Shown here: positions 1 through 64,000 of the stretch, piece by piece
Position numbering within the stretch: position 1 is the stretch's first letter
How the letters are laid out: each line of letters begins with the position of its first letter
Origin: Parcubacteria group bacterium
GTDB lineage: Bacteria; Patescibacteriota; Minisyncoccia; Moranbacterales; UBA9337
Assembly (NCBI GenBank): GCA_041662245.1
Contig: JBAZSW010000001.1
Location: 119,757 to 183,756 of the forward strand
Direction of reading: 5' to 3'
Length of the DNA: 64,000 nucleotides
Made by a program: the position numbers and the translations under genes
The notes under the pieces: model-generated
Told to the model about the DNA's origin: nothing
Seen by the model: only the letters and a program-made list of their open reading frames with translations
Databases searched by the model: none

Positions 1-611
1 CTGAAAGCAATGTAAGTATGGAGCCCAATTCCAAAAATAAGGCCAGACATTGCAAAGCAAAAATATGATCGGAAGGCGGAACCTTTTAAAAGGTTTTTGT
101 TACTATTTTTAGTGCTATAAATAATTTTGTTATATCTGATGCCACAAAACAGATAGTAAAAGGAAAAGGCCAAGACGGTCGGGAGAATATTGGCGCGGAA
201 AGAAATTCGAGAAAAATTTATCGCCCAAAATGAAAAAGCTACAAAAAAGGCAGCCAAAAGGCCTGCTCTTTGGCTGCGAAAAAGTTCTTTGGTTAATAGG
301 TAAGTGCCTAAAACGGTGAGAGTGCCAAATATTATAGAAGGAAATTTGAGTCCCAGAATGGTTACTCCAAAAATTTGAAAGGAAAAAGAAATTAAATTCA
401 TCATCAAACCCTCGCGTCCATTATTAGCAGTATAAAACCATTGATAATTTCCCGTAGAAGAAGCATCCAGTGCATCTATGCCGTTGACAGCTTCGTCGGG
501 ATAAACTCCACTAGGAACGTTTTCGATGTTATAGATACGGAGAATGAAGGCAAACATTACAATAATCAATAATAAAAACAGATTTAGTATTCTTTGGTTT
601 TTGAATTTCAT
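1..611 (-). CDS. Partial CDS (N-terminal part; continues beyond window start): polytopic membrane glycosyltransferase, GT-C family 39/ArnT/PMT-like
   Basis: Minus-strand ATG at 611-609 followed by an open frame to position 1. Hand translation gives MKFKNQRILNLFLLLIIVMFAFILRIYNIENVPSGVYPDEAVNGIDALDASSTGNYQWFYTANNGREGLMMNLISFSFQIFGVTILGLKFPSIIFGTLTVLGTYLLTKELFRSQRAGLLAAFFVAFSF... The TM-rich sequence with an acidic first loop is typical of GT39/GT83 enzymes. It is absent from the ORF track only because no stop lies in the window. Confidence 0.5.
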   Translation of the reverse strand, partial: MKFKNQRILNLFLLLIIVMFAFILRIYNIENVPSGVYPDEAVNGIDALDASSTGNYQWFYTANNGREGLMMNLISFSFQIFGVTILGLKFPSIIFGTLTVLGTYLLTKELFRSQRAGLLAAFFVAFSFWAINFSRISFRANILPTVLAFSFYYLFCGIRYNKIIYSTKNSNKNLLKGSAFRSYFCFAMSGLIFGIGLHTYIAF

Positions 612-731
612 TTTATTGTTTGTTATTCTTTTTAGAAAGATTTTTTATAATTATATAATAACAGTTTTTGTTGAATTGATAAAGTCGTGTTATAATTTAT
701 CTAGATATAAATAACTTTTTATTTTTTTGGT

Positions 732-2186
732 ATGGGAAAAAATATGGAAGATTTGCCTGAGTCTTCTCCTCTGGTGGAGAATATTGAAAGAAAAACAAAA
801 ATAAAAGAAAGCATCGGCAAAGATAAAATTAAAGAGGTGGTAGAATCCTTGGACTCGCAAGAAATCGCTTCAAACGAGAAAGAAAAAGAAATAACGCAAA
901 TCTATAAAGCAGATTCTTTTAATGATGAATTGGCAAGAGGACTAGAGGAAGAATTCTTAAATGGAAATGACTTGACTGATGATGAAGTTGCATATAATGG
1001 GAAAAATGAAAATGTTATTGACGTCGAACGGCTTTCTCCTGCAAATAAATATTCAGACGCTACGATTAAAAAAGCAGTCAATGATAAGAAATTTGCCCAA
1101 GACTTAGCAGATCATGAAATAGCAGGGGAAATTGCTGACATAGAGAAAGCCAGTGAAAGAAATAAAAAAGAGTTGAAAGTGGATATTGAAAAATTCAAAA
1201 AAGAATTGCCTACTGTCTTTAATGAGATTAGAAAAAAATTTATTAGTTTTCATAAAAAGTTTTCTGGTTCTGAAGAAGGAAAGCTTTTTACGGATAAATT
1301 GGAAGGGACGATTAATGGTTATGCTCAAAAAATTCATGAGTTTGATGTGATTGATATTTATGATACTAAAACTCTTACAAAGATAAATCAATTGCATCAT
1401 GAAATGGAAATATGGCTTGATAAGAATTGGGATGAACTGTACGAAAGAAAGGTAGGGAGAGGCGCTTTTAAAAAAGAAACTGAAACTGAATCTGTTCTGG
1501 AGGATTTAAATCTAGATGATTTGCATGGAAATGATAGTTTTGCGACTGAAAGGATTAAAAAAGCGGAGCAAAACAAGAAAATTGATAAGATTGAATCAAA
1601 AGATGAGGAAAAAATTAATCAAAAAAACCTTTCTGAGGAAGAGCGGATAGAATTAGTATCATTGATTAGTGAGAAATGGGCAGATGTCGAAAGAGGCTAT
1701 AATGATTTGATGAAAAAGTTTTATGATTTTCGTAAAAGCAATGAAGGCGAAATTAAATATCATAAATTATTATTTAAAAAAACCTTGGATATAAATGAAA
1801 AGAAGGTGACTCTAAAAAAAGTTATTAACGGAAATATTCAAATAAATCAGGAATTATTAAATGATTTAATAGATTTGGACAAGGATATAATTGAATTTAT
1901 AAGTTCAGATTGGGATAGGGAATTAAAAGAATTTAAAGGTGAAATTGAATTTACTCCGGAAGAAAAAGAAATTATAAAAAATGTAGCGGAGGCTTTTGGA
2001 AATTTTATGGATAGTTTAAAAGAAAAAAGTTCATGGGATGAATATGATGCTACGGAAAAAGAAACTGTTTTAAAAATTTTAACCAGTGTAGAGATAAAGA
2101 AAACAATCAAAGAGATGGGAATCGCTGAATATAAAATTAAGCAATTTGCCAATAGTGTTATGGATATTATTTTAACCAAAAAATAA
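732..2186 (+). CDS. Hypothetical Lys/Glu-rich coiled-coil protein (484 aa), first gene of T4SS-like cluster
   Basis: Long ORF with highly charged K/E/D composition and no TM segment. Same strand as, and tightly spaced with, the downstream large protein and the VirB4-like ATPase. Confidence 0.5.
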   Translation: MGKNMEDLPESSPLVENIERKTKIKESIGKDKIKEVVESLDSQEIASNEKEKEITQIYKADSFNDELARGLEEEFLNGNDLTDDEVAYNGKNENVIDVERLSPANKYSDATIKKAVNDKKFAQDLADHEIAGEIADIEKASERNKKELKVDIEKFKKELPTVFNEIRKKFISFHKKFSGSEEGKLFTDKLEGTINGYAQKIHEFDVIDIYDTKTLTKINQLHHEMEIWLDKNWDELYERKVGRGAFKKETETESVLEDLNLDDLHGNDSFATERIKKAEQNKKIDKIESKDEEKINQKNLSEEERIELVSLISEKWADVERGYNDLMKKFYDFRKSNEGEIKYHKLLFKKTLDINEKKVTLKKVINGNIQINQELLNDLIDLDKDIIEFISSDWDRELKEFKGEIEFTPEEKEIIKNVAEAFGNFMDSLKEKSSWDEYDATEKETVLKILTSVEIKKTIKEMGIAEYKIKQFANSVMDIILTKK

Positions 2187-2193
2187 AATTAAA

Positions 2194-5100
2194 ATGGAAA
2201 AAGATAATTTAGATCCAAGAAAAGTAGCGGAAAACTTGGGTGATGAGATTAGAAAAAATTTGAAAAATAAAAACGTTTCAACTGAGGCGGTTTTTGAGGG
2301 TGAGCAGAAAGAAGCTTCAGCGAAAAAAGATCCGATTATGACATCCGAAGATGAATTAAAAACAGGCCTAGATGAAGCACAGACTTCCAATAAAAAACCC
2401 AAGAAAGAAGAACTGACGTCAGAGGAGAAAGAAAAAGTTTATAAGTTGAAGAAAGATTTGGAAGATATTTTTAAAAGAAAAGAATTTGAAAATTATAAAA
2501 AAAAGAATCCGGATAGATTGGCGGAATACATCAGGCAGATAACAAGACAGGCGGAAAATAATATTAAAAAGGAGAAAGAATGGGATGCTTTAGATATCTT
2601 ATTGGATAAAGCTAAAAAAAGTAAGGCAACTACGCTAATCAGAATTTTGGAGGAAATAAAAAATAATAGGGGAACGGAAAAAATAAAAGAAAATTGGACA
2701 TTGGAAGAAATAAACGAAAGATTAAAATCAGCCGGTGCTGAAGATGAAGATATTAAATACTTTTTTACACTAATTAAAAAAGATAGATTAGATTTTCTTA
2801 ATTCAAATGATGAGGATCTGAGATTTAGAATTGGAAAATTAAAAGAAATGAGAGAAAGTGATAAAACAAGGCAAGAAAGTGCTGAAAATCAGGAAGAAAA
2901 AGTCGAAAAAGAGATGTTATCAACTGAAAATAATGACGAGGAAAAAGAAGTGGAAAATAGAAGAGTGTTGAAATATCTAGGAGGAGAAGTAGAAAGGTGT
3001 CGAAAAGAATACGTTAAAAAAGAAGATGAAGTGGGGGTTAAAATTTCTCGACTCAAAAATTTCTTTCGAAATCTTATTTCTATTGATAAAACTTATGAAA
3101 TTGAGAAAGAATTAGAAACTTACAAAGAAGAATATGAGAGAGCTCTGAAAAATCATTTGGAGGCGGTAGTTGATATTTTGGGTATTTCTAGCGAAGAAGA
3201 GCTAAAAAATTTACTTAATTATACTAAATTTGAAGAAAAACTGAATTTAATAAACGCCAAGGAGGATTTAAAATTTGAAAATGATCCTCGTTTGGAAAGT
3301 TTTAAGATACATTTTAAATCATGGGCAGTGGGCGCCTTGGAAGGCTACAAAAATTTGTTAGCCAAACCTCGAGAATTAATTACACAAAAAACTGGTTCAA
3401 AAATAAAAGGATTTGCTGGTGGAATGATCGCAGTGGGAGGAGCGATGGCATTTGCAAGCAATTATATTCCTGGACTAAGAAATGTGACCGTTCCCCTGAG
3501 TGTAGCGATAGCAACCATGGGATTTCAAAAAAGAGCTCAAGAAAAAGTTGAAATTGAAAAAGGGCAGTCTTTGGAAAGAGGGTTGGCAGATTTGCAAACT
3601 AGATTGGCGGGAATGGATGATAATCTAAAAAAAGAAATTCTTAAAAGAGAATTAGGAATGGAAATAAAAGATATTCCCGAAAAAGTTATTCGAGAAACAG
3701 AAGAAAAATATAAAAGATATTTATATTCTTTTGGTAAGGCTGTAGCCGTGAGTACTTTTTTCTATGAAGTAGGACAGTATGTCAGGGGGTATCTTTCTGG
3801 TTCGGAAACGGATCATCTCAATGAATCTATAATGAAAGACAATCTTGTGAAGGCGGGGGTTAAACTTCCTCCAACCCAAGACGAAACTTATCATATTAAT
3901 CGTCATCCAGAGGCCAATACCGCGGGAATAGCTGATGGAAGACCAGCGGGTATTCATGGAATGCAAAATCAAAAAATAATGGATGAGCCAAAAATTCCCG
4001 AAGGAGTAGCGCCTATAAAAGCAGAAACTATTCAAGAAACATTCAAAAAATTTGGAATAAAAGATTTAGATGCGAATCCTAATGAATCTCCAGAAGCTAA
4101 TCCTACCGATGCATCACATCCCGAAATTAAAAGCGACACTAATCCTACAAAAAGTGAAGAATTAGATAGCAAGGAGGGTGGAACGAGCGAGGAAATTAAT
4201 GTTTCAGAAAACAACGAAGATATTTTTAAAAATGAAGCACTAGAAACGCCAGAAATAAAGAGGACAGAATTTTCTGGTATTGAGTTGAATAACTCTAATA
4301 ATGGAGAATTGATAATAAAACAAAAGGATAGTGTTATCGGTACCATTGCCAAATTTTTAGAAAAAAATAGCGACAAATTGACAGAGGGGAAAATGGGTTT
4401 TGATCCAGCTAAATATTCCGGAGCAACCCTAGAAGAAAAAATTCATAGTTGGTCACAGATAAGAGCCAATGCTATCGCTAAAGAATTTGCTCGTGCTAAT
4501 AGTGAATATAATTTAAATAAAGTATCAGATGGTTCAAGCATCGCTTTAAATCTAAATAATTTAGCTGATATAAAAATCGAGCATCTCAATGATCAATATC
4601 ATTTAGGAGGAGAAGCTGTCTCTCAAGAAATTCCGATAAGCGCAACTGATAATGCAGAGAGGTTAATAGAGGTAAAAGAAACTATTAGATTAGAAAATGC
4701 CACTAAGGATGAAATGGAATTAGTTCATAAAATAGGATTAACTCCCAAAGAATATGCGGATTTGAATGACAAATCGGTGATAAATTTTCTTGATTCTAAA
4801 AATTCTGATAATCCCATTGATTCCAGTGCTCAATTAAAAAATATTCTTAAATATTTGATTAAAGAGGGATCAATTAACAATGTAAATAGTAGTGTTTCAG
4901 ACGCGATTAGAAGCTTGGATGAGCATTCCTTGGGAAAAATATTTGATAAGAGCAGTCAAATATTTACCCCCGATTTTTCTTTGCGAGAAGATTTTAATTA
5001 CAGTGAATATGTGGGAGAAGTGGTTAAAAATGAGCTATCAGAAGTGATTCGAGATAAATCTATTTTAGGTTTGGTTTTTAAGGAGATTGGCAGTATTAAA

Positions 5101-5301
5101 GGAAATATAATAAGCAGTGAGCCTACGGGTGGAATTTTTGATTCATTTAAGCAAGTGGCAGAAAAAACGCTTGGAGTGGAAAATATAAGGTCAAGAAACG
5201 ATGACACGGTGGCTAAATATGTGGTAAAATCATTTAAACGAGCCTATGAATTGGGGAAATTGGATGAACTTAAATTGGCACTAAAAAATATCAAAAAATA
5301 A
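2194..5301 (+). CDS. Hypothetical large protein (1035 aa) with central hydrophobic hairpin
   Basis: Starts 8 nt after the previous gene. Charged coiled-coil N-terminal half. Gly/Ala-rich hydrophobic segment GFAGGMIAVGGAMAFASNYIPGLRNVTVPLSVAIATMGF in the middle. No recognisable catalytic motif. Confidence 0.5.
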   Translation: MEKDNLDPRKVAENLGDEIRKNLKNKNVSTEAVFEGEQKEASAKKDPIMTSEDELKTGLDEAQTSNKKPKKEELTSEEKEKVYKLKKDLEDIFKRKEFENYKKKNPDRLAEYIRQITRQAENNIKKEKEWDALDILLDKAKKSKATTLIRILEEIKNNRGTEKIKENWTLEEINERLKSAGAEDEDIKYFFTLIKKDRLDFLNSNDEDLRFRIGKLKEMRESDKTRQESAENQEEKVEKEMLSTENNDEEKEVENRRVLKYLGGEVERCRKEYVKKEDEVGVKISRLKNFFRNLISIDKTYEIEKELETYKEEYERALKNHLEAVVDILGISSEEELKNLLNYTKFEEKLNLINAKEDLKFENDPRLESFKIHFKSWAVGALEGYKNLLAKPRELITQKTGSKIKGFAGGMIAVGGAMAFASNYIPGLRNVTVPLSVAIATMGFQKRAQEKVEIEKGQSLERGLADLQTRLAGMDDNLKKEILKRELGMEIKDIPEKVIRETEEKYKRYLYSFGKAVAVSTFFYEVGQYVRGYLSGSETDHLNESIMKDNLVKAGVKLPPTQDETYHINRHPEANTAGIADGRPAGIHGMQNQKIMDEPKIPEGVAPIKAETIQETFKKFGIKDLDANPNESPEANPTDASHPEIKSDTNPTKSEELDSKEGGTSEEINVSENNEDIFKNEALETPEIKRTEFSGIELNNSNNGELIIKQKDSVIGTIAKFLEKNSDKLTEGKMGFDPAKYSGATLEEKIHSWSQIRANAIAKEFARANSEYNLNKVSDGSSIALNLNNLADIKIEHLNDQYHLGGEAVSQEIPISATDNAERLIEVKETIRLENATKDEMELVHKIGLTPKEYADLNDKSVINFLDSKNSDNPIDSSAQLKNILKYLIKEGSINNVNSSVSDAIRSLDEHSLGKIFDKSSQIFTPDFSLREDFNYSEYVGEVVKNELSEVIRDKSILGLVFKEIGSIKGNIISSEPTGGIFDSFKQVAEKTLGVENIRSRNDDTVAKYVVKSFKRAYELGKLDELKLALKNIKK

Positions 5302-5321
5302 TCATTAATAAAATTAATTAT

Positions 5322-5624
5322 ATGGCTACTAAAAATCAAGATAAAATTAAAAAAGATATAATGTTGGATTTGGGAATGGATAAATTGCCAGAAGATAAAC
5401 AAGATGAGATTTTGGCTAAGATTGGAGAAATAATTTTAAAAAAAATATTTATTGAGACTATTGATAGACTGGATGAGGGTGATGCCAACGAATTTAAAAA
5501 AATGCTTGAAGATGGCAGTGATTCAGATAGTATCGAAAAATTTTTAAGCGCTAGAATTGAGAATTATGATGTGATAATAGAAAAAATTGTAGCAGAAGTA
5601 AAATCAGATATAAAAAATGGTTAA
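5322..5624 (+). CDS. Small acidic hypothetical protein (100 aa)
   Basis: ORF in operon context between the large proteins and the ATPase. No motif recognised. Confidence 0.4.
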   Translation: MATKNQDKIKKDIMLDLGMDKLPEDKQDEILAKIGEIILKKIFIETIDRLDEGDANEFKKMLEDGSDSDSIEKFLSARIENYDVIIEKIVAEVKSDIKNG

Positions 5625-5644
5625 TAATTTTAAATAATAAAAAT

Positions 5645-6106
5645 ATGCCTGATGAAAAAACAATAGATTTGAATTTGGAGCCCGTTAGTGATGATGATTT
5701 TGATTTATCTAAAAAATTCGGTCATATTGAAAAAAATCAAATAGGGTCAGTGGGCAACAAAAAAGAAGGGATTCCCTCAGTAACAGAGAAGGAAAAAGCT
5801 CAGGAAATTTCTCCAGCAGAAAAAGAATCTGCGTATAGTAGGATTCTTTCCAAAGTTTCTCAAAAGTCAGTTAGTCCAAGGAGTGATGATATCAAAAGTG
5901 ATGCGGAAGCAGTTTCTAAAAAAATGGATGCAGATAGTCAAATTCAACATTTAGTGGATTTGGCTACAACCAAAGGAGCAATACATGCAATAAAAGTAGC
6001 TAAGCATATGGAAGACAACTATGTTTTGGATATGCTTCATGATAAAATGATCTCAGAGGAATTGCATAAAGTATTGGTAGAAAAAAATCTTATTTCTGAG
6101 GAATAA
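5645..6106 (+). CDS. Hypothetical protein (153 aa)
   Basis: ORF in the same operon. No motif recognised. Confidence 0.4.
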   Translation: MPDEKTIDLNLEPVSDDDFDLSKKFGHIEKNQIGSVGNKKEGIPSVTEKEKAQEISPAEKESAYSRILSKVSQKSVSPRSDDIKSDAEAVSKKMDADSQIQHLVDLATTKGAIHAIKVAKHMEDNYVLDMLHDKMISEELHKVLVEKNLISEE

Positions 6107-6147
6107 ATTTGAGAGTAAAAAATAAAAAAATAAACTAAAAAATAAAA

Positions 6148-8634
6148 ATGTTTGATCTTAATTCTATTTTGTTATTTCTAGTAGTTGCTTTAGGCAGTAT
6201 GTCTGCTATTAGTGGCTTGTTTTTGGTGGTGCGTAGTTTCTTTCGCTTTCGTATTCAAATAAATTATTCTATAAACATGGATTTGGAGGTTGTCAGGGTG
6301 ACAAAAACAAATAAGAAAGATGGTGCTTCTATGGGGGGTGGACAAAACGGAGAAGTCTGGAAAGAAGAAGTGGGAGCAATGGAACAGTTGCTGACCACTT
6401 TATCAAAGACTAGAGTAAATAAATCATTTTTAAATAAAATTTTTTATGACGTTCCTTGTATTTCTCTAGAAATAGCTAAACCTTCCAATAGTGAAGAAAT
6501 ATTTTTTTATGTTGCTATTCCTAGAAAATTAAGAGAAACTATTGAAAAACAAATTCACAGTTATTTTCCTAACGCTTCTATAGAAAAAATTTCGGATTAT
6601 ACTATTTTTTCTCCGGGGAGCTTTACTGCCTCTGCCGTTTTGGAATTGAAAAATAGACATGCTCTTCCGGTAAAAACGTATGTCTATATGAATGGTGATC
6701 CTCTTAATGAAATTTCTAATTCATTGAGTAAATTTAAGGCAGATGAAGAGGGAGCGTCAATTCAGTTAGTGATTACCCCTGCCAAAAGAGGTTGGCAGAC
6801 ATTGGGAAAAACAATTGCGCATAGAATGCAACAAGGAAAAAGACTTAAAGATGTGCATAGTGATTCATTGATTTCAAAAATGGGAAGCGAAATAGGAAAA
6901 GGCGCAGGTGATGTTTTAAGTACTTTGATGGCCAGTAATAAGCCAAATAATGACTTGGAAAAGAAAAATATTATTCAATTGACACCAGAAGAGCAGGAGC
7001 TTATTAAATCCATAGAGAGTAAGTCTAACAAAGCTGGTTTTAAAGTTAACATAAGACTGTTGGCTTCAGCAGATTCTCAAGGTAGAGCGGATGAAATATT
7101 GGCTCAAATAGAAAATTCTTTTTCTCAATTTGAAAATCATGGAGTTAATTATTTTAAAATTAAGAAAAGGACAAAAAATAAAGATAATTCTTTCGATTAT
7201 ATTTTTAGAAATTTTAATGATGATAATGCTATAATTCTTAATACTGAAGAGATAGCTAGTATTTTTCATTTTCCAATTTCCACTACAGAGACTCCTAAAA
7301 TTAAATGGCTTAAAGCCGGGGCGGCTCCACCGCCAATAAATATTCCTTCAGAGGGAATATTATTGGGATATAATGATTATCGAGGAGAAAAAACAGATAT
7401 AAGACTATCTGATAGCGATAGACGAAGACATCTTTATACAATTGGACAAACTGGAGTTGGAAAATCACATTTTCTTCAAGCCATGGCTAAGCAGGATGTG
7501 ATGAATGGTAAAGGAATTTGTTTTATTGATCCCCATGGGGATGCAATCGAAGATATATTAGCTGCAGTTCCGAAAGAAAGGGCGGAAGACGTAATTATTT
7601 TTAATCCAGCGGATAGTGAAAGACCCCTAGGATTAAATATGCTTGAATACGACAGACCTGAAGAGAAAAGTTTTGTGATTAATGAAATGATCAGTATTTT
7701 TGATAAATTATACGATCTAAAGCAAACAGGAGGTCCAATGTTTGAACAATATGCGAGAAACGCAATGCTTCTTGTAATGGAGCATCCTGAATCAGGCTCA
7801 ACCCTAATGGAAATTCCCAAGGTTTTAGCAGATGAAGAATTCAGAAAAATGAAATTATCTCATTGTAATAATCCGGTAGTGAGAGATTTTTGGATAAAAG
7901 AAGCAGAAAAAGCAGGAGGAGAGGCAGCTTTGGCCAATATGGTACCTTATATCACCTCTAAACTTACCACCTTTATTTCCAATGATTTGATGCGACCAAT
8001 AATTGCTCAGCAAAAAAGCGCTTTAAACTTTAGAAGTATCATGGATGAAGGAAAAATATTACTTATCAATCTTTCCAAGGGAAGAATTGGAGAAATCAAT
8101 AGTCATCTTTTGGGAATGGTGATGGTTGGCAAGATTTTAATGGCAGCTCTTTCTCGAGTAGATATGCCAGAAAATGAGCGCAAAGATTTTTATTTATATA
8201 TCGATGAGTTTCAAAATGTAACGACTGATTCAATCTCTCAAATTCTTTCAGAAGCTCGAAAATATAGATTGAATTTAATTATTGCCCATCAGTTTATCGG
8301 CCAGTTGAGCGAGGAAATATCTAAAGCGGTTTTTGGTAATGTTGGATCATTATGTGCTTTTCGAGTAGGCCCAGAAGACGCGGAATTTTTAGAAAAACAA
8401 TTTGAACCGATTTTTACTGCTAGTGATTTGATTAATGTAAATAACTATAGCGGTTTTGCTAAATTATTGATTAATAATGACACGACTAAGCCATTTAATA
8501 TAAAAACTTATCCACCTAGAGAAGGTAATAAGGAAATTTCCAAATATCTTAAAGAGATGTCTCGTTTAAAATATGGTCGAGATGCTAATATTGTTAATCG
8601 AGAGATAATGGAAAGAACTAAATTTAGAACTTAA
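6148..8634 (+). CDS. VirB4/TraE/TrbE-like conjugative/type IV secretion ATPase (AAA_10/HerA-DUF87-like), N-terminal TM segments (VirB3-VirB4 fusion-like)
   Basis: N-terminal TM segment LFLVVALGSMSAISGLFLVV. Walker A HLYTIGQTGVGKSH followed by the FIDPHGD motif characteristic of HerA/VirB4-family ATPases. Walker B-like LYIDEFQNV. The gene is immediately followed by a VirB2/TrbC-like pilin gene. Confidence 0.7.
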   Translation: MFDLNSILLFLVVALGSMSAISGLFLVVRSFFRFRIQINYSINMDLEVVRVTKTNKKDGASMGGGQNGEVWKEEVGAMEQLLTTLSKTRVNKSFLNKIFYDVPCISLEIAKPSNSEEIFFYVAIPRKLRETIEKQIHSYFPNASIEKISDYTIFSPGSFTASAVLELKNRHALPVKTYVYMNGDPLNEISNSLSKFKADEEGASIQLVITPAKRGWQTLGKTIAHRMQQGKRLKDVHSDSLISKMGSEIGKGAGDVLSTLMASNKPNNDLEKKNIIQLTPEEQELIKSIESKSNKAGFKVNIRLLASADSQGRADEILAQIENSFSQFENHGVNYFKIKKRTKNKDNSFDYIFRNFNDDNAIILNTEEIASIFHFPISTTETPKIKWLKAGAAPPPINIPSEGILLGYNDYRGEKTDIRLSDSDRRRHLYTIGQTGVGKSHFLQAMAKQDVMNGKGICFIDPHGDAIEDILAAVPKERAEDVIIFNPADSERPLGLNMLEYDRPEEKSFVINEMISIFDKLYDLKQTGGPMFEQYARNAMLLVMEHPESGSTLMEIPKVLADEEFRKMKLSHCNNPVVRDFWIKEAEKAGGEAALANMVPYITSKLTTFISNDLMRPIIAQQKSALNFRSIMDEGKILLINLSKGRIGEINSHLLGMVMVGKILMAALSRVDMPENERKDFYLYIDEFQNVTTDSISQILSEARKYRLNLIIAHQFIGQLSEEISKAVFGNVGSLCAFRVGPEDAEFLEKQFEPIFTASDLINVNNYSGFAKLLINNDTTKPFNIKTYPPREGNKEISKYLKEMSRLKYGRDANIVNREIMERTKFRT

Positions 8635-8653
8635 TAATTTATCTATAAAAAAT

Positions 8654-9067
8654 ATGAAAATTAAAATTTTAATCGGAGGTATTTTTTTTATTAGTTTAAT
8701 TTTGGTGGCTAATTTATCTCTGGCGGCTTATACTCCGTTGGAAGAAATTCCCGGAACCACAGGAACGTCTGCTATTAATACTTTTCCTACGTATGTTAAT
8801 GCTGTTTATAAATTTGCGATTTGGTCAGTGGGAATTGCCGCTTTACTGATGATTTCCATTGGTGGTTTTATGTACTTTACAGCAGCGGGAAATACTTCTA
8901 AGATGGAAGGTGGAAAGAAAATTGTCACTGATGCCTTGTTTGGATTGATAGCTGTGATGGTAGCTTGGGTAGTATTAAACACCATTAACCCCAATTTAAC
9001 TAATATTTCCCTAAAAAGTGTTACTGACCTTAGTTCATCTTCTTCACAACTAAAATCATCACACTAA
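8654..9067 (+). CDS. VirB2/TrbC-like pilin (T4SS pilin-like, two TM helices)
   Basis: 137 aa. N-terminal signal/TM segment IGGIFFISLILVANLSLAAYTP. Second hydrophobic helix AIWSVGIAALLMISIGGFMYF, then LFGLIAVMVAWVVL. This size and topology are typical of TrbC/VirB2 pilins and of the pilin genes next to VirB4 in CPR genomes. Confidence 0.6.
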   Translation: MKIKILIGGIFFISLILVANLSLAAYTPLEEIPGTTGTSAINTFPTYVNAVYKFAIWSVGIAALLMISIGGFMYFTAAGNTSKMEGGKKIVTDALFGLIAVMVAWVVLNTINPNLTNISLKSVTDLSSSSSQLKSSH

Positions 9068-9077
9068 AATAAGATTT

Positions 9078-10085
9078 ATGTTTCAAATAATTTGCATTGG
9101 TTCATCTTCAAAAGATATTTTTTTTCCTACTGATGAGGGTTTGATTTTTGATACTCCTGAGGATATCACAGCCCAAAAAAAAATAGCTTTTGAATTAGGA
9201 GCCAAATATCAGATAGCAGAAATTTTTGAAGCTCCGGGAGGATGCGCAGCCAATGTAGCTCAAGGCTTAGCGAGATTGGGGATAAAAACTGCTTGTTATA
9301 CTAAGATTGGTAAAGATGAAATTGGGAGATGGATTAAAAAAGAGTTAAAAAGAGAAAAAGTTAATACCAGATTGTTACAAATAGATAAAAAATGCAAAAG
9401 CGATTTGTCATCTATAATTGTAGATAAAAAAACTGGGGAGCATGTAATATTCTTTAATCGAGAATCTAACACTAAATTGGAGATAATTCCCAAGAAGATA
9501 AAAAATACTCAGAGAATATTTGTCAGCGCCTTAAATGGTGAGTGGGAAAAGCACATAGATGCTGTTATGGAAGTAGCTGAAAAAAATAATATTAAAATAA
9601 TATTTAACCCTGGACAAAGAAATATCAAGGATAATCCAAAAAAAGTTTTAGAGATAATAAAAAAATCAGAAGTAGTCGTTTTAAATAAAGATGAGGCGAT
9701 TGAAATTTTGTTAGGGAACAATGTAGAAATAGAGAATGAGAAATTAAATGATGAAATTTTTCTGTTAAAAAACATAGCTAACTTCAGCCATGGGGTAATC
9801 GCTTTGACCGATGGGGAAAGGGGTTGTTGGGTGATCTATAATAACGAAGTATTTTTTTCTAAGGTAATTGTAGATAGTCCTGTGGATACTTTGGGTGCGG
9901 GTGATTCTTTTTCGAGCGGGTTTTTGGCAGGCTATATTGCAGGAAAGAACATAGAAGAGTCTTTAAAAATGGGAATGGCCAATAGTGCTAATGTAATTTT
10001 ATATTATGGTGCCAAGCAAGGATTACTGGCCAAGAATAATGTAGCTGATTTTACACAAAAAATTAAAGTGGAAAAATTAAAATAA
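9078..10085 (+). CDS. PfkB-family carbohydrate/nucleoside kinase (ribokinase-like)
   Basis: N-terminal GG motif region APGGCAANVAQGLARLG and C-terminal anion-hole motif DTLGAGDSFSSGFLAGY, both characteristic of the PfkB family. Confidence 0.75.
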   Translation: MFQIICIGSSSKDIFFPTDEGLIFDTPEDITAQKKIAFELGAKYQIAEIFEAPGGCAANVAQGLARLGIKTACYTKIGKDEIGRWIKKELKREKVNTRLLQIDKKCKSDLSSIIVDKKTGEHVIFFNRESNTKLEIIPKKIKNTQRIFVSALNGEWEKHIDAVMEVAEKNNIKIIFNPGQRNIKDNPKKVLEIIKKSEVVVLNKDEAIEILLGNNVEIENEKLNDEIFLLKNIANFSHGVIALTDGERGCWVIYNNEVFFSKVIVDSPVDTLGAGDSFSSGFLAGYIAGKNIEESLKMGMANSANVILYYGAKQGLLAKNNVADFTQKIKVEKLK

Positions 10086-10094
10086 AATATTTTT

Positions 10095-11363
10095 ATGGGA
10101 TTTGTTTCAAAAATTTTATCTATTCAAAAAAAACTCGATTTAGTTCTGGCTTTAGATATTGGTACGGAAGTTATTAAAGCACTTATTTTTAAAGTGGATA
10201 GTGCTAATAACAAGGGAATAGTTGTGGGTGTAGGAAAAGTTAGGCAAGAATTAGGCAATATGCAAAGTGGGGCAGTTTCTGATATCGCGGGGGTAGTAAA
10301 AGTCGCCAGAGAAGCAATAGATATCGCCAAAGGAAAAGCAGGAATAAAAAATGTTAAGTACGCTATTGTCGGAATAGCTGGAGAGCTGGTTAAAGGAACA
10401 ACCACCACTGTCCATTATGAGAGAGCGAATTCAGATTTAAAAATAGGATTACCTGAATTGAATAATATTATTCAAAAAGTGCAACAAAAAGCTTATGAGA
10501 GAATTGGAGAACAAATTGCTTGGGAAACTGGACAGAGTAATATTGATATAAAATTAATTAACGCAGCAGTTTCGGATGTAAGGATTGATGGTTATCGAAT
10601 TAATAATCCATTGGGATTTCAAGGGCATAACGTTTCTATTAGTGTTTTTAATGCCTATGCTCCAACTATTCATTTAGGAGCTATTGAATCGATTGTTAAT
10701 GAGCTGGGGATAGATTTGGCTAGTATCGCAGCAGAACCTTATGCAGTGGCAAAATTAGTTGATTTTGAGGGAGATTTAAATTTTAATTCCATATTTATTG
10801 ATGTGGGAGGAGGAACGACTGATATTGCGGTGGTTAGAAATGGCGGGTTAGAAGGAACTAAAATGTTTGCTTTAGGGGGGAGAGCTTTTACCAAGAGATT
10901 GTCTCAAGAAGTAGGCGTGGATTTCGAAAGAGCAGAGAGATTAAAAATAAATTATTCTTTGGGAAAATTAAGCAAAATAGATACTGAAAAAGTGGAACGA
11001 ATATTTGAAGATGATTGCCAGATTTGGTTAAGTGGAATAGAATTAGCTCTATCGGAGTTTTCTCAAAGTGATCTTTTGCCCAATAAAATTTTAATGTGTG
11101 GAGGAGGATCTGGCTTGCCGGGGATAAAAAAATCACTTTTATCTAAAGAATGGCTAAATAAATTGGCTTTTGTTAACCCTCCTAAAATATCATTTTTGCG
11201 CCCTCAAGATGCGGCCAATATCATTGATAAAACGGGTGAATTGACTAGTACTCAGGATGTTACGCCGATGGGATTAGCGGGATTAGTTTTGGAATTATCC
11301 CAGGAAGAAAAAGTTTTGGCAGGAATTTTGAAAAGAGCTATGAATAAAGTAGACTACAAATAA
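10095..11363 (+). CDS. FtsA/PilM-family actin-like ATPase
   Basis: Actin-fold phosphate motifs LALDIGTEVIKALIF and FIDVGGGTTDIAVV. The 422-aa length fits FtsA. The downstream gene is not ftsZ, so FtsA versus PilM cannot be resolved. Confidence 0.55.
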   Translation: MGFVSKILSIQKKLDLVLALDIGTEVIKALIFKVDSANNKGIVVGVGKVRQELGNMQSGAVSDIAGVVKVAREAIDIAKGKAGIKNVKYAIVGIAGELVKGTTTTVHYERANSDLKIGLPELNNIIQKVQQKAYERIGEQIAWETGQSNIDIKLINAAVSDVRIDGYRINNPLGFQGHNVSISVFNAYAPTIHLGAIESIVNELGIDLASIAAEPYAVAKLVDFEGDLNFNSIFIDVGGGTTDIAVVRNGGLEGTKMFALGGRAFTKRLSQEVGVDFERAERLKINYSLGKLSKIDTEKVERIFEDDCQIWLSGIELALSEFSQSDLLPNKILMCGGGSGLPGIKKSLLSKEWLNKLAFVNPPKISFLRPQDAANIIDKTGELTSTQDVTPMGLAGLVLELSQEEKVLAGILKRAMNKVDYK

Positions 11364-11380
11364 TTTGTAAAAACATTAAT

Positions 11381-13168
11381 ATGCATCAAACTTTTTACAT
11401 TGATGTTGATGAAGAAGTAAATTCTGTCATTGGCAGAATTAGAAAATCAAATGCTAAATACAACATTTTAGTTGTTGCGCAAGGGGCTTTATTGATGCAA
11501 AGTTCAGTTAGTTTAAAATTGATAAAAAAAGAATCAGATATTTTAGATAAAAAAGTAATGATTGTGACCAAGGATGATAGAGCGGCTATTATTGCAAAAA
11601 AGATAGGTTTCCCAGTTAGAAGAAGTTTAGATGAAGTAAAGGAAATAAGCGCTAATCCTGTTTTAAAAAAACCAGACATCCAAATTGGTCGGGAAGCGGT
11701 TAATGAAAACAAAGTTAATGCAAAACCAGATTCAGATGAAATTTCAAATAAAAGAAATAGGTTGACTAATTTGGGTGCAGATAGTTTTATTGCTACTAAT
11801 GGAATAATTAAAAAAAATAATCTGGTTGAAAATAATAGAAGTTCTTTTTTGAAAAATAATTTGGATGATAGTAATAGAGAAAAAGTTGTTGTTAAGAATA
11901 ATAATTTATTGGAATCTCAAAATGATGGTTTTAAAGATCTTTTTACTGAATTTCCTGAACCAATCGTTACAGAAAAAAAACAAAAAACGTCAAATAAAAA
12001 TATGCTGAAATTTCTTTGGTTTTTTGTTGCAATTATCATGTTGCTTATTTTAGGTATTGCTGCTTACTTTTTTTTACCTAGCGCGGAAATTTCAGTTTTC
12101 CCTTTAAAAAGAGATGAGAATATAAGTCTGAAATTAAATATTTCAGAAGATGATAATGTCGTTGACCCTCAAGGAAATACGATTAATTTAAGAGGAAAAA
12201 TAATTGAAGATGAAGGCATCTTGTCTTTAACGTTTGATGCTACGGGACAAAAAGGAGGATCAGACCAAAAAGCTAAAGGAACAATTACCATTTATAATGA
12301 ATTTAGTGAAACCAGTCAAGTCTTGGTGGCGACGACGCGTTTACTGAGTGATAATGATAAACTTTTCAGATTGTTAAATACGGTGACTGTTCCAGGAATG
12401 ACAATCGTAGACGGTAAAGTGGAACCCGGAAAAATAGAAGCTGAGATTATAGCGGATGAATCAGGAACTGATTTTAATATTAAAGAAGCAACCCTTGCTA
12501 TTCCTGGTTTTAAGGGAAGTGCTAAATATGATAAATTTTATGCTAAATTAACTCAGGAAACAAAAGGTGGGGGAAGCAGTGGTGGAGATTTAAAAATGGT
12601 TTCTCGAAGTGATATTGAGAGCGCTAAATTTAAAACGGAAAATCAGTTAAAGAATCAATTGAAGGATAGTATTAAAAATAAGTCAGGCGAAGAGAATATT
12701 TTATTAGATAACGCTTTAATTTACGAGGTAACAGATTTTTCAGTTTTTCCAGAAGAAAGTTCAGTGACCGAAAGTTTTGAATATCAGGTTAAAATAAAAG
12801 TTAAATCTATTGTATTTTCTTCTGGAGATTTGGATGAGAAGATAACCACTTTTATTAATAGCAGTGTTATTAAAAAAGAGGTCCCTCTAAAATTAATTTC
12901 TTTTAGTAAAAATTATGGCAATGCCGATATAAATTTTGCCAAAGGAACAATAAATATGGAAATTAACGTTAATGCAAAATTACGTTCTCAAATTGATGCA
13001 GACAAGATTTCTAACAGTTTAGCTGGAAAAAGTAGGGATGAAATGAGCGGAATAATAAGCAATTATCCTCAAATAAGTAAAGCTGAGGCAATTATTTCTC
13101 CTAGTTTTATTTCAAACAGTTTCCCTAAATATCCTTCTAAAATAAAGGTTATAATTAGCGATAATTAA
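11381..13168 (+). CDS. Hypothetical membrane protein (595 aa): cytoplasmic N-domain, single TM, large extracytoplasmic domain
   Basis: TM helix FLWFFVAIIMLLILGIAAYFFL at roughly residue 210. No catalytic motif recognised. Confidence 0.45.
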   Translation: MHQTFYIDVDEEVNSVIGRIRKSNAKYNILVVAQGALLMQSSVSLKLIKKESDILDKKVMIVTKDDRAAIIAKKIGFPVRRSLDEVKEISANPVLKKPDIQIGREAVNENKVNAKPDSDEISNKRNRLTNLGADSFIATNGIIKKNNLVENNRSSFLKNNLDDSNREKVVVKNNNLLESQNDGFKDLFTEFPEPIVTEKKQKTSNKNMLKFLWFFVAIIMLLILGIAAYFFLPSAEISVFPLKRDENISLKLNISEDDNVVDPQGNTINLRGKIIEDEGILSLTFDATGQKGGSDQKAKGTITIYNEFSETSQVLVATTRLLSDNDKLFRLLNTVTVPGMTIVDGKVEPGKIEAEIIADESGTDFNIKEATLAIPGFKGSAKYDKFYAKLTQETKGGGSSGGDLKMVSRSDIESAKFKTENQLKNQLKDSIKNKSGEENILLDNALIYEVTDFSVFPEESSVTESFEYQVKIKVKSIVFSSGDLDEKITTFINSSVIKKEVPLKLISFSKNYGNADINFAKGTINMEINVNAKLRSQIDADKISNSLAGKSRDEMSGIISNYPQISKAEAIISPSFISNSFPKYPSKIKVIISDN

Positions 13169-13244
13169 ATCTTTCTTTAAAGTAGCTCTTCCAAAAAGTC
13201 TTTTGTTATGTAATAATAGTAAATACTACTTATAAAACAAAGAA

Positions 13245-15044
13245 ATGGGACAGGAAATAGAGATGATAAAATCCAAATTAAATATTGTTGATTTAATTGG
13301 AGAATATGTTCGTTTGCAAAAAGCTGGTAACAACTGGAAAGCTTGTTGCCCATTTCATAATGAAAAAACGCCCTCTTTTTCCGTTAGTGAAGATAAACAG
13401 GTGTGGCATTGTTTTGGTTGTGGGAAGGGGGGGGATATTTTTGGATTTTTAATGGAAATAGAAGGATTAAATTTCAGAGAGGCTCTTGAAAATTTGGCTC
13501 AAAAAACAGGAGTAGATTTGCCCAAATATGATAATCGAGGAAATAGCACAATTGAAGAAAAAAATAAAATTTGGGACATTTTAGAATTGGCTACACGTTT
13601 TTATGAAAAACAATTGCAGGAAGGAGAAGCGGGGAAAAATATTTTGAAATATTTAAAAGAAAGAGGATTGACGGAAGAAACAATTCGTGAATTTAGAATT
13701 GGATATGCTCCAGATGGCTGGAGGAATATCGTCAGTTTTTTGGTAAATAAAAATTATGATACTAAGGATATCCTAGGAACAGGATTGATTATTCAAAAAG
13801 ACGAAAAATCTTTAGGAAAAGAAAATTTTTATGATCGTTTCAGGGATCGAATAATGTTTCCTATAGCTAATGCAGCGGGAAAAATAATTGGTTATTCGGC
13901 CAGAGTTTCTCCTGGTGGAGATGAATCTCAAGCTAAATATATCAATACTCCCGAAACAGAAATTTATCATAAAAGTAATGTTTTGTACGGAATAGATAAA
14001 GCTAAAATGAGCGCAAAAGCAAAAGATTGGATGCTTTTGGTGGAGGGAAATATGGACGTAATTGCCTCGAGTCAAGCGGGAATAAAAAATACAGTGGCGG
14101 TTTCAGGCACAGCTCTTACGGGGGATCAATTAACTATTATTAAGAGATATACTAAAAATATTAAAATGTTTTTCGATATGGATGAGGCTGGACAGAAGGC
14201 AGCCAAAAGGAGTGCTCAATTAGCTTTTGAAAAAGAATTGAATGTTTCCATTGTGGCAATTGATGATGGTAAAGACGCGGCGGATGCAGTTAAAGAAAAT
14301 ATTCAAAAATTTATAAAATCAATTGACGAATCTTTGTCAGCTATGGAATATTTTATTAAAAAATCTTTGGAAAACAGAAATAAAAATAATATAGAAGATA
14401 AAAAGATTATTATTGAAGAACTCTCAAGTTTAATTAATAGTTTTTCTAATAAGGTGGAGGCAGCTCATTGGACGAAGGAACTTGCAGAAAAACTGAATAT
14501 TCCCGAGGGAATCTTAGCTGAAGAATTCGCAAAAAGAAAGTATGTTTCAAATATTACGAATGAACGTTATTCGAATTACAATGACTTAAATGAGGATAGA
14601 ATGAATTATAATAGAATTAAAGATATTCAGATTCAAATAATGGGGACTTTTATTAGCGAAGATGAACTTTGGAGGGAATCGATTGAAAAATATCGCGAGG
14701 AAATTGAAAAATATTTTACTAACGCCAAAATAGTGGATATCATTATGAACAAGGGAAAAATGTATAATTTTAATTTCGAAAAATTATTAGACGGATTGGA
14801 TAGTTTTGAGCAGAAGAAATTTTTGAGAGAACTGTATTTTAAGAATTGCGAAAAAAATGAAGAGTTGGTGTCTATAGAAGAAAAACGAAAAGTAGTTGCT
14901 CAATACTTTGTTGAGCTTAAGAAAGAAATTACTAGGGAAAAGAGTAATAGTATAGTAGAACAGATTAAGGAAGCAGAAAAAAGTGGTAACAGGGGGAAAC
15001 TGGAAGAATTGACAAAAGAATTGATGAGTTTAAATAAAATTTAA
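13245..15044 (+). CDS. dnaG: DNA primase DnaG
   Basis: CHC2 zinc finger CPFHNEKTPSFSVSEDKQVWHCFGCGKGGD. TOPRIM motifs LVEGNMDVIA and DMDEAGQKAA. Confidence 0.9.
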   Translation: MGQEIEMIKSKLNIVDLIGEYVRLQKAGNNWKACCPFHNEKTPSFSVSEDKQVWHCFGCGKGGDIFGFLMEIEGLNFREALENLAQKTGVDLPKYDNRGNSTIEEKNKIWDILELATRFYEKQLQEGEAGKNILKYLKERGLTEETIREFRIGYAPDGWRNIVSFLVNKNYDTKDILGTGLIIQKDEKSLGKENFYDRFRDRIMFPIANAAGKIIGYSARVSPGGDESQAKYINTPETEIYHKSNVLYGIDKAKMSAKAKDWMLLVEGNMDVIASSQAGIKNTVAVSGTALTGDQLTIIKRYTKNIKMFFDMDEAGQKAAKRSAQLAFEKELNVSIVAIDDGKDAADAVKENIQKFIKSIDESLSAMEYFIKKSLENRNKNNIEDKKIIIEELSSLINSFSNKVEAAHWTKELAEKLNIPEGILAEEFAKRKYVSNITNERYSNYNDLNEDRMNYNRIKDIQIQIMGTFISEDELWRESIEKYREEIEKYFTNAKIVDIIMNKGKMYNFNFEKLLDGLDSFEQKKFLRELYFKNCEKNEELVSIEEKRKVVAQYFVELKKEITREKSNSIVEQIKEAEKSGNRGKLEELTKELMSLNKI

Positions 15045-15188
15045 TTTTTTGTGGGGTATTGGAAATAATTTTGTTAGATTAATTGAATGAAGGGCATGCT
15101 TTTAATTCGAGACATAAAATGTTTGCAAATATTTGTTTTTATGCTAAAAATGATATAGAATACAGACATTAAAGGAAGCGCATTATTT

Positions 15189-16652
15189 GTGTCAGTTTTC
15201 TTTTGTTTTTTGGTTAAGAAATTTACTTTTAAAAAAATGGCTACAATTAAGAAAAAACTCAATAAAAAAAAGGCCCCAAAGAAAAAAAGGGTTATTTCTA
15301 AACTTTCTGGTAAGAAGATTTCAACAAAGAATAAAAGACTGACAAAAAAAGTTACTAAGAAATTTTTAAAAAAAGTCGCTAAGAAAAAAAATACTCCAAG
15401 GAGTACCAAAAAAATTGTGAAAAAAAATAAAAAAATATCAAAAAAGATAGTGAAGAAGGTCGTGAAAAAATCAGTAAAGAAGATAGTAAAAAAAGTAGCT
15501 AGGAAAAAAACAAAAAAAATAGTATCAACAAAAAAAGATAAAAAAGTCTTAAAACCGAAGGAAAAAATAATTAATGTTATTGATGATTTGGTTTTTCGAG
15601 GAAAGCAAAGAGGTTTTATAACTGAAGATGAGATTATCCACACCTTTCCTGATATGGAAAAAAACATAGAAGAATTGGAGGAACTCTATAGTAAATTGGA
15701 AATAGGGGGAGTGAGAATAATGAGTTCCGGTGAGGTGATAAAAAATGAAACAGATAAAATAGCAGAAAATTTTTCTGCTAGCAAAGCTAGTAAGAAAAAA
15801 GCTATAGAAGAATCAGAGCCAAACTATAATGATTCAGTCCAAATGTATTTGAGAGAAATCGGTAAAGTTCCACTTTTGAAATCGGATGATGAGGTAAGAT
15901 TGGCAAAATTGATTGAAAAAGGAGATATTCCTGCTAAGCAGAAGTTGACCGAATCTAATCTTCGTTTAGTGGTGAGTATTGCTAAAAAATATGTAGGAAG
16001 ATCCAATAATCTTTCTTTGTTGGATTTGATTCAAGAAGGTAACATTGGGCTATTTAAAGCAGTAGAAAAATTCGATTATCATAAGGGCTATAAATTTTCT
16101 ACTTATGCAACGTGGTGGATTCGCCAAGCGATAACTCGAGCGTTAGCCGATCAATCCCGAACTATTCGTATTCCTGTGCATATGGTAGAAACTATCAATA
16201 AATATACCCAGATTGTTAGACAACTGGTACAGGAATTAGGAAGAGAGCCATTGGCTGAAGAAATTGCGGCAGAAATGGATATGGAAGTAGATAAAATTAG
16301 ACATATCCAAAAGATTTCTCAAGAAACTGTTTCTCTAGAAACCTCTATCGGAGATAGTGATGACGATAGTGTTTTGGGAGATTTTATTGAAGATACAGAA
16401 ACAATTATGCCTGATCAAACTGCTTCTCGTACTTTGCTTAAAAGTCATGTGACGGAAATACTAGAAGAACTTAGTCCTCGAGAACAAAGAATTCTTAAGA
16501 TTCGTTTTGGGTTGGATGATGGTGTGACTCATACTCTTGAAGAGGTAGGACAAGAATTTGGAGTAACTCGCGAGCGTATCCGACAAATTGAAGCTAAAGC
16601 TTTGGATAAAATAAGAAATCAAAAAGGTCTCGGGAAATTAAGAGATTATTAA
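15189..16652 (+). CDS. rpoD: RNA polymerase sigma-70 factor RpoD with ~110-aa polybasic (KKxx-repeat) N-terminal extension
   Basis: Region 2 [13 protein letters not shown]. Region 4 [23 protein letters not shown]. The N-terminal ~110 aa are Lys-rich repeats ([15 protein letters not shown]...). The true start is probably the Met of MATIKKKL, near 15237. Confidence 0.85.
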
Positions 16653-16679
16653 GTTTTAATTTTTTTAAAAAATAAAACC

Positions 16680-17042
16680 ATGGAAAATATAAGTTTTGAA
16701 AAATCTAAACCAACGGTAGTTGAATCTGGGAAAGATAAAGGTTTAGAATTAAGTGGTCCCAATAAAAGAATTATTGAGTTATCCAAAAAAGAGTTAGGAA
16801 AAATTTTGGGATTTGGTTTGAAAAGTATAGAGGAAGATGCAGAATTGATGGAGGTGGCTGGTAAAAATTTTTTGGAAAATGAAGGGGTTTTAGCTAATAA
16901 AATTATGGAATGGGATAAGGCTCTAAGTGATATTAATAAGGACGCGACAATTGTAGAGAGTATGCTAGCTAAAAATTTTGCCGATAGTATAGCTAATTTT
17001 ATTAAAGAGGAATCAAAACTAAAAAATAGGTTTAATAATTAA
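16680..17042 (+). CDS. Hypothetical protein (120 aa)
   Basis: ORF only. No motif recognised. Confidence 0.35.
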   Translation: MENISFEKSKPTVVESGKDKGLELSGPNKRIIELSKKELGKILGFGLKSIEEDAELMEVAGKNFLENEGVLANKIMEWDKALSDINKDATIVESMLAKNFADSIANFIKEESKLKNRFNN

Positions 17043-17046
17043 ACTC

Positions 17047-17074
17047 TTGATTTTTTATATAAATAATATATAAT
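17047..17074 (+). promoter_or_regulatory. Sigma-70-like promoter (TTGATT-16-TATAAT) upstream of the intron-containing tRNA
   Basis: TTGATT at 17047-17052 and TATAAT at 17069-17074 with a 16-nt spacer, about 85 nt upstream of tRNA position 1. Confidence 0.35.
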
Positions 17075-17193
17075 AGTCTTTGTTGGCTTTGGAATTGTAT
17101 TTTTTTAGTTTTTAAAATTGGGCTTAGTTTTTTACTAAGTCGAACATTAAAAATTATATTCCGCGATAGCTCAGTGGTAGAGCAGTTGGCTGT

Positions 17194-17758
17194 GAACACA
17201 ATCTTTTGTATAATTAATTTATATGAAAGATACAAGAAAATACACTGATCGTTCTGAATATTTAAAACAAGCTGTATCTAAAAGAAGAAAGAAAATAAGA
17301 GATATAGCAATTGAATATAAGGGCGATAAATGTTTTATCTGTGGTTATGACAAATGCAAAAATGCATTAGAATTTCATCATACCGACCCAGTGAAAAAAG
17401 AATTTGGATTATCTAAATCAGGATTAACTCGTAGCTGGGAACGTGTAAAAAATGAAATTGAGAAGTGTGTTTTAGTTTGTGCTAATTGCCATAGAGAATT
17501 ACATGACAAAAACGCAGCCCTCAGTAGAAATACTAAGGTGAAAATAAGGTGAATTGCTGGAAGTCTAAAATCTTTTTTCAGTGTAAAGATTACGATAATC
17601 AGCAGCCGAGCCCCGACGTGACGTCGAGGAAGGTTCAGAGACTATCCCTTCGGGGAGTACTTTCTCTTTAATTAGAGATGGGAAGCGCCTTATCTCATAA
17701 TCTTTTGTAAGAAATGAGAATGATATAGTCCACCCTTTTTGGAAACAAGAAGATAAGT
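17194..17758 (+). mobile_element. Group I self-splicing intron with HNH homing endonuclease ORF (ORF in P1 loop, catalytic core 17553-17758)
   Basis: Canonical group I core elements are present. R element GGTTCAGAGACTA is at 17631-17643. S element GATATAGTCC is at 17721-17730, forming P7 with AGACTA. The 5' exon ends in U and the intron ends with an omega-G. The HNH ORF is embedded upstream of the core. Confidence 0.75.
17223..17552 (+). CDS. HNH homing endonuclease (intron-encoded)
   Basis: Zinc-binding pairs CFICGYDKC and CANCHRELH. HNH motif EFHHTDP...N...H. The ORF lies inside the tRNA intron. Confidence 0.75.
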   Translation: MKDTRKYTDRSEYLKQAVSKRRKKIRDIAIEYKGDKCFICGYDKCKNALEFHHTDPVKKEFGLSKSGLTRSWERVKNEIEKCVLVCANCHRELHDKNAALSRNTKVKIR

Positions 17759-17792
17759 GTAACCAATTGGTCGGGGGTTCGAATCCCTCTCG

Positions 17793-18085
17793 CGGAGCAA
17801 ATTAAGAAAGATACCTGCAAAGGTATCTTTTTTAATTTGCTCCGCGAAGAAAGTGAATGGTTTCACTTTTGTGAGGGTTCGAAAGTCGGAGTGTTGTGTG
17901 AGTTTTTCTGTTTAGGCAGAAAAGGCAAACACCACGAGACGGGGTCGCGAAATTTTTACGTCAGGAAAAATATTTGTGACAGAATCCCTCTCGCGGAGCT
18001 GCGAAAAACTCAAAAAAGACTACCTTATCAGGATAATCTTTTTTTGTTTTGTATTTTTCCTAGGACCGTCCTAGAAATAGGTAGA
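17793..18085 (+). repeat. Direct repeat 1 (~290 bp) of island; begins at tRNA 3' end and contains a second copy of the tRNA 3' end (GAATCCCTCTCGCGGAGC at 17984-18001)
   Basis: Near-identical (~93%) to 22911-23203. It contains a terminator hairpin and an internal 18-nt duplicate of the tRNA T-loop/acceptor 3' strand. The ORF-track ORF 17837-18115 inside it is judged spurious. Confidence 0.8.
17807..17836 (+). terminator. Rho-independent terminator after tRNA 3' exon (inside direct repeat 1)
   Basis: Stem AAAGATACC / GGTATCTTT with loop TGCAAA, followed by a T-run. An identical hairpin lies in direct repeat 2 at 22921-22950. Confidence 0.6.
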
Positions 18086-18782
18086 AGTATGTATCTATTT
18101 ATGCTAAAATCATAACATATGAGCAGAAGAGAAAAAATAATTATAGGAGAGTATTATCATATTTTTAATCGTGGAGTGGAGAAGAGAAAAATATTTAATA
18201 ATAAAAATGATTATTTTCGTTTTTGCAATTCGATGATTTTTTTGAATACGGAAAAACCTTCTAAAATGTCTTTTGACAAATTTGATGATAATGAACGTCC
18301 TTCTGACAATGAGATGTTAGTAGATATTGTTGCGTACTGCTTAAATTCAAATCACTTTCATTGCATTTTAAAAGAGAAACGGGAAAATGGAATTGCGACT
18401 TTTATAAAAAAAGTTTGTACAAGTCATGCTATGTATTTTAATAAAAAATATGAAAGATCAGGAGTATTGTTTCAGGGAAGATTTAAATCGGTACATATAG
18501 ATTCAAATGATTTACTGTTGTATTTATCTGCCTATGTTAATTGCAATAGTCAGGTTCACAAAATAGAGGATGCTGAAAAATATCCTTGGTGTAGTTTTCC
18601 TGAGTATTTAGGCGGGCTTGGAATTGGATGTCAAAAGTCTATCATTCTCGATCAATTTAAAAGTTCAATTGATTATAAAACATTTTGTTTAGAAAAAGTT
18701 GATGGAATGATAAGTAGGAAGGATAATGAAAAATTATGTTTTGAATAGTCATAATTTCTAGGACCGTCCTAGCTAGTTAGTG
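18060..18782 (+). mobile_element. RayT/IS200-like HUH-Y1 transposase gene flanked by identical 15-bp perfect palindromes CTAGGACCGTCCTAG (REP/REPtron-like unit)
   Basis: Palindromes at 18060-18074 and 18768-18782 bracket the ORF at 18119-18748. A third copy lies at 23839-23853 and a degenerate copy in direct repeat 2 near 23176. Confidence 0.6.
18119..18748 (+). CDS. REP-associated tyrosine transposase RayT / IS200-like Y1 HUH transposase (COG1943-like)
   Basis: N-terminal YYHIFNRGVEKRKIFNNKNDYFRF matches the COG1943 pattern (YHV.NRGN.RQ.IF...D..F). HUH motif NHFHCIL. FQGRFKS. Catalytic Tyr region LYLSAYVNCN. Confidence 0.65.
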   Translation: MSRREKIIIGEYYHIFNRGVEKRKIFNNKNDYFRFCNSMIFLNTEKPSKMSFDKFDDNERPSDNEMLVDIVAYCLNSNHFHCILKEKRENGIATFIKKVCTSHAMYFNKKYERSGVLFQGRFKSVHIDSNDLLLYLSAYVNCNSQVHKIEDAEKYPWCSFPEYLGGLGIGCQKSIILDQFKSSIDYKTFCLEKVDGMISRKDNEKLCFE

Positions 18783-18784
18783 AA

Positions 18785-19336
18785 ATGGTTAAGCTGGGTG
18801 ATATTTGTGATATATATATTGGCGGGACACCATCAAGGAAAATTGGTAAATATTGGGGCGGAAAAAATCTCTGGGTTAAAATAAAAGATATGAAGAAGAA
18901 TGCTTCTTCTATAATGGATACGGAGGAAAAGATAACAGATGAGGGTATCAATAAGTCCAGCGTTAAGCTTCTCAAAAAAGGAACTTTATTGTTTAGTTTT
19001 AAATTAACAATAGGAAAGGTTGTTATTGCAGGAAGAGATCTCTATACAAACGAAGCTATCGCTGGTATAGTTCCGAAGGACGGTAAGGTTTTAATGAAAT
19101 ATTTATATTACATATTGCCTAGGTTAGATTATTTATCTTATTGTCAACGAGCAACGAAAGGTATGACTTTAAACAAAGAAATCTTAAATAGCCTGAGTAT
19201 ACCATTGCCTTCTGTTGCAGAACAAGAAAAAATAATAAAAAAGCTTGATGAAATAGAATTGAGAAAATATAAATATTTAGAGAATTTAAAAAATGCCACC
19301 GCTGAGCAAGATAGAGAAATTTTAAATATCTTGTAG
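18785..19336 (+). CDS. Type I restriction-modification specificity subunit HsdS-like, single target-recognition domain (orphan)
   Basis: LGDICDIYIGGTPSRK start. TRD core with NEAIAGIVP. C-terminal conserved region SIPLPSVAEQEKIIKKLDEIE (PLPPLAEQ-type). Only 183 aa. No hsdM/hsdR in the window. Confidence 0.65.
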   Translation: MVKLGDICDIYIGGTPSRKIGKYWGGKNLWVKIKDMKKNASSIMDTEEKITDEGINKSSVKLLKKGTLLFSFKLTIGKVVIAGRDLYTNEAIAGIVPKDGKVLMKYLYYILPRLDYLSYCQRATKGMTLNKEILNSLSIPLPSVAEQEKIIKKLDEIELRKYKYLENLKNATAEQDREILNIL

Positions 19337-19373
19337 CAGTATAAATTTTTTAATATTCAATTTATTTGTTATA

Positions 19374-20045
19374 ATGAAAAAAAGAAATAAATCAAAAACA
19401 AATATGAAAAAAAAATCATTAATCACGCATAGTCAACATTTTGTTCTTACAAATGATAAAATAATTCGTACCGCTCTTAAAGAAAAATTAGAGGAGTCTT
19501 ATTTTGGAATAAAAAATACTAAGATTATTGAAGAATTAGGCATTACTCATGGGGAGGCTCGTATTGACATAGCTGTTGTTAACGGTGTTATACATGGCTA
19601 TGAACTAAAGAGTGACAGGGACACATTAAAACGGTTGCCTGGTCAGATTGAAATATATAACACAGTTCTTGATAAGGTAACACTAGTGGTGGGAATGAAT
19701 CATTTGCATGAAGCGATGAAAATCGTTCCAGATTGGTGGGGTATAACAATTGCAAAAATAGTAAATTCAGATAGCGTAGTTTCTTTTTTTAATATTCGAG
19801 AACCAGAAGAAAATAAAAATCAAAACAGCGCTGCTGTTGCTGCACTGTTATGGAGAGAAGAAGCTCTCAAAATATTGGAGAATATAGGACAAGCCAAGGG
19901 GATGCAATCAAAAAGTAGAAAGGCTATATATGAAAAATTGGCTGATGTTTTAGAAAAAAAATCTTTAAATAAAATCGTTCGGGAACAGCTACGTACTAGG
20001 GTAAATTGGCGATCTGATTTGCAGTGCATACCAAGTGGTGGTTAA
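19374..20045 (+). CDS. PD-(D/E)xK-fold nuclease-like protein (sce7726-family-like)
   Basis: Motif GEARIDIAVVNGVIHGYELKSDRD (D ... E-x-K). Convergent with, and overlapping, a 372-aa partner gene. The family assignment comes from memory of family descriptions, not a search. The true start may be the second Met (MKKKSL, ~19404). Confidence 0.4.
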   Translation: MKKRNKSKTNMKKKSLITHSQHFVLTNDKIIRTALKEKLEESYFGIKNTKIIEELGITHGEARIDIAVVNGVIHGYELKSDRDTLKRLPGQIEIYNTVLDKVTLVVGMNHLHEAMKIVPDWWGITIAKIVNSDSVVSFFNIREPEENKNQNSAAVAALLWREEALKILENIGQAKGMQSKSRKAIYEKLADVLEKKSLNKIVREQLRTRVNWRSDLQCIPSGG

Positions 20046-21114
20046 TACCTGCTGTTAGCCATGTTTCAGTGCTTCCAGTGCCTTTAATTTCTGGGTTTAG
20101 TTGGTATTTTTCAAAATGTTTCCCCTTATCAAATATATACTTGTCGCCAATGCTAAAATTTTCTCCCATAAAAAGATCTACATCCTCTGATAGTAGTTTT
20201 GCATTGGCTAAATAGAGTTCATACTTTTGTTTTTTACCTTTCATGATTAGCCAATTACTTTCCAGTGTATATTTTATACTAGTGGTGGGAGGAAAGAATT
20301 GAAAAGATTCTTTGTATATTGGATGCTGAATTGTGTAATCTGCAAATATCGGATTTCTTTGCAGGGTTTTTGCGCTAACATAACCAAGCCAACCTATCCA
20401 ATCATGACGAGGAAGATAATTTTCTTCATCAAGTTTGCACTTGGATAAATCTAGGGGAAAAGCGCCACCTGCAAAAATAAATGATCTCCATTTTGATAGG
20501 TTGTGAATTTGCTGACTCTTAGTTATATATGTTTGATATTTGCCATCATTTTCTTCGACACTTTTAATATCTACTAATAGGTCAATATTCTTTTCTTCTA
20601 GATTGTAAGAAGTTAAAAAATCATTAATTTTTTTATTCAGCACATCTATGTCAGAGAAATCAGAACAAACTATTCGCAAGCACAAACCGTTGTTGTGTTT
20701 TTTTGCTAATAATCCGACGATATTTTTAATCTGAAGATCATCGTTAATGTTTATCACTGGAATCAAAACCATCCCGTTGGCACCTCCTTTTGTTAGTATT
20801 TTTTCAAAGCATGTTATTTTCAATGACGTGGTGTATAGGAGACTAAAATCAATAAATATTGGATCTTTTCCCCAAAACTTCAAAATTTCTTCTGAAATTT
20901 CAGGTATTTTTTCACTAAACGTTGCTATGACTTTATTAAATTTTTCCTCTTGAGTTTGTTCCGATGCTTCTTTTGTGCTTGATTTTGGCTTTGGCATTAC
21001 GAACTGAATTAGTGGAGTAATATATCTTTTACTTTCATCATTTAAAGCCTCTAGGGCTTTTTGCTCAGCACGTTTCCATTTTAATATTGGCACATAATGT
21101 TTTGCTTCAAACAT
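19996..21114 (-). CDS. Hypothetical 372-aa protein, possible Beta-protein (PF14350)/sce7725-family-like partner of the PD-(D/E)xK protein
   Basis: N-terminus MFEAKHYVPILKWKRAEQKALEAL resembles the YVPILK.K.GE..AL start I recall for Beta_protein/sce7725 families. Its 3' end overlaps the convergent gene at 19374-20045 by about 50 nt. This is an inference only. Confidence 0.3.
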   Translation of the reverse strand: MFEAKHYVPILKWKRAEQKALEALNDESKRYITPLIQFVMPKPKSSTKEASEQTQEEKFNKVIATFSEKIPEISEEILKFWGKDPIFIDFSLLYTTSLKITCFEKILTKGGANGMVLIPVININDDLQIKNIVGLLAKKHNNGLCLRIVCSDFSDIDVLNKKINDFLTSYNLEEKNIDLLVDIKSVEENDGKYQTYITKSQQIHNLSKWRSFIFAGGAFPLDLSKCKLDEENYLPRHDWIGWLGYVSAKTLQRNPIFADYTIQHPIYKESFQFFPPTTSIKYTLESNWLIMKGKKQKYELYLANAKLLSEDVDLFMGENFSIGDKYIFDKGKHFEKYQLNPEIKGTGSTETWLTAGINHHLVCTANQIANLP

Positions 21115-21115
21115 A

Positions 21116-22321
21116 CTAGTTAGTCCATTTTTCCTCAGGAAAATATTCTTTAACTTTTGCCTGATTTATAATGTTATTTAAATAAATATAATTACCTCCA
21201 GCGCGTCGCATTTTACCAGCAACGATAGCTATGTGTATTCCCAATTCCCTTGCTAGACTTTTTGCTGCCATAGAGTTAGGCATCAAACTAGCTGGGCTTA
21301 CCTCCCATCTACCCTCAGGAACGAGAGCTTCCGATGCTAATTTATCAGCTTCATCTTCCGTGATATTAATATCAGTATTATCTAAATCGTCATAGAAAAA
21401 ATCAGATCCTTGGTTGTAGTGAAGCGCAATATGTGCAAGTTCATGCATTAGGGTAAACCAAAAGTTATCAAGACGATTATGTCGGATTGTTAGTCCGATA
21501 ATAGGTTTATTTTTGTTTGTTAGAATTGTTGCACCATCCAGGTATGTTTGAGTGAAGTGAGGTTCTATTATTAAAATAATCCCATATTTTTTTAAAAAAT
21601 TACGAGCAGCAACAGGTCCATTTTCTCTTATGCTTAATTTTGCCAATTCTTGCATAAAGGTTAAATTTATTAACTCCGACTTAAATGGGGAAACATTTTT
21701 TATTTTGCTTGCTTTTCTTACTACAATAGTAGACCAAACAACGAGAGCATGTTTATCCATAGGTCGTGTGGATCTGTAGTTGGTTTTACGAAGCATTCCG
21801 GATAGGCATGCTGGGGAGCCCACAGGAGCAAAAAAATTTTCCATCACGGTTTTTATATCAGATATTGTAGATAATTTTTCTAAATATCCTCGCCTTATCA
21901 TTTCCTTTAATGGGAAACGGTTCCAGACAATATTTTCTGTATTTCTGAATTCGTCAGCTTCTTTTAATAGGACTTTTGCAGGAATACCTAATCCGGCTTC
22001 AAGAGCTCTTATCATTGAAAGAGTTAATTGTCTTTTGCGAGAGAGAATTTCTGAGACCTTGCTTCTGCTTCCGATATAAGGTACTAAATCTGATGGTTTT
22101 AAATTCTGTTGTTCCATTCTAAATAAGATCGCATCAATTGGATCTGGCAAAGACTCCGGAATTATTTTTGATTCATAATCCTTTATTAGTGTTATTAGGA
22201 GACTTAGTTTTTCACCATTCTCTGAGTTAGGATCGGGATTTTTGTCCATTAAATTCTCGACTAACTTTATAGCCTCTTGATAATCTTCTTCAGTTTTTAT
22301 AACCTTGATTTTAGTTGTCAT
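21116..22321 (-). CDS. HTH (XRE-like) + ImmA/IrrE-family zinc metallopeptidase fusion; HigA-type antitoxin partner of HigB
   Basis: HEXXH motif in MHELAHIALH with downstream FYDD (COG2856-like). N-terminal helix-turn-helix region. It lies 15 nt downstream of the HigB-like gene on the same strand. Confidence 0.65.
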   Translation of the reverse strand: MTTKIKVIKTEEDYQEAIKLVENLMDKNPDPNSENGEKLSLLITLIKDYESKIIPESLPDPIDAILFRMEQQNLKPSDLVPYIGSRSKVSEILSRKRQLTLSMIRALEAGLGIPAKVLLKEADEFRNTENIVWNRFPLKEMIRRGYLEKLSTISDIKTVMENFFAPVGSPACLSGMLRKTNYRSTRPMDKHALVVWSTIVVRKASKIKNVSPFKSELINLTFMQELAKLSIRENGPVAARNFLKKYGIILIIEPHFTQTYLDGATILTNKNKPIIGLTIRHNRLDNFWFTLMHELAHIALHYNQGSDFFYDDLDNTDINITEDEADKLASEALVPEGRWEVSPASLMPNSMAAKSLARELGIHIAIVAGKMRRAGGNYIYLNNIINQAKVKEYFPEEKWTN

Positions 22322-22336
22322 AGTATTTTCTGGTTA

Positions 22337-22615
22337 TTACCAGCTCATATATTCATTATGTGTGCCGGCATTCATTATTAGGACCGCTTCGTATGGGTAG
22401 TTGATCTTAGTTTTTAGTCTGTATTTAACTCCTTTTAAATTAAATATCACAGTATTGTCTGCTAAAAAACTCGCACTAGCATAGCGCTGCTTGATATCTT
22501 GTGGCGTGCACCACCTTGCCATTGCTACTTCGGCTTCCCAAGCGTCTACCTGTGAACGGACATCAGCGTGCTTTTGCTTGAAAGTATGTAATTTTTCTTT
22601 ACCAAGGATATTCAT
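22337..22615 (-). CDS. higB: HigB-family type II toxin (RelE/ParE superfamily)
   Basis: MNILGKEKLHTFKQKHADVRSQVDAWEAEVAMARWCTPQDIKQRYASASFLADNTVIFNLKGVKYRLKTKINY matches the HigB pattern (KHPDAR..L.AWY.EV..A.W..P.D.K..Y.SAS...DN.VVFNI.GNKYRL). The ORF-track start 22642 is 9 codons upstream. The internal Met at 22615 fits HigB homolog length. Confidence 0.75.
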   Translation of the reverse strand: MNILGKEKLHTFKQKHADVRSQVDAWEAEVAMARWCTPQDIKQRYASASFLADNTVIFNLKGVKYRLKTKINYPYEAVLIMNAGTHNEYMSW

Positions 22616-22634
22616 TATTATTGACTGTATAATT

Positions 22635-22651
22635 GTTCCCATTATGGGAAC
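22635..22651. promoter_or_regulatory. Perfect inverted repeat GTTCCCAT-T-ATGGGAAC immediately upstream of higB; candidate HigA operator
   Basis: 8-bp arms of perfect dyad symmetry about 20 bp upstream of the proposed higB start. Confidence 0.4.
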
Positions 22652-22910
22652 ATAATATCATGTGACGAATGAGTTGTCAAGATATGAAAAAATAGGTCTT
22701 TATTGAGCTTTTTTGTTAGCTTTCAAATTTTGTGCATAGTCGCTTCAACTTTCCCGTATTAGGCAAATCCGTTACGTTTTCTTGATTGTTTGATAAGTGG
22801 GCAAATAAGAGTTAATTGGGCTACTCGAGATTAATTAACCTAATCTGTCACTGTGGCAGTTTGTTACTTCTTGTTTCTTGAAACAGGTTCGAACTTCGTC
22901 CAAGATTCGG

Positions 22911-23203
22911 AGCAAATTAAGAAAGATACCTGCAAAGGTATCTTTTTTAATTTTCTCCGCGAAGAAAGTGAATGGTTTCACTTTTGTGAGGGTTCGAAAG
23001 TTGGAGTGTTGTGTGAGTTTTTCTGTTTAAACAGAAAAGGCGAACACCACGAGACGGGGTCGCGAAATTTTTACGTCAGGAAAAATATTTGTGACCAAAT
23101 CTCTCTCGCGGAGCTGCGAAAAACTCAAAAAAGACTACCTTATCAGGATAGTCTTTTTTCGTCTCATTTATTTAAGGACCGTCTTAGTCGATTAGTTTTT
23201 TAA
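22911..23203 (+). repeat. Direct repeat 2 of island (copy of 17793-18085, ~93% identical)
   Basis: Shares the start GGAGCAAATTAAGAAAGATACCTGCAAAGGTATCTTTTTTAATT and the internal CTCGCGGAGCTGCGAAAAACTCAAAAAAGACTACCTTATCAGGATA block. The ORF 22853-23203 predicted inside it is judged spurious. Confidence 0.8.
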
Positions 23204-23403
23204 TTTGTATTAGTTGTGTTATACTATATGTAATGGTTGAAGGGTGCATTGTTGACTAAATTGAATTTTTGTATTATTATATAAAATCAATTATTATCAT
23301 AAAAATATGTTTAAATTTTTGGGTTTAAAAAAGAATAAAAAGGACTTTCAGGCTGTTGCAAGGAAGCAATTAAAAAAGAACAAGGCAGTTCTAAAGTCTT
23401 TGC

Positions 23404-23820
23404 GTGATTATGACGAAGGAAAAAAAGAAATTTCAACAACTAACGTCAGAAAACATTTGCAACATATACAAGCTTCTCTATAAAGAGGGGCTTGTTTCTT
23501 TTCCGGTAGAAGAATGTGTTACCAATAAGATTGAAGCCCTTATTTCAAGTGTAAATAGTGTTTATTTTGGAAAAGATATATATCCATCTCATGGAGAAAA
23601 AGCAGTAGCACATCTTTATTTTATTATAAAAGATCATATATTTGTTGATGGAAACAAGCGGACAGCTTGTCTTTCTTTTTCTGTTTTGTGCGAATTAAAT
23701 GATTTGAATCCGAAATATAAGAATTTTACATTAGATGAGTTAGCTGTTCTTCTGGAGGATTATAAAGGGAAAAATCACCAAGTATTGATTAAGGAAGTTG
23801 CCAAACTTTTATTTAATTAA
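23404..23820 (+). CDS. doc: Doc (death-on-curing) family toxin, Fic fold
   Basis: Doc/Fic motif HIFVDGNKRTA (H.F.DGNKRT). The likely ATG start is at 23410 (the track start is a GTG). Confidence 0.7.
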   Translation: MIMTKEKKKFQQLTSENICNIYKLLYKEGLVSFPVEECVTNKIEALISSVNSVYFGKDIYPSHGEKAVAHLYFIIKDHIFVDGNKRTACLSFSVLCELNDLNPKYKNFTLDELAVLLEDYKGKNHQVLIKEVAKLLFN

Positions 23821-23838
23821 AGGGTGCTTAATTAATTT

Positions 23839-23853
23839 CTAGGACCGTCCTAG
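23839..23853. repeat. Third copy of 15-bp palindrome CTAGGACCGTCCTAG (REP-like)
   Basis: Identical to copies at 18060-18074 and 18768-18782. It shares the extended flank AATTTCTAGGACCGTCCTAGCTA with copy 2. Confidence 0.7.
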
Positions 23854-23895
23854 CTATTTATTTTCAGGAAGCCTGTCCAAGATTGAGGATCTTGC
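23853..23895 (+). terminator. Rho-independent terminator after doc
   Basis: Stem AAGCCTG ... CAGGCTT followed by TTTTTTT. Confidence 0.5.
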
Positions 23896-24016
23896 AGGCT
23901 TTTTTTATTAAATATTATTAGCTCTTTACAAGCGTGTTTATAAATGCTAGTTTTTATGCAGTCATTGGGTTAAAAAATTATTTTTAGCGAAAACTCAACT
24001 CTTAAGGGAGAGAAAA

Positions 24017-24400
24017 ATGAAAAGACTATTAGTTGTTGTGACAGTTTTTTTGGTGATTATCTCAGCAGGACAATCTTTCGGCTTGGGATATACATCAGAT
24101 GAAGGAGGTTCGGACTTAAAAAAATCTGAAAATCCAAATTTGGAAAGTGAAAAAAGACAAACACTTCCAAAACAAGCACATCAAGAAAGCGCAAAAAAAA
24201 TGCAACCAGATTCTTCTGGTCGGTATTCGGAAAATGTGAATGGATATGAAGTTCATTCTAATAATCCGATAAATGTTCTACCTCCATCATCTGGTGGAAC
24301 TATCACAGTCCAGGGGAATGAGACGATTGTACGGCCGAATTCTTCCGGTGGCATACAAGCAGTCGGTGGTGGAGATATATTCATCGTTCCAAATAAATAA
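24017..24400 (+). CDS. Small secreted hypothetical protein (signal peptide)
   Basis: N-terminal MKRLLVVVTVFLVIISAGQSFG signal-like segment. Low-complexity mature part. A strong terminator follows. Confidence 0.45.
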   Translation: MKRLLVVVTVFLVIISAGQSFGLGYTSDEGGSDLKKSENPNLESEKRQTLPKQAHQESAKKMQPDSSGRYSENVNGYEVHSNNPINVLPPSSGGTITVQGNETIVRPNSSGGIQAVGGGDIFIVPNK

Positions 24401-24445
24401 CCCACCGCGGAAAACCTTCCGTTTCGGTGGGTTTTCTTTTTGAAG
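24401..24445 (+). terminator. Rho-independent terminator
   Basis: CCCACCGCGGAAAACCTTCCGTTTCGGTGGG hairpin followed by TTTTCTTTTT. Confidence 0.65.
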
Positions 24446-24547
24446 TATGATTACACTTATTTACATTTAATAAATTTTATGTTATTCTGAGCTTCGCAGT
24501 TTTTTGACAATCCAGAGTATCTTTTCAACTCAATATTTGGGGGATAT

Positions 24548-25603
24548 ATGACAAAAACATTAAATTCGCAATTGAAAGTAGGGCGTTCATTTATGAGAAG
24601 AACATTAACTGAGAATGAAATAAATCAATACAAATTCAGTGATAAAAATTATGCTTATTTTGAGAAAAAGTATAAGGTCGTAAAAAAAGATTTGATTAGA
24701 CTAATATGTTTAATTGAAGAACTAGATGATCTAATAATCAGAAGAAAGATGAATGTATTAACATGGGAACCAATCGGTGAAGGAATATCTCATATAACCC
24801 AAATGGCGAAAAAAATCGGATTAAACAATTGCACGCTGATGAAGTTCATTCCAGATTTGGAGAGGTTTAATGAAAACCTGAAAGAAAGATCTTTTGGGAT
24901 GTTTGTAAAAAAATATCGAAGGATTTTTGGATTAACAGCAAAAGAATTGTCAACAAAGACCAAAATCTCTTTGAATTTTATTAATTCCGTTGAGTCTGGA
25001 ATTCATTTTCCTATTCCAAATAAAGCTAATGCAATTGCTAAAATTTTAAATTTAAACGGAGAAGCTAAACGAATATATTTCCAAATATATCGCAAAGAAA
25101 GAGGACTAAGGAGTTTAACTAGTCGGTTTGAACCTTCAGAAAAAAGAGGTCTTGGATTTATATTAAGGCAAATTAGAATTTCTGGGGGCTGGAGTCAGGC
25201 TGAGTTAAGTAAGAAAAATATAATTAGCATTTGTGGATTATGTAAGATAGAAAGAGGTAAACATCCGCCAAGCGAAAAATCGTTGAGAAAACTTGTAAAA
25301 TTTTATAAGTTGCCTAAAGATGATTTGGTTAATATGCTGGATCTCCTCTGCAGGATAAAAGGAGCGCCAAATCAAATCATTTGTAAAGACAACGTGGGTA
25401 AAATGCTGAAAAGTTTGAGAAAGAGAGAAGGCATTTCTCAAGGATTTTTAGCTGAACAATTAGGGGTTAATTTTTCCTTAGTTAGTTTTTGGGAATCCAA
25501 TAAGCGATTTATAAATTTAAAATATATTGATGGCATTACAAAAATTTTAAATTTATCAGAGCAAGAGAAAGAGGAGTTATTGATAAAAATCGACAAAGAC
25601 TAA
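24548..25603 (+). CDS. Transcriptional regulator with three XRE-family helix-turn-helix domains
   Basis: Repeated HTH_XRE-like segments: FGLTAKELSTKTKISLNFINSVESG, GGWSQAELSKKNIISICGLCKIERG and EGISQGFLAEQLGVNFSLVSFWESNKR. Confidence 0.6.
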   Translation: MTKTLNSQLKVGRSFMRRTLTENEINQYKFSDKNYAYFEKKYKVVKKDLIRLICLIEELDDLIIRRKMNVLTWEPIGEGISHITQMAKKIGLNNCTLMKFIPDLERFNENLKERSFGMFVKKYRRIFGLTAKELSTKTKISLNFINSVESGIHFPIPNKANAIAKILNLNGEAKRIYFQIYRKERGLRSLTSRFEPSEKRGLGFILRQIRISGGWSQAELSKKNIISICGLCKIERGKHPPSEKSLRKLVKFYKLPKDDLVNMLDLLCRIKGAPNQIICKDNVGKMLKSLRKREGISQGFLAEQLGVNFSLVSFWESNKRFINLKYIDGITKILNLSEQEKEELLIKIDKD

Positions 25604-25619
25604 TTTCAATTCTTTAAAG

Positions 25620-25662
25620 ATTTATAACCGCTCAATAGAAATCATTTCTATTAGAGCGGTTT
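25620..25662 (+). terminator. Rho-independent terminator after regulator gene
   Basis: AACCGCTC ... GAGCGGTTTT hairpin. Confidence 0.5.
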
Positions 25663-25727
25663 TGTTTTGAATAAATTTTTTAGATTCATCAAAAAATAAT
25701 TTTAAATATGTATTTTGACAAGTATTA

Positions 25728-28700
25728 TTAATTAATAAGTTTTAAAGTGGTTCGTTCTTCAGTGTAATTTCCTGCTTTATCATAAGCTCTTATAATTAAG
25801 ATATAAACACCGTTGGGAATATCTTTAGGAGCTATGTAAAAATCTTTATTTTGTTGCCACCAATTATTTTGAACTTGACCCTGATTATTCAAAAGCCTGA
25901 TTCTATAATGACTGAGATTATCATCAGTTGCATCAAAAGTAACCTTATCTGATCGTTTTTTGGTGAGGATTGGTGGAAAAGGTTGGTTAAAAATCGGTTT
26001 TTTGGTATCTATTTTAAGTTTAGCTTTATTAGTAGAAATAAGATTATCGTTTTTGTCATAGCGTTTAATTTTTATTAATCCAGAAAAATTTTCTTTGAAC
26101 TTTAGAATTTTGCTCCATGTGCCACTGGTACCGACTTTAATAGTTTTCCAAAGTTTAGATTTTTTGTAAATTTTAATTGTTCCATTTACTAAAGTATCTT
26201 TAGTACCTTTTATTTTTATGTTCTTTTTCCAAGCATAGATAGTTTTTTTAAATTGGATATTTTTTTTATTAATTTCAATCTTGATGACTCCTATAATATT
26301 TTTGGGGTTGATATTGAAATTAATTATATAATCATTGGTATTCGCATGTCCAATGCCGTCATCACATCGGATATAATAAGCATAAGTGTTCCCATCCGTT
26401 AGATTATTGATGAGAACTGAATGAGTAGTTTCTCCAGTAACAGTAAAAATGTTTGGCATATCAGCATATGCAATGTTTGGAATAGTAGCATATTTACATG
26501 TGGCATTTTTGTCGGTAGTAACGGAAAGATTAATTTCTGTAATATTCTTGTCTAAATCTTCGCTGGGAGAACCATCGGAAATAACCGGCGGGTTAGTTAC
26601 GCAATCAACTGTCACATTATTTATATTAGAGTTAGTAATTGTGCCATTGCCATTGGTCACAGTGCATGTTTGGCCAGTTGGTTGTGTTAGAACAGTAATT
26701 ATATAATTATTACTACTATAAAGAGCTGTAGCAAAGATAAAAGAACCATTAGCAGTAAGCGTTAAATCGTCTTCACTATTATTTTGCAGGGTGACACTCT
26801 CACTAAGTCCAGAGATAACTCCACCGATGGTATAAACTGGGATAGTAATGATAGTGCTAGCATTGACGCTAGCAGAAATATTAGTGGCCATATCGCGAGT
26901 AAAAGCATAAAGAGTTTTGGATCCCTCAGTAGAAAAAGTGTAGCTAACTGGAATAGTTGTAGACCAAGTACAATTGTTGGAATTATTAATTTCACTGAGA
27001 CAATATCCTGTTATGGCAATATTGTCGGTGGCAATAAATGAATCAACTGGAACAGTAAAAGAAGTGACATTTGCAGGTAAAATAAAACTACTAATATTTG
27101 GTGAGGAAGAGTCCTTTATAATAGTATCGGTTATGTCGTTACCCCAATTGTCAGCGGAGTCTTTTAGAGAAGCCGTTAAAGTTAATAGACCATCATTTAA
27201 AGAAGATAAGTCTATAGTAGCTATTTTATCGCTTGAAGTAGCAATAATTCCAGTTCCTGTGACAGCCGAAGTCGTACTATTTGTATCATCAATAGAATAA
27301 TTATAGGTTGTTCCTACTTCCGCGCTAGTGAAAGAGAAAGAGGCGACTGTTGTATTTCCAACGTTAATATATTGAGTATCAAAATTAATGGAATATCCAT
27401 TTGGAGCTATTATGTCTATTACATCAGTGACTGTTACCGAGGCAGAATTTCTTACAGCCACAACGTTGGTGGTTTCATTATTGGCTGATGCTTGGGAAAT
27501 ACTATCAATGACAATCTCTGAATCTGTCGCTATAGAAATAGCATGAAAAATAAAAGTGGCAACGACCGAGTCTGTTGTTATATATTTAGTGGGATTATTG
27601 GTGCAAACTCCAACAATAATAGAAGCTGTTCCATTTATATTATCTATGGAGGCTTCCTCTAATACTACGGACAACTCCGGATCTGTTGAGCATCCTGACG
27701 TCTCTATAGTATCAATGCTACTTAAACTAAATTTGGACGAATCAAAAGTCACATGCAACTCTACCGCTGCCACTTCGTTGGATCCCGGATCAATTTTTGC
27801 AGTTATTATAATGTCGCTTCCTATATCTACTGTGCCTATTGATGGATCAAGGTATAATATACCATCTGCGCAATTAACTATGATATTGGAAACATTGGCA
27901 CTAGAAACTGTACCAGAGCCATTGGTCACTGCACAAATTTGTCCGTCTGGTTGATCATAAACAGTAACATTGTATGAGCTTCCATCATGTAAAGCTGTAA
28001 CAAAATCAAAAGAATCATCAGCAGTAAGCGTTAGATTATCTCCCCCGTTATTTTGTAAGATAACACTGCCATCAAGACCAGAAAGAGTTCCACCAATGGT
28101 GTAGGTTAAAAGAGTAATAATAACTGAATCATTAAAGTTAGTAGAAATATTATTGGATTCATCACGTGCGAAAGCATAGAGAATTTTGTTGCCTTCCGAA
28201 GAAAAAAGGTGGCTAGATGGAATAGTGGCACTCCAAGTGCAAGTATCTGAGTCGTTGGTTTCGCTGATGCAATATTCAGTAACAGCTACATCGTCTGAAG
28301 CTGCAAAAGTGATGGGGGAAACATTAAGGGAATTGGAGGTAGCAGGAATAACGAAATTAGTTATAACGGGAGGAGTAGTGTCAGGGATAGTTGGATAATA
28401 TTCGTCTGCTCCAATATCCCAAGTGTTATCTGGACGACTGTCTCCATCTATATCATTTGAAAAAGAAATATTGCTATCATCACTTAAGTCGGCCCCCTTA
28501 TCAATTGCATCATTGTCAGTTGAAATTAAATGCAATTTTTCAATACCAGCAGTGGTATTTACAAAAGTCAAAGTTTTGTTTCTATAATAAGTATTGAAAG
28601 CGGGGGCAGTGGCGTCTTTAGAAAGATTATTAGTTGAAGTGGCAACGAAAGTTCCTGAATAATCAATGGCATTATTGTATGAAATATTATTTTTAATTAA

Positions 28701-29720
28701 TGTGTGAGTATTTCCAGTAAGAATTCCTATATTATTGCCGTAGATAGTATTATTATATACTGATGCATTATTTGCTCCCGGAGTAGAATAAATTCCATAG
28801 CTAGTTGTTTCGTTAAATCCATAAATAATATTATTCCATATTTTTAGATTTGTTCTAACCGTATTGCAGCGAATGCCGTAGATGTTAGTATTGTAAGCAC
28901 TAGAAACGTATTTAATAATATTATTTTCTATACTTACATTTGATGCCGCAATATTAACAACTACGTCACCGTTATTTTGCGGAGATAAAGAAATTTGCAA
29001 GCCGGAAATTTTAACATTATTGATATTAATAACGAGGGCGGAATTTAGATTACAAGCTAACCGATATTTTGTTGTATCCCATTTCCCTACCGCTCTTTGT
29101 GAATAGTTACTTTCTGTTAGGGTATTATTGGGTGTATAAATCTTTATATAGTGCGTACTATCGGTCGTGTAGCCATTGACAGTAGTTGCAGTTGTATCTG
29201 CAGAAGAATCATAATAGCATGGAATGTTTAGAATATATCCGTTGCCACTTGTTAAATCGCTTGTCCCAAGAAGAATCGATGCGCTTGCGATAGCAGAGTT
29301 AAGAGAAGTGTAAGTATGTTTAATGGAAGTGACACTTGCGGAGCTGACATCAGCTGGTGTCATACCAGTTGCTGTTATGACATTCCAAACACTGGTAGAG
29401 GTTTTGGATGCAATGTAATAAAGAATCGAATCAGCTGAAATAACATCTCCTACGCCGATATTTCCGGTTTGAGCAAAATTGAAAGTAGCTACACCAGAAG
29501 AAATTGATACTGTACAATTTCCGCCAACTGAACAAGTCTGGGCACTGTCATTAATAGAGAGATCAGCTGTTGACTGCCCAACACTATAGTAAACATTGGA
29601 AGTGGCCGATGCAAAAGAAGCGAAAGAGAGTCCGATAAAAAAGAATAACAAAATTATGATTAGTTTGAAATATTTGATCATAGCTAAGTTTTTTTTAATA
29701 TTCCAATCGTTGATAGTCAA
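25728..29720 (-). CDS. Giant secreted/cell-surface protein (1330 aa) with right-handed beta-helix (pectate-lyase-like NN.IYGN repeats) and duplicated Ig-like modules
   Basis: N-terminal signal/TM. Repeated N-rich turns NNIIKYVSS, NNIIYGFN, NNTIYGNNIG, NNISYNN. Two copies each of module TPPVITNFVIPATSNSLNV...CISETNDSDTCTWSATIP and module YTIGGTLSGLDGSVILQNNGGDNLTLTADDSFDFVTAL. Confidence 0.6.
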   Translation of the reverse strand: MTINDWNIKKNLAMIKYFKLIIILLFFFIGLSFASFASATSNVYYSVGQSTADLSINDSAQTCSVGGNCTVSISSGVATFNFAQTGNIGVGDVISADSILYYIASKTSTSVWNVITATGMTPADVSSASVTSIKHTYTSLNSAIASASILLGTSDLTSGNGYILNIPCYYDSSADTTATTVNGYTTDSTHYIKIYTPNNTLTESNYSQRAVGKWDTTKYRLACNLNSALVININNVKISGLQISLSPQNNGDVVVNIAASNVSIENNIIKYVSSAYNTNIYGIRCNTVRTNLKIWNNIIYGFNETTSYGIYSTPGANNASVYNNTIYGNNIGILTGNTHTLIKNNISYNNAIDYSGTFVATSTNNLSKDATAPAFNTYYRNKTLTFVNTTAGIEKLHLISTDNDAIDKGADLSDDSNISFSNDIDGDSRPDNTWDIGADEYYPTIPDTTPPVITNFVIPATSNSLNVSPITFAASDDVAVTEYCISETNDSDTCTWSATIPSSHLFSSEGNKILYAFARDESNNISTNFNDSVIITLLTYTIGGTLSGLDGSVILQNNGGDNLTLTADDSFDFVTALHDGSSYNVTVYDQPDGQICAVTNGSGTVSSANVSNIIVNCADGILYLDPSIGTVDIGSDIIITAKIDPGSNEVAAVELHVTFDSSKFSLSSIDTIETSGCSTDPELSVVLEEASIDNINGTASIIVGVCTNNPTKYITTDSVVATFIFHAISIATDSEIVIDSISQASANNETTNVVAVRNSASVTVTDVIDIIAPNGYSINFDTQYINVGNTTVASFSFTSAEVGTTYNYSIDDTNSTTSAVTGTGIIATSSDKIATIDLSSLNDGLLTLTASLKDSADNWGNDITDTIIKDSSSPNISSFILPANVTSFTVPVDSFIATDNIAITGYCLSEINNSNNCTWSTTIPVSYTFSTEGSKTLYAFTRDMATNISASVNASTIITIPVYTIGGVISGLSESVTLQNNSEDDLTLTANGSFIFATALYSSNNYIITVLTQPTGQTCTVTNGNGTITNSNINNVTVDCVTNPPVISDGSPSEDLDKNITEINLSVTTDKNATCKYATIPNIAYADMPNIFTVTGETTHSVLINNLTDGNTYAYYIRCDDGIGHANTNDYIINFNINPKNIIGVIKIEINKKNIQFKKTIYAWKKNIKIKGTKDTLVNGTIKIYKKSKLWKTIKVGTSGTWSKILKFKENFSGLIKIKRYDKNDNLISTNKAKLKIDTKKPIFNQPFPPILTKKRSDKVTFDATDDNLSHYRIRLLNNQGQVQNNWWQQNKDFYIAPKDIPNGVYILIIRAYDKAGNYTEERTTLKLIN

Positions 29721-29774
29721 TACGTAATCAATTTTAATTTAATTATAAAGATATAAAAATCAAAAGACATTTTA

Positions 29775-32700
29775 TTATTGGCCGAAATTTTGTATAAAAA
29801 GTAATACATCTGAAAGATTGACCGTATTGTCTGAATTTAAATCTCCAGCAATCCCAGTACCAGTCTTTCCGAAATTACCTACAAATATCGCATAATCATA
29901 AATATTAGTTTTGCCATCCCCATTGAGATCACTTGAGGGTGTAATGGGTGAAATTGCTGGCCAGGCTGGCCAATTAGACCAATCACTGGCATTTTCTGCG
30001 CCAGTTGTTCCTCCGTTGCGTTCAATAGTTACTGCTCCACCCGTGCTATCAAATTCAAGAACTCCATTGGCAGTTGTTGAGACAGTAGAAGAATTGCCAG
30101 CCACTGTAACTGTGTAAGTCCCTTCTTGCAAGCCGGTAATAATATGATGAGAGTTATTATTGTCAGCGTATGATAGGGAATATCCAAGACCAGCAACGTC
30201 AGTAAAGATAACCACTGTTGGTTTAGTTGAATCATCAATGTAAGCACCTACGCAGTTTGTTCCTACAATTGTAGATGTATCTGGCATCGTGTCGCTAGTA
30301 CTGGTTGGATATAAAACATTAAGAATATTATCTTTGTTGTTTCCTATATTAGGTCTTACTTCGAACCTCCAGCCACTAGGAATATCATTTGGTTGTTGAG
30401 ACATGGGTCGAATAAAATTATAATTTCCTCGTCCTTCTACCCAAGCTTGATAACCGTTTCCTCCAATTCTTCGAACCTTATAGTCACTGATTGGTAACAA
30501 AATTTTATCGTAAATTCTGGCAGTTCCTTGATCAGCATAAAGCTCAGATGTATCTGATGAGGTGCTAATTCCTTCATCGAGAGTTCCCTCATCTAAGGAC
30601 CATGTTCCATCTGTAGATTGAGGTTGACCAGTAACTACAGGAGGATCAATTAATTTATTATAGGTTCCGGTATGTAACAACCAAGATTTCTGATCATTTC
30701 CATTGATAGCATCCATGCGGTCGTAAACTAATAAATATTTATCATTTAACCATAGATAATCTCTTTTGTAGGAATTTAGTCTTTGAGCAATATTATTATT
30801 TGGTGAGTAGGTGGACCAAGCTGGATAGCAATCATATGCTTTATGAAGATCCATTGAAGCAAAAAGATAATTGTCTTTAGAGTCATCATATGCCAATAAC
30901 TCTCCTCTTGTTAGTTGTTTGCCAATATTTCGAACATCATTCACTGCCTCATATCCAGAAAAGGCTTTAGCATTAGCTCGACCCATGCTGCTAGTGGGTG
31001 GATCAGCTGTTGTAAAATTAAATCTTTGACCCCCGTCGTTCACTGGTCCACCTGATTGATTAACATATTGTCCCTCCGGAAAATTAGGCCATGTTCCACC
31101 ATCTGGGTCTAAAATTAGCATATTATTTCGAGAAACTGTTCTTGTTGTCCATGAAAAATTATAAAGACTTCCTTCGGAATTACCATAATCATAATATGCA
31201 GAAACATTCGCTAGTGGATGGCCGTTTTTCCAAATATAAAAGGATCCTGATTCAAGCGCATTATGAAAATTCCATTCAAAATCAGGAGCAAACATGTGAA
31301 CAACAGTATCATTATTTGTCCAACCAGTACGTGCAACAATGTCTGGTCCCATTTTCTTATATTTTGGAGCGGTGTTTAGCGGTAGATTGGTGACAGTTGG
31401 ATCATACCAAAGCAATTGATAGATTAAAAGTTGATTATTTGGATATCTTAAATAATTTGACCAAGTTGGATTGCCACTCCCATCCACAGTATATTGGCTA
31501 TCAATCCATGATTTAAACCATCCATTTTTATAGTGACCTTCCAGCATGGCCATGGACGACATTTCCAAAGACATTATATTATAATAATTTGCCTCTCCAC
31601 GCGGAATAACTAAATTATCAGGGGTGGTCATATACATAATCCAATAACCGCTTGTTTCAAACTGATGGAGTAACTTATCATCAGCAAACTCGTCAACAGC
31701 TCCATTGGTAGCAGTATTCCATGCTGATGCATAACGACAAAGATGTTGTAGAGGACGACGAGCATACGTTCTAGTTTCAAAAGCCAACGCTCCATCTTCT
31801 ACATCAAGAGAAGATTTAAAATTAAAATATCCCTTTTGCCCCGTGTAACCATCTTGAGCTATTCCTTCAGCCCAGTCCAATAGTTCAACTGCTCTCGGAT
31901 TATCTCCGTAGGTAGCCAAAGCTGCAACTGCAATGCCTGTCCAAGACTGAGTACCATAATTTTGCATATCAGTTAAAACTTCCATATCATTTTTCACACC
32001 ATCTGCATTTGAATTTATGCGATCTATTAAATTTTGTCTCTCAATGGGAGTTAAGCGATCATAAAAATAATCGTATGCTAGAGCATAAGTTTCCATTCCT
32101 ACAGCAGCATATCCAGTGTTTGGAGAATTTTGAGCTGTGATGGCATTGGCTAATTTATTATTAACTTGAGCCATTGCCATATCTGCCCATTGATCACCAT
32201 CTCCAGACAAATATCGAAATGCGCAAAGAGTAACATAATCACGAATATCTTCTATGCTGGAAATATTAGCAGATGCGGAATAAACATTTGCGTAAAGAGC
32301 GTTATATGTATTAGGCATTTGCGTCGTAGCTTTTGTTTTGAGAGCAGTGATATTGTCTGGCGTCATATGAATACGTGGGTGTGTATTTACGATGGGTTGA
32401 AAAGATGGTTTATCTACTGTTAAAATTACTGGAAAACTTTGTTGATAACCGCCTGAACCATTATTCGTATAAAAAGTTACTTTTTCGGATCCGTGCCACG
32501 ATGGATTTTGGGAAAATGAAACAATATGTGTATTTGAATTTATATCAACAACAATATTTGGATGATCATCATTAGAAATAGTAAAAGTCATTCCAGAACT
32601 ATTTGAAAAATAGTCATCCAAATCAAAAGCATTTGTTTTATTATTTCCCTCATTCCATCTTTGATTGGGAATAGATATATAATTAACAACCTTTAAGATA

Positions 32701-34931
32701 ATAGTATTTGAAACGGTGGTTGCAAAATCATCGGAAGCATTAAAAGTAACCGTCTCAGTTCCAAACCAACCGTTTTCTGGTATAAACGTTGGCTTATTGT
32801 CACTATCAATTGAAACTGAAATATGGGGACAATTTGTAATATCAACAGCATAGGTTAAATTATCAAGTGAATTTTGATCATGAAAATAATCATCCAAATC
32901 AAATGGTTTAGTATTAGTTTGATTAGTCATCCAAGTTTGATTTGGAATAAAGGAAGGATGATACGTAACTGTTAATTCTGGACGAGTACTCCCACCTGAA
33001 GTAGTTTTTCGAGCACCTGAAAATTTTTTCCAGTTCTCTATAGTATTTTGTTCAGTAGTTGCTTTAATAATTCCTCCATAGTTGCTTCCTGGGTTATCTA
33101 GCCAATATTGTATTAAATTTGTCACATCGAAGTCATACCAAGTATTCGTTGATGAGATTATTTTATTAGCATATTCGGTAAGATCCCAATCGCCTCCCAG
33201 CGCACTCCATTGAATGTCATTGAGTTTTGCCCAAGTCCAGTTTACTTCACCATCTGCCGCAGATTGATCTATATAAGAAGCTTTTCGGTCGGCTGCCCCC
33301 CAATCTTTAGTTAATCTATATAAGGAAGTTGATAAATTACTACCGTTAGCAGCGCCTTCATCATAAAGCGATAATTGGGCTGAATCAACCGTGACAGATT
33401 CTCCCGGAGGCACCCACGCATCAGTATCAAATTTCCAAAGAAGTCGAAATTGTTGTTTTAAATATCGATCACCAGTAAAAAGTTGTTGATATCTATAGGT
33501 TGTGCCTCCTGCGGAAAATCTTGGATCGACGAAAGCGCCCGTAATTGAATTAGCATCGGATCCGTCGTAACTGGCAGTTGGATAAAATCCATTTTTAAAT
33601 TTAACTGTGGCCTTTCTTTCGGGCGGAGAATTAAAATCTGCCGTGTTGTTTATTGTCAAATGGATAGAATTGCTTAGTTGTTTAAATCCATTTTCATCAC
33701 AAGAAAATACAACAGCTTCTTGGCCGATATAATTAGTTGGTTGGGAAAAAGAAACTTCATGCGTAATGGGATCTATAGATACTTCAATGTTCGGGTTATC
33801 TATTGTAGAGGCCGATGGTGTAACACAAGATTGTAAATAATCATCCAAATCAAAAGTGTTTGTTTTTGTCGTATTTACATCCCAAGATTGATCTGAAATC
33901 GTGACTGTGCGATAAACTTTAAGCGTAATTTGATTAATGTCTATGGATTGTCCTCCGGCAGTACCAGTAAAAGTTATTGTTTCTGTCCCATACCAATTTG
34001 ATTCGGGAGAAAAAGTGACAACATGTGTTGTTGGGTTAATTGAAGTAGTTATGTGTGTCGGTGTGTCAGAACTTTTAATAGCATAAGTAAAAGTATCTCC
34101 ATCAGCGTCATAAAAGTAATTATCCAGATCAATAGTATTTAATGGGGAGCTATTCCAAGCCCATTCTATGTTGGGAATGATTGAAGGTTGCGCTACAACT
34201 GTTAATTTAGGAACATAAATCGTGGGCTGAATAACTGTTCGAAATAATTTAAGATTATTGCTTGCAGGAGATTCTGTATCGGGCTTGATAATTATTCCAT
34301 AATTTTCGGAAGGATGATTCGCCCAATATTGAACGGCATTGATCACATTAAAATTAAAAATTCCAACACCCGTGAGTGTTTTAGAATCTTCGGCTGTTAC
34401 ATTGTAATCGCCACCGCCAGTTCCCCAGTTTATTGTGCCGTATTTTGCTGAATTCCAACACACTTTTTCTGGTTGGGCAAGGGCGTCTCCAACAGCAAAA
34501 TTAACACCATAAGTTTTGTAGGGTCCCCAATCAGTTGTAATGCGATAGGCTGAAACTGGAAGTGCTCCTGGATTAATATCTGTATCTACATACATCTGAA
34601 GATTGGCCGATACTACAGTGGGATTTCCTAGTATATAATCTGAAAAATTATCAAATTTAACAAGGGTTCTATGATTTTCTCCGTTATATCCGATGTAGGC
34701 GCGTTGGTAAGTAAAGTTTGCATGCCCAGTGCTATCAGCAATGGAATTTGAATATCCCCCTTCATAACTTGTAGTGGGATAAATTTTATCTTGTAAAACT
34801 ATCGTCTGTTGTAATATTGGAGCGACAGCAACACAAGTAAGTGGAGATAAAAATAAAAAAGCTATCAGTAGAATAATTTTGTTTGTTAAAATGAATTTGG
34901 CAAATTTTAATTGCCGAAGAAGGAATTGCAT
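29775..34931 (-). CDS. Giant secreted/cell-surface protein (1718 aa) with C-terminal dockerin-like calcium-binding repeats
   Basis: N-terminal signal/TM. Repeated Ig-like 'NxTxxFDLDDYF' modules. The C-terminus DLNGDGKTNIYDYAIFVGNFG ... DLNSDNTVNLSDVLLFIQNFG matches a dockerin type I duplicated F-hand motif. Confidence 0.6.
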   Translation of the reverse strand: MQFLLRQLKFAKFILTNKIILLIAFLFLSPLTCVAVAPILQQTIVLQDKIYPTTSYEGGYSNSIADSTGHANFTYQRAYIGYNGENHRTLVKFDNFSDYILGNPTVVSANLQMYVDTDINPGALPVSAYRITTDWGPYKTYGVNFAVGDALAQPEKVCWNSAKYGTINWGTGGGDYNVTAEDSKTLTGVGIFNFNVINAVQYWANHPSENYGIIIKPDTESPASNNLKLFRTVIQPTIYVPKLTVVAQPSIIPNIEWAWNSSPLNTIDLDNYFYDADGDTFTYAIKSSDTPTHITTSINPTTHVVTFSPESNWYGTETITFTGTAGGQSIDINQITLKVYRTVTISDQSWDVNTTKTNTFDLDDYLQSCVTPSASTIDNPNIEVSIDPITHEVSFSQPTNYIGQEAVVFSCDENGFKQLSNSIHLTINNTADFNSPPERKATVKFKNGFYPTASYDGSDANSITGAFVDPRFSAGGTTYRYQQLFTGDRYLKQQFRLLWKFDTDAWVPPGESVTVDSAQLSLYDEGAANGSNLSTSLYRLTKDWGAADRKASYIDQSAADGEVNWTWAKLNDIQWSALGGDWDLTEYANKIISSTNTWYDFDVTNLIQYWLDNPGSNYGGIIKATTEQNTIENWKKFSGARKTTSGGSTRPELTVTYHPSFIPNQTWMTNQTNTKPFDLDDYFHDQNSLDNLTYAVDITNCPHISVSIDSDNKPTFIPENGWFGTETVTFNASDDFATTVSNTIILKVVNYISIPNQRWNEGNNKTNAFDLDDYFSNSSGMTFTISNDDHPNIVVDINSNTHIVSFSQNPSWHGSEKVTFYTNNGSGGYQQSFPVILTVDKPSFQPIVNTHPRIHMTPDNITALKTKATTQMPNTYNALYANVYSASANISSIEDIRDYVTLCAFRYLSGDGDQWADMAMAQVNNKLANAITAQNSPNTGYAAVGMETYALAYDYFYDRLTPIERQNLIDRINSNADGVKNDMEVLTDMQNYGTQSWTGIAVAALATYGDNPRAVELLDWAEGIAQDGYTGQKGYFNFKSSLDVEDGALAFETRTYARRPLQHLCRYASAWNTATNGAVDEFADDKLLHQFETSGYWIMYMTTPDNLVIPRGEANYYNIMSLEMSSMAMLEGHYKNGWFKSWIDSQYTVDGSGNPTWSNYLRYPNNQLLIYQLLWYDPTVTNLPLNTAPKYKKMGPDIVARTGWTNNDTVVHMFAPDFEWNFHNALESGSFYIWKNGHPLANVSAYYDYGNSEGSLYNFSWTTRTVSRNNMLILDPDGGTWPNFPEGQYVNQSGGPVNDGGQRFNFTTADPPTSSMGRANAKAFSGYEAVNDVRNIGKQLTRGELLAYDDSKDNYLFASMDLHKAYDCYPAWSTYSPNNNIAQRLNSYKRDYLWLNDKYLLVYDRMDAINGNDQKSWLLHTGTYNKLIDPPVVTGQPQSTDGTWSLDEGTLDEGISTSSDTSELYADQGTARIYDKILLPISDYKVRRIGGNGYQAWVEGRGNYNFIRPMSQQPNDIPSGWRFEVRPNIGNNKDNILNVLYPTSTSDTMPDTSTIVGTNCVGAYIDDSTKPTVVIFTDVAGLGYSLSYADNNNSHHIITGLQEGTYTVTVAGNSSTVSTTANGVLEFDSTGGAVTIERNGGTTGAENASDWSNWPAWPAISPITPSSDLNGDGKTNIYDYAIFVGNFGKTGTGIAGDLNSDNTVNLSDVLLFIQNFGQ

Positions 34932-35295
34932 TATATTAAAGATAATTATATAAATTTAACTCTATATGATATGGTTATGTATTTTTTTTAGATTTAGGTT
35001 AATAAAATTATATCATAATTTATTAGACATAAAAAGTGTATATGCAGTCGATATATAAGAATATTGTTCGCTGGGCTAGATATAATCATTGTCGACTATG
35101 TAGCTACTGTTTAGCGTCAATTGGATATCGTATAAATCCTTGCCTAATAGCACTTATGTCTGCTAGAATAAAAAACCATCCTGAATCTAGGCTGGAGCAA
35201 TTGTTCATTGAAATAAGTTTAATGTTTGTGTATTTTTCCTAGAATAAATTGACATAAGTCAACTCAACAACATTATCAGGGAGGCTAAGATTATT

Positions 35296-36000
35296 ATGAC
35301 TAAGAAAAAATTAGAACTCACCACGGTATATGATTTCGTGACTAGCGGAACTACAAGCAGAAGTCATTTGAATTCGGTAGAATGGTTCGCTCTTGTCAAA
35401 GATTCTTTGAATGCTTGTGCAATTATTTTGCCCAAGGTGGCCGAAAATAACAGCGACTCAAGAGGTTTTAAATCTATCCTGAATCATTCGGTCAAAGGTG
35501 GACACAGCAATGAAAAAAGACTTACGCCAAAAGAAGTTGCTGACACTCTACCTAAATCATTGTTTATAAATGATAGGTGGATTTTTATGCCAATAAAGAT
35601 CCTGTCCACCAGTGAGGAAAAAGGTCAATTTTTCGAAAGGCAACTATTCATTTTGGCGGATTGTGCACTTCTGGTTATCGTGGACACGTTTTTTCGCAAA
35701 GAACCTCACCCAGATCAGCGATTAAAGTATGATCCTCCTTTGATTAACGAAAATGTGGTCGGATGTAAAATATCGGCCGCTTCTGAAAAGTTCGGCATAA
35801 CGAATACCGGTTTTGAAGAGACAATTATGCCATATTTCGAAGACCCTGTATTAAAATTGGGAGAGTATATAATTGATCATTTTCTCAACAGTGCCATCAC
35901 TGGGTTAAGAAAGTCCAAAGAAGAAGTGGCCAAGATAGAAGCGGACATGAAACCGTTTTTGGACATTCGGACCCGCTTGGGCATCTGGAATCATCTGTAA
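35296..36000 (+). CDS. Hypothetical protein (234 aa) in a relatively GC-richer block
   Basis: ORF only. Its composition differs from the neighbours. Confidence 0.4.
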   Translation: MTKKKLELTTVYDFVTSGTTSRSHLNSVEWFALVKDSLNACAIILPKVAENNSDSRGFKSILNHSVKGGHSNEKRLTPKEVADTLPKSLFINDRWIFMPIKILSTSEEKGQFFERQLFILADCALLVIVDTFFRKEPHPDQRLKYDPPLINENVVGCKISAASEKFGITNTGFEETIMPYFEDPVLKLGEYIIDHFLNSAITGLRKSKEEVAKIEADMKPFLDIRTRLGIWNHL

Positions 36001-36062
36001 TTCTCTTAAATATGAAATAAATATTGAAATTCTAAATTCAATAGTATTAAGGGAGAACTTTT

Positions 36063-36260
36063 ATGAGCAAAAAATGGGAGGTTCAAAAAATATTCACCCT
36101 TAGATCCGGAGAGCTAGTTAAAACTTTGCCGAAAGGATTAACCGGAAAGGCAGAAGGAAAATACCTAATTATCAAGGTGCCTCGCTACCCGCACAAACTT
36201 AATGGTGTTTATATGGATTGGTGCAGGAGTGTAGGTATTACCAACGGATTTAGTTTGTGA
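36063..36260 (+). CDS. Small hypothetical protein (65 aa)
   Basis: ORF with RBS-like GGGAGAAC upstream. Confidence 0.3.
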   Translation: MSKKWEVQKIFTLRSGELVKTLPKGLTGKAEGKYLIIKVPRYPHKLNGVYMDWCRSVGITNGFSL

Positions 36261-36449
36261 TGTAAGTCCTAAATCATTAATTGCCTCAGGACAGCGAGGC
36301 AATTTTTTTATTTAGTAAAATAACTTTAATAATATTTATCTCTTTTGAATAAAAATAAAATATTCCTTTTTTAATCAATTGATTGACATTTGTGGCAATA
36401 TTTGTTTTGATTATGTAAGGCTCTTTGGATATAAGTTTATTTCAGAGAG

Positions 36450-37217
36450 TTGAGTTATTTTGAAAATATGATTACTTTTTTTTCTTTAAAATTACTCTTA
36501 ACTAAGGGGAATGCTATGAACAAGAATAAAGTAGAAAAAGCTTTTGGAAGAAAAAAAGCATTTTTTCCTGTTATCCATGTTGCAAATGAAGGACAAGCTC
36601 TGCGAAATGTCGCGGTGGCCGTCAAAGCGAAGGCAGATGGAATATTCCTTATCAATCACACCATTAGAGCAATAAAATTGATTGAAATTTTTTTGATTAT
36701 AAAAAAGGAGTTTCCAACTTTATGGATAGGTATCAACTTTCTTGATCTTTATAATTATCAGGCAGCAGAACAGGTCGTCAAAATTGGAGCAGACGGTCTG
36801 TGGACGGATAATGCGGGAGTGTCCGAGGTAGCGATTGAAAGACCTATAATTCGAGATGAATTATTGGGTAAATGGAGTGGGCTTTATTTTGGAGGAGTAG
36901 CTTTTAAATATCAAGAAGAGATTCGAGATGTCGCTACTGTGGCTAAACTATCCTTAGATGTAGTTGACGTTGTTACCACCAGTGGTACACAAACTGGTTT
37001 GGCTCCTCAGATAGATAAAATTTCAACTATAAGAGAGGCTATCGGGGATAATTTTCCTATGGCTATTGCTAGTGGCATAGCAATTGAAAATGTTGAAAGC
37101 TTTCTTCCGTTTTGTGATTGCTTTCTTGTTGCTACGGGAATAAGTTTCAGTCATACCGAGCTTGATGCGGAGAAAACTTGGTTGCTTTCCAATTTAATTC
37201 ATAATTGGAAATTGTAA
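36450..37217 (+). CDS. BtpA/SgcQ-family TIM-barrel protein (PF03437-like)
   Basis: Colinear pattern match to BtpA. FFPVIHVAN matches VIGMVHLLP. ADGIFLINH matches VNGLIVENF. WIGINFL matches PIGINVL. VVTTSGTQTG matches LVVTGFETG. MAIASGIAIENV...CDCFLVATGISF matches ILIGSGVSPDNL...CDGIIAGSYF. The true start is probably the Met of MNKNKVEKAF. Confidence 0.55.
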   Translation: MSYFENMITFFSLKLLLTKGNAMNKNKVEKAFGRKKAFFPVIHVANEGQALRNVAVAVKAKADGIFLINHTIRAIKLIEIFLIIKKEFPTLWIGINFLDLYNYQAAEQVVKIGADGLWTDNAGVSEVAIERPIIRDELLGKWSGLYFGGVAFKYQEEIRDVATVAKLSLDVVDVVTTSGTQTGLAPQIDKISTIREAIGDNFPMAIASGIAIENVESFLPFCDCFLVATGISFSHTELDAEKTWLLSNLIHNWKL

Positions 37218-37251
37218 ACGAGGTCGTCTAATAAGAATGGAGGAGATATAA

Positions 37252-37818
37252 ATGAAAATAGTTTATTTAATATCCGGTCCTCGTGGGTCAGGTAAATCTA
37301 CTTTTGCAGAAATGATTAAAAAAAATAACCCAGAGGTAGCAGTAATCAATGAGGACGAAATTAAATTGGCACATTTCGGATCTATATATTTGGATTCGGA
37401 TGCAGGAGATCATATATTTGCCAGGTATCTTCTCGAGCAGGAAATTAAAAAAACAGTGGAATCCGCTGGCAATTCTGCTAAGATTATTCTTGATGTTTGG
37501 AATGGTTTTTCTGGTAGTCGATCAAAAATCATTCGTTTTCTTAGGCGTCTTGAAGTGGAATGTATAATTTGTTGGTATTTCATAGTACCACTCAACATTT
37601 GTTTACAGTGGTTTAGAACGAAAAAAGATTGTGATAAATATAGTGACGCTATGGTAATAGGGGATTATAATCTTTTTCATAAAGAAGCTGATGATATACG
37701 GTCTTGGAAAGATGAATTAATAGAAGATTGGAGCTATTATTCATTGGAGGGAAGATTTGATGGGGTATATTTTATTAATCCAGCACAACAAACGTTATCG
37801 GGATTTGCCTTAATTTAG
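37252..37818 (+). CDS. P-loop NTPase/kinase-like protein (AAA_33-like)
   Basis: Walker A ISGPRGSGKST at the N-terminus. Small, 188 aa. Confidence 0.5.
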   Translation: MKIVYLISGPRGSGKSTFAEMIKKNNPEVAVINEDEIKLAHFGSIYLDSDAGDHIFARYLLEQEIKKTVESAGNSAKIILDVWNGFSGSRSKIIRFLRRLEVECIICWYFIVPLNICLQWFRTKKDCDKYSDAMVIGDYNLFHKEADDIRSWKDELIEDWSYYSLEGRFDGVYFINPAQQTLSGFALI

Positions 37819-37852
37819 GCGAATATAAGATTAATAATCATAGGAGCTAGAT

Positions 37853-38065
37853 ATGACAAAAAAGCTAACAAGGGCGGAAGTTTTTGGAATAAACTGTGCT
37901 GATGTCATTATGGAAGCGGCACATATGCGATATAATGCCCCTAGTGGAAAATCGATAGTGGCATCTTGTATAAAAAGACTGCAGGAAAGAATTGATGAGC
38001 TTCAATCTGTCTCGGCTAAACCAGCATATAAAAAAGCCAGATATGGCAAAAAAGACGAAGAATAA
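37853..38065 (+). CDS. Small hypothetical protein (70 aa)
   Basis: ORF with the RBS GGAG upstream. Confidence 0.3.
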   Translation: MTKKLTRAEVFGINCADVIMEAAHMRYNAPSGKSIVASCIKRLQERIDELQSVSAKPAYKKARYGKKDEE

Positions 38066-38203
38066 TAGTGCAGAAAAAATGAGCCACTGGCGAATGCCCG
38101 TGGCTCTATCTTGTTAACAAACATCTTTAATAATATTTATTTTTTTGACAAATATTTATATTTGAGATATACTTGATATGTTAAGTATTAATCAAATAAT
38201 TTT

Positions 38204-38635
38204 ATGAAACAAATAATCAATCCTTCCGTTAAATTTTTCATAGATTTAGCCAAAGTTCAAGCTATCTCTAGTCGACGTTTCGACAATAGTTTAGGCGGAC
38301 TGGGGTTTAATGAATTTATAATCCTCTATCATTTAAGCCAAGCGGAAAATGAAAAAATGCGCAGAATTGATCTAGCGGATAAAATTGGATTAACTGCTTC
38401 AGGAGTTACTCGGATACTTCTTCCAATGGAAAAAGTCGGCCTGATAAAAAAAGAAGTAAATAAAGATGATGCTAGAAGTAGCTTGGTAATAATTGCTTCT
38501 GGAGGAAAGCGGAGATTGCTTGAAGGCTTAGAAAGATCTGAACTTTTAGTAGAAGAAATTATTTCAAGTAAAAATAAATCTAAAATAAAACAATCTTTAA
38601 AATTTTTAACAGAACTTAGTAAGGATATTAGATGA
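38204..38635 (+). CDS. MarR-family winged-helix transcriptional regulator
   Basis: LGFNEFIILYHLSQAENEKMRRIDLADKIGLTASGVTRILLPMEKVGLIKKEVNKDDARS is a typical MarR wHTH with a wing. Confidence 0.65.
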   Translation: MKQIINPSVKFFIDLAKVQAISSRRFDNSLGGLGFNEFIILYHLSQAENEKMRRIDLADKIGLTASGVTRILLPMEKVGLIKKEVNKDDARSSLVIIASGGKRRLLEGLERSELLVEEIISSKNKSKIKQSLKFLTELSKDIR

Positions 38636-38773
38636 TTTTCTGATTGACGAATATGCCGAATGTAGCTTAAAGCAATGTATCTAAAGTGTTGTTTTCTGAT
38701 GTTTTAAATATCTTAAAAATTTGTTGCAATATAAAAGACACTATCTGTTATAATAGTGTCTTTTAAATTTAAT

Positions 38774-39655
38774 TTATTTTTTTAGACCAGAAGGATAAAT
38801 GTGAGAAGCTAAAAAAGTATAAGCCCCTGTTACTTCATTGGATTCGGAAGTAATTCCCGGAAATCTATTTACTTCTAATAAATATGGTTTGCCAGTAATT
38901 TTATCAATAATAATATCGGCTCGAGACCAAGAAAGTCCAAGAATTTCACTGGCCTTGATGGCCATAGCTTTGATTTCTTGAGGAATATCTTTTACAGCTA
39001 TAAAATGTTCTGCAGCACCATTACAGGTATTGTTGCGAAATTCTCCTTTGCAGGGATAACTTTTTTCTCCTGCTACAACTACACCATTGGCTACCATTAT
39101 TCCCCAATCGTATTCATTGGCGATAAAGCGTTGAAATAGAAAATTCTTGCCTTTGGGAAGTTCTTTAGTTTTTTCCAAAAGCTCTTCTTTACTAGTAGCA
39201 TAAGCAGAATGTTTTCCTTGACAACCGCGAATATCTTTAATAATAAGAGGAAAATTACAGATTTTTTCAAGAAGATGAATATTTTTTTCGATGTTATTGC
39301 GATTAATGAAAACTGTATCGGGCATTGGCAAATTATTAAGAGCAAAAACCATACAATCAGTTACCTTGGAAGAATTTTTTTCAGCATAGGAATGCGGGGT
39401 CTGAGTAGCTTGAAGATAAAGGCTAATCGCATAAGCGATATCACGTTGATTCCAGCCAGAAGCCAACCAAACAAAAGAAAAATCTTTAATATTTGAGTCG
39501 CGGTGGATAATTTTAACAGTTGAGTTAAAAAAAATAATTTCAATATCTTTGTATTTACCTTTGGTAAGTTTAATGGGAAAAGGAAATTTTTTTATAATTT
39601 GACTGGTATTTTTAACAGTCGGTAGACTAAGTAGGGTAAAAGGTTTTTTTTGCAT
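38774..39655 (-). CDS. ATP-grasp family ligase (RimK/alpha-L-glutamate ligase-like)
   Basis: FPLIIKDIRGCQGKHSAYATSKEELLEKT and LFQRFIANEYDWGIMVANGVVV with a C-terminal LLEVNRFPGI. This is a typical ATP-grasp arrangement. Confidence 0.5.
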   Translation of the reverse strand: MQKKPFTLLSLPTVKNTSQIIKKFPFPIKLTKGKYKDIEIIFFNSTVKIIHRDSNIKDFSFVWLASGWNQRDIAYAISLYLQATQTPHSYAEKNSSKVTDCMVFALNNLPMPDTVFINRNNIEKNIHLLEKICNFPLIIKDIRGCQGKHSAYATSKEELLEKTKELPKGKNFLFQRFIANEYDWGIMVANGVVVAGEKSYPCKGEFRNNTCNGAAEHFIAVKDIPQEIKAMAIKASEILGLSWSRADIIIDKITGKPYLLEVNRFPGITSESNEVTGAYTFLASHIYPSGLKK

Positions 39656-39917
39656 AAAACAAGAAATTAAAAAATAAAAGATTTCTCGTTTATAAACCTT
39701 TAAAAATGCTAAGAAAGCAAGAAAGGAAGGCCTTATGGCCTAAATTGAGCTAATCAACTGATTATATCACAGAAGAGCCATTTTGTAAAGAGCTTGATTT
39801 TTAAAAGTTCTAAAAAAGAATTTTAGGTTTGGAAAAGTTTGTATTTTTTCTCTTGCTAAAGAATTATCAAAGTTGTAATATGAATGGGTAATTTACTAGT
39901 TTAACCTAATCAGAGTT

Positions 39918-41207
39918 ATGACTACAAAAAAATCAAAAAAGGAGACAGTGTGTGTAATTGGCTTGGGATATGTAGGTCTTCCTCTAGCAGTGCGATCTAA
40001 AGAGCGGGGTTATGAAGTTATAGGAATTGAACTGGATCAAAAAAAAGTTGATTTAATAAACAAAAAGATTTCTCCAATTGAGGATGATTTTTTAACTAAA
40101 AATTTGCCCATCTTTCCCTTTAAAGCAACAAGCAATGCTAAAGAAATAAAAAAAGCGGATATTGTGTTAATTTGTGTGCCAACTCCTGTAGATCAGTTCC
40201 ATAATCCAGATTTATCTCCTGTTATTGGTGCTTGTGAAATGGTGGCTACTAATTTAAAAAAGGGAGCCTTGGTAGTTTTGGAATCAACGGTTAATCCGGG
40301 GGTATCAGAAGAAGTAGTTCGACCAATTTTCGAATCGCACAAACACAAAATTGGGCAAGATGTTTTTATTGCGCATTGTCCTGAGAGAATCAATCCGGGG
40401 GATCCTAAATGGAATGTAACCAATATTCCGCGCGTAGTGGGAGCTTTTACTCCCAAGGGACTTGCTAAGGCAAAAACGTTTTATGAATCAATTGTAGATG
40501 GAATTATCAAACCAATGAAACATATTCGTGAAGCTGAAGCTTGCAAAATAGTAGAAAATTCCTTTCGGGATATTAATATCGCTTTTGTAAATGAATTAGC
40601 TAAATCATTTGATGTGCTTGGGATTGATGTTAAGGATGTTATTGATGGCGCTAGCACTAAACCTTTTGCTTTTATGGCTCATTATCCTGCTTGCGGAATT
40701 GGTGGACATTGTATTCCAGTGGACCCTTACTATTTAATTGAACGTGCCAAAAAGGCTGGATTTGATCACAAATTTTTAAAAACTTCTCGAGCTATTAACA
40801 ACTCTATGCCAGATTATACAGTGGAATTATTGCAGGATAAATTAAATGAGATAAAACTACCCCTTAATGGAACTAATGTAGGAATATTGGGAATTTCTTA
40901 CAAAGCTAATGTAGATGATGATAGAGAATCTCCTTTTTATGGAGTAGTTAAGGCTTTAAAAAAACATAAAGCTAATATTCATACGTTTGATCCCCATATT
41001 AAAGATAAATCTACTTGTAAAAGCCTAGGGGCTCTGCTTAAAAAATCTCAAGCGATAATTTTAGTAACTAGCCATCGAGAGTTTGAAATTCTAACCGGAG
41101 ATTTACTGAAGAAAAATGGAATAAAAGTTATTATTGACGGGAAAAATTTTCTAAATAAAGATGAAATTAAAAAAGCAGGAGTGATTTATAAAGGAATAGG
41201 AAGATAG
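39918..41207 (+). CDS. Nucleotide-sugar dehydrogenase (UDP-glucose/UDP-ManNAc/GDP-mannose dehydrogenase family)
   Basis: N-terminal Rossmann VCVIGLGYVGLPLAV. Catalytic Cys region GIGGHCIPVDPYYL. Confidence 0.85.
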   Translation: MTTKKSKKETVCVIGLGYVGLPLAVRSKERGYEVIGIELDQKKVDLINKKISPIEDDFLTKNLPIFPFKATSNAKEIKKADIVLICVPTPVDQFHNPDLSPVIGACEMVATNLKKGALVVLESTVNPGVSEEVVRPIFESHKHKIGQDVFIAHCPERINPGDPKWNVTNIPRVVGAFTPKGLAKAKTFYESIVDGIIKPMKHIREAEACKIVENSFRDINIAFVNELAKSFDVLGIDVKDVIDGASTKPFAFMAHYPACGIGGHCIPVDPYYLIERAKKAGFDHKFLKTSRAINNSMPDYTVELLQDKLNEIKLPLNGTNVGILGISYKANVDDDRESPFYGVVKALKKHKANIHTFDPHIKDKSTCKSLGALLKKSQAIILVTSHREFEILTGDLLKKNGIKVIIDGKNFLNKDEIKKAGVIYKGIGR

Positions 41208-41249
41208 TTTTAAAATAAATACTTAATTTTAAACATTAAGTCAAAAATA

Positions 41250-41288
41250 AAAACATCCCGACAACAGGTTGGGATGTTTTTATTTAGA
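41250..41288. terminator. Bidirectional rho-independent terminator between convergent genes
   Basis: ACATCCCGAC AACAG GTTGGGATGT stem-loop flanked by A-runs and T-runs. Confidence 0.65.
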
Positions 41289-41290
41289 TA

Positions 41291-41662
41291 TTATTCTGCA
41301 GAAGGGGTTTCGTTGTTAGTAGTAGGATAAGTTAAATCTTGGGGAACAGTGGGCATATTTTCTTGAAGTTCTTGGGCTTTCTTGCTCCATTCTTCGGCAT
41401 CCTTGCTACTTTGCTCTAATTGGTTTTGGAAGTTTTCAATGTTGGGTTTTTGTTTCTTTATTTCTTGTTTAGCCTTATGATATCCCCAATATCCCAAAAA
41501 TCCCATTATAAGCATGGATAAAACGATAATAATTAAGCATCCGCTGATAATCCAAACCCAAGGAGAGGTTTTTTTCTTTACTTCAATTTGAGGTGTTGCA
41601 GAAGCGGTAGGCGTTGTTGGCGGTGTAGGATTTTGTGGGGTTGCTTTTGGTTCATTGTCCAT
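41291..41662 (-). CDS. Small membrane-anchored coiled-coil protein with Pro/Thr-rich N-terminus
   Basis: TM helix WVWIISGCLIIIVLSMLIMGFLGYWGY. Charged coiled-coil tail. Confidence 0.45.
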   Translation of the reverse strand: MDNEPKATPQNPTPPTTPTASATPQIEVKKKTSPWVWIISGCLIIIVLSMLIMGFLGYWGYHKAKQEIKKQKPNIENFQNQLEQSSKDAEEWSKKAQELQENMPTVPQDLTYPTTNNETPSAE

Positions 41663-41797
41663 ATTTTTTTTATTTAATAATTATATTTAATAGGGGATTG
41701 TTTAATTATAACAAAAAATAAAAAAAATAGAAGGTGATGCTTATTTTTCTTTTGGGGATATGTTACAATTAATATGTAAAAATGCATAATAACAAAA

Positions 41798-43600
41798 ATG
41801 AATCAAAAAAAATTAATTTTGATAGTTAGCTTTTTTTTAGCGTTGGCAGTTATTTTTGGAATAACTATTTTTAAGAAAGAAAGATTAAATAATTACCAAG
41901 GAAAAGATGATGCTAAAAGTAGCGCTATTAATAAAAAAATAGATAATAAAAACAACAAAGAAGTAGCTTTAGCCAAATGCAAAGATGGTTGGGAAAGCTA
42001 CAATAATGATGTTTTGGGAATAGGTTTTTGTTACCTCGATTCATGGGGCAAACCGACTATTGAACCCTTAGAAAATTTAACGTTATTAGATGGAGCATTG
42101 ATTGAATATTCTGGCGATGAACACAATGCTTATAATAATTCTTTATTTATTAAATTTAAGGAAAACGAAAAAGAACCCGATGAGAAGGGGAATAATTTGG
42201 AATTGCGCATCTTTAACGAAAATTACAAAGGAGAATACTACCCTAATTCAGAAGCTTATGAAAAAGGTTATATTGATAATGTTGCTGATTTAAAGGCAAA
42301 TAAAAATATTTGTGATTATCAAGTTGAGTTTACTCAACTATGGAAGCAACAGGGCAGAATGACTGAATTTTGGAGTCAATGTAATAAAGGAATAAAAGAC
42401 AGAATTATTATTAATGAAGAATATTTTGATAAAAATATTTATTCCTATAACTTAGAATCTTTGGCCTATCTGAAACTTCAAAATAATTTTTTTGATAATG
42501 TTTTGATCAAAAAAAACTATTTAGCTGTTTCGCAAGTAGAAAAAAATATAAGCAATTTTTCTCAAATATTTGAAACAAAGAATTATCCTAGTACAGTAGA
42601 TAATTCAAAAATAATTTCTCAGGAAAAATATGCCCAACAGAGAGATGATTTTGGTAATTTTGTAAGTAGTATTTATAGCTATAAGCCGATTATTCCTGAG
42701 AAAAAAGATTTTCAAATAACTAATGGTGAAGATAACAAAATAACCCTTATTCGAAAATATTATTGGCTTATCGAAAATCAAAATTTGGAGGAAGCGTATA
42801 AAATGAATAATCGAATTAATATTTCTTTGGATGATTTTAAAGCTTTATATCAAAAAACTAGGTTTGTTCAGGCGAGAGATTTCCAAAAAGTCAATGATAA
42901 CACTTATAAATTTTTTTTAGATTATCAAGATCATAATAATTCTAAGAAAATTTATCGTTTAACTTTAAGAATAATAAATGAAGATAAGCTAGAAATTATC
43001 ACTACTGAAGAAATAGTTTCTGAGATGGTAAAAAGTGGTGATTTTACAGCTTACTCCAAAAAGCAAAATGGAAAAAGTTTTTTAATCTTGGGAAGATATG
43101 GCATAGAGACCGTAATTGATCAGGGAGAAGCTGACTATAGAGAAGATTATTCAAATTTGGAAAACGTTAAATTTTTTAGGGATATTAAATTTTCTGATAA
43201 TGGAAATTATCTAATCTATACAATGTCTGGTTGGGAGTGGTCGATTATCTATATTTATGATATCAACAATGATAAGGAAGCGCTAAGTTTTGATAGTGGA
43301 ACTTATGGATTTTCGGCTGACGAAAAAAGTTTTTTTGTTTGCACTAATGCTGGGATGGTTACTAATCCGGGAGGAATTATCTATAACACTCCTGATTTTA
43401 AAAAACAATTTGAATTATTTGGTTCAGACAAAAATTTAGCCACAGAAGTTCGTTGTAATTATGATAAGGATAAAAACGAGTTAACTTTTATTTATGATAA
43501 GGATTGTTCTGATTTTGATGACAAAAATTGCAAGAAAAACGAAGTTGTCTACTCTTTTAATGAAAATAAAATGATTAGCAGCAAAATTTCTAGTAATTGA
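41798..43600 (+). CDS. Hypothetical secreted/membrane-anchored protein (600 aa)
   Basis: N-terminal TM/signal LILIVSFFLALAVIFGITIF. No motif recognised. Confidence 0.45.
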   Translation: MNQKKLILIVSFFLALAVIFGITIFKKERLNNYQGKDDAKSSAINKKIDNKNNKEVALAKCKDGWESYNNDVLGIGFCYLDSWGKPTIEPLENLTLLDGALIEYSGDEHNAYNNSLFIKFKENEKEPDEKGNNLELRIFNENYKGEYYPNSEAYEKGYIDNVADLKANKNICDYQVEFTQLWKQQGRMTEFWSQCNKGIKDRIIINEEYFDKNIYSYNLESLAYLKLQNNFFDNVLIKKNYLAVSQVEKNISNFSQIFETKNYPSTVDNSKIISQEKYAQQRDDFGNFVSSIYSYKPIIPEKKDFQITNGEDNKITLIRKYYWLIENQNLEEAYKMNNRINISLDDFKALYQKTRFVQARDFQKVNDNTYKFFLDYQDHNNSKKIYRLTLRIINEDKLEIITTEEIVSEMVKSGDFTAYSKKQNGKSFLILGRYGIETVIDQGEADYREDYSNLENVKFFRDIKFSDNGNYLIYTMSGWEWSIIYIYDINNDKEALSFDSGTYGFSADEKSFFVCTNAGMVTNPGGIIYNTPDFKKQFELFGSDKNLATEVRCNYDKDKNELTFIYDKDCSDFDDKNCKKNEVVYSFNENKMISSKISSN

Positions 43601-43665
43601 TTTTTAATAAAATTGTGAAGTTGTTGTGCTAAACAGCTATTGCAATAAACTAAATAATTAATTTT

Positions 43666-44253
43666 ATGCTCAAGGGATTAACTTACAGTTTAAAAATAAA
43701 AAATGCCATTAGATTTTCCGTTAAAACTCATGAGGTTTATCAGAAGCAGAAAAGGAAAGGTAAAGACATTGCTTATGTTACCCATCCTCTTACGGCAGGG
43801 ATAATTTTAGCTATGGCAGGAGCTAAAGAGGATGTTATTATCGCTGGAATATTGCATGATACTATTGAAGATAGTATTACCGAAAAAAAAGTGGATAAAA
43901 GAATGATAGCCACTAGATTTGGTAAGAGAGTAGCTAAGATTGTGGCTAGTGTAAGTGAAAACAATAAGCTATTGAGTTGGGAACAGAGGAAGGCAGAGGC
44001 TCGAGAAAATATAAAGAAATTTAATCATGACTCAATTTTAGTGAAGTCGGCAGATGTATTGAGTAATGTTACTGAATTGATTGATGATTATATTGTTTGT
44101 GGGAAAGAATCTTTTAGCCGTTTTGGCGGGTCGAAAGAAAAAGTAATTGCCAACTACTTGGAAGTGATAGATATATTATTAAAAGGATGGCCAAATAGTC
44201 CTTTAGCTAAAGACTTAAAAAATTTATCAATAGAATTTAAAAAAATAAAATAG
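43666..44253 (+). CDS. HD-domain phosphohydrolase, RelA/SpoT-type (small alarmone hydrolase-like)
   Basis: HPLTAGIILA ... ILHDTIEDS (H...HD..ED) metal-binding signature of SpoT-type HD domains. Short, 195-aa standalone. Confidence 0.55.
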   Translation: MLKGLTYSLKIKNAIRFSVKTHEVYQKQKRKGKDIAYVTHPLTAGIILAMAGAKEDVIIAGILHDTIEDSITEKKVDKRMIATRFGKRVAKIVASVSENNKLLSWEQRKAEARENIKKFNHDSILVKSADVLSNVTELIDDYIVCGKESFSRFGGSKEKVIANYLEVIDILLKGWPNSPLAKDLKNLSIEFKKIK

Positions 44254-44352
44254 AACGATTTCAAATTGTTAAATTATCAACCATCACAATTAATCCTTTT
44301 TAAAATAGGGATATTTGTGCTATAATATGGGCATAATTAAAAAATAAATCTT

Positions 44353-46077
44353 ATGATAAAAACAACAAAAAAAGTTATTAAAAAAATTCCCGGAGAATTG
44401 CATCATCATGCTATGCTGGCAATTTTTTTTGGATTATTGGCGGTAAGTTTTTCTCTTTTGGCAATGAAAAATTTGGCTAATGCCCAAGATTCGACAATAA
44501 CTGACAGAGTGGCGTGTTCTTATATTACAGGAGATTGGAGTGATTGTGATTCAACTGGAACCCAGACCAGAACAATTACTAGAACTCCTGATAATTGTTA
44601 TGATACTAATACTATTCCATCAAAAACGCAAAGCTGTACATATGCTGTTCCTTGCTCTTTTTCTTATAATGCTTGGGGAACATGTGATTCGACAGGCTAC
44701 CAAACCAGAAGTGTTTCGTCCAGAACTCCTGAAGGTTGCTATGATTCAGTTAACCCTATTTTAAAACAGCCATGCACCTATTCTGTGACTGTTGCTAGTG
44801 CAGTAAAAATTTCTTGTTCCTATAACTTAAGTAGTTGGGGTGAGTGTAAATCTTCTGGCAAGCAAAGTAGGACAATAATTTCTAAAACTCCCGTAGGATG
44901 TTTTGAAACCGATTTACCAAAATTGGAGCGTTTATGTGATTATGGCTCAGCTAGTAGAACAGTGGGTACTCAAGAAAACAATAATGTTACTCCTTATTTC
45001 AATTTCTTAAATTTAAGCGGAGGAGAAGTTGTTAGCGGTGAAATAAAAATTCAGGGAACTGTGGATGTTGCTAATAGTATTGAATTTTATTTGTTACCAG
45101 CGGAATCCAATAATCCGAAATATCTTGGTTTAGCCAAATATATTGGACAAAAAACTTGGGAATATACTCTAGATTCAAAGAGTCAGCCTAATGGATCTTT
45201 TCATATTTATACTAAAATTAAAAATGCTTATGGTGTTTACGATGGGGAAAAGAGGATGTTGATTATTTTAAATGCTAATGAAGAAATGCAAAATGCAGGA
45301 AACAAATCAGAAGAAACAGGCAATGGAGCTAATAATAGAATAAGCAATGAGTGGCAAAATAAATATTTTAAATCGGATAATTGCTTAGATCAAAGTATTT
45401 GTGGAGGAGAAGTTGATCCTGATAGGGACGGGGTGAGTAATAATGAAGAATATCGTTTAGGTTTAAATCCGACTAATCCAGATACTGATCAAGATGGATT
45501 TTTAGATGGCGACGAAATAAAAAATGGTTTTGATCCACTTAAATCTTCTCCTGGAGATAAAAGTGATAAAATGGTTTTTGAGAGTCCTAAAGAAAAAGGA
45601 GAAATTAAAAAAGATGAATATAAAGTTGAAACCGTAGAGCTTGCTAATTTTCAAGAAGGTAAGAAACTTAAATTAACAGGAAGGGCTTTGCCTAACACTT
45701 ATGTAACTATTTATATTTACAGTGATCCAATCGTTTTAACAGTCAAAACTGATGCAGATGGTAACTGGTCTTATGTTCTAGATAAAGATTTAGAGGATGG
45801 TAATCATCAGGTATATGTAGCAGTAACAGATAATACCGGAAAGATAACTGCTAAAAGTGAACCATTGGCTTTCGTAAAAACCGCTGAGGCCGCTAGCATT
45901 GTTTCGCCAGCAGAAGCTTCCGCAGGAGATCGGGCGGTTTCACCAACTAAATCTTGGTCAAATAATGGCTTGTATTTCTTTATTACTTTAGGCTTAGGGG
46001 CGTTAGCTTTAGCGGTGGCTGTTTTAGGACTAATTAAACATAACTTAAATAAAAAAGAGGAAAATAGACTAGTTTAA
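44353..46077 (+). CDS. Membrane-anchored surface protein with three thrombospondin type-1-like repeats, TSP type-3-like calcium-binding repeats and Ig-like domain; C-terminal TM anchor
   Basis: Three repeats of C.Y...W..C.S.G.Q.R........C[YF][DE] (for example ACSYITGDWSDCDSTGTQTRTITRTPDNCYD). Ca-binding DPDRDGVSNNEEYRLGLNPTNPDTDQDGFLDGDE. C-terminal TM LYFFITLGLGALALAVAVLGLI. Confidence 0.55.
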   Translation: MIKTTKKVIKKIPGELHHHAMLAIFFGLLAVSFSLLAMKNLANAQDSTITDRVACSYITGDWSDCDSTGTQTRTITRTPDNCYDTNTIPSKTQSCTYAVPCSFSYNAWGTCDSTGYQTRSVSSRTPEGCYDSVNPILKQPCTYSVTVASAVKISCSYNLSSWGECKSSGKQSRTIISKTPVGCFETDLPKLERLCDYGSASRTVGTQENNNVTPYFNFLNLSGGEVVSGEIKIQGTVDVANSIEFYLLPAESNNPKYLGLAKYIGQKTWEYTLDSKSQPNGSFHIYTKIKNAYGVYDGEKRMLIILNANEEMQNAGNKSEETGNGANNRISNEWQNKYFKSDNCLDQSICGGEVDPDRDGVSNNEEYRLGLNPTNPDTDQDGFLDGDEIKNGFDPLKSSPGDKSDKMVFESPKEKGEIKKDEYKVETVELANFQEGKKLKLTGRALPNTYVTIYIYSDPIVLTVKTDADGNWSYVLDKDLEDGNHQVYVAVTDNTGKITAKSEPLAFVKTAEAASIVSPAEASAGDRAVSPTKSWSNNGLYFFITLGLGALALAVAVLGLIKHNLNKKEENRLV

Positions 46078-46089
46078 GTTTTTAAATTT

Positions 46090-47439
46090 ATGAAGAATCT
46101 TTTTGCTAGAGCTATCTCTTTTATCAAAGAAAATCCAAGCGTTATGTATTCTTTGGTTTTAGTTCTTTTGGTGCCGATAGCTTTTTTTATTAACACTTAT
46201 CTTGTTAATTTGAGTTATGAAGAGGACCTTAACAAGATAACTCAGAGAAAAGCGATTTTAATCGAGGATATTTTAGAAAATGTCATAGCCAAAGAAGCAA
46301 ACAACGCTGATAAAATTCAAGAAATCATTGGCAATATTATTTCAGAAGATAGTGAGGTAGTCTCTTTAACTGTGAGTAATTTTCAAAATCAAACCAATGA
46401 TTTTAAAATAGTAGCAGCTAGCGACAAAAATTTGGTTGGTAATATTCAACCTGACAATATGCAAAACATGATTGCTTGGACAAATCCTGAAGGGATAGCT
46501 TTTTTAGATGAGAAAAATAATGAAAGATTTTGGAAGGTTACAAAAATACTTAAAAGCAATTCGGAAGAAAAAATCGGATTAATTTCGATGTCTTTATCTC
46601 TAGCCAGTACTGATTTTTTAATCAATAGAACTATCAGAAATTCTTATTGGGTTTTATTTGTTACTATAATTATAGTTTTACTTTTTGTCTCTAACCAAGC
46701 GCGCCTATTTGGGTATGCTTTGATGGTTACCAAGTTGAAAGAGATTGATAAAATGAAAGATATGTTCATCTCTATGGCCAGTCATGAATTACGTTCTCCT
46801 TTGGGAGCGATGAAAGGTTATGTCGATTTCTTAAAAGATAAAAAAGAAATTTTAGCAGATGAAGATGCCAACCATTATGTGTCTAATATCTCTCTCTCCA
46901 TTGAACGTCTCAATGGATTAGTCGCTGATATGCTGGAGGTATCTAGGATTGAAGGTAATCGCATGCCGATGGAGATTTCTGAAATTAATCCTAATAAAGT
47001 AATTTCTGAATCTGTTGAAGAAATAAAATCACAAGCTATTCAAAAAGGCTTGAAATTAATTTATACTCCTCCCATTGATGATAAATTGATTATTTTAGCG
47101 GATGTTAATCGATTGAAACAAGTATTGATAAATTTAATTGGGAATTCTATTAAGTATACACCTGCCGGTTCAGTAACTGTTAGTGTGGTGGCAAAAAATA
47201 ACGAGTTGGGGATAACTATCGCTGATACAGGAATTGGAATTTCTTCAGAGGATCAGGCCAACTTGTTTAATAAATTTCATAGAATTCAAAATGAAAAAAC
47301 AAAGAACATTATTGGAACTGGACTGGGCCTTTGGATAACTATGGAAATAGTCAAAAGAATGAATGGAAGGATTACGATTGAAAGTATTGAAGGCGTAGGT
47401 TCTCATTTTACTGTTTATCTTCCTGTGGTTAAAAAATAA
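46090..47439 (+). CDS. Sensor histidine kinase (HisKA + HATPase_c)
   Basis: H-box MASHELRSPLGAMKGY. N-box LINLIGNSIKYT. G-boxes IADTGIGIS and GTGLGLWI. Two N-terminal TM helices. Confidence 0.85.
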   Translation: MKNLFARAISFIKENPSVMYSLVLVLLVPIAFFINTYLVNLSYEEDLNKITQRKAILIEDILENVIAKEANNADKIQEIIGNIISEDSEVVSLTVSNFQNQTNDFKIVAASDKNLVGNIQPDNMQNMIAWTNPEGIAFLDEKNNERFWKVTKILKSNSEEKIGLISMSLSLASTDFLINRTIRNSYWVLFVTIIIVLLFVSNQARLFGYALMVTKLKEIDKMKDMFISMASHELRSPLGAMKGYVDFLKDKKEILADEDANHYVSNISLSIERLNGLVADMLEVSRIEGNRMPMEISEINPNKVISESVEEIKSQAIQKGLKLIYTPPIDDKLIILADVNRLKQVLINLIGNSIKYTPAGSVTVSVVAKNNELGITIADTGIGISSEDQANLFNKFHRIQNEKTKNIIGTGLGLWITMEIVKRMNGRITIESIEGVGSHFTVYLPVVKK

Positions 47440-47512
47440 TGTACTAACTTAAAATATAATTTTTCCAATGAACCAAGTCTTTTTAAAATAGATTTGGTTG
47501 TTATCTTAAAAT

Positions 47513-50230
47513 ATGAACGAAAGTAATTTTTATAATTTTTCTTTAAAAGAAATTTCCAGAGAATTTAAAACTTCTTACATTACAGGTCTTTCTGAAAATG
47601 AAGTTTTACTACGTTTGAAGGAATATGGCAAAAATCAGATTAAGAAAAAACAGGATTGGCGTTGGATTAAGTTAATCCTTAATCAATTTAATGACGCTTT
47701 GGTATGGATTCTTTTGGTGGCTGCGGGCCTAGCTTGTATTTTTCAGGAGTATCGAGATGTGATAATTATTTTGATTATTGTGGGGATTAATGCCACTATC
47801 GGATTTTTACAGGAATTTAAAGCAGAAAGAATTTTAGATAGTATTAAAAAATTAACCACTGATCAGACCCAAGTTATTCGTGATAGCAAAAAACAAGAAG
47901 TAGATGCTCAAATGATTACTCTAGGAGATCTAATTTTTGTTTCTGCAGGGGATCGGGTTCCGGCAGACGGATATATCACCGAAAGCTATGATTTAAAAGT
48001 GAATAGTTTTATTTTTACTGGTGAGTCTAAACCAGAAAATAAATCATCCAAAATTATTGAGGAAAAAAATATTCCCATTGCCGATATTGATAATATGCTT
48101 TTTATGGGAGAAACCATTTCAACGGGAGAGGGAAAATTCATTGTAACCGGAATCGGAATTAATACTGAACTAGGTAAAATTGCTCATTTGACCAGTGAAG
48201 TTCAAGAAGTACTCACTCCAATGCAAAAACAAATGCGTAAGCTAGGTAAAAATGTTACGATTATGGCTATGACTGTCGGAGTAGTCGTAATGATCACAGG
48301 TCATTTTTTGGGAATGTCGCTTTATCATAATTTTATTTTTGCTCTTGCCTTGGCGGTGTCCGTTGTGCCCGAAGGACTTCCTGCAGCTATTTCAGTGGCC
48401 CTTTCTTTAGGAATGAAGAGATTATTAAAACATAACATTTTAGCTAAAAAATTAAATGCGGTAGAAACTTTAGGTTCAGTCTCGATAATTTGTACAGATA
48501 AAACAGGAACAATTACCAAAAATGAGCTAACAGTAACTCAATTAGTTATTAATAATCAAGAAGTAATATTAAGCGGAACAGGCTATTCTCCTGAGGGACA
48601 TTTTTTTATAGATAAGGAAGCAGTCAATCCAGTAGAAATAAAAAATTTAGAGTTACTTTTTCGTATTGGCACGCTTTGCAATGATGCAAATATTATTTTT
48701 AAAGATGGAATTAGAACAGTTGTAGGTGACCCAACTGAGGGAGCAATTATTGTGGCGGGAGAGAAATTTAATCCCAAGGAAAATTATTATGAAATCGGGG
48801 AAACGAAAATTACTGAAAACCCTTTTTCTTCTAATAGAATGAGAATGAGCGTGGTCTACAAAAATGCGGAAACATTGTCCTTGGTAAAAGGTTCCCCTGA
48901 TGTAATGATTGATTTATGCGATTTTATTAGGATAGATGATGAAATTTTACCGTTTGATAAAGAGGATAAAGAGAAAATAGGAAAAATGTATAATACCATG
49001 TCTGCTCAAGCATTACGAGTGTTAGCTTTCGCCTATCGAAATCTAGAAGATGTTACTAGTGAAAAATATTTAGAAGAATCAGAAAAAAACTTAACTTGGG
49101 TAGGAATGATGGCTATGATTGATCCTCCTCGCCAAGATGTGGCTGTAGCTATCGATGAATGCAAAAAATTGGGAATTAAAGTTATTATGATTACGGGAGA
49201 TTATGAAATTACCGCTAGCGCTATTGCAAAGAATATCAATCTAATTGAAGAGGGGGGAAAGAATGAAATTATTAATGGTAAACAACTAGTTGAATTGAGC
49301 GATGATGAAATCTACCATAAAATTATTCAAAAAAATATTGTTTTTGCGCGTATTGCTCCAGAACAGAAACTGAGAATCGCTAAAATATTGAAGAAAAACA
49401 ATCAAATAATCGCCATGACAGGAGACGGAGTCAATGATGCTCCTGCTCTTAAAAAAGCTGATGTGGGAGTAGCAATGGGGATAATAGGGACAGATGTTTC
49501 TAAAGAGGCTTCAGATATGATTTTATTAGATGATAATTTTGCTTCAATCGTGAGAGGAATCAAGGAGGGAAGAACTATCTATGGAAATCTAAAAAAGTTT
49601 GTGCATTATGTTTTTACTTCTAACGCAAGTGAACTATTAACGGTAATTTTTGGGGTAATCTTGCATATCCCTTCGCCTATTATGGCAGTTCAGATTTTAG
49701 CTATTGATTTAGCTACGGATGTTTTTCCTTCCTTTTCATTGAGTTTAGAGCCGGCAGAAAAATGGGTAGATAAAACAACAAAAAATTCTAGTGGATCAAT
49801 ATTGAATTGGAAAGGTTTTAAAAGAATAATTTATTTGGGAATAATTATGGCAGGGGGAGGGATAATAGCTTTCTTATGGTCAATGTTACGGGGAGGATGG
49901 CATTGGGGAAAGATAATAGATGAAAACAGCGCACTTTATATTCGGTCTACTACAGCAACCTATGCTGTACTTGCCATGACACAGATGGCTAACCTTTTAC
50001 AATCTAGAAGTGAAAAATCAACTCCTTTTGAATTGGGATTTTTCAAAAACAAATATGCTATTGGATCTATCTTTATTTCTTTAGGAATTTTAATCTCTTT
50101 TATGTATCTTTCATTTTTTCAAAAATATTTGCGAATGAGTCCTATTCAGTGGCAAGATTGGCTAATAGTGATAACGGTGACTCTAGTGGTATATTTTTTT
50201 GAGAGTGCGAGAAAGAAACGTCAGAAATAG
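47513..50230 (+). CDS. P-type cation-transporting ATPase (type II, Ca2+/Mg2+-like)
   Basis: Phosphorylation motif ICTDKTGTIT. PEGLP. Hinge MTGDGVNDAPALKKADVGVAMG. About 10 TM helices. Confidence 0.9.
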   Translation: MNESNFYNFSLKEISREFKTSYITGLSENEVLLRLKEYGKNQIKKKQDWRWIKLILNQFNDALVWILLVAAGLACIFQEYRDVIIILIIVGINATIGFLQEFKAERILDSIKKLTTDQTQVIRDSKKQEVDAQMITLGDLIFVSAGDRVPADGYITESYDLKVNSFIFTGESKPENKSSKIIEEKNIPIADIDNMLFMGETISTGEGKFIVTGIGINTELGKIAHLTSEVQEVLTPMQKQMRKLGKNVTIMAMTVGVVVMITGHFLGMSLYHNFIFALALAVSVVPEGLPAAISVALSLGMKRLLKHNILAKKLNAVETLGSVSIICTDKTGTITKNELTVTQLVINNQEVILSGTGYSPEGHFFIDKEAVNPVEIKNLELLFRIGTLCNDANIIFKDGIRTVVGDPTEGAIIVAGEKFNPKENYYEIGETKITENPFSSNRMRMSVVYKNAETLSLVKGSPDVMIDLCDFIRIDDEILPFDKEDKEKIGKMYNTMSAQALRVLAFAYRNLEDVTSEKYLEESEKNLTWVGMMAMIDPPRQDVAVAIDECKKLGIKVIMITGDYEITASAIAKNINLIEEGGKNEIINGKQLVELSDDEIYHKIIQKNIVFARIAPEQKLRIAKILKKNNQIIAMTGDGVNDAPALKKADVGVAMGIIGTDVSKEASDMILLDDNFASIVRGIKEGRTIYGNLKKFVHYVFTSNASELLTVIFGVILHIPSPIMAVQILAIDLATDVFPSFSLSLEPAEKWVDKTTKNSSGSILNWKGFKRIIYLGIIMAGGGIIAFLWSMLRGGWHWGKIIDENSALYIRSTTATYAVLAMTQMANLLQSRSEKSTPFELGFFKNKYAIGSIFISLGILISFMYLSFFQKYLRMSPIQWQDWLIVITVTLVVYFFESARKKRQK

Positions 50231-50325
50231 AATTTGTTATAATAATTAATAAGCAATTTAAGATAAGTTTTTGATGACTAAGAATTGAAATTATTGAAGA
50301 ATTATTAATATGTAAGTTTGAAGAT

Positions 50326-51234
50326 ATGCGTAAAAGAATGTTCAAATTAGGAATTTTTATTGGAGTAATAATTATTTCATTGGGGGTGATTTTATTTTTT
50401 TTAAAGAAGATAAATGCTCCTGCTACGATGAATAATAAGATTAATGTAACTACTAGTTTTTATCCTCTTTATTTTTTAACTTCTCAAATTGGAGGAGACT
50501 TGGTTAATGTAAATAATTTGACGCCTGCCGGTACGGAACCGCACGATTATGAGTTAACAGCTCGAGATATTGCTAAAATTAAAAAGAGCAAGTTATTAAT
50601 CTTGAATGGGGGAGGTTTAGAGATATGGGCTGAGAGTGTTAAGAAAAATATAAGTTTTAAAAATCCGTTAGTTGTAAATTTAGGAGAAGGTTTGGTTAGT
50701 CAAGAAGATCCTCATATTTGGCTTAGCCCGACTTTGGCGATAAAGATGGCGGAGAAGATAAGCAAAGGTTTGATTGAAGTTGATTCCCAAAATAAAAGTT
50801 ATTATGAGTCTAATTTCAATATTTTAAAAACCAAGCTGGTGAATTTGGATAGTGCCTATAAAGCAAGCTTGGCAGATTGTCAGAGAAAAGATATAATAAC
50901 TTCTCATAGTGCTTTTATCTATTTAGCAAAGGATTATGGGCTGAGACAAATTTCGATTGCAGGTCTTTCCCCTGAAGAAGAACCATCCAGTAAACAATTA
51001 GCTGACGTGACTCAATTTGCTAGGGATAATAATGTTAAGTACATATTTTTTGAGAGTTTGGTCAGTCCAAAATTATCACAAACTATTGCCAAAGAGATTG
51101 GAGCTAAAATTCTAATCTTAAACCCAATTGAAGGATTGACTGAAAAAGAACTAAATCAGGGAAGAGATTATTTAACTGAAATGAATACTAATTTGGAGAA
51201 TTTAAAAATAGCGCTGGAATGCAAAAATAATTAA
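50326..51234 (+). CDS. Metal (Zn/Mn) ABC transporter substrate-binding protein, ZnuA/TroA family
   Basis: Signal/TM N-terminus. Conserved ITSHSAFIYLAKDYGL block of the TroA family. It is followed by ATPase and permease genes. Confidence 0.75.
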   Translation: MRKRMFKLGIFIGVIIISLGVILFFLKKINAPATMNNKINVTTSFYPLYFLTSQIGGDLVNVNNLTPAGTEPHDYELTARDIAKIKKSKLLILNGGGLEIWAESVKKNISFKNPLVVNLGEGLVSQEDPHIWLSPTLAIKMAEKISKGLIEVDSQNKSYYESNFNILKTKLVNLDSAYKASLADCQRKDIITSHSAFIYLAKDYGLRQISIAGLSPEEEPSSKQLADVTQFARDNNVKYIFFESLVSPKLSQTIAKEIGAKILILNPIEGLTEKELNQGRDYLTEMNTNLENLKIALECKNN

Positions 51235-51392
51235 AAGTTAAAAATGAAAAATTAAAAGTTACAATTCAAAGTCCAAAATTATATAAAATAATTTAGAAAA
51301 ACTTTAAATTGTTAGCTGCAACTTTTAACTTTGCACTTTGAATTTTTAACTTGCAAAAAATTTGACTAGGTAAATTATGAGGATTAAATTTT

Positions 51393-52187
51393 ATGAAAGA
51401 GACAGTAAATAAATTGGAAACCGTTGATCATACTAAAAACATTATTGAGATTGATAATGTTTCTTTTTCCTATGATAATCAAAATAATGCCTTAGAAAAT
51501 GTTACCTTACAAATTCATCAAGGTGATTATATCGGTTTGGTGGGGCCTAATGGAAGCGGAAAAACAACTCTAATAAAACTTATTGTCGGTTTGCTTAGTC
51601 CAAAAAATGGAACAATAAAAATATTTGGAAAAAATATTAATGATTTTAGAGATTGGCATAAGATAGGTTATGTTCCGCAGACATTAGCTAACTTTGATAA
51701 AAATTTTCCGGTCACTGTGGCTGAAGTAGTATTGATGGGCAGGTATTCAAAAAAGGGTCTGCTGACAAGAGTTAACGAAGAAGATAAAAAATTAGTGCAA
51801 GAGTCTTTGAAAAAGGTTGAGATGGTAAAATATGGGAATCGTTTAATCGGGGAACTTTCGGGCGGTCAGATGCAAAGAGTTTTTATCGCAAGAGCTTTGG
51901 CCAGCCAGCCAGAAGTAATTTTCTTAGATGAGCCTACGGCCGGAATAGATGAGCAAAGTCAAAAAGAATTTTATAAATTATTGCAAAAATTGAATAAAAA
52001 GATGGGAATTACTCTAGTGATAGTTTCGCACGATATCCAAAAAATGACTCAGGAGGTAATGCATATGGTGTGTGTTAATCGGAGCCTTACTTGTCATACT
52101 ACGCCCGAAGAATTTATTCGAGAAAGTCAGTCTTCTAATATTTTTGGTCAGGATGTAAAAATTATAACGCATCATAATCATAAATAA
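51393..52187 (+). CDS. Metal ABC transporter ATP-binding protein (ZnuC-like)
   Basis: Walker A GLVGPNGSGKTTL. ABC signature LSGGQMQRVFIARAL. Walker B IFLDEPTAGID. Confidence 0.85.
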   Translation: MKETVNKLETVDHTKNIIEIDNVSFSYDNQNNALENVTLQIHQGDYIGLVGPNGSGKTTLIKLIVGLLSPKNGTIKIFGKNINDFRDWHKIGYVPQTLANFDKNFPVTVAEVVLMGRYSKKGLLTRVNEEDKKLVQESLKKVEMVKYGNRLIGELSGGQMQRVFIARALASQPEVIFLDEPTAGIDEQSQKEFYKLLQKLNKKMGITLVIVSHDIQKMTQEVMHMVCVNRSLTCHTTPEEFIRESQSSNIFGQDVKIITHHNHK

Positions 52188-52193
52188 TTTTTT

Positions 52194-53000
52194 ATGGAAA
52201 TTTTTCAATACGATTTTATTTTAAGGGGAATTATAGCGGGGATAGTTATCGGAGCTATTGCTCCTCTGATTGGTATTTTCCTTGTTTTAAAAAGGTACTC
52301 TTTAATTGCGGATACGCTTGCGCATGTTTCTTTGGCAGGAGTGGCGCTAGGGTTACTTTTAGGGATTAATCCGATTTTTACCGCTCTAGGAAGTTCAATG
52401 GTGGCTTCAGTGGCGATTGAAAAATTAAGAACCAGTAAAAAAGTTTATGGAGAATCAGCCTTGGCTCTCTTTCTTTCAGGAAGTTTAGCCTTGGCGATTG
52501 TGATTTTAAGTTTGGCGCGTGGGTTTAATACCAATTTATTTAGTTATCTTTTTGGAAGCATTGTTACGGTTAGCATAGGGGATATTTATTTAATTTTGAT
52601 AGTGGCAGTAATTGCGGTTGTTACTTTAGCTATTTTTTATAAAGAATTGATTTATGCTACCTTTGATGAAGATTCTGCCAAAGTTAGCGGTATTTCGACT
52701 CAAAAAATAAATATTATTTTGATTGTGTTAGCTTCGCTAGTAGTATCATTGGCCATTCCTATCGTGGGAGTCTTATTGATTTCAGCGCTGATTGTTATTC
52801 CTGTGGTTACAGCTTTGCAACTTAAAAAAGATTTTCGGGGAACAATTATTTGGGCAGAATTTTTTTCTATTTTTTCGGTAGTGGGAGGAATTTTTGGAGC
52901 TTTTTATCTAAACCTCTCTACCGGAGGAACAATTGTATTAATTATGCTTGCCATCTTTCTCTTGGTTTTTATGACTAAAAAATACTCAACATTAAATTAA
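52194..53000 (+). CDS. Metal ABC transporter permease (ZnuB-like)
   Basis: 268 aa, about 8 TM helices. Position and size are typical of the ZnuB/MntB family. Confidence 0.75.
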   Translation: MEIFQYDFILRGIIAGIVIGAIAPLIGIFLVLKRYSLIADTLAHVSLAGVALGLLLGINPIFTALGSSMVASVAIEKLRTSKKVYGESALALFLSGSLALAIVILSLARGFNTNLFSYLFGSIVTVSIGDIYLILIVAVIAVVTLAIFYKELIYATFDEDSAKVSGISTQKINIILIVLASLVVSLAIPIVGVLLISALIVIPVVTALQLKKDFRGTIIWAEFFSIFSVVGGIFGAFYLNLSTGGTIVLIMLAIFLLVFMTKKYSTLN

Positions 53001-53017
53001 TAATAAAATTTATAAAA

Positions 53018-53716
53018 ATGGAAAATGCAAATAATGATAAAAATAAAACGCACACTCTAGTTATCTCAGATTTTCATTTGGGATCGAAAGTGAGTCGCGG
53101 TGAAGATTTAATTAAATTTTTAAATAATTTTAAATTTAAAAAATTAATTCTCTTGGGGGACATTTTCGAAAGTCTTAATTTTCGAAAGCTGACTAAATCA
53201 GAATGGGATCTGCTTTCTCTCATAGGGGATATTTCTAAAAAATCAAAAGTGATCTGGGTCGCAGGCAATCATGATGCAGGTTTAACTGATTTCTTTACCA
53301 GTTTAACTGATGTTAAAGTTTATAATGTTTATAAATGGAAATATCAAAACAAAAAATATCTAGCCATTCACGGTCATCAATTTGATAATTTTTTAGTTAA
53401 CAATGCGGTAATAAGTTTTTTAGCTAATCAAGTTTATAAATTAATCCAGCTTCTTGATTTTGACGATAAACGGATTAGTCGTTCTATTAAGAGAAAGAGT
53501 AAAGGATGGTTAAGAATTTCAAAAAAAGTGGCTTCTCGTGCCATTATTTATGCGCGAGTGATGCAAGTGGACTATATTTTTTGCGGTCATACTCATAAGG
53601 CTATGGAAGACAACCGGGGAGATGTGCATTATTATAATTGTGGTTGCTGGACAGATGTTCCAGCTACTTATATTACTTTAGATAAAGATGCTATAGAAAT
53701 TCATCAGTATTTATGA
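53018..53716 (+). CDS. Calcineurin-like metallophosphoesterase
   Basis: Motifs ISDFHLG, LLGDIFE, GNHD, GHQFD, GHTH. Confidence 0.75.
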   Translation: MENANNDKNKTHTLVISDFHLGSKVSRGEDLIKFLNNFKFKKLILLGDIFESLNFRKLTKSEWDLLSLIGDISKKSKVIWVAGNHDAGLTDFFTSLTDVKVYNVYKWKYQNKKYLAIHGHQFDNFLVNNAVISFLANQVYKLIQLLDFDDKRISRSIKRKSKGWLRISKKVASRAIIYARVMQVDYIFCGHTHKAMEDNRGDVHYYNCGCWTDVPATYITLDKDAIEIHQYL

Positions 53717-53845
53717 TTTTTTGGCAGTTACAGGGGTCATGTTTGGATTTCTTCTTGAATGTTTTTTTCTTTTATGCTAGAGTGTGAAAAGTACTTATTT
53801 ATAGTTTTTATAAAATTTTCATTTACATATAAAGGGGGATGAGAA

Positions 53846-54298
53846 ATGGATAGGATAATTCTGTATCCTGACGATAAGAAGAAGGGTTATGTTTGTTGTC
53901 CAAGATGCGGAAAGTGTAAGGGACTTACTCTTTTTAATAACATGCACCTTATAGATATAAAGTGCTGCGGAGAAGTTCTAAAATTTAAAATTGAATGGAG
54001 AAAAAACTGGAGAAAAGAGTATGAAGGATTTGGAACTATAGGAAAAAAAAGAGTACAAATATTTGATCTTTCCCTAGGAGGAATGTCTTTTGATGATAGA
54101 GTATTTGATGCTCGTTTAAATTCTGAGGTGAGAATTTCATTTGAAATAGTTTTAAAGAATGGAAAAACTCAATTATTCAGTCAAACTATAAAAATTTTGT
54201 CTAGAAAAAATAATAAATATAGCGCTAAGTTTCTTGATTTATCAAGAGAATTGAATGTTAGTAAGGTTCTCTACTCTTGGCTTCAAGAAAGAGAATAA
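53846..54298 (+). CDS. PilZ-domain protein with N-terminal Cys4 zinc-ribbon
   Basis: CCPRCGKC...C near the N-terminus. PilZ-like RKNWR (R...R) and DLSLGG (D.S.GG) motifs. Confidence 0.45.
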   Translation: MDRIILYPDDKKKGYVCCPRCGKCKGLTLFNNMHLIDIKCCGEVLKFKIEWRKNWRKEYEGFGTIGKKRVQIFDLSLGGMSFDDRVFDARLNSEVRISFEIVLKNGKTQLFSQTIKILSRKNNKYSAKFLDLSRELNVSKVLYSWLQERE

Positions 54299-54360
54299 AC
54301 TACATTTTTTACAAAAAGATGTTATGCCTAAGTTTTGCATAACATCTTAAATTTTTTATA

Positions 54361-54396
54361 AAAAAACCTCATCTCAAAAGGATGAGTTTTTAATTT
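54361..54396 (+). terminator. Rho-independent terminator after PilZ gene
   Basis: CCTCATC TCAAAAG GATGAGG hairpin followed by TTTTTAATTT. Confidence 0.6.
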
Positions 54397-54518
54397 GTTG
54401 CGAACGTGGGACGGAGTTGGAACTTATTTGTTAAATCTTAGCTTATAAAAAAAATTCACCGAGGGGCTAAAATTAGACACGCCTCGGTGTAGGTGCTGGA
54501 AAATCAAACCAGCTAGAA

Positions 54519-54833
54519 TTATTCTTCGATAACCGCAGGGGCCAGCTCACTGAGAAGGTATGACGCATAGCTTAGGAAGTCTCGGAATCCAACTAGGTGC
54601 CTGGTTATGTGTCCTAGAGATTGTCTGCACATGGACCATTTCATAAGCATCTTGATTTGTGCATTATGGGTTCCAACAAGACTTCGCATACCGACAACTT
54701 CATCATGTTCCTCTTCTTGTGGTCTCTGCGTTGCCTCATGCACGCGTCTGCTGGCCTCCTTTTCCAAGGTCTCAATCAAATTTGCAATAACTGATCGAGA
54801 ATAGCCATTGACCACGGGATCTAAATTTTTCAT
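54519..54833 (-). CDS. Orphan 104-aa protein encoded in a GC-rich (~48-50% GC) insert; unknown function
   Basis: ORF with a strong RBS (GGAGAAGG 6 nt before the ATG on the minus strand). A downstream hairpin terminator (CACCGAGG ... CCTCGGTG at 54457-54490 followed by a T-run on the minus strand). Base composition is very different from the flanks. Confidence 0.45.
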   Translation of the reverse strand: MKNLDPVVNGYSRSVIANLIETLEKEASRRVHEATQRPQEEEHDEVVGMRSLVGTHNAQIKMLMKWSMCRQSLGHITRHLVGFRDFLSYASYLLSELAPAVIEE

Positions 54834-55404
54834 TTTGCCTTCTCCTTCTGGTGAGTTTGCATTCTATGACATATTTCAATAGCGAATTTATGCCGACAAT
54901 GTTCAACTAGGAACTCACAAACATATATTAAAATTAGACTTTTGTCAATAGCGCGTTCAAATAATCAAAGGTTCTAAAGTGATAACTGGGTATAAAAATA
55001 ACCTCTTGGATAAAAGGTTATTTTGTCTGTTGAAGATGAGGGATTCCTCTTCATCCGTCGCTTCGCACGTGACTGGTGCCACAGGCTTCGCTCCTCCCTC
55101 AGAGCCTGGGTTTTTAAAAACGCAAAGCCCTGCCTGCCGGTAGGCAAGAGTTTGCCTTTTTAAAATACCCTTCGAATCCTTCATCAATAAAAAATAAAAC
55201 CCCACCCGAAGAGGGTGAGGTTTAATTTTTCAGTTGGGGATGAATGGATTTCCGCATCACTCATTCGCCGTCACTCATTCATTCTTTGCCCTGGGTAGCG
55301 CCAAACGCTCTTTTTCGCGTTTGTCGACGTTCATTTCAATAATTTTTTGCTAAAAATTATTTTATTCACTTGCTACCCGTTCGAATCCCTGCCTCAGCTA
55401 AATA

Positions 55405-55447
55405 AAATCAAAAAACACACCCTAGCCGGGCGTGTCTTTTGATTTTA
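55405..55447 (-). terminator. Rho-independent terminator downstream of tRNA-Gln (minus strand)
   Basis: The minus strand reads GACACGCCCGGCTAGGGTGTG hairpin followed by TTTTTTGATTTT. Confidence 0.5.
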
Positions 55448-55451
55448 TAAG

Positions 55452-55522
55452 TTGGAGATGAGGGATTCGAACCCCCGATGACGGGATCAGAACCCGTTGC
55501 CTTACCGCTTGGCTAATCTCCA
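55452..55522 (-). tRNA. tRNA-Gln (anticodon CUG)
   Basis: Minus-strand cloverleaf UGGAGAU UA GCC AAGCGGUAA GGC A ACGGG UUCUGAU CCCGU CAUC GGGGG UUCGAAU CCCUC AUCUCCA A. It has a U1-A72 pair and a 3-bp D stem, as in E. coli tRNA-Gln. CCA is not encoded. Confidence 0.8.
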
Positions 55523-55629
55523 ATTGTAAATATTTAACTTAACAAGACTTATTCTAGCACACTTTTTTAATTATTTTCAATACCTATGTAGTATCTAAAT
55601 ATTATCTCAAAGTTATTATTTAATAAGTC

Positions 55630-56052
55630 TTGACAGCTTTTTATTAATTATGATAGTCTTTCAATGTTTAGAAGAGCGTTTCTTCGGATCGTACGTATCT
55701 GGAGGAAGGTAAACAAAAACAATTTTTTACGGAGGATATCATGAAAAGGTATCTAGTACCGCGCTGTGCACGGTGTATGAACGGTTACTGACGATGGGGC
55801 GCTAATATGCCCCGAATTATTTGGTTAGGGTATTTCCCATTTGAATGCCCACAAATTGGGAACGCAGAAAAAACAAAAAATGGGTACTACATTAGAGGGA
55901 GGTGAAAAAATTGTTCCAAATTAAAACTGGTCTGGGTGTTCCCTTCTGCGTATCACGCAGAGCAGGGGAGTCCCGCGGCTAAGACAGATATAACTGTCCG
56001 TGCTAGGAAGAAGAGGTCACTTTGGTATCCCGAAGTGACCTTGATTATTTTT
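55630..56052 (+). ncRNA. Candidate noncoding transcription unit (~420 nt, promoter-like TTGACA to strong terminator) with only a 16-aa ORF (MKRYLVPRCARCMNGY, 55741-55791, RBS GGAGG); identity unknown
   Basis: TTGACA at 55630-55635. Elevated GC. Several internal hairpins (for example TCTGCGT ATC ACGCAGA). Terminator AGGTCACTT ... AAGTGACCT plus T-run at 56014-56052. No ORF of at least 60 aa. No RNase P, tmRNA, SRP, T-box or B12 consensus motifs were found by eye. Confidence 0.3.
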
Positions 56053-56106
56053 ATAAAAGATGAATTTAATGTAAAATAGAAGCAATAATAAAATCATAAA
56101 AATAGA

Positions 56107-56604
56107 ATGAAAAATATCATAAGTGTTATTGGTGACTATAAAATTTTTTTGAATGCCGTATACGCAAATTTAAAAAGTGCAAAAGTTGATGTAGCTGATT
56201 TTTATATTGATCATATCGCTTATCGAACTACTTCTCAAAAAAACTACAGAGTGATTAGGGAAGAATTATTAAATTGGGGAGAAATCATGACAGAAAAAAT
56301 AATTCGTAATCGATTAGTGTCAATCTTTAAATTTAATATTCCATTAGATTATAATGATTCGAAAATAGAATATTTTGAGATATTGGAACCTGCCAATGAC
56401 AATAATTACAAAGAAGGATTAGAGCACGCAGAATTTGTAGTGGGCAAAAAATTTTCAGAACTAGTTTCTAAAAATTCTCAAATTAATTTTATTTTCAAAG
56501 ATAAAGAAATAAATCCAGAATTAGTTTTAAAATTTCCCGATAACGTCAATGTAAAATTTCATGAGTTGCCGATAGATGAAGTGATTAAATTGGAAGAAAA
56601 ATAG
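56107..56604 (+). CDS. Hypothetical protein (165 aa), possibly VOC/glyoxalase-fold (YecM-like)
   Basis: Paired beta-alpha-beta-beta-beta-like modules with DHIAYRT and LEHAEFVVG segments. Weak. Confidence 0.3.
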   Translation: MKNIISVIGDYKIFLNAVYANLKSAKVDVADFYIDHIAYRTTSQKNYRVIREELLNWGEIMTEKIIRNRLVSIFKFNIPLDYNDSKIEYFEILEPANDNNYKEGLEHAEFVVGKKFSELVSKNSQINFIFKDKEINPELVLKFPDNVNVKFHELPIDEVIKLEEK

Positions 56605-56691
56605 GCCAGTAATATTTCTAATAGTTCTAGACTTAGTGGTTAGGGAATGGTAAAATGAAGTTTGTAAGACATTAAATAGGGTAACTAATTT

Positions 56692-57810
56692 ATGAAAATC
56701 GCAATTCAGGCAGCGGATTTAGATAATAAGAGAATTGATGGAACAAGAGTGTATCTTTTAAATGTACTCAAATATCTAGGCAAACTTTCTCCAAAAGATG
56801 AGTTTATAATTTATCATAAAAATAATTTTAATTCAGAGCTAATTCCAGCTATTTTTCCTAATTATAATATAAAAAAATTAAAATTTTTTAAACTTTGGAC
56901 GCAAACTAGATTTGCTTTTAATATTTGGAAAGATAAAGTGGATATCTTGTGGATGCCGATGCATAATATTCCACTTTTAAAAAATAAAAATTTAAAAACA
57001 ATAGTTACTATTCACGATTTAGCTTTTAAACAATTTCCTAAAACCTTTCCCAAAAAGGATTTGTTTAAGCTTAATCTTTTGACTGATTTGGCGATAAAAA
57101 AATCCGATAAGCTTATTGCCGTTTCTTATTCCACTAAAAGAGATATTTTGAAATTTTATCCTGAGATAAAGAAAGATAAAATTAAGGTTATTTATCATGG
57201 TTTTGACGCGGAGCTTTATCAAAGGGAATTTTATCAAGAGATTATAGATAAGACTTTGGAAAGTTATAAGTTAAGAGCCAAAAAATATATCTTATATGTT
57301 GGCGCTATTCAACCTCGAAAAAATTTAAAGACATTAGTTGAGGCTTTTGAGATTTTTAAAAAAGAAAATAAAAATAATATTAAACTAGTTTTAGCGGGAG
57401 GCAGGGCTTGGAGTTGGCAAGAATCAATGGATTCAATTGAAAAAAGTCCCGAGAGAGATAATATTATTCTAACAGGCAGGATTCCTTTTGACGATTTATC
57501 GATTTTGCAACAAAATGCAACTATTTTTATTTTTCCTAGCCTTTATGAAGGATTCGGAATTCCAGTTTTAGAGGCTTTTGCTGCGGGAACTCCAGTCATT
57601 TTAGCGAGAAATTCTAGTTTAGAAGAAGTTGGGGGAGAGGCGGCTAAATATTTTGATAGTTTAGATAGTAAAGAATTAGCTCAAAAAATTAACGAAGTAG
57701 TAAATAGTTCAGAATTGCAAAAAGAAATGATAGCAAAGGGCAAACAACAACTAAAAAAATTCTCTTGGGAAAAATGCGCCAAAGAAACTTTGGAATTTAT
57801 TAAGTCATAA
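56692..57810 (+). CDS. Glycosyltransferase family 4 (GT-B, RfaG-like)
   Basis: C-terminal donor-binding region FPSLYEGFGIPVLEAFAAGTPVI with E...E motif. Confidence 0.8.
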   Translation: MKIAIQAADLDNKRIDGTRVYLLNVLKYLGKLSPKDEFIIYHKNNFNSELIPAIFPNYNIKKLKFFKLWTQTRFAFNIWKDKVDILWMPMHNIPLLKNKNLKTIVTIHDLAFKQFPKTFPKKDLFKLNLLTDLAIKKSDKLIAVSYSTKRDILKFYPEIKKDKIKVIYHGFDAELYQREFYQEIIDKTLESYKLRAKKYILYVGAIQPRKNLKTLVEAFEIFKKENKNNIKLVLAGGRAWSWQESMDSIEKSPERDNIILTGRIPFDDLSILQQNATIFIFPSLYEGFGIPVLEAFAAGTPVILARNSSLEEVGGEAAKYFDSLDSKELAQKINEVVNSSELQKEMIAKGKQQLKKFSWEKCAKETLEFIKS

Positions 57811-57875
57811 TCATTATTGAATAATATATAGCAAGTGTTGTAAGTTGTAAAAAACTCTTTTTAAAAAGAGTTTTT

Positions 57876-58298
57876 TTAGTCTTCGGTTTTTAAAAGTATT
57901 TTATAAAAATAAAATAAAATGAGCAATGTTGCAAGTGTAATTATCGCAATAGGAAAAAGTTTAAATTCTAAATTGGCTAGAATAAAAATTATCAGAGATA
58001 TGATAATCAAAAAAATAGACAAAAGGTTAGAAGATTTATCTAGGAAGGATTTTGTTAATTTAAAATTCAGGGTTGAAAAATAAATTAAAAAAATGACAAT
58101 AGTTATTCCTAAAATTAACTTTAAAAAACTAAGCTGGGCAGAAATAAAATCTGGTAAAATTCCTTCGGATAAAATGGCTATTCCCCAAACAACTAAAAGG
58201 GTAACTAAAATATTTTTTAGTATTTTGTAAAGTATTATTTTTTTAGCGGAGGTTATTTTTAAATGCATATTTTTGAGGTTAGCTTTCTTTAAATCCAA
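57876..58298 (-). CDS. Small polytopic membrane protein (140 aa)
   Basis: Four hydrophobic helices. Confidence 0.4.
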   Translation of the reverse strand: MDLKKANLKNMHLKITSAKKIILYKILKNILVTLLVVWGIAILSEGILPDFISAQLSFLKLILGITIVIFLIYFSTLNFKLTKSFLDKSSNLLSIFLIIISLIIFILANLEFKLFPIAIITLATLLILFYFYKILLKTED

Positions 58299-59223
58299 AA
58301 CGGTAAAAAGTCTTCTGTTTTAAATCGCCTAAAAAAAACATGAAATTTTCTTGGCTAGGTGTTTTTTTAAATTCCAAATTGATTTGTTTTATTTTTAGAT
58401 TGGCCGGTAAATTTTCTAAGGTGAAATTGTAATCTTTCCCAAGGAGTGGATTTACCGAGGATAAGTTAACCACACACTCATATTTCTTTTTAGATAAGAA
58501 GGATTTTGTTAGGGTACAATTCATTTTCTCTTTCAGACTTTGGTCATTAACTTCTATAGCATTTATTATGTTTTCTTTAGGGGGATTGATAATTTTCCTT
58601 TTGGTATGATTTTCTATGAAATAATAATTCTCATCAGGAATTGTTTTAAGAATTGTTCCTGTGGGATGAGCAGAATTGATGTCGGCCAACTTTTGTTTTT
58701 CATAAATACTTAGATCCTTATTGTTGGGATGAACATTTTTCCATTGATAGCCCAAACTTTCAAAAGTAGTAGGATTATTAATAGGTGTTTCTTGGTTGTT
58801 GCCAATAATGAAAACTGATCCATCAAGAGAAATCAATTGATTCTCTTCTTTGTTATTTAGATCTTCTAAATTTTGGGCTGTAGGATAAAAAAAGGCTTTG
58901 TATGATTTTTGGATAGAAATGGTTTGATTTTCTAGTGGGGCGTCAGAGTTTAGCAACTCCATGTTTATCTTTACTTGAGAAAATCTCAGTGGCGTAGAAG
59001 CATAAAAACTTAACATTTTTTCTGATAAGGTAGTGTCTGTAATGGTGTTTTTAAGGCTGTTTATATTAGCAAAGGAATAAACGAAGTACCCAGAAGGAAA
59101 AATGATTCTATAGATTGCTAAAATGGCTAACATGAAAAATGTAAAAAAAACAAGCGAGTTGATAACTAAATAAATTTTTTTATTTTTTTTATTCAATTTT
59201 AAGGAGTCTATTGTGTGAGGCAT
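58279..59223 (-). CDS. Membrane-anchored hypothetical protein (314 aa)
   Basis: Single N-terminal TM. Its start overlaps the upstream gene's stop (operon with the 632-aa membrane protein). Confidence 0.45.
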   Translation of the reverse strand: MPHTIDSLKLNKKNKKIYLVINSLVFFTFFMLAILAIYRIIFPSGYFVYSFANINSLKNTITDTTLSEKMLSFYASTPLRFSQVKINMELLNSDAPLENQTISIQKSYKAFFYPTAQNLEDLNNKEENQLISLDGSVFIIGNNQETPINNPTTFESLGYQWKNVHPNNKDLSIYEKQKLADINSAHPTGTILKTIPDENYYFIENHTKRKIINPPKENIINAIEVNDQSLKEKMNCTLTKSFLSKKKYECVVNLSSVNPLLGKDYNFTLENLPANLKIKQINLEFKKTPSQENFMFFLGDLKQKTFYRFGFKES

Positions 59224-59229
59224 ATTTTT

Positions 59230-61128
59230 TTATTTGATTATTTCGAAAATAGAACCGTTGACCACTCGGGTTTCTTTTTGAGGAAGAGTATATGAATTAT
59301 CGGAAGTTAAAACATCTGACGAAAGGGAATATTCTTTAATAAATAACATATTTTCTCCTAGCACAGTTTTTTTATAATAATCAATGTTAGACTGGGGAGT
59401 AATTAAAAACACTTTGTTATATTTTTCTTTGTCGATTTTTGCTAAGTCTTGAGGATTAAAAAAATAAACAGCATTCTTATTAAAAATAGAGCCTAAAGTA
59501 TCGGCAATCATTTCAAAATTATTTCCACTAGCTGTTTGATCAACTAAAATTAAATCTTGGGCAGAAAAATTTTGATTAATTTGTCGAGTTCCTTCTAATA
59601 ATTCTTTGTTTGGAACAAATGTTAGATACTTAGTAAAGGAAGGTAGATTAAAAGCCACTATTATTAGAGTGATTATTATTCCTGGGATAACTCTTTTTTT
59701 GGCGTAGAGAGAATTGATTAAAAATAATGAATAGATGATAAATAGAGGCAAAATAGAAAAAGTGAATCTGCGAAGCATCCATGGATGCTCAATAGTTATT
59801 TGAGGACTAATGATATAGAAAAAAGAAGGAAAAACGATAAATAATGGGGTAAGTATTTGATATTTTTTCTTTTTGGCTAAATAAAAAATTCCTGCTAATC
59901 CAAATAAAATAGGCATCAATATTCCGTAAAGTCCAAATATTTTAAACAGATTAAATATTAATAAAAGGCTATTGTTTTTTACAACATCAGAAGAATTTTC
60001 GCTTATATTTTCCAGTGTTGCTTTTAGAATCGATTTATAAAAATAGATATCTACGTTTAAATTCCAAACAAAAATTATTCCAATAAATATTATAGGAAGT
60101 AAAATTATTTTTAGGAAACTCTTTCTATAATATCTCCCAGTGTTGCTATTAATTAATAAAAAAACTAGCGCTAGGGAGAAAAACACTATTCCTTCAATGC
60201 GAGTAAAAACCAACAATCCCAAGCTTGAAAAAAGCAAAATCAAGAGAGCTTTTTGATATTTTGGGCTTTGGGTTTTAGATTCAGTTAATAATAAAAGAGC
60301 AAAAATTCCAGACCAAAGCAGGGGAAGGGCAATGTTTTCAGTAAGCGTAAACTTACTAAACCACATAAAACAAAAAGATGTTAGTAAAATGATTAATCCA
60401 GATATTTGAGTGAGGATTTTTGTTTTGGCAGAGGCTCTGATTAAATTGGTAAGTTTGTGAAATATTAGATATAAAACTAAAAAAGAAAGATAGATCAGAA
60501 TGGCGTTGGCGACCTTGAATCCGATAATTCCTAAAAATGAATAAAATAGAGCTAACCAAGATATATAGACAATTGGAAACTGGGTGATTAATTTACCATC
60601 TGAAGTGTAATAAAAGCCTGGAAAATTGAAAGCCTTAGAGGAAGTTTTAGCTTTACAGAAAACCTGATAGAATTTTGATTTTAGAGAATTATCAACTTTA
60701 AAATCATCCAAATTATCAATAAGGCAATTTTTTAGTTTATCTTTTTGGATATTGTTAATTTTAAAGAAATCCTCGGAAACTGAAGTAGAAAATTTTAAAT
60801 TCCCAGTTTTCGAAAGATAAATGGAGGCTTGGCTAATAGAGCCCTGATCGCGACCCGTAAATATAGTAGGAGACGAAAAAAAAGTAAAAAATATAGCAGT
60901 TAGTATTAGTAGAATGTTTATGATTAAAAAAGAAGAGGATAATCTAGTTAAATTAAATAAGATAAACCTAGCCCCTCCTGCGGTTATTATAGCTATAAGA
61001 AGCGAGATGCTCCACCAATAAAAAATACCCAAAAGTGTCAGTAGAAAAAGACCCCATCCGATGGCTACCACAAAAAGCGATAAGCAGACAAAGAAATTGT
61101 AATCATGATTATTTTTTTTGCTCTCCAT
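59230..61128 (-). CDS. Polytopic membrane protein (632 aa), GT-C glycosyltransferase-like (GT39/ArnT-like)
   Basis: More than 12 predicted TM helices in the N-terminal 450 aa, plus a soluble C-terminal domain. This architecture is typical of PMT/ArnT-like GT-C enzymes common in CPR. Confidence 0.45.
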   Translation of the reverse strand: MESKKNNHDYNFFVCLSLFVVAIGWGLFLLTLLGIFYWWSISLLIAIITAGGARFILFNLTRLSSSFLIINILLILTAIFFTFFSSPTIFTGRDQGSISQASIYLSKTGNLKFSTSVSEDFFKINNIQKDKLKNCLIDNLDDFKVDNSLKSKFYQVFCKAKTSSKAFNFPGFYYTSDGKLITQFPIVYISWLALFYSFLGIIGFKVANAILIYLSFLVLYLIFHKLTNLIRASAKTKILTQISGLIILLTSFCFMWFSKFTLTENIALPLLWSGIFALLLLTESKTQSPKYQKALLILLFSSLGLLVFTRIEGIVFFSLALVFLLINSNTGRYYRKSFLKIILLPIIFIGIIFVWNLNVDIYFYKSILKATLENISENSSDVVKNNSLLLIFNLFKIFGLYGILMPILFGLAGIFYLAKKKKYQILTPLFIVFPSFFYIISPQITIEHPWMLRRFTFSILPLFIIYSLFLINSLYAKKRVIPGIIITLIIVAFNLPSFTKYLTFVPNKELLEGTRQINQNFSAQDLILVDQTASGNNFEMIADTLGSIFNKNAVYFFNPQDLAKIDKEKYNKVFLITPQSNIDYYKKTVLGENMLFIKEYSLSSDVLTSDNSYTLPQKETRVVNGSIFEIIK

Positions 61129-61427
61129 AACTAAACTATAAAGGCAAAAGGGCTACTTGGCAAGGTTGTGCAGTTTATTGATTTGAGGTAAAATTTATTT
61201 AGCAAATATATTACTTAGTTTTAAGTAAAACTATAATTTGTGGAGTTAATTTTGAATTTCGATTTTTGAATTTCGATTAAATTCCCAATGAATTATTTTT
61301 TATTTTTGATTAATAAATATTGAGTTTAATATTTCAAAGTGGAGTTGAAAAGGTGTTAAGTTTTTAAAACATTTGTAAATTAAAATTTTAATCAAAGTTC
61401 GAAATTAAAAATTCGAAATTCAACGGT

Positions 61428-61799
61428 GTGTCTCTAAAAGCTTATATTTGGAGTTTAATGTTAAGTACCTTTTTAGCGCTGGGCGCTTGGCTTTTTGTTT
61501 TGTTTAATATTGATCCATTCAAATCAGGAATAATTGGTCAGATTTTCTTTTATTTTAGTTTTTGGCTTTTTTTGATGGGAATATTGGTAAATATTTTAGT
61601 TTGGTTAAGGGTGAAATTTCTGGGAGGAGAAAACGCCATTGAAACTATGGGTCTCAGCTTTCGTCAGGGTTTTCTTTTAGCGCTGTTGGTTATTTCAATC
61701 ATTATGCTTAATGCTTATGGTTATTATACTTGGTGGATAGGTCTATTGGTAATAGCCGGAATATTTTTGGTGGAATTATATTTTTTGAGTAGAGAATGA
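61428..61799 (+). CDS. Small membrane protein (123 aa, 4 TM)
   Basis: Hydrophobic ORF. Confidence 0.4.
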   Translation: MSLKAYIWSLMLSTFLALGAWLFVLFNIDPFKSGIIGQIFFYFSFWLFLMGILVNILVWLRVKFLGGENAIETMGLSFRQGFLLALLVISIIMLNAYGYYTWWIGLLVIAGIFLVELYFLSRE

Positions 61800-61931
61800 A
61801 ATCATAAAACATAAATCATATAGCATAAAACATGAGTCATAAAGTATGGAACATGTAACTATGTGATAAATTTTTTTAAGAAATAAGAATAAGATTTTAG
61901 ATATTAATTTAAAAATAATAAGTGTAAAAAT

Positions 61932-62435
61932 ATGAGCGAGGCTGAAGAAAAAGAAAAGTATAAAAGACCCTCTTGGGATGAATACTTTTTAAATTTAGTT
62001 CAAACAGTGCGAACTAGGGGGACTTGTGATCGAGGAAGGTCGGGTTGTGTGGTTACTAAAGATAATCGAATATTAGTTACTGGTTATGTAGGCTCTCCAA
62101 TTGGAACTGCACACTGTGATGATGTGGGACATGAAATGAGCACAGTAACTCATGCAGATGGCTCTAAGACTCAACACTGCATCAGAACTGCACATAATGA
62201 ACAAAATGCTATTGCTAATGCTGCTAGGTTTGGGGTAGCTTTAGAAGGATCAACTATTTATTGTCATATGACTCCTTGCTATACTTGTGCTAAAATTATA
62301 ATAAATGCTGGGATAAGGCGCGTTGTTTGTGCTAAGGATTATCATGGCGGAGAAAGAAGCCGTGAAATTTTCAAAGAAGCTGGGGTGAAATATGATTTAG
62401 TGAAAAACGAAATGGAAATATATGATAATATGTAA
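61932..62435 (+). CDS. Deoxycytidylate (dCMP) deaminase, CDA zinc-binding family
   Basis: HAEQNAI-type motif (AHNEQNAIANA). PCxxC zinc motif (MTPCYTCAKIIINAGIRRVV). Confidence 0.8.
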   Translation: MSEAEEKEKYKRPSWDEYFLNLVQTVRTRGTCDRGRSGCVVTKDNRILVTGYVGSPIGTAHCDDVGHEMSTVTHADGSKTQHCIRTAHNEQNAIANAARFGVALEGSTIYCHMTPCYTCAKIIINAGIRRVVCAKDYHGGERSREIFKEAGVKYDLVKNEMEIYDNM

Positions 62436-62621
62436 TTTTAAAATAATTAAAAATTAGAGCCTCCTTTCCTTAGAAGGGGAGGATCGAGAAGGGGCTTGAA
62501 ATCTAAAGTAATTTTAGAGAACCCCCCTCTGCCTATCGGCATCCCTGCCTGCCGGCAGGCAGGTCCCCCTTGAGTACAAGAGGGAGAGGGTAATTGAAAT
62601 GATGTTAGTTTTAAAAATAAT

Positions 62622-63164
62622 ATGACAAAAGTAATTTTGGGAATTGCCGGCGAAATCGCTGCCGGAAAGGGAACTACAGCAAAATATTTAGTAGAAAAAT
62701 GTGGCGCCTCGACTCATCGTTTCTCTACTGCTCTTCGGGATGTGGCCAAAAGGATGTATCTAGATGAAAGTCGAGAAAACTTACAACAGCTCTCTACTTT
62801 AATGAGAGATGGTTTTGATGATAATATTTTGTCTAGAGTAATTTATAATGATGTTGGAAAGGATTCTTGCGAAGTTGTAGTGATTGATGGCGTTCGTCGA
62901 ATGAAGGATATCGAATTTTTGGAGAAAATGCCTGAGTTTAAGCTGATTTATATTGAAGCAGATTTAAGGAAGCGTTACGAACGAATAACTAAGCGAAGAG
63001 AAAATATAGACGACAAAGAAAAAACTTTCGATGAATTTAGAAGAGATAATAAAAGAGAAGCGGAAATTCAAATAAAATATTTAAAAGATGAAGCAGATTT
63101 TGTAATTGATAATAATGGAACATTAGAAGAGCTTTATGCTCAAATTGACAAAATAGTAGCTTGA
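62622..63164 (+). CDS. P-loop nucleotide/nucleoside kinase-like protein
   Basis: Walker A GIAGEIAAGKGTTAKYL. DGVRR motif reminiscent of NMP-kinase DG(F/V)(P/R)R. It sits between dCMP deaminase and the ThyX-like gene. Confidence 0.45.
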   Translation: MTKVILGIAGEIAAGKGTTAKYLVEKCGASTHRFSTALRDVAKRMYLDESRENLQQLSTLMRDGFDDNILSRVIYNDVGKDSCEVVVIDGVRRMKDIEFLEKMPEFKLIYIEADLRKRYERITKRRENIDDKEKTFDEFRRDNKREAEIQIKYLKDEADFVIDNNGTLEELYAQIDKIVA

Positions 63165-63303
63165 TTAAGCCATTTTTTGGTTGGGCATTTTAAAGAGTTC
63201 AATCGTTTTGGAGCGATTGAGTTTTTGGTTTCCTAATTTTTTCTAAATATGTTAAAATAGGAATCCCAAGAGTTTTAGCAAAAATTAAAATATAATAATC
63301 TTC

Positions 63304-64000
63304 ATGGAAAAAGAAAAAAATAATCATGTAGTTAGGGATTTGAAGCAGGGTGGTTTTGTTTTAATTTTAAATAATGAAGCTAAGATTGATGCACAAGCGG
63401 AAGCCATGTTGCAGGCATTGCATTCTCGTTCTACTGGAGGGATTTATCAGCATCTAAAAATTTTAAAAGAAAGAGGCGCAGAGAATTTTATGCAACAGTT
63501 TTATGTGGGCTATGGGCATAAATCCATTGGGGACTGTGGAAGTGCTACTATATTCGTAGAAGGGGTTTCAATGTTGGCCGCTAAAGCTATTCAAGATTGG
63601 CGGCTTTATTCGGGGCAAGAAGCTTCTACCCGTTATGTAGATTTTTCTAAGCAAAAATTCATTAATCCATTAAGTAGCAAAGAGGGAGAGAAAGTTCAAG
63701 AAAATTGGAGAAATTTTTATTTGGAAGCGCAAATTCCGATTCAAGAGCATCTCAAAAAACAATTTCCAAAAAAAGATGACGAGGATGGAAAAACTTACGA
63801 AAAAGCGATTGTGGCGCGAGCCTTTGACATCACCAGATCATTTTTGCCTGCCGGAGCGACAACTAATGTGGCTTGGCGAATGAATTTTCGTCAGTTAGCT
63901 GATGAGTTAATGTTGCTAAGACATCATCCACTAGAAGAAGTAAGAGACATTGCTGATAAAACAGAAGAAGCTCTTCAGGAGGCTTATCCTAGTTCTTTCG
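63304..64000 (+). CDS. Partial CDS (continues beyond window end): ThyX-family flavin-dependent thymidylate synthase-like
   Basis: Hand translation from ATG 63304 is open to the window end. WRLYSGQEASTRYVDF aligns to the ThyX signature RHR.....ES.RY (the RHR residues are replaced by WRL). ARAFDITRSFLPAGATTNVAWRMNFRQLADELMLLR matches the ThyX ARIVLP...TVNARSLMNFLNLR block. Confidence 0.55.
   Translation, partial: MEKEKNNHVVRDLKQGGFVLILNNEAKIDAQAEAMLQALHSRSTGGIYQHLKILKERGAENFMQQFYVGYGHKSIGDCGSATIFVEGVSMLAAKAIQDWRLYSGQEASTRYVDFSKQKFINPLSSKEGEKVQENWRNFYLEAQIPIQEHLKKQFPKKDDEDGKTYEKAIVARAFDITRSFLPAGATTNVAWRMNFRQLADELMLLRHHPLEEVRDIADKTEEALQEAYPSSF

Follow-up and report, generated by a model that had tools for sequence, protein, structure and literature searches.

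Does the short palindrome that stands on both sides of a transposase-like gene in the genome of an uncultured member of the Parcubacteria (Patescibacteria), a lineage little studied so far, belong to that gene, and what kind of element do the two make up? No domesticated transposase illustrates the upkeep of a population of short repeats better than the REP/RAYT systems described in E. coli and Pseudomonas, and an earlier note on this DNA had read the locus as a REPtron-like unit of that type. We analysed the whole stretch of 64 kb (the window) together with relatives of the gene in other genomes and metagenomes, and we consider that the unit is probably REPtron-like, i.e. a low-copy RayT-type Y1 gene with its cognate short palindrome on either side. 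It appears to be a non-canonical one, having no GTAG foot, being strand-symmetric and occurring in low copy number. The features of the locus are collected in Table 1.

Table 1. Features of the Y1 locus and its palindromes, in window coordinates
Feature	Position	Strand	Basis or remark
Y1 HUH gene, RayT/TnpA(REP) type, 209 aa, intact	18119..18748	+	Pfam Y1_Tnp and AF2 fold
Palindrome copy 1, CTAGGACCGTCCTAG	18060..18074	.	Exact match; 44 nt upstream of the Y1 ATG
Palindrome copy 2	18758..18772	.	Exact match; 9 nt past the Y1 stop codon
Palindrome copy 3	23839..23853	.	Exact match; 18 nt past the Fic/Doc ORF stop
Decayed copy, TAAGGACCGTCTTAG	23173..23187	.	3 mismatches
Possible eroded in-frame internal palindrome, taatGAACGTCCTtc (NERPS)	18289..18303	+	9/15 positions match; sequence reading
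Fic/Doc ORF	23404-23820		Upstream of copy 3
Direct repeat D1 (266 nt), first copy	17793-18058
Direct repeat D1 (266 nt), second copy	22908-23173

Three exact occurrences of the 15-mer were found in the window, for which 100 dinucleotide-preserving shuffles gave a mean of 0.02 and none reached the six strand-matches observed. Allowing up to three mismatches added a single site, the decayed copy, and all four copies are confined to 5.8 kb, with none in the remaining 58 kb. The earlier note had placed the first copy and the third, after the doc gene, correctly and had rightly seen the palindrome as bracketing the Y1 gene, but it put the second copy at 18768-18782 and so carried the end of the element 10 nt too far. 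Its description of the palindrome as perfect needs amending, since the 15-mer is of odd length and its reverse complement differs at the central C; two 7-nt arms surround this base (CTAG-GAC-C-GTC-CTAG), which is C on the coding strand in all three exact copies. The decayed copy, said to lie in the second direct repeat (~23176), is present and directly follows that repeat, and copy 1 directly follows the first. Copies 2 and 3 do share an extended flank, in an identical run of 24 nt and not 23 (TAATTTCTAGGACCGTCCTAGCTA; 27/28 positions, repeat family D2), and copies 1 and 2 make up a 19-nt inverted repeat (CTAGGACCGTCCTAGAAAT / ATTTCTAGGACCGTCCTAG; I21) which takes in the 4-nt inner flanks and has one mismatch at the centre, where both copies carry the same base on the coding strand. 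Copy 2 also lies 12 nt ahead of a truncated HsdS ORF. Folded as single-stranded DNA, the 15-mer gave a weak hairpin of -3.6 to -3.7 kcal/mol, in which a 6-bp stem closes a 3-nt loop, and the decayed copy gave no stable hairpin (-0.4 kcal/mol). Of the guide-plus-hairpin structure for which the earlier note proposed to fold the flanks, this weak hairpin was found but no guide sequence was identified: inspection of the flanks of about 100 copies, in which positions 11-14 from the palindrome centre were also tabulated, revealed no conserved tetranucleotide that could serve as a guide or cleavage-site motif of the kind known for IS608 or RayT, and A/T-richness alone.

The ORF between copies 1 and 2 scored 31.6 bits with PF01797 (Y1_Tnp), for which the cut-off is 23, as the earlier note had anticipated, and all 96 members of its family matched this model too. 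The protein carries the catalytic set of such enzymes, namely the HUH motif H79-F-H81 and Y139-x3-N143; an alignment of the 96 sequences shows no variation at H79, Y139 or N143, and H81 is retained in at least 90%. TnpA(Y1) proteins of class 2 are described as having Y-x3-N-P and those of class 1 / IS200 as having Y-x3-Q (Quentin et al. 2018; PMC6006769). The window motif, Y139-V-N-C-N143-S, is clearly not Y-x3-Q, and S or D stands where the class 2 motif has P; since Y-x3-N is the signature of class 2 / TnpA(REP) and not of IS200, it supports the REPtron-like reading. An AF2 model (pLDDT 91.6), in which the C-terminus forms an extra helical region at about residues 160-209, found its best PDB match by fold comparison in 4ER8, the E. 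coli RayT with its REP hairpin (E 2.4e-7; TM 0.71 on target; 14% sequence identity), ahead of the IS608 and ISDra2 TnpA proteins. The statement that RayT proteins mobilise REP hairpins of exactly this kind goes too far: the window element has no GTAG/GTGG foot, is nearly a perfect symmetric palindrome and folds into a short and weak hairpin. Sequence searches of the PDB, both with the single protein and with the 96-sequence profile, returned nothing relevant. REP_Tyr_transpos (NF047646, the REP-associated tyrosine transposase equivalog) was the only NCBIfam model matched, weakly, by 94 of the 96 relatives (best E 8.8e-9), no other model, IS200-type transposases included, reaching E <= 0.001 among them; the window protein scored 23.6 bits against its 80-bit cut-off. 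By these scores it is related to the equivalog family without belonging to it.

Whether the palindrome goes with the gene was examined in 80 metagenome loci picked by protein alone, 66 homologues being testable. What was looked for was one palindrome, its arms 8 nt or longer, that recurs on either side of the gene. Such a both-sided palindrome was found for 38 of the 66 Y1 homologues and for none of 284 control ORFs. The closest relatives retain the 15-mer or carry compensated variants of it (CAAGGACCGTCCTTG, CGAGGACCGTCCTCG), and distant relatives have unrelated symmetric palindromes of 21-27 nt, with varied ends, at the equivalent places; the ACTTGGAGG...CCTCCAAGT type is an example of a palindrome from a different lineage. 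One locus (L124) holds two paralogues, 65% identical, each with its own palindrome, which agrees with what is published on tnpA(REP) genes (PMC6006769). The palindrome differs among lineages, as in REP/RAYT co-evolution. At the same time one 15-mer core is common to three divergent Y1 clades, including a second Patescibacteria clade (L048, L053, L044 and L098) that has the full YIHLNP motif and the same core flanking its gene. The flanking copies had the same relative orientation in 24 cases and the complementary one in 20, an orientation that is poorly defined for the 15-mer because it is almost symmetric. Positions next to the centre were complementary in 69% and 86% of cases although they cannot pair in a hairpin, but this covariation count cannot test pairing independently, palindromy having been the criterion by which the sites were chosen.

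Beyond the gene, 93 genome stretches contain the exact 15-mer. Patescibacteria account for over half of these, which is a strong enrichment. As the genome contigs scanned did not include the source MAG, Parcubacteria M6-OD1-3, whose Y1 protein is 77% identical, served as its proxy: at least 15 exact copies were counted there over five contigs, two of them flanking its Y1 gene and others dispersed between genes, in places with a palindrome and its flank duplicated in tandem. In several genomes of Saccharibacteria there are 5-6 copies. In Patescibacteria 57 of 64 copies (89%) are intergenic, though ORFs of at least 100 aa make up 81% of the DNA. No relative of the Y1 protein was found in IMG/VR viral contigs and carriage by phage was rejected on this ground; nine viral matches to the 15-mer look like chance in GC-rich DNA.

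Many homologues carry, in addition, in-frame copies of the palindrome at two fixed sites within the Y1 gene itself, one before the HUH motif (~aa 55-63) and one after the Y motif (~aa 147-156), and these internal copies change in concert with the flanking ones across lineages. L107 and L108 have a full copy, TGCAAGGACCGTCCTTGCA, at the internal site homologous to the one in Table 1 (centre ~+180 nt). The window's own taatGAACGTCCTtc may be an eroded copy of this kind, a weak suggestion, as codon conservation alone could explain it.

The fold, the catalytic residues, the family-wide association, the lineage-specific, concerted change of the palindrome and its intergenic dispersal in relatives are all shown by computation, and it is on these that the REPtron-like reading of the earlier note stands. 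What the enzyme would do is predicted from its homologues, E. coli RayT and IS608 TnpA: hairpin binding, cleavage and strand transfer, as well as any mobility at all, are taken from them, and putative binding and cleavage of single-stranded REP DNA is predicted from the fold match to 4ER8. Where the palindrome is exposed as a single strand, as may happen on the template of the lagging strand, it would fold as a small hairpin, and because it is symmetric but for its central base a near-identical hairpin would form from either strand. The enzyme would bind this hairpin and cut nearby using Tyr139, with a metal held by His79 and His81, and rejoining of the ends would allow palindrome units to be copied, moved or exchanged, thereby keeping the copies within one genome uniform. 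It would be the short palindromes that spread to intergenic DNA, the gene apparently holding its position. Several observations count against the REPtron-like reading. The copies in the window are confined to 5.8 kb and do not by themselves establish a genome-wide REP population in the host; the hairpin is short and weak and has no GT[AG]G foot, and no guide sequence or cleavage site was identified; the NF047646 score is far below its cut-off and no PDB sequence match was obtained; and the two flanking copies of the window agree in their central base on the coding strand, with orientation mixed across the family, where classical REPtrons are consistently inverted. The palindromy at centre-adjacent positions would be just as compatible with a site at which a dimeric protein binds double-stranded DNA.

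Among the other explanations, the idea that a short palindrome recurs by chance, or that the assembly is at fault, has practically no likelihood left. The element is only 15 nt long, the region contains the 266-nt direct repeat, and a Logan contig breaks inside that repeat; but the shuffles, the reproduction of copies 1 and 2 by L001, which is an independent assembly, and the same architecture in independent genomes (38/66 versus 0/284) already refute it. The Logan contigs encoding the gene were short (L001, 4.9 kb; L184, 11 kb). L001 (window 18006-22937) was also considered as an excised circle and rejected, as its ends lie within both copies of the 266-nt repeat, where a break in the assembly graph is expected. 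A more serious alternative treats the 713-bp unit 18060-18772 as an insertion sequence of IS200 type that moves autonomously and as a whole by single-strand 'peel and paste' transposition; its two hairpins would be the left and right ends, and the solo palindromes would be footprints or miniature derivatives. The unit does resemble IS200/IS605 elements (IS608, ISDra2) in its Y1 HUH core fold, its length of about 0.7 kb with one Y1 gene, and its subterminal hairpins near both ends on the same strand (centre C in both). Homology of L089 to the window starts exactly at the left palindrome (18060), L104 (Y1 88% identical) shares the unit with homology ending at 18778 and different DNA beyond the right palindrome, and many family members lie on short contigs. 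The unit falls outside IS200/IS605, however, on copy number, Y motif, ends, tnpB and NCBIfam matches alike: the gene is present once in 64 kb and each protein cluster on 1-3 contigs; the protein is longer, has Y-x3-N, and matches RayT best in structure; the two ends bear an identical palindrome instead of distinct left and right ends; and no tnpB was found among the neighbouring genes. The only two-gene locus, L124, has diverged paralogues with different palindromes where near-identical copies would be expected, the spacer between stop codon and right palindrome varies in length (9 nt in the window, 23 nt in L089), L114 has its Y1 gene (49% identical) in the same chromosomal neighbourhood (rpoD, tRNA-Asn ... 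terminator), and in M6-OD1-3 the palindromes far exceed the gene in number. We therefore regard an IS200-like element as improbable. Homology of L104 to the region of the decayed copy likewise ends at 23187, and the C>T variant of that copy is also present upstream of the L104 Y1 gene. The island between copies 2 and 3 was considered as a palindrome-bounded insertion and rejected, as the sequences downstream in L104 and at copy 3 have only CTATTT in common, which is too little.

It could also be argued that the palindromes are not cleavage substrates at all but double-stranded regulatory sites, bound by a dimeric protein such as Y1 itself or a host factor, or RNA hairpins acting as terminators or mRNA stabilisers. 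Symmetry that reaches unpairable positions is what one usually sees where dimeric proteins bind, placement just before start codons and just after stop codons would suit operators as well as terminators, a terminator scan picked out copy 3 as weakly terminator-like, and a shared host factor could explain one 15-mer core in three divergent Y1 clades. But such sites do not readily explain in-frame copies at two fixed positions that change in concert with the flanking ones, nor the dispersed intergenic copies of M6-OD1-3 with their tandem duplications; the complete catalytic HUH/Y set is conserved over 96 relatives; and most copies inspected have no T-run after the palindrome. In the promoter scan the counts equalled the shuffled background, and the terminator scan, in which only copy 3 stood out, was not informatively above it. 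A literature search for the 15-mer as a known operator, such as a Patescibacteria LexA box, found no support. A regulatory role in place of cleavage is in our judgement a weak candidate, and the REPtron-like reading is the one we carry forward.

Criteria for a REPtron reportedly go back to Ton-Hoang et al. in 2012 and Nunvar et al. in 2010, and one of them, a cognate REP on either side of the gene, describes what is seen here (18060, 18758). Like the REPtron of E. coli RayT/TnpA(REP) (YafM, 4ER8), the window unit joins an apparently low-copy gene for a Y1 HUH protein of the same fold to a short palindrome which lies on both sides of the gene, occurs solo between genes and co-varies with the protein lineage. 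It differs from it in the low sequence identity (14%) and sub-cut-off NCBIfam score of its protein, in the extra C-terminal helical region, in the unfixed orientation of the flanking copies, and in numbering tens of copies at most instead of hundreds. Canonical REPs have a 5' GT[AG]G foot and an imperfect stem-loop of 20-40 nt (PMC6006769), whereas the window element is 15 nt long, odd, symmetric and unbulged, without GT[AG]G; its arms are 7 nt as compared to 10-12 nt in most relatives.

Another parallel is TnpA(Y1) subclass 2.4 of Quentin et al. 2018 (Bertels group 4; Cyanobacteria and Bacteroidetes), in which REPs flank the gene and also lie in frame within it (PMC6006769), and for which a flanking 16-mer with about 14 occurrences is described (PMC5581495). 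Relatives of the window gene share with it the flanking and in-frame palindromes, symmetric 'double foot' REPs and modest repeat numbers. They differ in their motifs (NH[FY]H, FQGRF and YVN[CL]N[SD] as against NH[IFV]H, WQ and YIxNNP), in lacking the GTAG/CTAC foot, and in the position of the internal copies, which lie outside the HUH and Y motifs here and between them in subclass 2.4; the internal copy of the window gene is at most an eroded one. Subclass 2.1 / TIRYT (Bertels group 1) shares features of the protein, with NH[YF]H, F[QE] in place of WQ, a length slightly above 200 aa, a helical C-terminal extension and the YIHLNP of the L048, L053, L044 and L098 clade. No REP-like sequences are reported for this subclass, whose TIRYTs have terminal inverted repeats GGGG[AT][CG]A[CG] (PMC6006769), and by this published description it differs from the present family, whose genes are flanked by hairpin-forming palindromes. 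Rickettsia palindromic elements are likewise tolerated in frame in coding sequences (PMC3733652), as are the palindromes in relatives of the window gene, but here the host gene is that of the presumed mobilising enzyme, and the copies occupy two fixed positions and change in concert with the flanking ones.

For the window itself the result is mostly confirmatory: it concerns an element of recognisable type and not a new mechanism. One may speculate further that Patescibacteria hold a distinct, strand-symmetric REP/RAYT lineage, marked by one core, CTAGGACSGTCCTAG, for three deeply divergent Y1 clades across several candidate classes, by in-frame copies at two fixed gene positions and by concerted, paired compensatory change; we put this forward very tentatively and think it rather unlikely as a whole. 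Concerted compensatory change would imply active replacement of copies by the enzyme, a homing-like conversion, since independent mutation would not suffice. As the breakpoints of homology between genomes fall at palindromes, the same enzyme could also shuffle accessory-gene modules beside tRNA-Asn.

To our knowledge REP/RAYT systems have been studied almost solely in Proteobacteria and Cyanobacteria, and a literature search found no account of them in the Candidate Phyla Radiation. The present locus and its relatives would extend them to very small, streamlined genomes. They offer a family with an unusually simple, symmetric predicted substrate and a natural series of co-varying enzyme and palindrome pairs, which should be useful for learning how Y1 enzymes read hairpins. 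The same reading would explain a recurring intergenic motif in Patescibacteria MAGs which could otherwise be mistaken for an operator or a terminator.

The 15-mer CTAGGACCGTCCTAG was found exactly three times in the window, at 18060-18074 (copy 1), 18758-18772 (copy 2) and 23839-23853 (copy 3); an earlier note had located the first and third copies correctly but set the second 10 nt too high, at 18768-18782. In dinucleotide-preserving shuffles the matches averaged 0.02 and never reached the observed number, and chance recurrence of the palindrome is excluded. The window held a single further site at 3 mismatches, TAAGGACCGTCTTAG at 23173-23187, which is the decayed copy that had been suspected near 23176. 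The 15-mer, described earlier as a perfect palindrome, is not one, as its 7-nt arms enclose a central C. When folded as single-stranded DNA, each exact copy formed the anticipated hairpin, with a 6-bp stem and a 3-nt loop (-3.6 to -3.7 kcal/mol), but the decayed copy did not fold. Copy 1 lies 44 nt 5' of the ATG of the Y1 gene (ORF 18119-18748, + strand) and copy 2 lies 9 nt 3' of its stop, so that the proposed bracketing of the gene holds; the two copies together form a 19-nt inverted repeat, and the identical run shared by copies 2 and 3 measures 24 nt instead of the 23 first counted. All copies fall within 5.8 kb; across the other 58 kb, where GC is 33%, the window has no copy and not even the 9-nt core.

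The association of gene and palindrome was analyzed in 80 metagenome loci of the scan with a protein alignment, chosen by protein only. Only the closest relatives, those with 62% identity or more, had the exact or near-exact 15-mer as a flank, among them carriers of paired, compensatory variants, CAAGGACCGTCCTTG and CGAGGACCGTCCTCG. Most of the remaining loci (41-53% identity) carried another palindrome of 21-27 nt, e.g. ACTTGGAGGCGAAGCCTCCAAGT and TTGACGAAGGCTAAGCCTTCGTCAA. Its upstream copy precedes the Y1 gene by about 15-100 nt, commonly by 20-50 nt, and its downstream copy follows at 5-50 nt. Under a fixed criterion an identical palindrome was present on both sides of 38 of 66 Y1 genes, as against 0 of 284 other ORFs of the same loci. 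One locus, L124, encodes two paralogues, 65% identical, each with its own palindrome, the same behaviour as described for tnpA(REP) genes.

Furthermore, in many relatives the lineage's own palindrome also occurs in frame within the Y1 gene at two fixed places. The first, centred at about +180 to +210 nt (aa ~55-63), precedes the HUH motif, and the second, at about +430 to +480 nt (aa ~147-156), follows closely on the catalytic helix. The locus L152 carries TGGCGGT(GAG/CTC)ACCGCCA at -58, +173, +452 and +662, and its comparison with L146 revealed that paired stem substitutions affect all four sites within a lineage. From one site to another the loop is sometimes inverted, altering the loop codon alone, and the encoded peptides include QLGGETAKS and QLGGLTAKL. 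L107 and L108, whose products share 62-63% identity with the window protein, carry the first internal copy, and window 18289-18303 is at most an eroded remnant of it. Since in-frame REPs within tnpA(REP) genes have already been described for subclass 2.4 of the TnpA(Y1) proteins (Quentin et al. 2018), these copies are a parallel in another subfamily and not a new phenomenon.

Among 185,579 species genomes, which do not include the source genome of the window, CTAGGACSGTCCTAG was present in 93 stretches, more than half of them from Patescibacteria, where they span many candidate classes and a genome often has several. At least 15 exact copies, spread over 5 contigs, were found in the Parcubacteria relative M6-OD1-3, where two of them flank the Y1 gene; its Y1 shares 77% identity with the window protein. 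In Patescibacteria loci 57 of 64 copies were intergenic, though 81% of this DNA is occupied by ORFs of 100 aa or more, and in many genomes the palindrome is extended by lineage-specific complementary flanks (tccc...ggga, actag...ctagt). Exact 15-mers also flank the Y1 genes of two more clades that share no more than 31-46% identity with the window protein (genome loci L048, L053, L044, L098 and L084), one with LFEGRF and YIHLNP motifs (subclass 2.1-like) and the other with YINVLNP. Unlike these, closer relatives of the window protein have quite different palindromes. The core common to divergent clades may reflect shared ancestry, capture or convergence. In M6-OD1-3 the palindrome and a few flanking bases are duplicated in tandem with periods of 24, 26, 32 and 58 nt, which suggests insertion beside an existing copy or replication slippage. 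Several Saccharibacteria MAGs have 5-6 copies of the 15-mer within longer genome-specific repeats, e.g. tagtttaCTAGGACCGTCCTAGtaatttta; no Y1 gene was detected in the retrieved stretches around any of them.

Upstream of the Y1 unit lie rpoD and a tRNA-Asn gene. In L114 (49% identity) rpoD, tRNA-Asn, Y1 and a palindrome are followed by the same terminator as window 24401-24441, and this common neighbourhood argues for long residence of the unit at the site. The split tRNA-Asn was missed by ARAGORN and by the Rfam gathering-threshold scan; its orthologues in L114 and M6-OD1-3 (L013) are intronless. Accessory modules have piled up at the window site, namely the 266-nt direct repeat, a truncated HsdS, an sce7726/Beta-protein pair, HigB with an M78 antitoxin-like gene, and Phd/Doc. 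The stretch homologous to L089 begins at 18060, and homology with L104 breaks off at 18778 and, for the second repeat, at 23187; these breakpoints coincide with palindromes, which therefore mark module junctions. The 266-nt repeat holds an insertion of about 201 nt, edged by CGGAGC repeats that stem from the 3' end of the tRNA. The inner 162 nt of the insertion (17838-17999) begin and end with 9-nt inverted repeats, GCTCCGCGA/TCGCGGAGC, and fold at -62.8 kcal/mol (z = -5.7). L104 lacks the insertion at the homologous junction, and no Rfam family matched it; it may be a MITE-like element or else a structured RNA. The three copies of the tRNA end, GAATCCCTCTCGCGGAGC, resemble the att-type repeats that successive rounds of integration at tRNA-Asn would leave behind; no integrase gene lies between them.

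Features of the window site and of related loci
Feature	Position or loci	Remarks
tRNA-Asn(GTT), split by group I intron	17159-17798	exons about 17159-17193, 17760-17798
Group I intron	17194-17759	566 nt; Rfam RF00028, 77.7 bits
HNH endonuclease ORF	17223-17552	inside group I intron
Last 18 nt of tRNA-Asn	17781-17798, 17982-17999, 23097-23114	three occurrences
266-nt direct repeat	17793-18058 and 22908-23173	94% identical; each ends just before a palindrome copy
Accessory block	18785-22642	from palindrome copy 2 to second 266-nt repeat
Truncated type I R-M specificity subunit (HsdS)	in 18785-22642	183 aa, one target-recognition domain
sce7726-family protein	in 18785-22642	overlaps convergent 'Beta protein' (PF14350)
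M78-peptidase/HTH antitoxin-like protein and HigB	in 18785-22642	
Phd-like ORF and Fic/Doc ORF	23307-23820	after accessory block
Tandem palindrome duplications, M6-OD1-3	L089 4870-4908 and 5653-5760; L011, L013, L038	
Saccharibacteria loci with 15-mer repeats	L030, L046, L072, L088; L012, L040, L050, L054, L080	
Metagenome loci with in-frame palindromes	L152, L164, L167, L146, L174 and others	

The 209-aa protein encoded by the Y1 gene has a 100% identical counterpart at NCBI, from a 'Parcubacteria group bacterium' MAG, and more than 2,000 relatives, chiefly in Moranbacteria and other Patescibacteria; none was found in viral contigs. It passed the Pfam Y1_Tnp profile (PF01797) named in the earlier note with 31.6 bits against a cut-off of 23, as did 96 of 96 aligned relatives, in which H79, Y139 and N143 are invariant and H81 is kept in at least 90%. 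Sequence searches of the PDB gave no match. The confident AF2 model (pLDDT 91.6) matched best 4ER8, the E. coli RayT with bound REP hairpin (E 2.4e-7, TM 0.71 on target), followed by the IS608 and ISDra2 TnpA proteins. That the unit is an autonomous IS200-like element appears unlikely; no IS200 model matched in the NCBIfam profile search, and the spacing of the window protein, Y-x3-N, is that of class 2 TnpA(REP), IS200 having Y-x3-Q (PMC6006769). The RayT identity proposed earlier agrees with this spacing and with the fold, but the sole NCBIfam match, the RayT equivalog NF047646, scored 23.6 bits, far under its 80-bit cut-off. Complementarity also at positions unable to pair in a hairpin lends some weight to a reading of the palindromes as solely double-stranded regulatory sites or RNA hairpins, which overall we hold to be unlikely. 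The REPtron-like reading is supported by the 4ER8 match, by the association with Y1 genes and by the intergenic dispersal in relatives.

The likeness to REPs is partial, as the palindromes flank the Y1 gene but differ from canonical REP anatomy in having no GT[AG]G foot. REPs within the gene recall subclass 2.4, while the motifs of the window protein are nearer to subclass 2.1, which was reported without REPs. In the literature searched we found no paper on RAYT/REP in the Candidate Phyla Radiation or on the 15-mer motif. The analysis demonstrated computationally the fold, the catalytic residues, the gene-palindrome association with its co-variation, and the intergenic dispersal in relatives. 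By homology, the Y1 enzyme would bind the hairpin, cleave through Tyr139 and carry out strand transfer, working like E. coli RayT/REP. The unit is probably a REPtron-like system, comprising a low-copy RayT-type enzyme and its cognate, nearly strand-symmetric palindrome.

Follow-up and report, generated by a model that had tools for sequence, protein, structure and literature searches.

A probable four-gene variant of PD-λ-2, kin to phage P4 gop-β-cII, in a Parcubacteria genome

It has been shown that PD-λ-2, described from Escherichia coli ECOR42 by Vassallo et al. (2022), acts as an abortive-infection (Abi) defence (PMC9519451). [quoted passage not shown] The Gop-β-cII system of satellite phage P4 (Ghisotti 1990, as cited in Rousset et al. 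[quoted passage not shown] Cell death via gop-beta-cII is triggered by a phage accessory gene (bioRxiv 10.1101/2023.04.06.535777), and in the literature consulted the role of cII in P4 defence is not separated from those of gop and beta. The two have so far been listed as unrelated anti-phage systems; our literature search returned neither a paper linking the sce7726 family to PD-λ-2 nor a mechanistic study of Beta proteins, and a match to "beta family protein" concerned 2TM-β, which is unrelated.

The window, meaning the whole stretch of 64,000 nucleotides that was analysed, comes from a Parcubacteria MAG. Within it, the locus considered here comprises the following features.

22652..22680, minus strand: sigma-70-like promoter candidate for the A-B-C operon (consensus match)
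22337..22642, minus strand: gene A, HigB-like (RelE-fold), 101 aa as the longest ORF
21116..22321, minus strand: gene B, fusion of an Xre-type HTH and an ImmA/IrrE (M78) metallopeptidase, 401 aa
19996..21114, minus strand: gene C, Beta_protein family (P4 beta-like), predicted TIM barrel, 372 aa
19996..20045, both strands: dual-coding segment of 50 nt, encoding the C-termini of both proteins
19374..20045, plus strand: PD-(D/E)xK nuclease of the sce7726 / P4-cII family, 223 aa, convergent to gene C
19824..19838, minus strand: candidate intrinsic terminator of the A-B-C transcript, inside the nuclease coding region

The four genes of the locus

The ORF listing gives a 223-aa ORF (19374..20045, plus strand) and a 372-aa ORF (19996..21114, minus strand) in convergent orientation, and reading the sequence places their common stretch at 19996-20045. 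A 3'-overlapping pair had been predicted with an overlap of about 50 nt, which proves to be exactly 50 nt with both stop codons included; the peptides quoted in that prediction were also found, the 223-aa protein containing RIDIAVVNGVIHGYELKSDRD and the 372-aa protein carrying KHYVPILKWKRAEQKALEAL N-terminally. Both ORFs are real genes and not chance ORFs, given their strong family matches, hundreds of homologues (55-88% identity) and confident predicted structure models (pLDDT 83.6 and 88.4, respectively). The identities assigned below to all four genes are close to certain.

The 223-aa protein scores 180.2 bits on the NCBIfam sce7726 model (NF033832, cut-off 70), its residues 27-209 covering model positions 2-182 of 184, and is predicted to adopt a PD-(D/E)xK (restriction-endonuclease-like) fold with which the catalytic residues E54/D65/E77-x-K79 agree. 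These residues are invariant in the alignment of homologues, and a search by sequence for solved structures matching the nuclease returned none. The family HMM and the predicted fold together confirm the sce7726-family PD-(D/E)xK identity suggested for this protein in the original prediction. Translation may instead begin at Met11 (19404), yielding 213 aa, since NCBI annotates the 213-aa version and conservation is lacking over the first ~25 residues.

For the 372-aa partner, Beta_protein and sce7725 had both been proposed, and only the former stood. Gene C scores 190.1 bits on Pfam Beta_protein (PF14350, gathering threshold 27), with residues 7-362 covering model positions 1-338 of 342, and has a predicted TIM-barrel fold. 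Membership of the sce7725 family (NF033831) was rejected, as no NCBIfam match was obtained even at E<=10. The N-terminal motif Y-x-P-x-L-K-x-K-x-x-E of Beta resembles the start of the sce7725 model, to positions 1-35 of which the Beta of E. coli STEC gives a marginal match (E=0.1), and in terms of the sce7725/sce7726 pair (NF033831/NF033832) the window nuclease is a bona fide sce7726 member. The PADLOC PD-Lambda-2_C model matches gene C over its full length (126.9 and 117.2 bits), and on sequence grounds gene C is a distant subfamily of PD-λ-2 C, being 22% identical to the E. coli protein, which reaches 517 bits on the same model. Residues K12/K14/E17/D89/R147/D182/K184/D259/H359/H360 of Beta are invariant, and such high conservation with many invariant charged residues looks more like that of an enzyme than of a passive antitoxin. 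The only solved structures returned for Beta by sequence were fatty-acid-binding-protein matches, which are spurious.

Gene A matches Pfam HigB_toxin (70.7 bits) and PADLOC PD-Lambda-2_A (126.3 bits), the latter match beginning at residue 10, and its orthologue in a related locus (L170) is called as 92 aa; the window protein is thus probably also one of 92 aa, starting at Met10 (22615). Gene B scores 490 bits on PADLOC PD-Lambda-2_B across residues 2-397, i.e. its full length, and 36.7 bits on Pfam Peptidase_M78, its HExxH motif reading MHELAH in the translation; no separate HTH match was obtained in Pfam at E<=0.01. The stop codon of A lies 15 nt from B, and the ATG of C follows the stop codon of B after only 1 nt, so that A, B and C, co-directional and adjacent and spanning 22642 to 19996 on the minus strand, form a tight PD-λ-2-type operon. 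The promoter candidate upstream combines TTGACA, a 17-nt spacer, TATTAT and a TG extension (11/12, the best consensus match of the region), and its basis is the consensus itself, consensus matches being as numerous in the region as expected from shuffling. Upstream of A, the sequence shares 79% identity with its counterpart in L170.

The genes flanking the pair had been described as a defense/toxin island with HsdS and HigBA, a picture that holds in part: the "HigBA" on the minus strand corresponds to A and B of the PD-λ-2-type operon, and the "HsdS" is an orphan half-gene. A canonical type II HigBA was rejected, for although A has the HigB_toxin domain, no small HTH-only HigA is present beside it and the partner is a 401-aa HTH-M78 peptidase fusion; moreover, the roles are reversed in E. 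coli PD-λ-2, where B is the toxic protein and A the rescuer (PMC9519451).

Relation to PD-λ-2 and gop-β-cII, and conservation of the arrangement

The window locus is a four-gene PD-λ-2 variant, kin to phage P4 gop-β-cII. Like PD-λ-2, it has three co-directional genes ordered as HigB-like A, Xre-HTH plus ImmA/IrrE B and Beta-family C, all of which match the PADLOC models (126, 490 and 127 bits), in an operon of 2647 nt compared with 2625 nt. It departs from the three-gene composition through the convergent sce7726, a fourth gene present in the window and 62 relatives. The E. coli prototype was not found by protein search of plasmids and phages; it emerged when E. coli genomes were searched at the DNA level for distant matches to a four-gene locus from Gammaproteobacteria, being located through a 65-nt match in B and confirmed by its PADLOC scores (98, 588 and 517 bits for PD-Lambda-2 A, B and C, respectively). 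No sce7726 gene is present within 10 kb of this prototype. Given the low identity of the two C proteins and the 127 bits of the window protein as against 517 for the prototype, transferring function from E. coli PD-λ-2 is a long step.

On the other hand, the relation to P4 that had been raised conditionally does hold, since cII belongs to the sce7726 family, P4 beta belongs to the same Pfam family as gene C (306 columns aligned by hhalign, E=1.9e-4), and beta and cII are convergent in P4. P4 cII scores 151 bits on NF033832 and retains the E, D and ExK residues, the window nuclease matches it directly (29.8% identity, E=9e-9), and the PADLOC "cll" model gives 101.6 bits on the window nuclease. 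In both loci a Beta-family protein is followed by a convergent sce7726-family protein, and directly upstream of beta the same strand encodes a toxic partner. The two differ in the nature of this partner, the place of P4 Gop (133 aa) being taken in the window by the HigB/HTH-M78 pair; the PADLOC gop model, which gives 232 bits on P4 Gop, matched none of the six window proteins scanned. Furthermore, beta and cII are 27 nt apart in P4, with a terminator annotated between them, where the window has an overlap, cII carries an 80-aa C-terminal extension, and the PADLOC "beta" model reaches only 24 bits on the window Beta, at its N-terminus only.

A census of 80 genomic loci recovered with a Beta profile indicates how general the four-gene arrangement is. 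B lies directly upstream of Beta in 63 of them, with A present too wherever the contig allows, and the convergent nuclease occurs in every one of the 62 B-upstream loci that extend past Beta. These 63 loci come from more than a dozen phyla, with representatives in Patescibacteria, Acidobacteriota, Bacteroidota, Planctomycetota, Gammaproteobacteria, Nitrospirota, Omnitrophota and Chloroflexota. In 53 complete loci the distance matrices of the four proteins are correlated (A-B r 0.75, B-C 0.70, B-nuclease 0.72, C-nuclease 0.59; Mantel p=0.001), a correlation that stems in part from plain physical linkage. That the four genes are one inherited unit is considered highly probable. The stand-alone two-gene cassette of the original prediction was consequently not upheld for the window, as the neighbouring "HigBA" represents A and B of Beta's own operon in an arrangement kept in 63 loci.

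Such cassettes do exist elsewhere. Beta converging on sce7726 without A or B was encountered in 16 genomic loci, in 79 of 80 viral-contig loci and also on plasmids, and includes prophages such as Rac-SA53, Mx4 and Gordonia phages, Rhodococcus and E. coli plasmids, and Bacillota chromosomes. Both families are present and convergent in the same overlap register as in the window (32-110 nt, all 3k+2), at 24-32% identity to the window Beta and 36-46% to its nuclease, while the HigB/HTH-M78 genes are absent. A same-strand gene upstream is usually missing as well, with no such ORF in 58 of 94 A/B-less loci. The converse also occurs, namely two-gene A+B units without Beta on plasmids of Paraburkholderia, Acinetobacter and Limnohabitans, with ~41% identity to the window B. 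The Beta-nuclease pair is an old and portable core, found alone, with gop (in P4) or with HigB/HTH-M78.

The dual-coding overlap

Within the 50-nt segment, Beta ends in NHHLVCTANQIANLP and the nuclease in RTRVNWRSDLQCIPSGG, each followed by its stop codon, and the C-terminal motifs of both proteins are conserved inside the overlap. The convergent overlap had been regarded as atypical and turns out to be the norm for this gene pair, being present in 82 of 83 genomic and plasmid loci (50 nt long in 47 of these) and in 75 of 79 viral loci. All lengths in the former set are of the form 3k+2, which points to one ancient dual-coding segment.

The candidate terminator of the A-B-C transcript, a hairpin of -15.1 kcal/mol followed by a T-run some 160-175 nt beyond the stop codon of C, is weak evidence of termination there. 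Among related loci, terminator-like sites within 300 nt were seen in 17 of 78, as compared with 3-4 of 78 in an opposite-strand control (a weak enrichment), and in ~78% of loci no intrinsic terminator could be recognised within 300 nt of either stop. As the sole candidate in the window sits ~175 nt inside the nuclease gene, the overlap between the two transcripts should exceed 50 nt. It might thus be envisaged that the 3' overlap is a regulatory device through which convergent transcripts pair or collide, giving reciprocal control of the nuclease and of A-B-C, an idea favoured by the persistence of the overlap and by the scarcity of intrinsic terminators. However, the overlap is not obligatory, there being a gap in P4 and in a few viral loci, and a terminator is annotated between the P4 genes. 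In addition, the segment encodes conserved motifs of both proteins, so that dual-coding constraint and common descent alone can explain both its persistence and its 3k+2 register, and a regulatory role is regarded as doubtful.

Proposed mode of action and alternative readings

Our main reading, to which we assign a probability of roughly 0.6, is that the locus is one four-gene anti-phage module, consisting of the A-B-C operon on the minus strand and a convergent nuclease of the sce7726/P4-cII type on the plus strand. The anti-phage function that had been put forward as a possibility finds a basis in gop-beta-cII and PD-λ-2, which are experimentally anti-phage in the E. coli and P4 systems, and by analogy with them such a role appears fairly probable for the window locus. 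The mechanism outlined here is drawn from the experiments on these two systems and not from the window locus, and the specific division of labour among the four proteins is tentative. In an uninfected cell, A would keep toxic B in check and Beta would restrain, or couple to, its partners. Upon infection, a phage product would be sensed through Beta, a protein that E. coli needs for defence and that serves in P4 as antidote to Gop; toxicity would then be released and the infected cell stopped, i.e. abortive infection. The nuclease could provide DNA cleavage as a second or alternative effector in the four-gene variant, and the fixed-register overlap would keep both core genes inseparable, and might in addition cause interference between the convergent transcripts. 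Since the prototype PD-λ-2 defends without the nuclease, the latter may be accessory or serve a separate function.

A different distribution of roles would make Beta and the nuclease a toxin-antitoxin-like pair, in which the nuclease is the toxin, Beta its antidote or sensor, and the part of A and B is limited to extra regulation or a second trigger. The stand-alone cassettes, which hold no other candidate effector, the invariant catalytic residues of the nuclease and the description of P4 beta as an antidote to a toxic partner (PMC9122126) all speak for this view. Nevertheless, what beta neutralises in P4 is Gop and not cII (PMC9122126), and in E. coli PD-λ-2 the toxic component is B, for the neutralisation of which C is unneeded (PMC9519451), which leaves this alternative rather unlikely.

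The original prediction pictured two independent neighbouring systems, namely a HigB/HTH-M78 toxin-antitoxin pair next to a Beta + sce7726 cassette, and each half is indeed found without the other, A+B on the plasmids mentioned above and Beta + sce7726 in prophages, plasmids and Firmicutes. This is improbable for the window, where a single nucleotide separates the stop of B from the start of C, given also the recurrence of the four-gene order across many phyla with the nuclease retained, the co-divergence of B with both C and the nuclease, and the genetic requirement for the E. coli Beta gene in PD-λ-2 defence (PMC9519451). A chance juxtaposition of the pair and the cassette was rejected on the grounds of conservation and co-divergence.

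The enzyme-like conservation of Beta is left unexplained by the four-gene model. Two more speculative proposals, independent of each other and together given little credence, are that the overlap is a working part of an immune switch, or that Beta is an enzyme linking gop-β-cII and PD-λ-2. In the former case, convergent transcription of A-B-C across the nuclease gene, and vice versa, would hold nuclease expression low during normal host transcription, until a phage that shuts down or redirects host transcription causes the antisense brake to fail, releasing the nuclease and the Beta-controlled toxins; the gene layout itself would then be the infection sensor. In the latter, the product or substrate of Beta would be the real signal common to both systems. 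It is very improbable that the pair resembles a restriction-modification (R-M) system in which the TIM-barrel Beta modifies nucleic acid and the PD-(D/E)xK protein cuts unmodified DNA, as might be suggested by the TIM-barrel transglycosylases TGT and DpdA, which modify nucleic acid, and by the convergent gene layout common in R-M systems.

The finding is incremental, as all four protein families are already named in databases. It nonetheless gives PD-λ-2 and Gop-β-cII one portable two-gene core, a Beta TIM-barrel (as predicted) and an sce7726 nuclease welded by a dual-coding overlap, to which different toxic modules are attached (Gop, or HigB/HTH-M78), the studied E. coli PD-λ-2 being a form without the nuclease. 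Under current PADLOC and DefenseFinder definitions the locus would be labelled a three-gene PD-Lambda-2 plus an orphan "cII", missing a conserved component. Comparisons of the four-gene with the three-gene form, of nuclease mutants and of the two-gene cassette could reveal how Beta senses and what the nuclease does.

As regards the surroundings, neither HsdM nor HsdR was found among the large ORFs of the window to accompany the HsdS half-gene, and a tRNA, tmRNA or Rfam element was excluded as an explanation of a flanking 266-nt repeat. The same genes occur in another chromosomal setting in a relative whose Beta is 88% identical, which is indicative of mobility.

The module and its families

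This analysis usefully brings together PD-λ-2, an anti-phage system of E. coli (ECOR42), and gop-β-cII, a defence system of phage P4, and reveals a conserved component that was previously missed; all four protein families involved were already named, and no new mechanism is shown. The module comprises A, B and Beta, named after PADLOC models PD-Lambda-2_A, _B and _C, and a convergent nuclease:

19374-20045, plus strand: nuclease, 223 aa
19996-21114, minus strand: Beta (C), 372 aa
21116-22321, minus strand: B, 401 aa, directly upstream of Beta, its stop codon 1 nt from the Beta ATG
22337-22642, minus strand: A, 101 aa, upstream of B after a gap of 15 nt

The ORF table and the sequence contain the convergent, overlapping ORF pair of the original prediction with its coordinates and quoted peptides, the shared segment being 19996-20045 (50 nt, both stop codons included). 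The family guesses made for this pair were largely right, since NCBIfam sce7726_fam (cut-off 70) matches the 223-aa protein over the entire model with 180.2 bits, and Pfam Beta_protein (PF14350) the 372-aa protein with 190.1 bits. Membership of the 372-aa protein in sce7725, which had also been proposed, was ruled out, as its NCBIfam scan returned no match to any family and none to sce7725_fam even at E<=10. The identical 223-aa protein has already been deposited, from a 217-kb Parcubacteria MAG contig, under the NCBI name 'sce7726 family protein'. Its residues E54, D65, E77 and K79 are invariant and are retained in P4 cII. The sce7726 model gives P4 cII 151 bits, and the PADLOC P4 cII model gives the window nuclease 101.6 bits. 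With 2675 clusters (50% identity, E<=1e-10) among 1.84 billion representatives, sce7726 is a family of modest size; sequence search detected no solved structure for it or for the Beta family.

In the window, the PD-Lambda-2_A, _B and _C models score 126, 490 (full length) and 127 bits, and in Pfam A matches HigB_toxin while B, whose translation contains HELAH, matches Peptidase_M78. What had been regarded as a separate neighbouring HigBA is, according to PADLOC, A and B of a PD-λ-2-type unit with Beta, so that the unit is larger than first thought. Judging by where the PADLOC match begins and by an orthologue, the start of A is probably Met10. The top σ70-like match of the region (11/12, with TG), a consensus match only, lies just upstream of A.

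The convergent pair, its overlap and its two-gene forms

In a census of the window, 77 genomic and 4 plasmid loci, with P4 for comparison, the two genes overlap stop to stop by 32-110 nt (50 nt in 47 loci), every length being 3k+2; only P4 has a gap instead (27 nt, with an annotated terminator). On viral contigs, where many loci are near-duplicates, 75/79 pairs overlap, 73 of these 75 by 3k+2. The overlap, previously called atypical, is therefore the family norm. Each protein has a conserved C-terminal motif coded by the overlap DNA (Beta N-H-H...Q-x-A-N; nuclease R-x-x-W-R), which together with the constant register indicates that the layout is ancient and homologous. The overlap may have a regulatory role. 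Most loci have no recognisable intrinsic terminator within 300 nt of either stop (one is present in 17/78 on each side, against 3-4/78 in controls), and the sole candidate in the window lies ~175 nt inside the nuclease gene. Antisense control via the convergent overlap is nevertheless unlikely, dual-coding constraint and common descent being enough to explain why the overlap persists.

Beta converging on sce7726 without A or B has been found at 16 genomic loci (Bacillota, Myxococcota, Alphaproteobacteria, Gastranaerophilales), on Rhodococcus and E. coli plasmids, and in phages Rac-SA53, Mx4, Gordonia phages and Mycofy1. The same convergence holds for 79/80 viral-contig loci recovered with the nuclease profile, with A or B in none of them, and 58 of the 94 two-gene loci have no same-strand ORF of at least 50 aa within 250 nt upstream of Beta. 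In P4, gop-beta converges on cII. In seven viral loci (L092-L097, IMG/VR prophage contigs) Beta is preceded at 51 nt by a same-strand gene for a 234-aa CI/LexA-like repressor with HTH and S24 peptidase-like sequence, which points to a prophage immunity region as the site of the cassette. In two-gene cassettes the nuclease would be the sole candidate effector. That nuclease and Beta form a toxin-antitoxin pair is nonetheless doubtful. Across 30 homologues Beta has ~65 invariant positions (among them K12, K14, E17, D89, R147, D182, K184, D259, H359 and H360) and a strongly conserved loop (266-276) of low confidence in the predicted structure, features that suggest an enzyme or a specific binder more than a passive plug.

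The nuclease within a probable four-gene unit

A Beta-profile scan of one genome per species yielded 80 loci, whose ORFs were called and searched with profiles of all four proteins. B lies directly upstream of Beta in 63 of them, with A too wherever the contig permits, and a convergent sce7726 gene follows in all 62 B-Beta loci whose contig runs past Beta. These 63 loci span many Patescibacteria lineages, Acidobacteriota, Bacteroidota, Ignavibacteriota, Planctomycetota, Nitrospirota, Omnitrophota, Chloroflexota, Desulfobacterota, Atribacterota, Armatimonadota and Gammaproteobacteria. Pairwise distance matrices of 53 complete loci correlate (A-B 0.75, B-C 0.70, B-nuclease 0.72, C-nuclease 0.59; Mantel p=0.001), and in a relative whose Beta is 88% identical these genes sit among other neighbours. 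Gene order, co-divergence and changed neighbours thus argue that A, B, C and the nuclease travel as one mobile unit. Two independent neighbours, an A+B pair beside a separate Beta + nuclease cassette, would be an improbable account of this pattern; A+B without Beta does occur on plasmids of Paraburkholderia, Acinetobacter and Limnohabitans.

On the PD-Lambda-2 models, a locus of an E. coli chromosome reaches 98 (A), 588 (B) and 517 bits (C), which marks it as the prototype kind of PD-λ-2; its span of 2637 nt agrees with the published ECOR42 system (2625 nt), and it has no sce7726 gene within 10 kb. Whereas the prototype consists of A+B+C, the window adds the nuclease, and the C proteins are 22% identical. 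Rhizobiaceae plasmids carry a hypothetical protein, a B-like protein and Beta, converging on sce7726. The ancestral core would be Beta+sce7726, with interchangeable toxic modules upstream; the missing nuclease of E. coli PD-λ-2 is most simply a loss.

It has been demonstrated experimentally that PD-λ-2 provides abortive-infection phage defence in E. coli, that B alone is toxic and rescued by A, and that C, 'related to a P4 phage antitoxin', is needed against λvir (PMC9519451). Similarly, gop-β-cII shields against λ and P1, Gop being toxic without β (PMC9122126), and is triggered by a phage accessory gene (bioRxiv 10.1101/2023.04.06.535777). By analogy with PD-λ-2 and gop-β-cII, the operon would express A, B and C, with A restraining B; Beta could be the hub coupling phage sensing to release of toxicity, and the nuclease, its catalytic residues intact, a second or alternative effector. 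An R-M-like pairing of Beta and nuclease is highly improbable.

Several loci show disrupted genes. A, B or Beta is broken into several ORFs in L016, L023, L044, L054 and L060, where the nuclease is intact, which could reflect real decay or frameshift errors of MAG assembly. In Acinetobacter pittii pNDM-AP_882 (L088, NZ_CP014478; B-like + Beta converging on sce7726), Beta is interrupted by the blaNDM-1 transposon region with its flanking IS30-family copies, so that the 5' and 3' Beta fragments (1587-1808 and 11872-12789) lie ~10 kb apart; two more Acinetobacter NDM plasmids have Beta interrupted in this way. In the prototype PD-λ-2 locus of E. coli (NZ_CP123310; L089, 6798-8447), it is a DUF6119-family gene and not sce7726 that converges on Beta, after a 264-nt gap.

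Genomic surroundings

A small island contains the module together with an HNH protein, an IS200/RAYT-like Y1 transposase and an orphan half-HsdS. Housekeeping genes (PfkB, FtsA-like, DnaG, RpoD) flank it upstream; a Fic/Doc gene, giant surface proteins and a multi-HTH protein follow downstream:

6148-8634, plus strand: TrwB-like type IV coupling-protein homologue, upstream
17223-17552, plus strand: small HNH protein, 109 aa, at the upstream edge of the island
17793-18058 and 22908-23173: direct repeat, 266-282 nt, 93-94% identity, two copies only in the window
18060-18074, 18758-18772 and 23839-23853: near-palindrome CTAGGACCGTCCTAG, three identical copies (0 expected by chance), within a 28-nt conserved motif
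18119-18748, plus strand: 209-aa protein with weak IS200-like Y1/REP-associated tyrosine transposase (RAYT) likeness (Pfam 31.6 bits; NCBIfam 23.6 bits, below cut-off)
18785-19336, plus strand: orphan half-size type I HsdS, 183 aa, one Methylase_S domain, 37 nt upstream of the nuclease on the same strand
23404-23820, plus strand: Fic/Doc-family protein, 138 aa, just downstream of the island
25728-29720, minus strand: giant ORF, 1330 aa, no Pfam match
29775-34931, minus strand: giant ORF, 1718 aa, Big_9 and dockerin-like traces

The direct repeat brackets a 5.1-kb segment with the transposase-like gene, the HsdS half-gene and the complete four-gene module, and contains strong hairpins (e.g. 17790-17816 with 17821-17847). 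It matched no tRNA, tmRNA or Rfam element, which rules out these identities, and may represent mobile-cassette borders or a repeated structured element. One CTAGGACCGTCCTAG copy directly follows the transposase-like gene and another the Fic/Doc gene, and the near-palindrome resembles a REP-like element or a terminator common to these genes. Neither HsdM nor HsdR turned up among the window's large ORFs, and the half-HsdS may be a remnant or co-transcribed with the nuclease. The Fic/Doc and HNH genes add to the toxin or mobile-element-type genes around the module, and the giant ORFs and the TrwB-like gene are typical CPR surface or DNA-uptake-type genes, unrelated to it.

What the first reader, a model, noticed from the sequence alone, without database searches (positions are those of the whole stretch)
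44353..46077. Bacterial protein combining thrombospondin type-1-like and type-3-like repeats
There are three tandem approximately 45-aa repeats with the pattern C.Y...W..C.S.G.Q.R........C[YF][DE] (the W..C.S.G.Q.R core resembles TSP1 WSxCSxxCGxGxxxR). They are followed by DPDRDGVSNNEEYRLGLNPTNPDTDQDGFLDGDE (TSP type-3-like Ca-binding repeats), an Ig-like domain and a C-terminal TM anchor. This is a eukaryote-like adhesion architecture on a bacterial cell-surface protein.
Basis: partly seen in the sequence, partly recalled or inferred. Interest (0 to 1): 0.5.

Follow-up and report, generated by a model that had tools for sequence, protein, structure and literature searches.

The report
Bacterial TSR-fold surface protein paired with kinase
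A membrane-anchored surface protein of a tiny uncultured (Parcubacteria) bacterium carries three small disulfide-rich modules with the fold of animal thrombospondin type-1 / midkine-pleiotrophin domains, a module that is widespread but unannotated in bacteria, and its gene almost always sits directly in front of a sensor kinase gene, which suggests a role in sensing as well as adhesion.

Summary
ORF 44353-46077 (+, 574 aa) encodes, in order:
- a signal/anchor helix;
- three 41-aa four-Cys repeats;
- an unannotated beta-sandwich;
- two invariant DxDxDG Ca-binding loops (bacterial TSP3 type);
- a Big_13 Ig-like domain;
- a C-terminal TM helix.

The repeats belong to the thrombospondin type-1 repeat (TSR) superfamily by sequence and predicted fold. 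Their closest subfamily is the pleiotrophin/midkine C-domain, not canonical six-Cys TSP_1. Evidence:
- PF01091 scores just above its cutoff on the whole protein, and 100 of 141 family units match it.
- A family profile hits only PTN, MK and the MIC2 TSR among PDB sequences.

Individual scores are marginal; it is their specificity that persuades.

The module is widespread: at least 2,019 protein clusters, in several CPR lineages and in cultured Anaeromyxobacter, all annotated as hypothetical, EF-hand or cytochrome c.

New finding: the gene is followed directly by an orthologous orphan-type histidine kinase in 68 of 73 species-representative loci, even where the TSR repeats are absent.

Best reading: a Ca-stabilised surface co-sensor or adhesin whose variable distal TSR array binds a ligand and which is coupled to the kinase. 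The function is inferred, not shown.

The parts
44299..44326 (+). Promoter-like site (TTTAAA-16-TATAAT with extended -10 TG), about 27 nt upstream of the ATG
   Evidence: Best-scoring site in the region (10/12). It is a consensus match only: the number of sites in the region is not above shuffled expectation.
44353..46077 (+). ORF of 574 aa: the TSR-repeat / Ig-like / TSP3_bac / Big_13 membrane-anchored surface protein (identical to P0001, NCBI 'MAG: Ig-like domain-containing protein [Parcubacteria group bacterium]')
44404..44478 (+). N-terminal hydrophobic helix (aa 18-42), followed by ANA|QD: a signal peptide or signal anchor
   Evidence: Hydropathy scan and a helix at 16-41 in the model. 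Cleavage is inferred.
44515..44637 (+). TSR-like unit 1 (aa 55-95), CSYITGDWSDCDSTGTQTRTITRTPDNCYDTNTIPSKTQSC
   Evidence: 54.1 bits against the independent family profile. PTN_MK_C E 0.0046 and TSP1_ADAMTS E 0.11.
44653..44775 (+). TSR-like unit 2 (aa 101-141)
   Evidence: 62.6 bits. PTN_MK_C E 0.13.
44815..44937 (+). TSR-like unit 3 (aa 155-195)
44980..45267 (+). Membrane-distal beta-sandwich (aa ~210-305); no Pfam match; strongly conserved in the family
   Evidence: pLDDT 90-96 and all-beta in the model. No Pfam hit. Conserved motifs appear in alignment A2. Together with Big_13 it matches tandem BIg arrays of SiiE, MpIBP and Bap.
45382..45552 (+). Cys344-Cys350 loop plus two DxDxDGxxDxxE Ca-binding loops (bacterial TSP3 repeats; aa 355-366 and 377-388)
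   Evidence: TSP3_bac 17.7 bits on the whole protein and 24.3 bits on a fragment, against a cutoff of 25. D355/357/359/377/379/381/385 are invariant in 63 homologues. Ca binding is inferred.
45610..45882 (+). Big_13 bacterial Ig-like domain (aa ~420-510), the most conserved part of the family
   Evidence: PF19077 E 9.9e-11, 42.5 bits against a cutoff of 27. pLDDT 84-96. Dense run of invariant columns.
45964..46047 (+). C-terminal transmembrane helix (aa 538-565, invariant G559), followed by the basic tail KHNLNKKEENRLV
46090..47439 (+). Partner sensor histidine kinase (449 aa): TM1 at aa 15-43, extracytoplasmic loop of ~137 aa, TM2 at aa 181-208, HisKA, HATPase_c. It starts 12 nt after the stop codon of the surface-protein gene.
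   Evidence: Pfam HisKA 1.6e-15 and HATPase_c 4e-27. Topology. No terminator-like site in the gap. An orthologue is directly downstream in 68 of 73 GTDB loci and in all 8 encoding-contig look-ups.

Best explanation
The gene encodes a type-I, C-terminally membrane-anchored cell-surface protein of a Parcubacteria/Moranbacteria-type (CPR) bacterium.

From the membrane outwards it has a TM helix, a Big_13 Ig-like domain, two Ca-binding TSP3-type loops, a second beta-sandwich and, at the distal tip, three tandem four-Cys modules. These modules are bacterial members of the thrombospondin type-1 repeat (TSR) superfamily. They are three-stranded and carry a Y-x-Y-x-x-W aromatic ladder on strand A that packs against a near-invariant Arg on strand B. 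By homology with the PTN/MK C-domain they are probably pinned by two disulfides, C1-C3 and C2-C4.

The protein is co-transcribed with, and most likely works together with, the orphan-type sensor histidine kinase encoded 12 nt downstream. The conserved membrane-proximal core (beta-sandwich, Ca loops, Big_13, TM) is proposed to contact the kinase. The variable TSR array (0 to about 11 copies among homologues) is proposed to be the ligand-binding or reach-determining antenna, for example for glycans or proteins on a partner cell, so that binding is reported to the kinase.

Shown here: the architecture, the TSR-type sequence and predicted fold, the wide bacterial distribution of the module, and the gene pairing.

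Inferred: the disulfide pattern, Ca binding, physical coupling to the kinase, and the ligand.

Sub-confidences: architecture 0.9; TSR-superfamily membership of the repeats 0.8; functional coupling to the kinase 0.55; co-sensor mechanism as described 0.4.
For: Sequence.
- PF01091 (PTN_MK_C) scores 25.8 bits against a cutoff of 25.3, in three stretches.
- Each unit has PTN_MK_C as its best Pfam hit.
- Of 141 diverse family units, 100 match PTN_MK_C, 21 TSP1_ADAMTS, 10 TSP_1 and 6 TSP1_CCN. Multi-repeat relatives reach PTN_MK_C E 7.6e-14.
- The family profile finds only five PDB sequences at E<=10: two pleiotrophin, two midkine and the Toxoplasma MIC2 TSR. In those alignments C-x-Y-x-Y-S-x-W-x-x-C...G-x-Q-x-R lines up with MIC2 C-T-Y-V-W-S-D-W-N-K-C...G-Y-Q-A-R, and the invariant Arg lines up with MK R81 of heparin-binding cluster 1 (PMC3267162).

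Fold.
- The AlphaFold2 model of unit 3 has pLDDT 92.5.
- The Foldseek list is nearly all TSR proteins: 13 of 18 hits (C6-C9, Unc5A, THSD7A, F-spondin TSR, MIC2, properdin); the other five are Elapor1 chains and one RNA polymerase II chain.

Contact evidence independent of the model. Extra Cys occur only as pairs, at column 8 (the strand-A Tyr) with column 22 (the Arg) or column 24.

Family. 88 of 120 homologues carry 1 to about 11 units. The exhaustive search finds 2,019 clusters at E<=1e-3.

Coupling to the kinase.
- A kinase orthologue lies directly downstream on the same strand in all 8 encoding-contig loci and in 68 of 73 GTDB species-representative loci, at 27-73% identity over nearly its full length.
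- Other neighbours are not conserved: the ATPase recurs in 3 of 80 loci and the HD protein in 1 of 80.
- Homologues without TSR units (P0047, P0105) are still kinase-linked.
- The gap is 12 nt with no terminator-like site.
- The membrane-proximal half and the TM (G559) hold most of the invariant columns.
Against: - The Pfam match on the window's own units covers only about the first 23 residues.
- The structure is a prediction. Its coordinates could not be inspected, so the disulfide pattern is unverified.
- The units have 4 Cys rather than 6, one invariant Arg rather than an RxR ladder, and roughly neutral charge (mean +0.46 against +4 for the PTN C-domain core). PTN-like polyanion binding therefore cannot be assumed.
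- Gene adjacency does not prove a physical or signalling link.
- No response regulator lies in the 64-kb window, and only 6 of 87 loci have one in the flanks, so the output of the pathway is unknown.
- Five loci lack the kinase.
Confidence: 0.6

Rival explanations
1. It is simply an adhesin. For an episymbiotic CPR cell, the TSR array and Ca-rigidified Ig stalk bind a host-cell surface. The kinase next door only regulates its expression, or merely shares an operon, with no physical co-sensing.
For: The two beta-sandwiches resemble BIg arrays of Ca-binding adhesins (SiiE, MpIBP, Bap, a LapA-like extender). NCBIfam gives a weak 'Ca2+-stabilized repeat-containing adhesin' hit. Eukaryotic TSRs and PTN/MK are adhesive or glycan-binding modules (PMC3267162). 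Variable repeat number is typical of adhesins. The same module occurs in many other extracellular proteins that are not kinase-linked.
Against: Synteny with an orthologous kinase holds in 68 of 73 loci across roughly 27-73% kinase identity, while all other neighbours vary. That is tighter than usual for regulator-target pairs. No response regulator is nearby to close a regulatory loop. The most conserved part of the protein is membrane-proximal rather than the presumed binding tip.
Confidence: 0.25
2. The Cys repeats are a convergent bacterial disulfide-rich module that only resembles TSRs. The shared W-x-x-C / G-x-Q-x-R motifs and the three-stranded shape arose independently, and AlphaFold drew a TSR because of the motif.
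Confidence: 0.12
3. The TSR array is a passive, rigid, disulfide-stabilised spacer that sets the height of the protein above the membrane or wall. It has no ligand of its own.
For: Copy number varies from 0 to about 11, and Ser/Thr-rich linkers replace the array in some homologues. The units are near-neutral with few conserved surface residues beyond the structural core. In cytochrome c fusions the units look like linkers between haem domains.
Against: Q/R/K-x-R and the exposed aromatic ladder are conserved and correspond to the ligand-contacting face of MK (PMC3267162). This reading does not exclude the kinase coupling.
Confidence: 0.1
4. It is a recent horizontal acquisition of a eukaryotic TSR/PTN-MK cassette, that is, host mimicry.
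For: The closest named relatives are animal and apicomplexan proteins.
Against: Identity to eukaryotic TSRs is 15-26%. The gene's GC content (0.337) matches the window. There is a bacterial-specific four-Cys consensus in at least 2,019 clusters across several CPR lineages and Myxococcota. The repeats within the gene are themselves old.
Confidence: 0.03

Closest known systems
Pleiotrophin/midkine C-terminal domain (Pfam PF01091; PDB 1MKC, 2N6F, 8VOI)
   Same: Four Cys, and the N-terminal motif C-x-Y-x-[YF]-x-x-W-G-x-C followed by [KQ]-x-R on the next strand. Three antiparallel strands. It is the best Pfam and PDB sequence match. The invariant Arg aligns with MK R81 of heparin-binding cluster 1.
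   Different: The loop between C2 and C3 is shorter (16-17 against 21 residues). Net charge is near neutral rather than strongly basic. There is no PTN_MK_N partner domain. The units occur as tandem arrays on membrane-anchored bacterial proteins rather than on a secreted metazoan cytokine. For the window's units the Pfam alignment covers only about the first third of the model.
Canonical thrombospondin type-1 repeat (Pfam TSP_1 PF00090 and relatives; TSP-1 1LSL, Toxoplasma MIC2 TSR 8J64, Sema5A, properdin, C6-C9)
   Different: Four Cys rather than six. Y-x-x-W in place of W-x-x-W. One invariant Arg rather than R-x-R. About 41-47 aa rather than 50-60. PF00090 is not listed for this protein and is matched by only 10 of 141 units, weakly. 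The host is bacterial.
Bacterial TSP3 repeat (PF18884) / thrombospondin type-3 Ca-binding repeats
   Same: Two DxDxDGxxDxxE loops with invariant Asp residues, preceded by a small Cys loop.
   Different: Only two loops. The score lies just under the Pfam cutoff in this protein. No thrombospondin signature domain (EGF-like repeats or C-terminal domain) was detected by Pfam.
Ca-binding BIg adhesins (Salmonella SiiE, Marinomonas MpIBP, Bap, LapA-type extenders)
   Same: Tandem Ig-like beta-sandwiches with Ca-binding sites between them. These are the top structural matches for the full-length model.
   Different: Only two Ig-like domains. The protein is anchored by its own C-terminal TM helix rather than secreted by a type I system. 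It is tipped by TSR modules and paired with a kinase.
Membrane-anchored accessory proteins of sensor kinases, for example YycH/YycI with WalK (from my own knowledge, not tested here)
   Same: A single-pass membrane protein with an extracytoplasmic beta-rich domain, encoded next to a PhoR/WalK/VicK-class HisKA kinase that has a short extracellular loop.
   Different: No sequence relation was found. The gene order, C-terminal anchor and domain set differ. No interaction has been demonstrated.

Membership tests
TSR superfamily (fold level) | Small three-stranded antiparallel fold superposable on solved TSRs | tested here: met
TSR superfamily (fold level) | Aromatic (Trp) ladder on strand A stacked against Arg on strand B | tested here: met
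   Y6 (90%), Y8 (86%) and W11 (100%) on strand A; Q/R/K20 and R22 (99%) on strand B. These are in register with MIC2 Y-x-W-x-x-W...Q-x-R. Cys pairs replace positions 8+22 or 8+24 in six units.
Canonical TSP_1 (PF00090) | Score above the Pfam gathering threshold | tested here: not met
   PF00090 is not listed for the protein or its units at E<=10. Only 10 of 141 family units match it, with best E 0.0024.
Canonical TSP_1 (PF00090) | Six conserved Cys forming three disulfides; W-x-x-W; R-x-R | tested here: not met
   Four invariant Cys, Y-x-x-W and a single invariant Arg.
PTN/MK C-domain (PF01091) | Score above the Pfam gathering threshold | tested here: inconclusive
   On the whole protein the score is 25.8 bits against 25.3, summed over three partial stretches. 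Single units score 13-18.7 bits. PF01091 is precomputed on P0001 and some homologues but marked 'faint' at the locus.
PTN/MK C-domain (PF01091) | Four Cys forming two disulfides (C1-C3, C2-C4) | not testable with these tools
   The Cys count and order fit (PMC3267162).
PTN/MK C-domain (PF01091) | Basic heparin-binding clusters; pairing with a PTN_MK_N domain in a secreted cytokine | tested here: not met
   Mean unit charge is +0.46, and -1, 0 and +2 for the window's units. Only the R81 equivalent is conserved. No PTN_MK_N hit.
Bacterial TSP3 repeat (PF18884) | DxDxDGxxDxxE Ca-binding loop; Pfam threshold | tested here: inconclusive
   The motif is present twice with invariant Asp residues. The score is 24.3 bits on a fragment and 17.7 on the whole protein, against a cutoff of 25. 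Most homologues carry precomputed PF18884.
Big_13 bacterial Ig-like domain (PF19077) | Pfam threshold; beta-sandwich | tested here: met
   42.5 bits against 27. All-beta, with pLDDT 84-96.
Thrombospondin (whole-protein family) | EGF-like repeats, a long type-3 repeat array and the C-terminal thrombospondin domain | tested here: not met
   None of these domains is detected by Pfam.
Sensor-kinase accessory / co-sensor protein | Conserved genetic linkage with a cognate kinase | tested here: met
   Linked in 68 of 73 loci plus all 8 encoding-contig loci. Other neighbours are not conserved.
Sensor-kinase accessory / co-sensor protein | Physical interaction with the kinase and modulation of its activity | not testable with these tools
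   No complex prediction or experiment was available.

The most novel reading that the evidence does not exclude
The TSR/PTN-MK fold, usually treated as a eukaryotic (animal and apicomplexan) adhesion invention, has a large and deep bacterial branch: a four-Cys 'bacterial TSR' present in thousands of surface proteins of CPR bacteria and in myxobacterial cytochromes. In Patescibacteria this module forms the variable ligand-binding antenna of a previously unrecognised, dedicated membrane-anchored co-sensor that feeds an orphan histidine kinase, plausibly reporting contact with the host cell in episymbiosis.
Probability: 0.25. Interest if true: 0.8.

Novelty: new variant of a known kind. Interest (0 to 1): 0.6.

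Why it matters
TSRs and the related PTN/MK domains are classic extracellular-matrix and host-invasion modules. In the review I read they are discussed as animal domains that apicomplexans acquired laterally (PMC3417536).

A confidently predicted, sequence-supported bacterial branch with at least 2,000 clusters is currently annotated as 'hypothetical', 'Ig-like', 'EF-hand' or 'cytochrome c'. It has no curated family of its own in the Pfam or NCBIfam copies searched. Recognising it would change the picture of where this fold comes from, and it would justify a new family model.

Separately, the near-universal pairing of this surface-protein family with an orphan-type kinase gives a concrete, testable handle on how ultra-small, host-dependent CPR bacteria might sense their surroundings. 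Almost nothing experimental is known about that.

Tried and rejected
- The word-indexed homology search with the repeat region alone found nothing, and the same tool found nothing with the repeat profile. The full-length query was needed.
The full-length alignment was used instead.
- The afdb50 structure library was unavailable.
- Model coordinates are not exposed to scripts, so the predicted disulfide pairing could not be read. Cys-pair substitution analysis was used as a proxy.
I treat it as uninformative, neither for nor against.
- Idea rejected: the pair belongs to a Ca/cation-homeostasis cluster because a P-type ATPase and ZnuABC follow it in the window. The ATPase recurs in only 3 of 80 loci.
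- Idea rejected: a cognate response regulator lies nearby. There is none in the window, and only 6 of 87 loci have one in the flanks.
- Idea rejected: heparin-type polyanion binding as in PTN/MK. The units are near-neutral.
- The kinase could not be placed in a named equivalog. All NCBIfam scores are far below their cutoffs, so it is a generic PhoR/WalK/VicK-class HisKA kinase.
- Literature searches for TSR or PTN-MK domains in CPR bacteria or prokaryotes, and for the kinase pairing, found nothing relevant.
Full report
**1. What is there.** The window has about 32% GC, and almost all genes lie on the + strand. ORF 44353-46077 (+) encodes a 574-aa protein. It is identical to a database entry that NCBI names 'MAG: Ig-like domain-containing protein [Parcubacteria group bacterium]', found on a 26-kb contig and on a 217-kb contig.

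Sequence, Pfam and a full-length AlphaFold2 model (mean pLDDT 81.8) give this layout:
- aa 18-42: an N-terminal hydrophobic helix followed by ANA|QD.
- aa 55-95, 101-141, 155-195: three 41-aa four-Cys units.
- aa ~210-305: a confident beta-sandwich (pLDDT 90-96) with no Pfam match.
- aa 344-400: a C344-C350 loop and two DxDxDGxxDxxE loops, with every Asp invariant in 63 homologues. TSP3_bac scores 24.3 bits on a fragment against a cutoff of 25.
- aa 437-507: Big_13, E 1e-10.
- aa 538-565: a C-terminal TM helix followed by a basic tail.

**2. Are the repeats real?** Yes. A profile built only from units of other proteins (each under 62% identical to the window's units) scores the three units at 54-65 bits, and no other ORF in the window matches. 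The units are 32-41% identical to each other as protein and about 50% as DNA, so they are old duplications.

Among the 120 best full-length homologues, 88 carry 1 to about 11 such units. The 277 distinct units give the consensus C-S-Y-[ST]-Y-S-D-W-[GS]-x-C-x-S-x-G-K-Q-T-R-T-V-x-S-K-S-P-x-G-C-x-E-x(4-5)-P-x-x-L-x-Q-S-C-T-Y. The four Cys, the Trp and one Pro are invariant, and the Arg is 99% conserved.

**3. What the repeats are.** Pfam does not list TSP_1 (PF00090) or TSP_3 (PF02412) for this protein. It reports PTN_MK_C (PF01091), the pleiotrophin/midkine C-terminal domain, at 25.8 bits against a cutoff of 25.3, in three stretches. Each unit on its own has PTN_MK_C as its best hit (E 0.003-0.13), and unit 1 also touches TSP1_ADAMTS.

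Across 141 diverse units, 100 match PTN_MK_C, 21 TSP1_ADAMTS, 10 TSP_1 and 6 TSP1_CCN. Nothing else recurs more than three times. In multi-repeat relatives the summed PTN_MK_C E-value reaches 7.6e-14.

A profile of the 141 units, searched against all 177,635 distinct PDB sequences, returns only five hits at E<=10: pleiotrophin twice, midkine twice, and the TSR of Toxoplasma MIC2 (E 0.05-3.4). PTN and MK are themselves members of the TSR superfamily. Their C-domain has three antiparallel strands and two disulfides, with a conserved Trp and heparin-binding cluster 1 made of K79, R81 and K102 (PMC3267162, citing Kilpelainen et al. 2000).

In the printed alignments the bacterial C-x-Y-x-Y-S-x-W-x-x-C...G-x-Q-x-R is in register with MIC2 C-T-Y-V-W-S-D-W-N-K-C...G-Y-Q-A-R and with MK C-K-Y-K-F-E-N-W-G-A-C...T-K-V-R. 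The bacterial Y-x-x-W thus occupies the W-x-x-W position, and the near-invariant Arg corresponds to MK R81.

**4. Fold.** AlphaFold2 on unit 3 with the 141-unit alignment gives mean pLDDT 92.5 and a strand pattern of A (residues 5-8), B (19-28) and C (41-43).

One line of evidence does not depend on the model. Extra cysteines in family units occur only as pairs, at column 8 (the strand-A Tyr) with column 22 (the Arg) or column 24. There are three units of each kind, from four proteins. This shows that those positions touch, as the aromatic-Arg layering of a TSR requires.

My conclusion is that these are four-Cys bacterial members of the TSR superfamily, nearest the PTN/MK C-domain (confidence about 0.8). 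They are not members of canonical TSP_1, and they are not orthologues of PTN/MK. The units are near-neutral (mean charge +0.46 against +4 for the PTN core), so PTN-style heparin binding should not be assumed.

**5. Distribution.** An exhaustive HMMER search of 1.84 billion cluster representatives with the unit profile finds 2,019 proteins at E<=1e-3, 875 at E<=1e-10 and 221 at E<=1e-30. Their lengths run from 236 to 3,821 aa, and the units sit anywhere along the chain.

Partner domains include Big_13, Big_7, fn3, beta-helix/NosD, SH3_3, cohesin, PG_binding_1, laminin-G, FG-GAP, glycoside hydrolases and cytochrome c. Of the top 142 hits, 27 have CxxCH motifs.

Named carriers are:
- Anaeromyxobacter terrae 'cytochrome c', WP_242343506.1 (4 units);
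- Candidatus Dojkabacteria 'EF-hand domain-containing protein' (9 units);
- a 'Candidatus Methylomirabilis sp.' MAG (11 units);
- a 'Pseudobdellovibrio sp.' MAG (13 units).

No Pfam or NCBIfam model in the copies searched describes the module as a bacterial family. No paper in the searchable library links TSR or PTN-MK domains to CPR or other bacteria. The one relevant review treats TSP1 as an animal domain that apicomplexans acquired laterally (PMC3417536).

**6. Context and the new observation.** The next gene (46090-47439, starting 12 nt after the stop codon) encodes a 449-aa histidine kinase. It has TM1, an extracytoplasmic loop of about 137 aa, TM2, HisKA and HATPase_c. It belongs to the generic PhoR/WalK/VicK class, and no equivalog cutoff is reached.

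The best promoter-like site in the region lies about 27 nt upstream of the ATG at 44353, and there is no terminator-like site before the kinase gene. The overall count of promoter-like sites is no higher than in shuffled sequence.

In all eight loci fetched through identical-protein look-ups, a HisKA/HATPase_c kinase of 439-467 aa follows immediately, while the upstream genes differ. These loci include homologues with about 10 units (P0025, P0030) and with none (P0047, P0105).

In 80 loci from species-representative genomes, tblastn with the window's kinase finds a near-full-length orthologue (27-73% identity) on the same strand just after the gene in 68 of the 73 loci that hold enough downstream DNA. 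My script printed 64 because its filter excluded four overlapping or abutting cases, namely L010, L035, L041 and L084.

The five loci without a kinase include second copies. L026 is linked and L030 is not, on the same contig, and L024 and L027 are two unlinked copies in one MAG.

Other window neighbours are not conserved: the ATPase recurs in 3 of 80 loci, the HD protein and the 600-aa protein in 1 each, and the rest in none. No receiver domain is found in the window, and only 6 of 87 loci have one.

Invariant columns concentrate in the Ca loops, Big_13, the juxtamembrane linker and the TM (G559).

The organisms are overwhelmingly Moraniibacteriota, Parcubacteria and other Patescibacteria.

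**7. Mechanism.** Shown here: the architecture, the TSR-type modules, and the conserved two-gene unit. What follows is inferred.

The protein is exported and anchored by its C-terminal helix. Ca2+ stiffens the Ig / TSP3-loop / Ig stalk, as in the BIg adhesins SiiE, MpIBP and Bap that the model resembles. The disulfide-bonded TSR array projects furthest from the membrane and provides a variable binding surface, or variable reach. The conserved membrane-proximal part, the TM helix, or both, contact the kinase, so that engagement of the antenna modulates signalling.

Rival readings and my confidence in each:
- a plain adhesin whose kinase neighbour is only regulatory (0.25);
- a convergent fold that is not homologous to TSRs (0.12);
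- a passive spacer (0.10);
- recent transfer from a eukaryote (0.03). Against this last reading: the GC content matches the window, the bacterial-specific consensus is widespread, and the internal repeats are old.

For novelty I rate it a new variant of a known kind, namely an uncurated bacterial four-Cys branch of the TSR superfamily, plus a previously undescribed conserved pairing of a surface protein with a kinase in CPR bacteria. Interest is 0.6.

Noticed in passing
P0174 (WP_242343506.1) and 26 other proteins among P0121-P0262: The same TSR-like module is fused to CxxCH cytochrome c domains in 27 of the top 142 representative hits. One is a lipoprotein-like 'cytochrome c' of cultured Anaeromyxobacter terrae with four units between an N-terminal region and the haem domain. 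The role of TSR-like units in extracellular or periplasmic cytochromes is unexplained.
   Followed up: partly
window 29775-34931 (-) and 25728-29720 (-): Two adjacent giant ORFs of 1,718 and 1,330 aa. The first has a borderline TGFb_propeptide match (28.9 bits against a cutoff of 25.8, but no single stretch passes) plus Big_9 and DUF4962. The second has no Pfam match. The TGF-beta-propeptide hit is another 'eukaryote-like' label and is probably spurious, but it was not examined.
   Followed up: no
L009-L084 (record titles): Many third-party (TPA) MAGs that carry this Patescibacteria-type gene pair are titled 'uncultured Bdellovibrionales bacterium', one 'Gammaproteobacteria' and one 'Desulfurellales'. 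These look like taxonomic-label or binning artefacts rather than true hosts. This matters for any census of the module.
   Followed up: no
L027, L030, L032, L033 (match to query aa 327-574 only); L022, L024: A paralogous subfamily shares only the TSP3_bac-Big_13-TM half (about 55% identity) and is not followed by the kinase where the downstream DNA could be checked (L027, L030, L032). L026 is kinase-linked and L030 is not, on the same contig. L024 and L027 are two unlinked copies in one MAG.
   Followed up: partly
window 1-64000: No response-regulator receiver domain is detectable anywhere in the 64-kb window by tblastn with the CheY and PhoB receivers, so the kinase at 46090-47439 is an orphan at this scale.
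   Followed up: partly
window 41798-43600 (+): A 600-aa protein with an N-terminal TM segment, two genes upstream of the surface-protein gene (an HD-domain gene lies between). It has no Pfam match and is conserved as a neighbour in only 1 of 80 loci (L043).
   Followed up: partly
window 47513-53000 (+): Downstream of the kinase lie a P-type cation ATPase (with Cation_ATPase_N and C domains) and a ZnuA / ABC ATPase / ABC-3 metal-uptake cassette, then a Metallophos protein and a PilZ-domain protein. A link to cation sensing was considered, but the ATPase neighbour recurs in only 3 of 80 loci.
   Followed up: yes
L002 9251-11020; L004 7895-9019: In two of the eight encoding-contig loci a PMT_2 (family-39-like) glycosyltransferase gene follows the kinase. 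This could point to glycosylation of the Ser/Thr-rich surface protein.
   Followed up: no
window 6148-8634 (+): An 828-aa protein with a TrwB/HerA-type coupling-protein ATPase domain, which may belong to a type IV secretion or competence system. It is unrelated to the finding.
   Followed up: no
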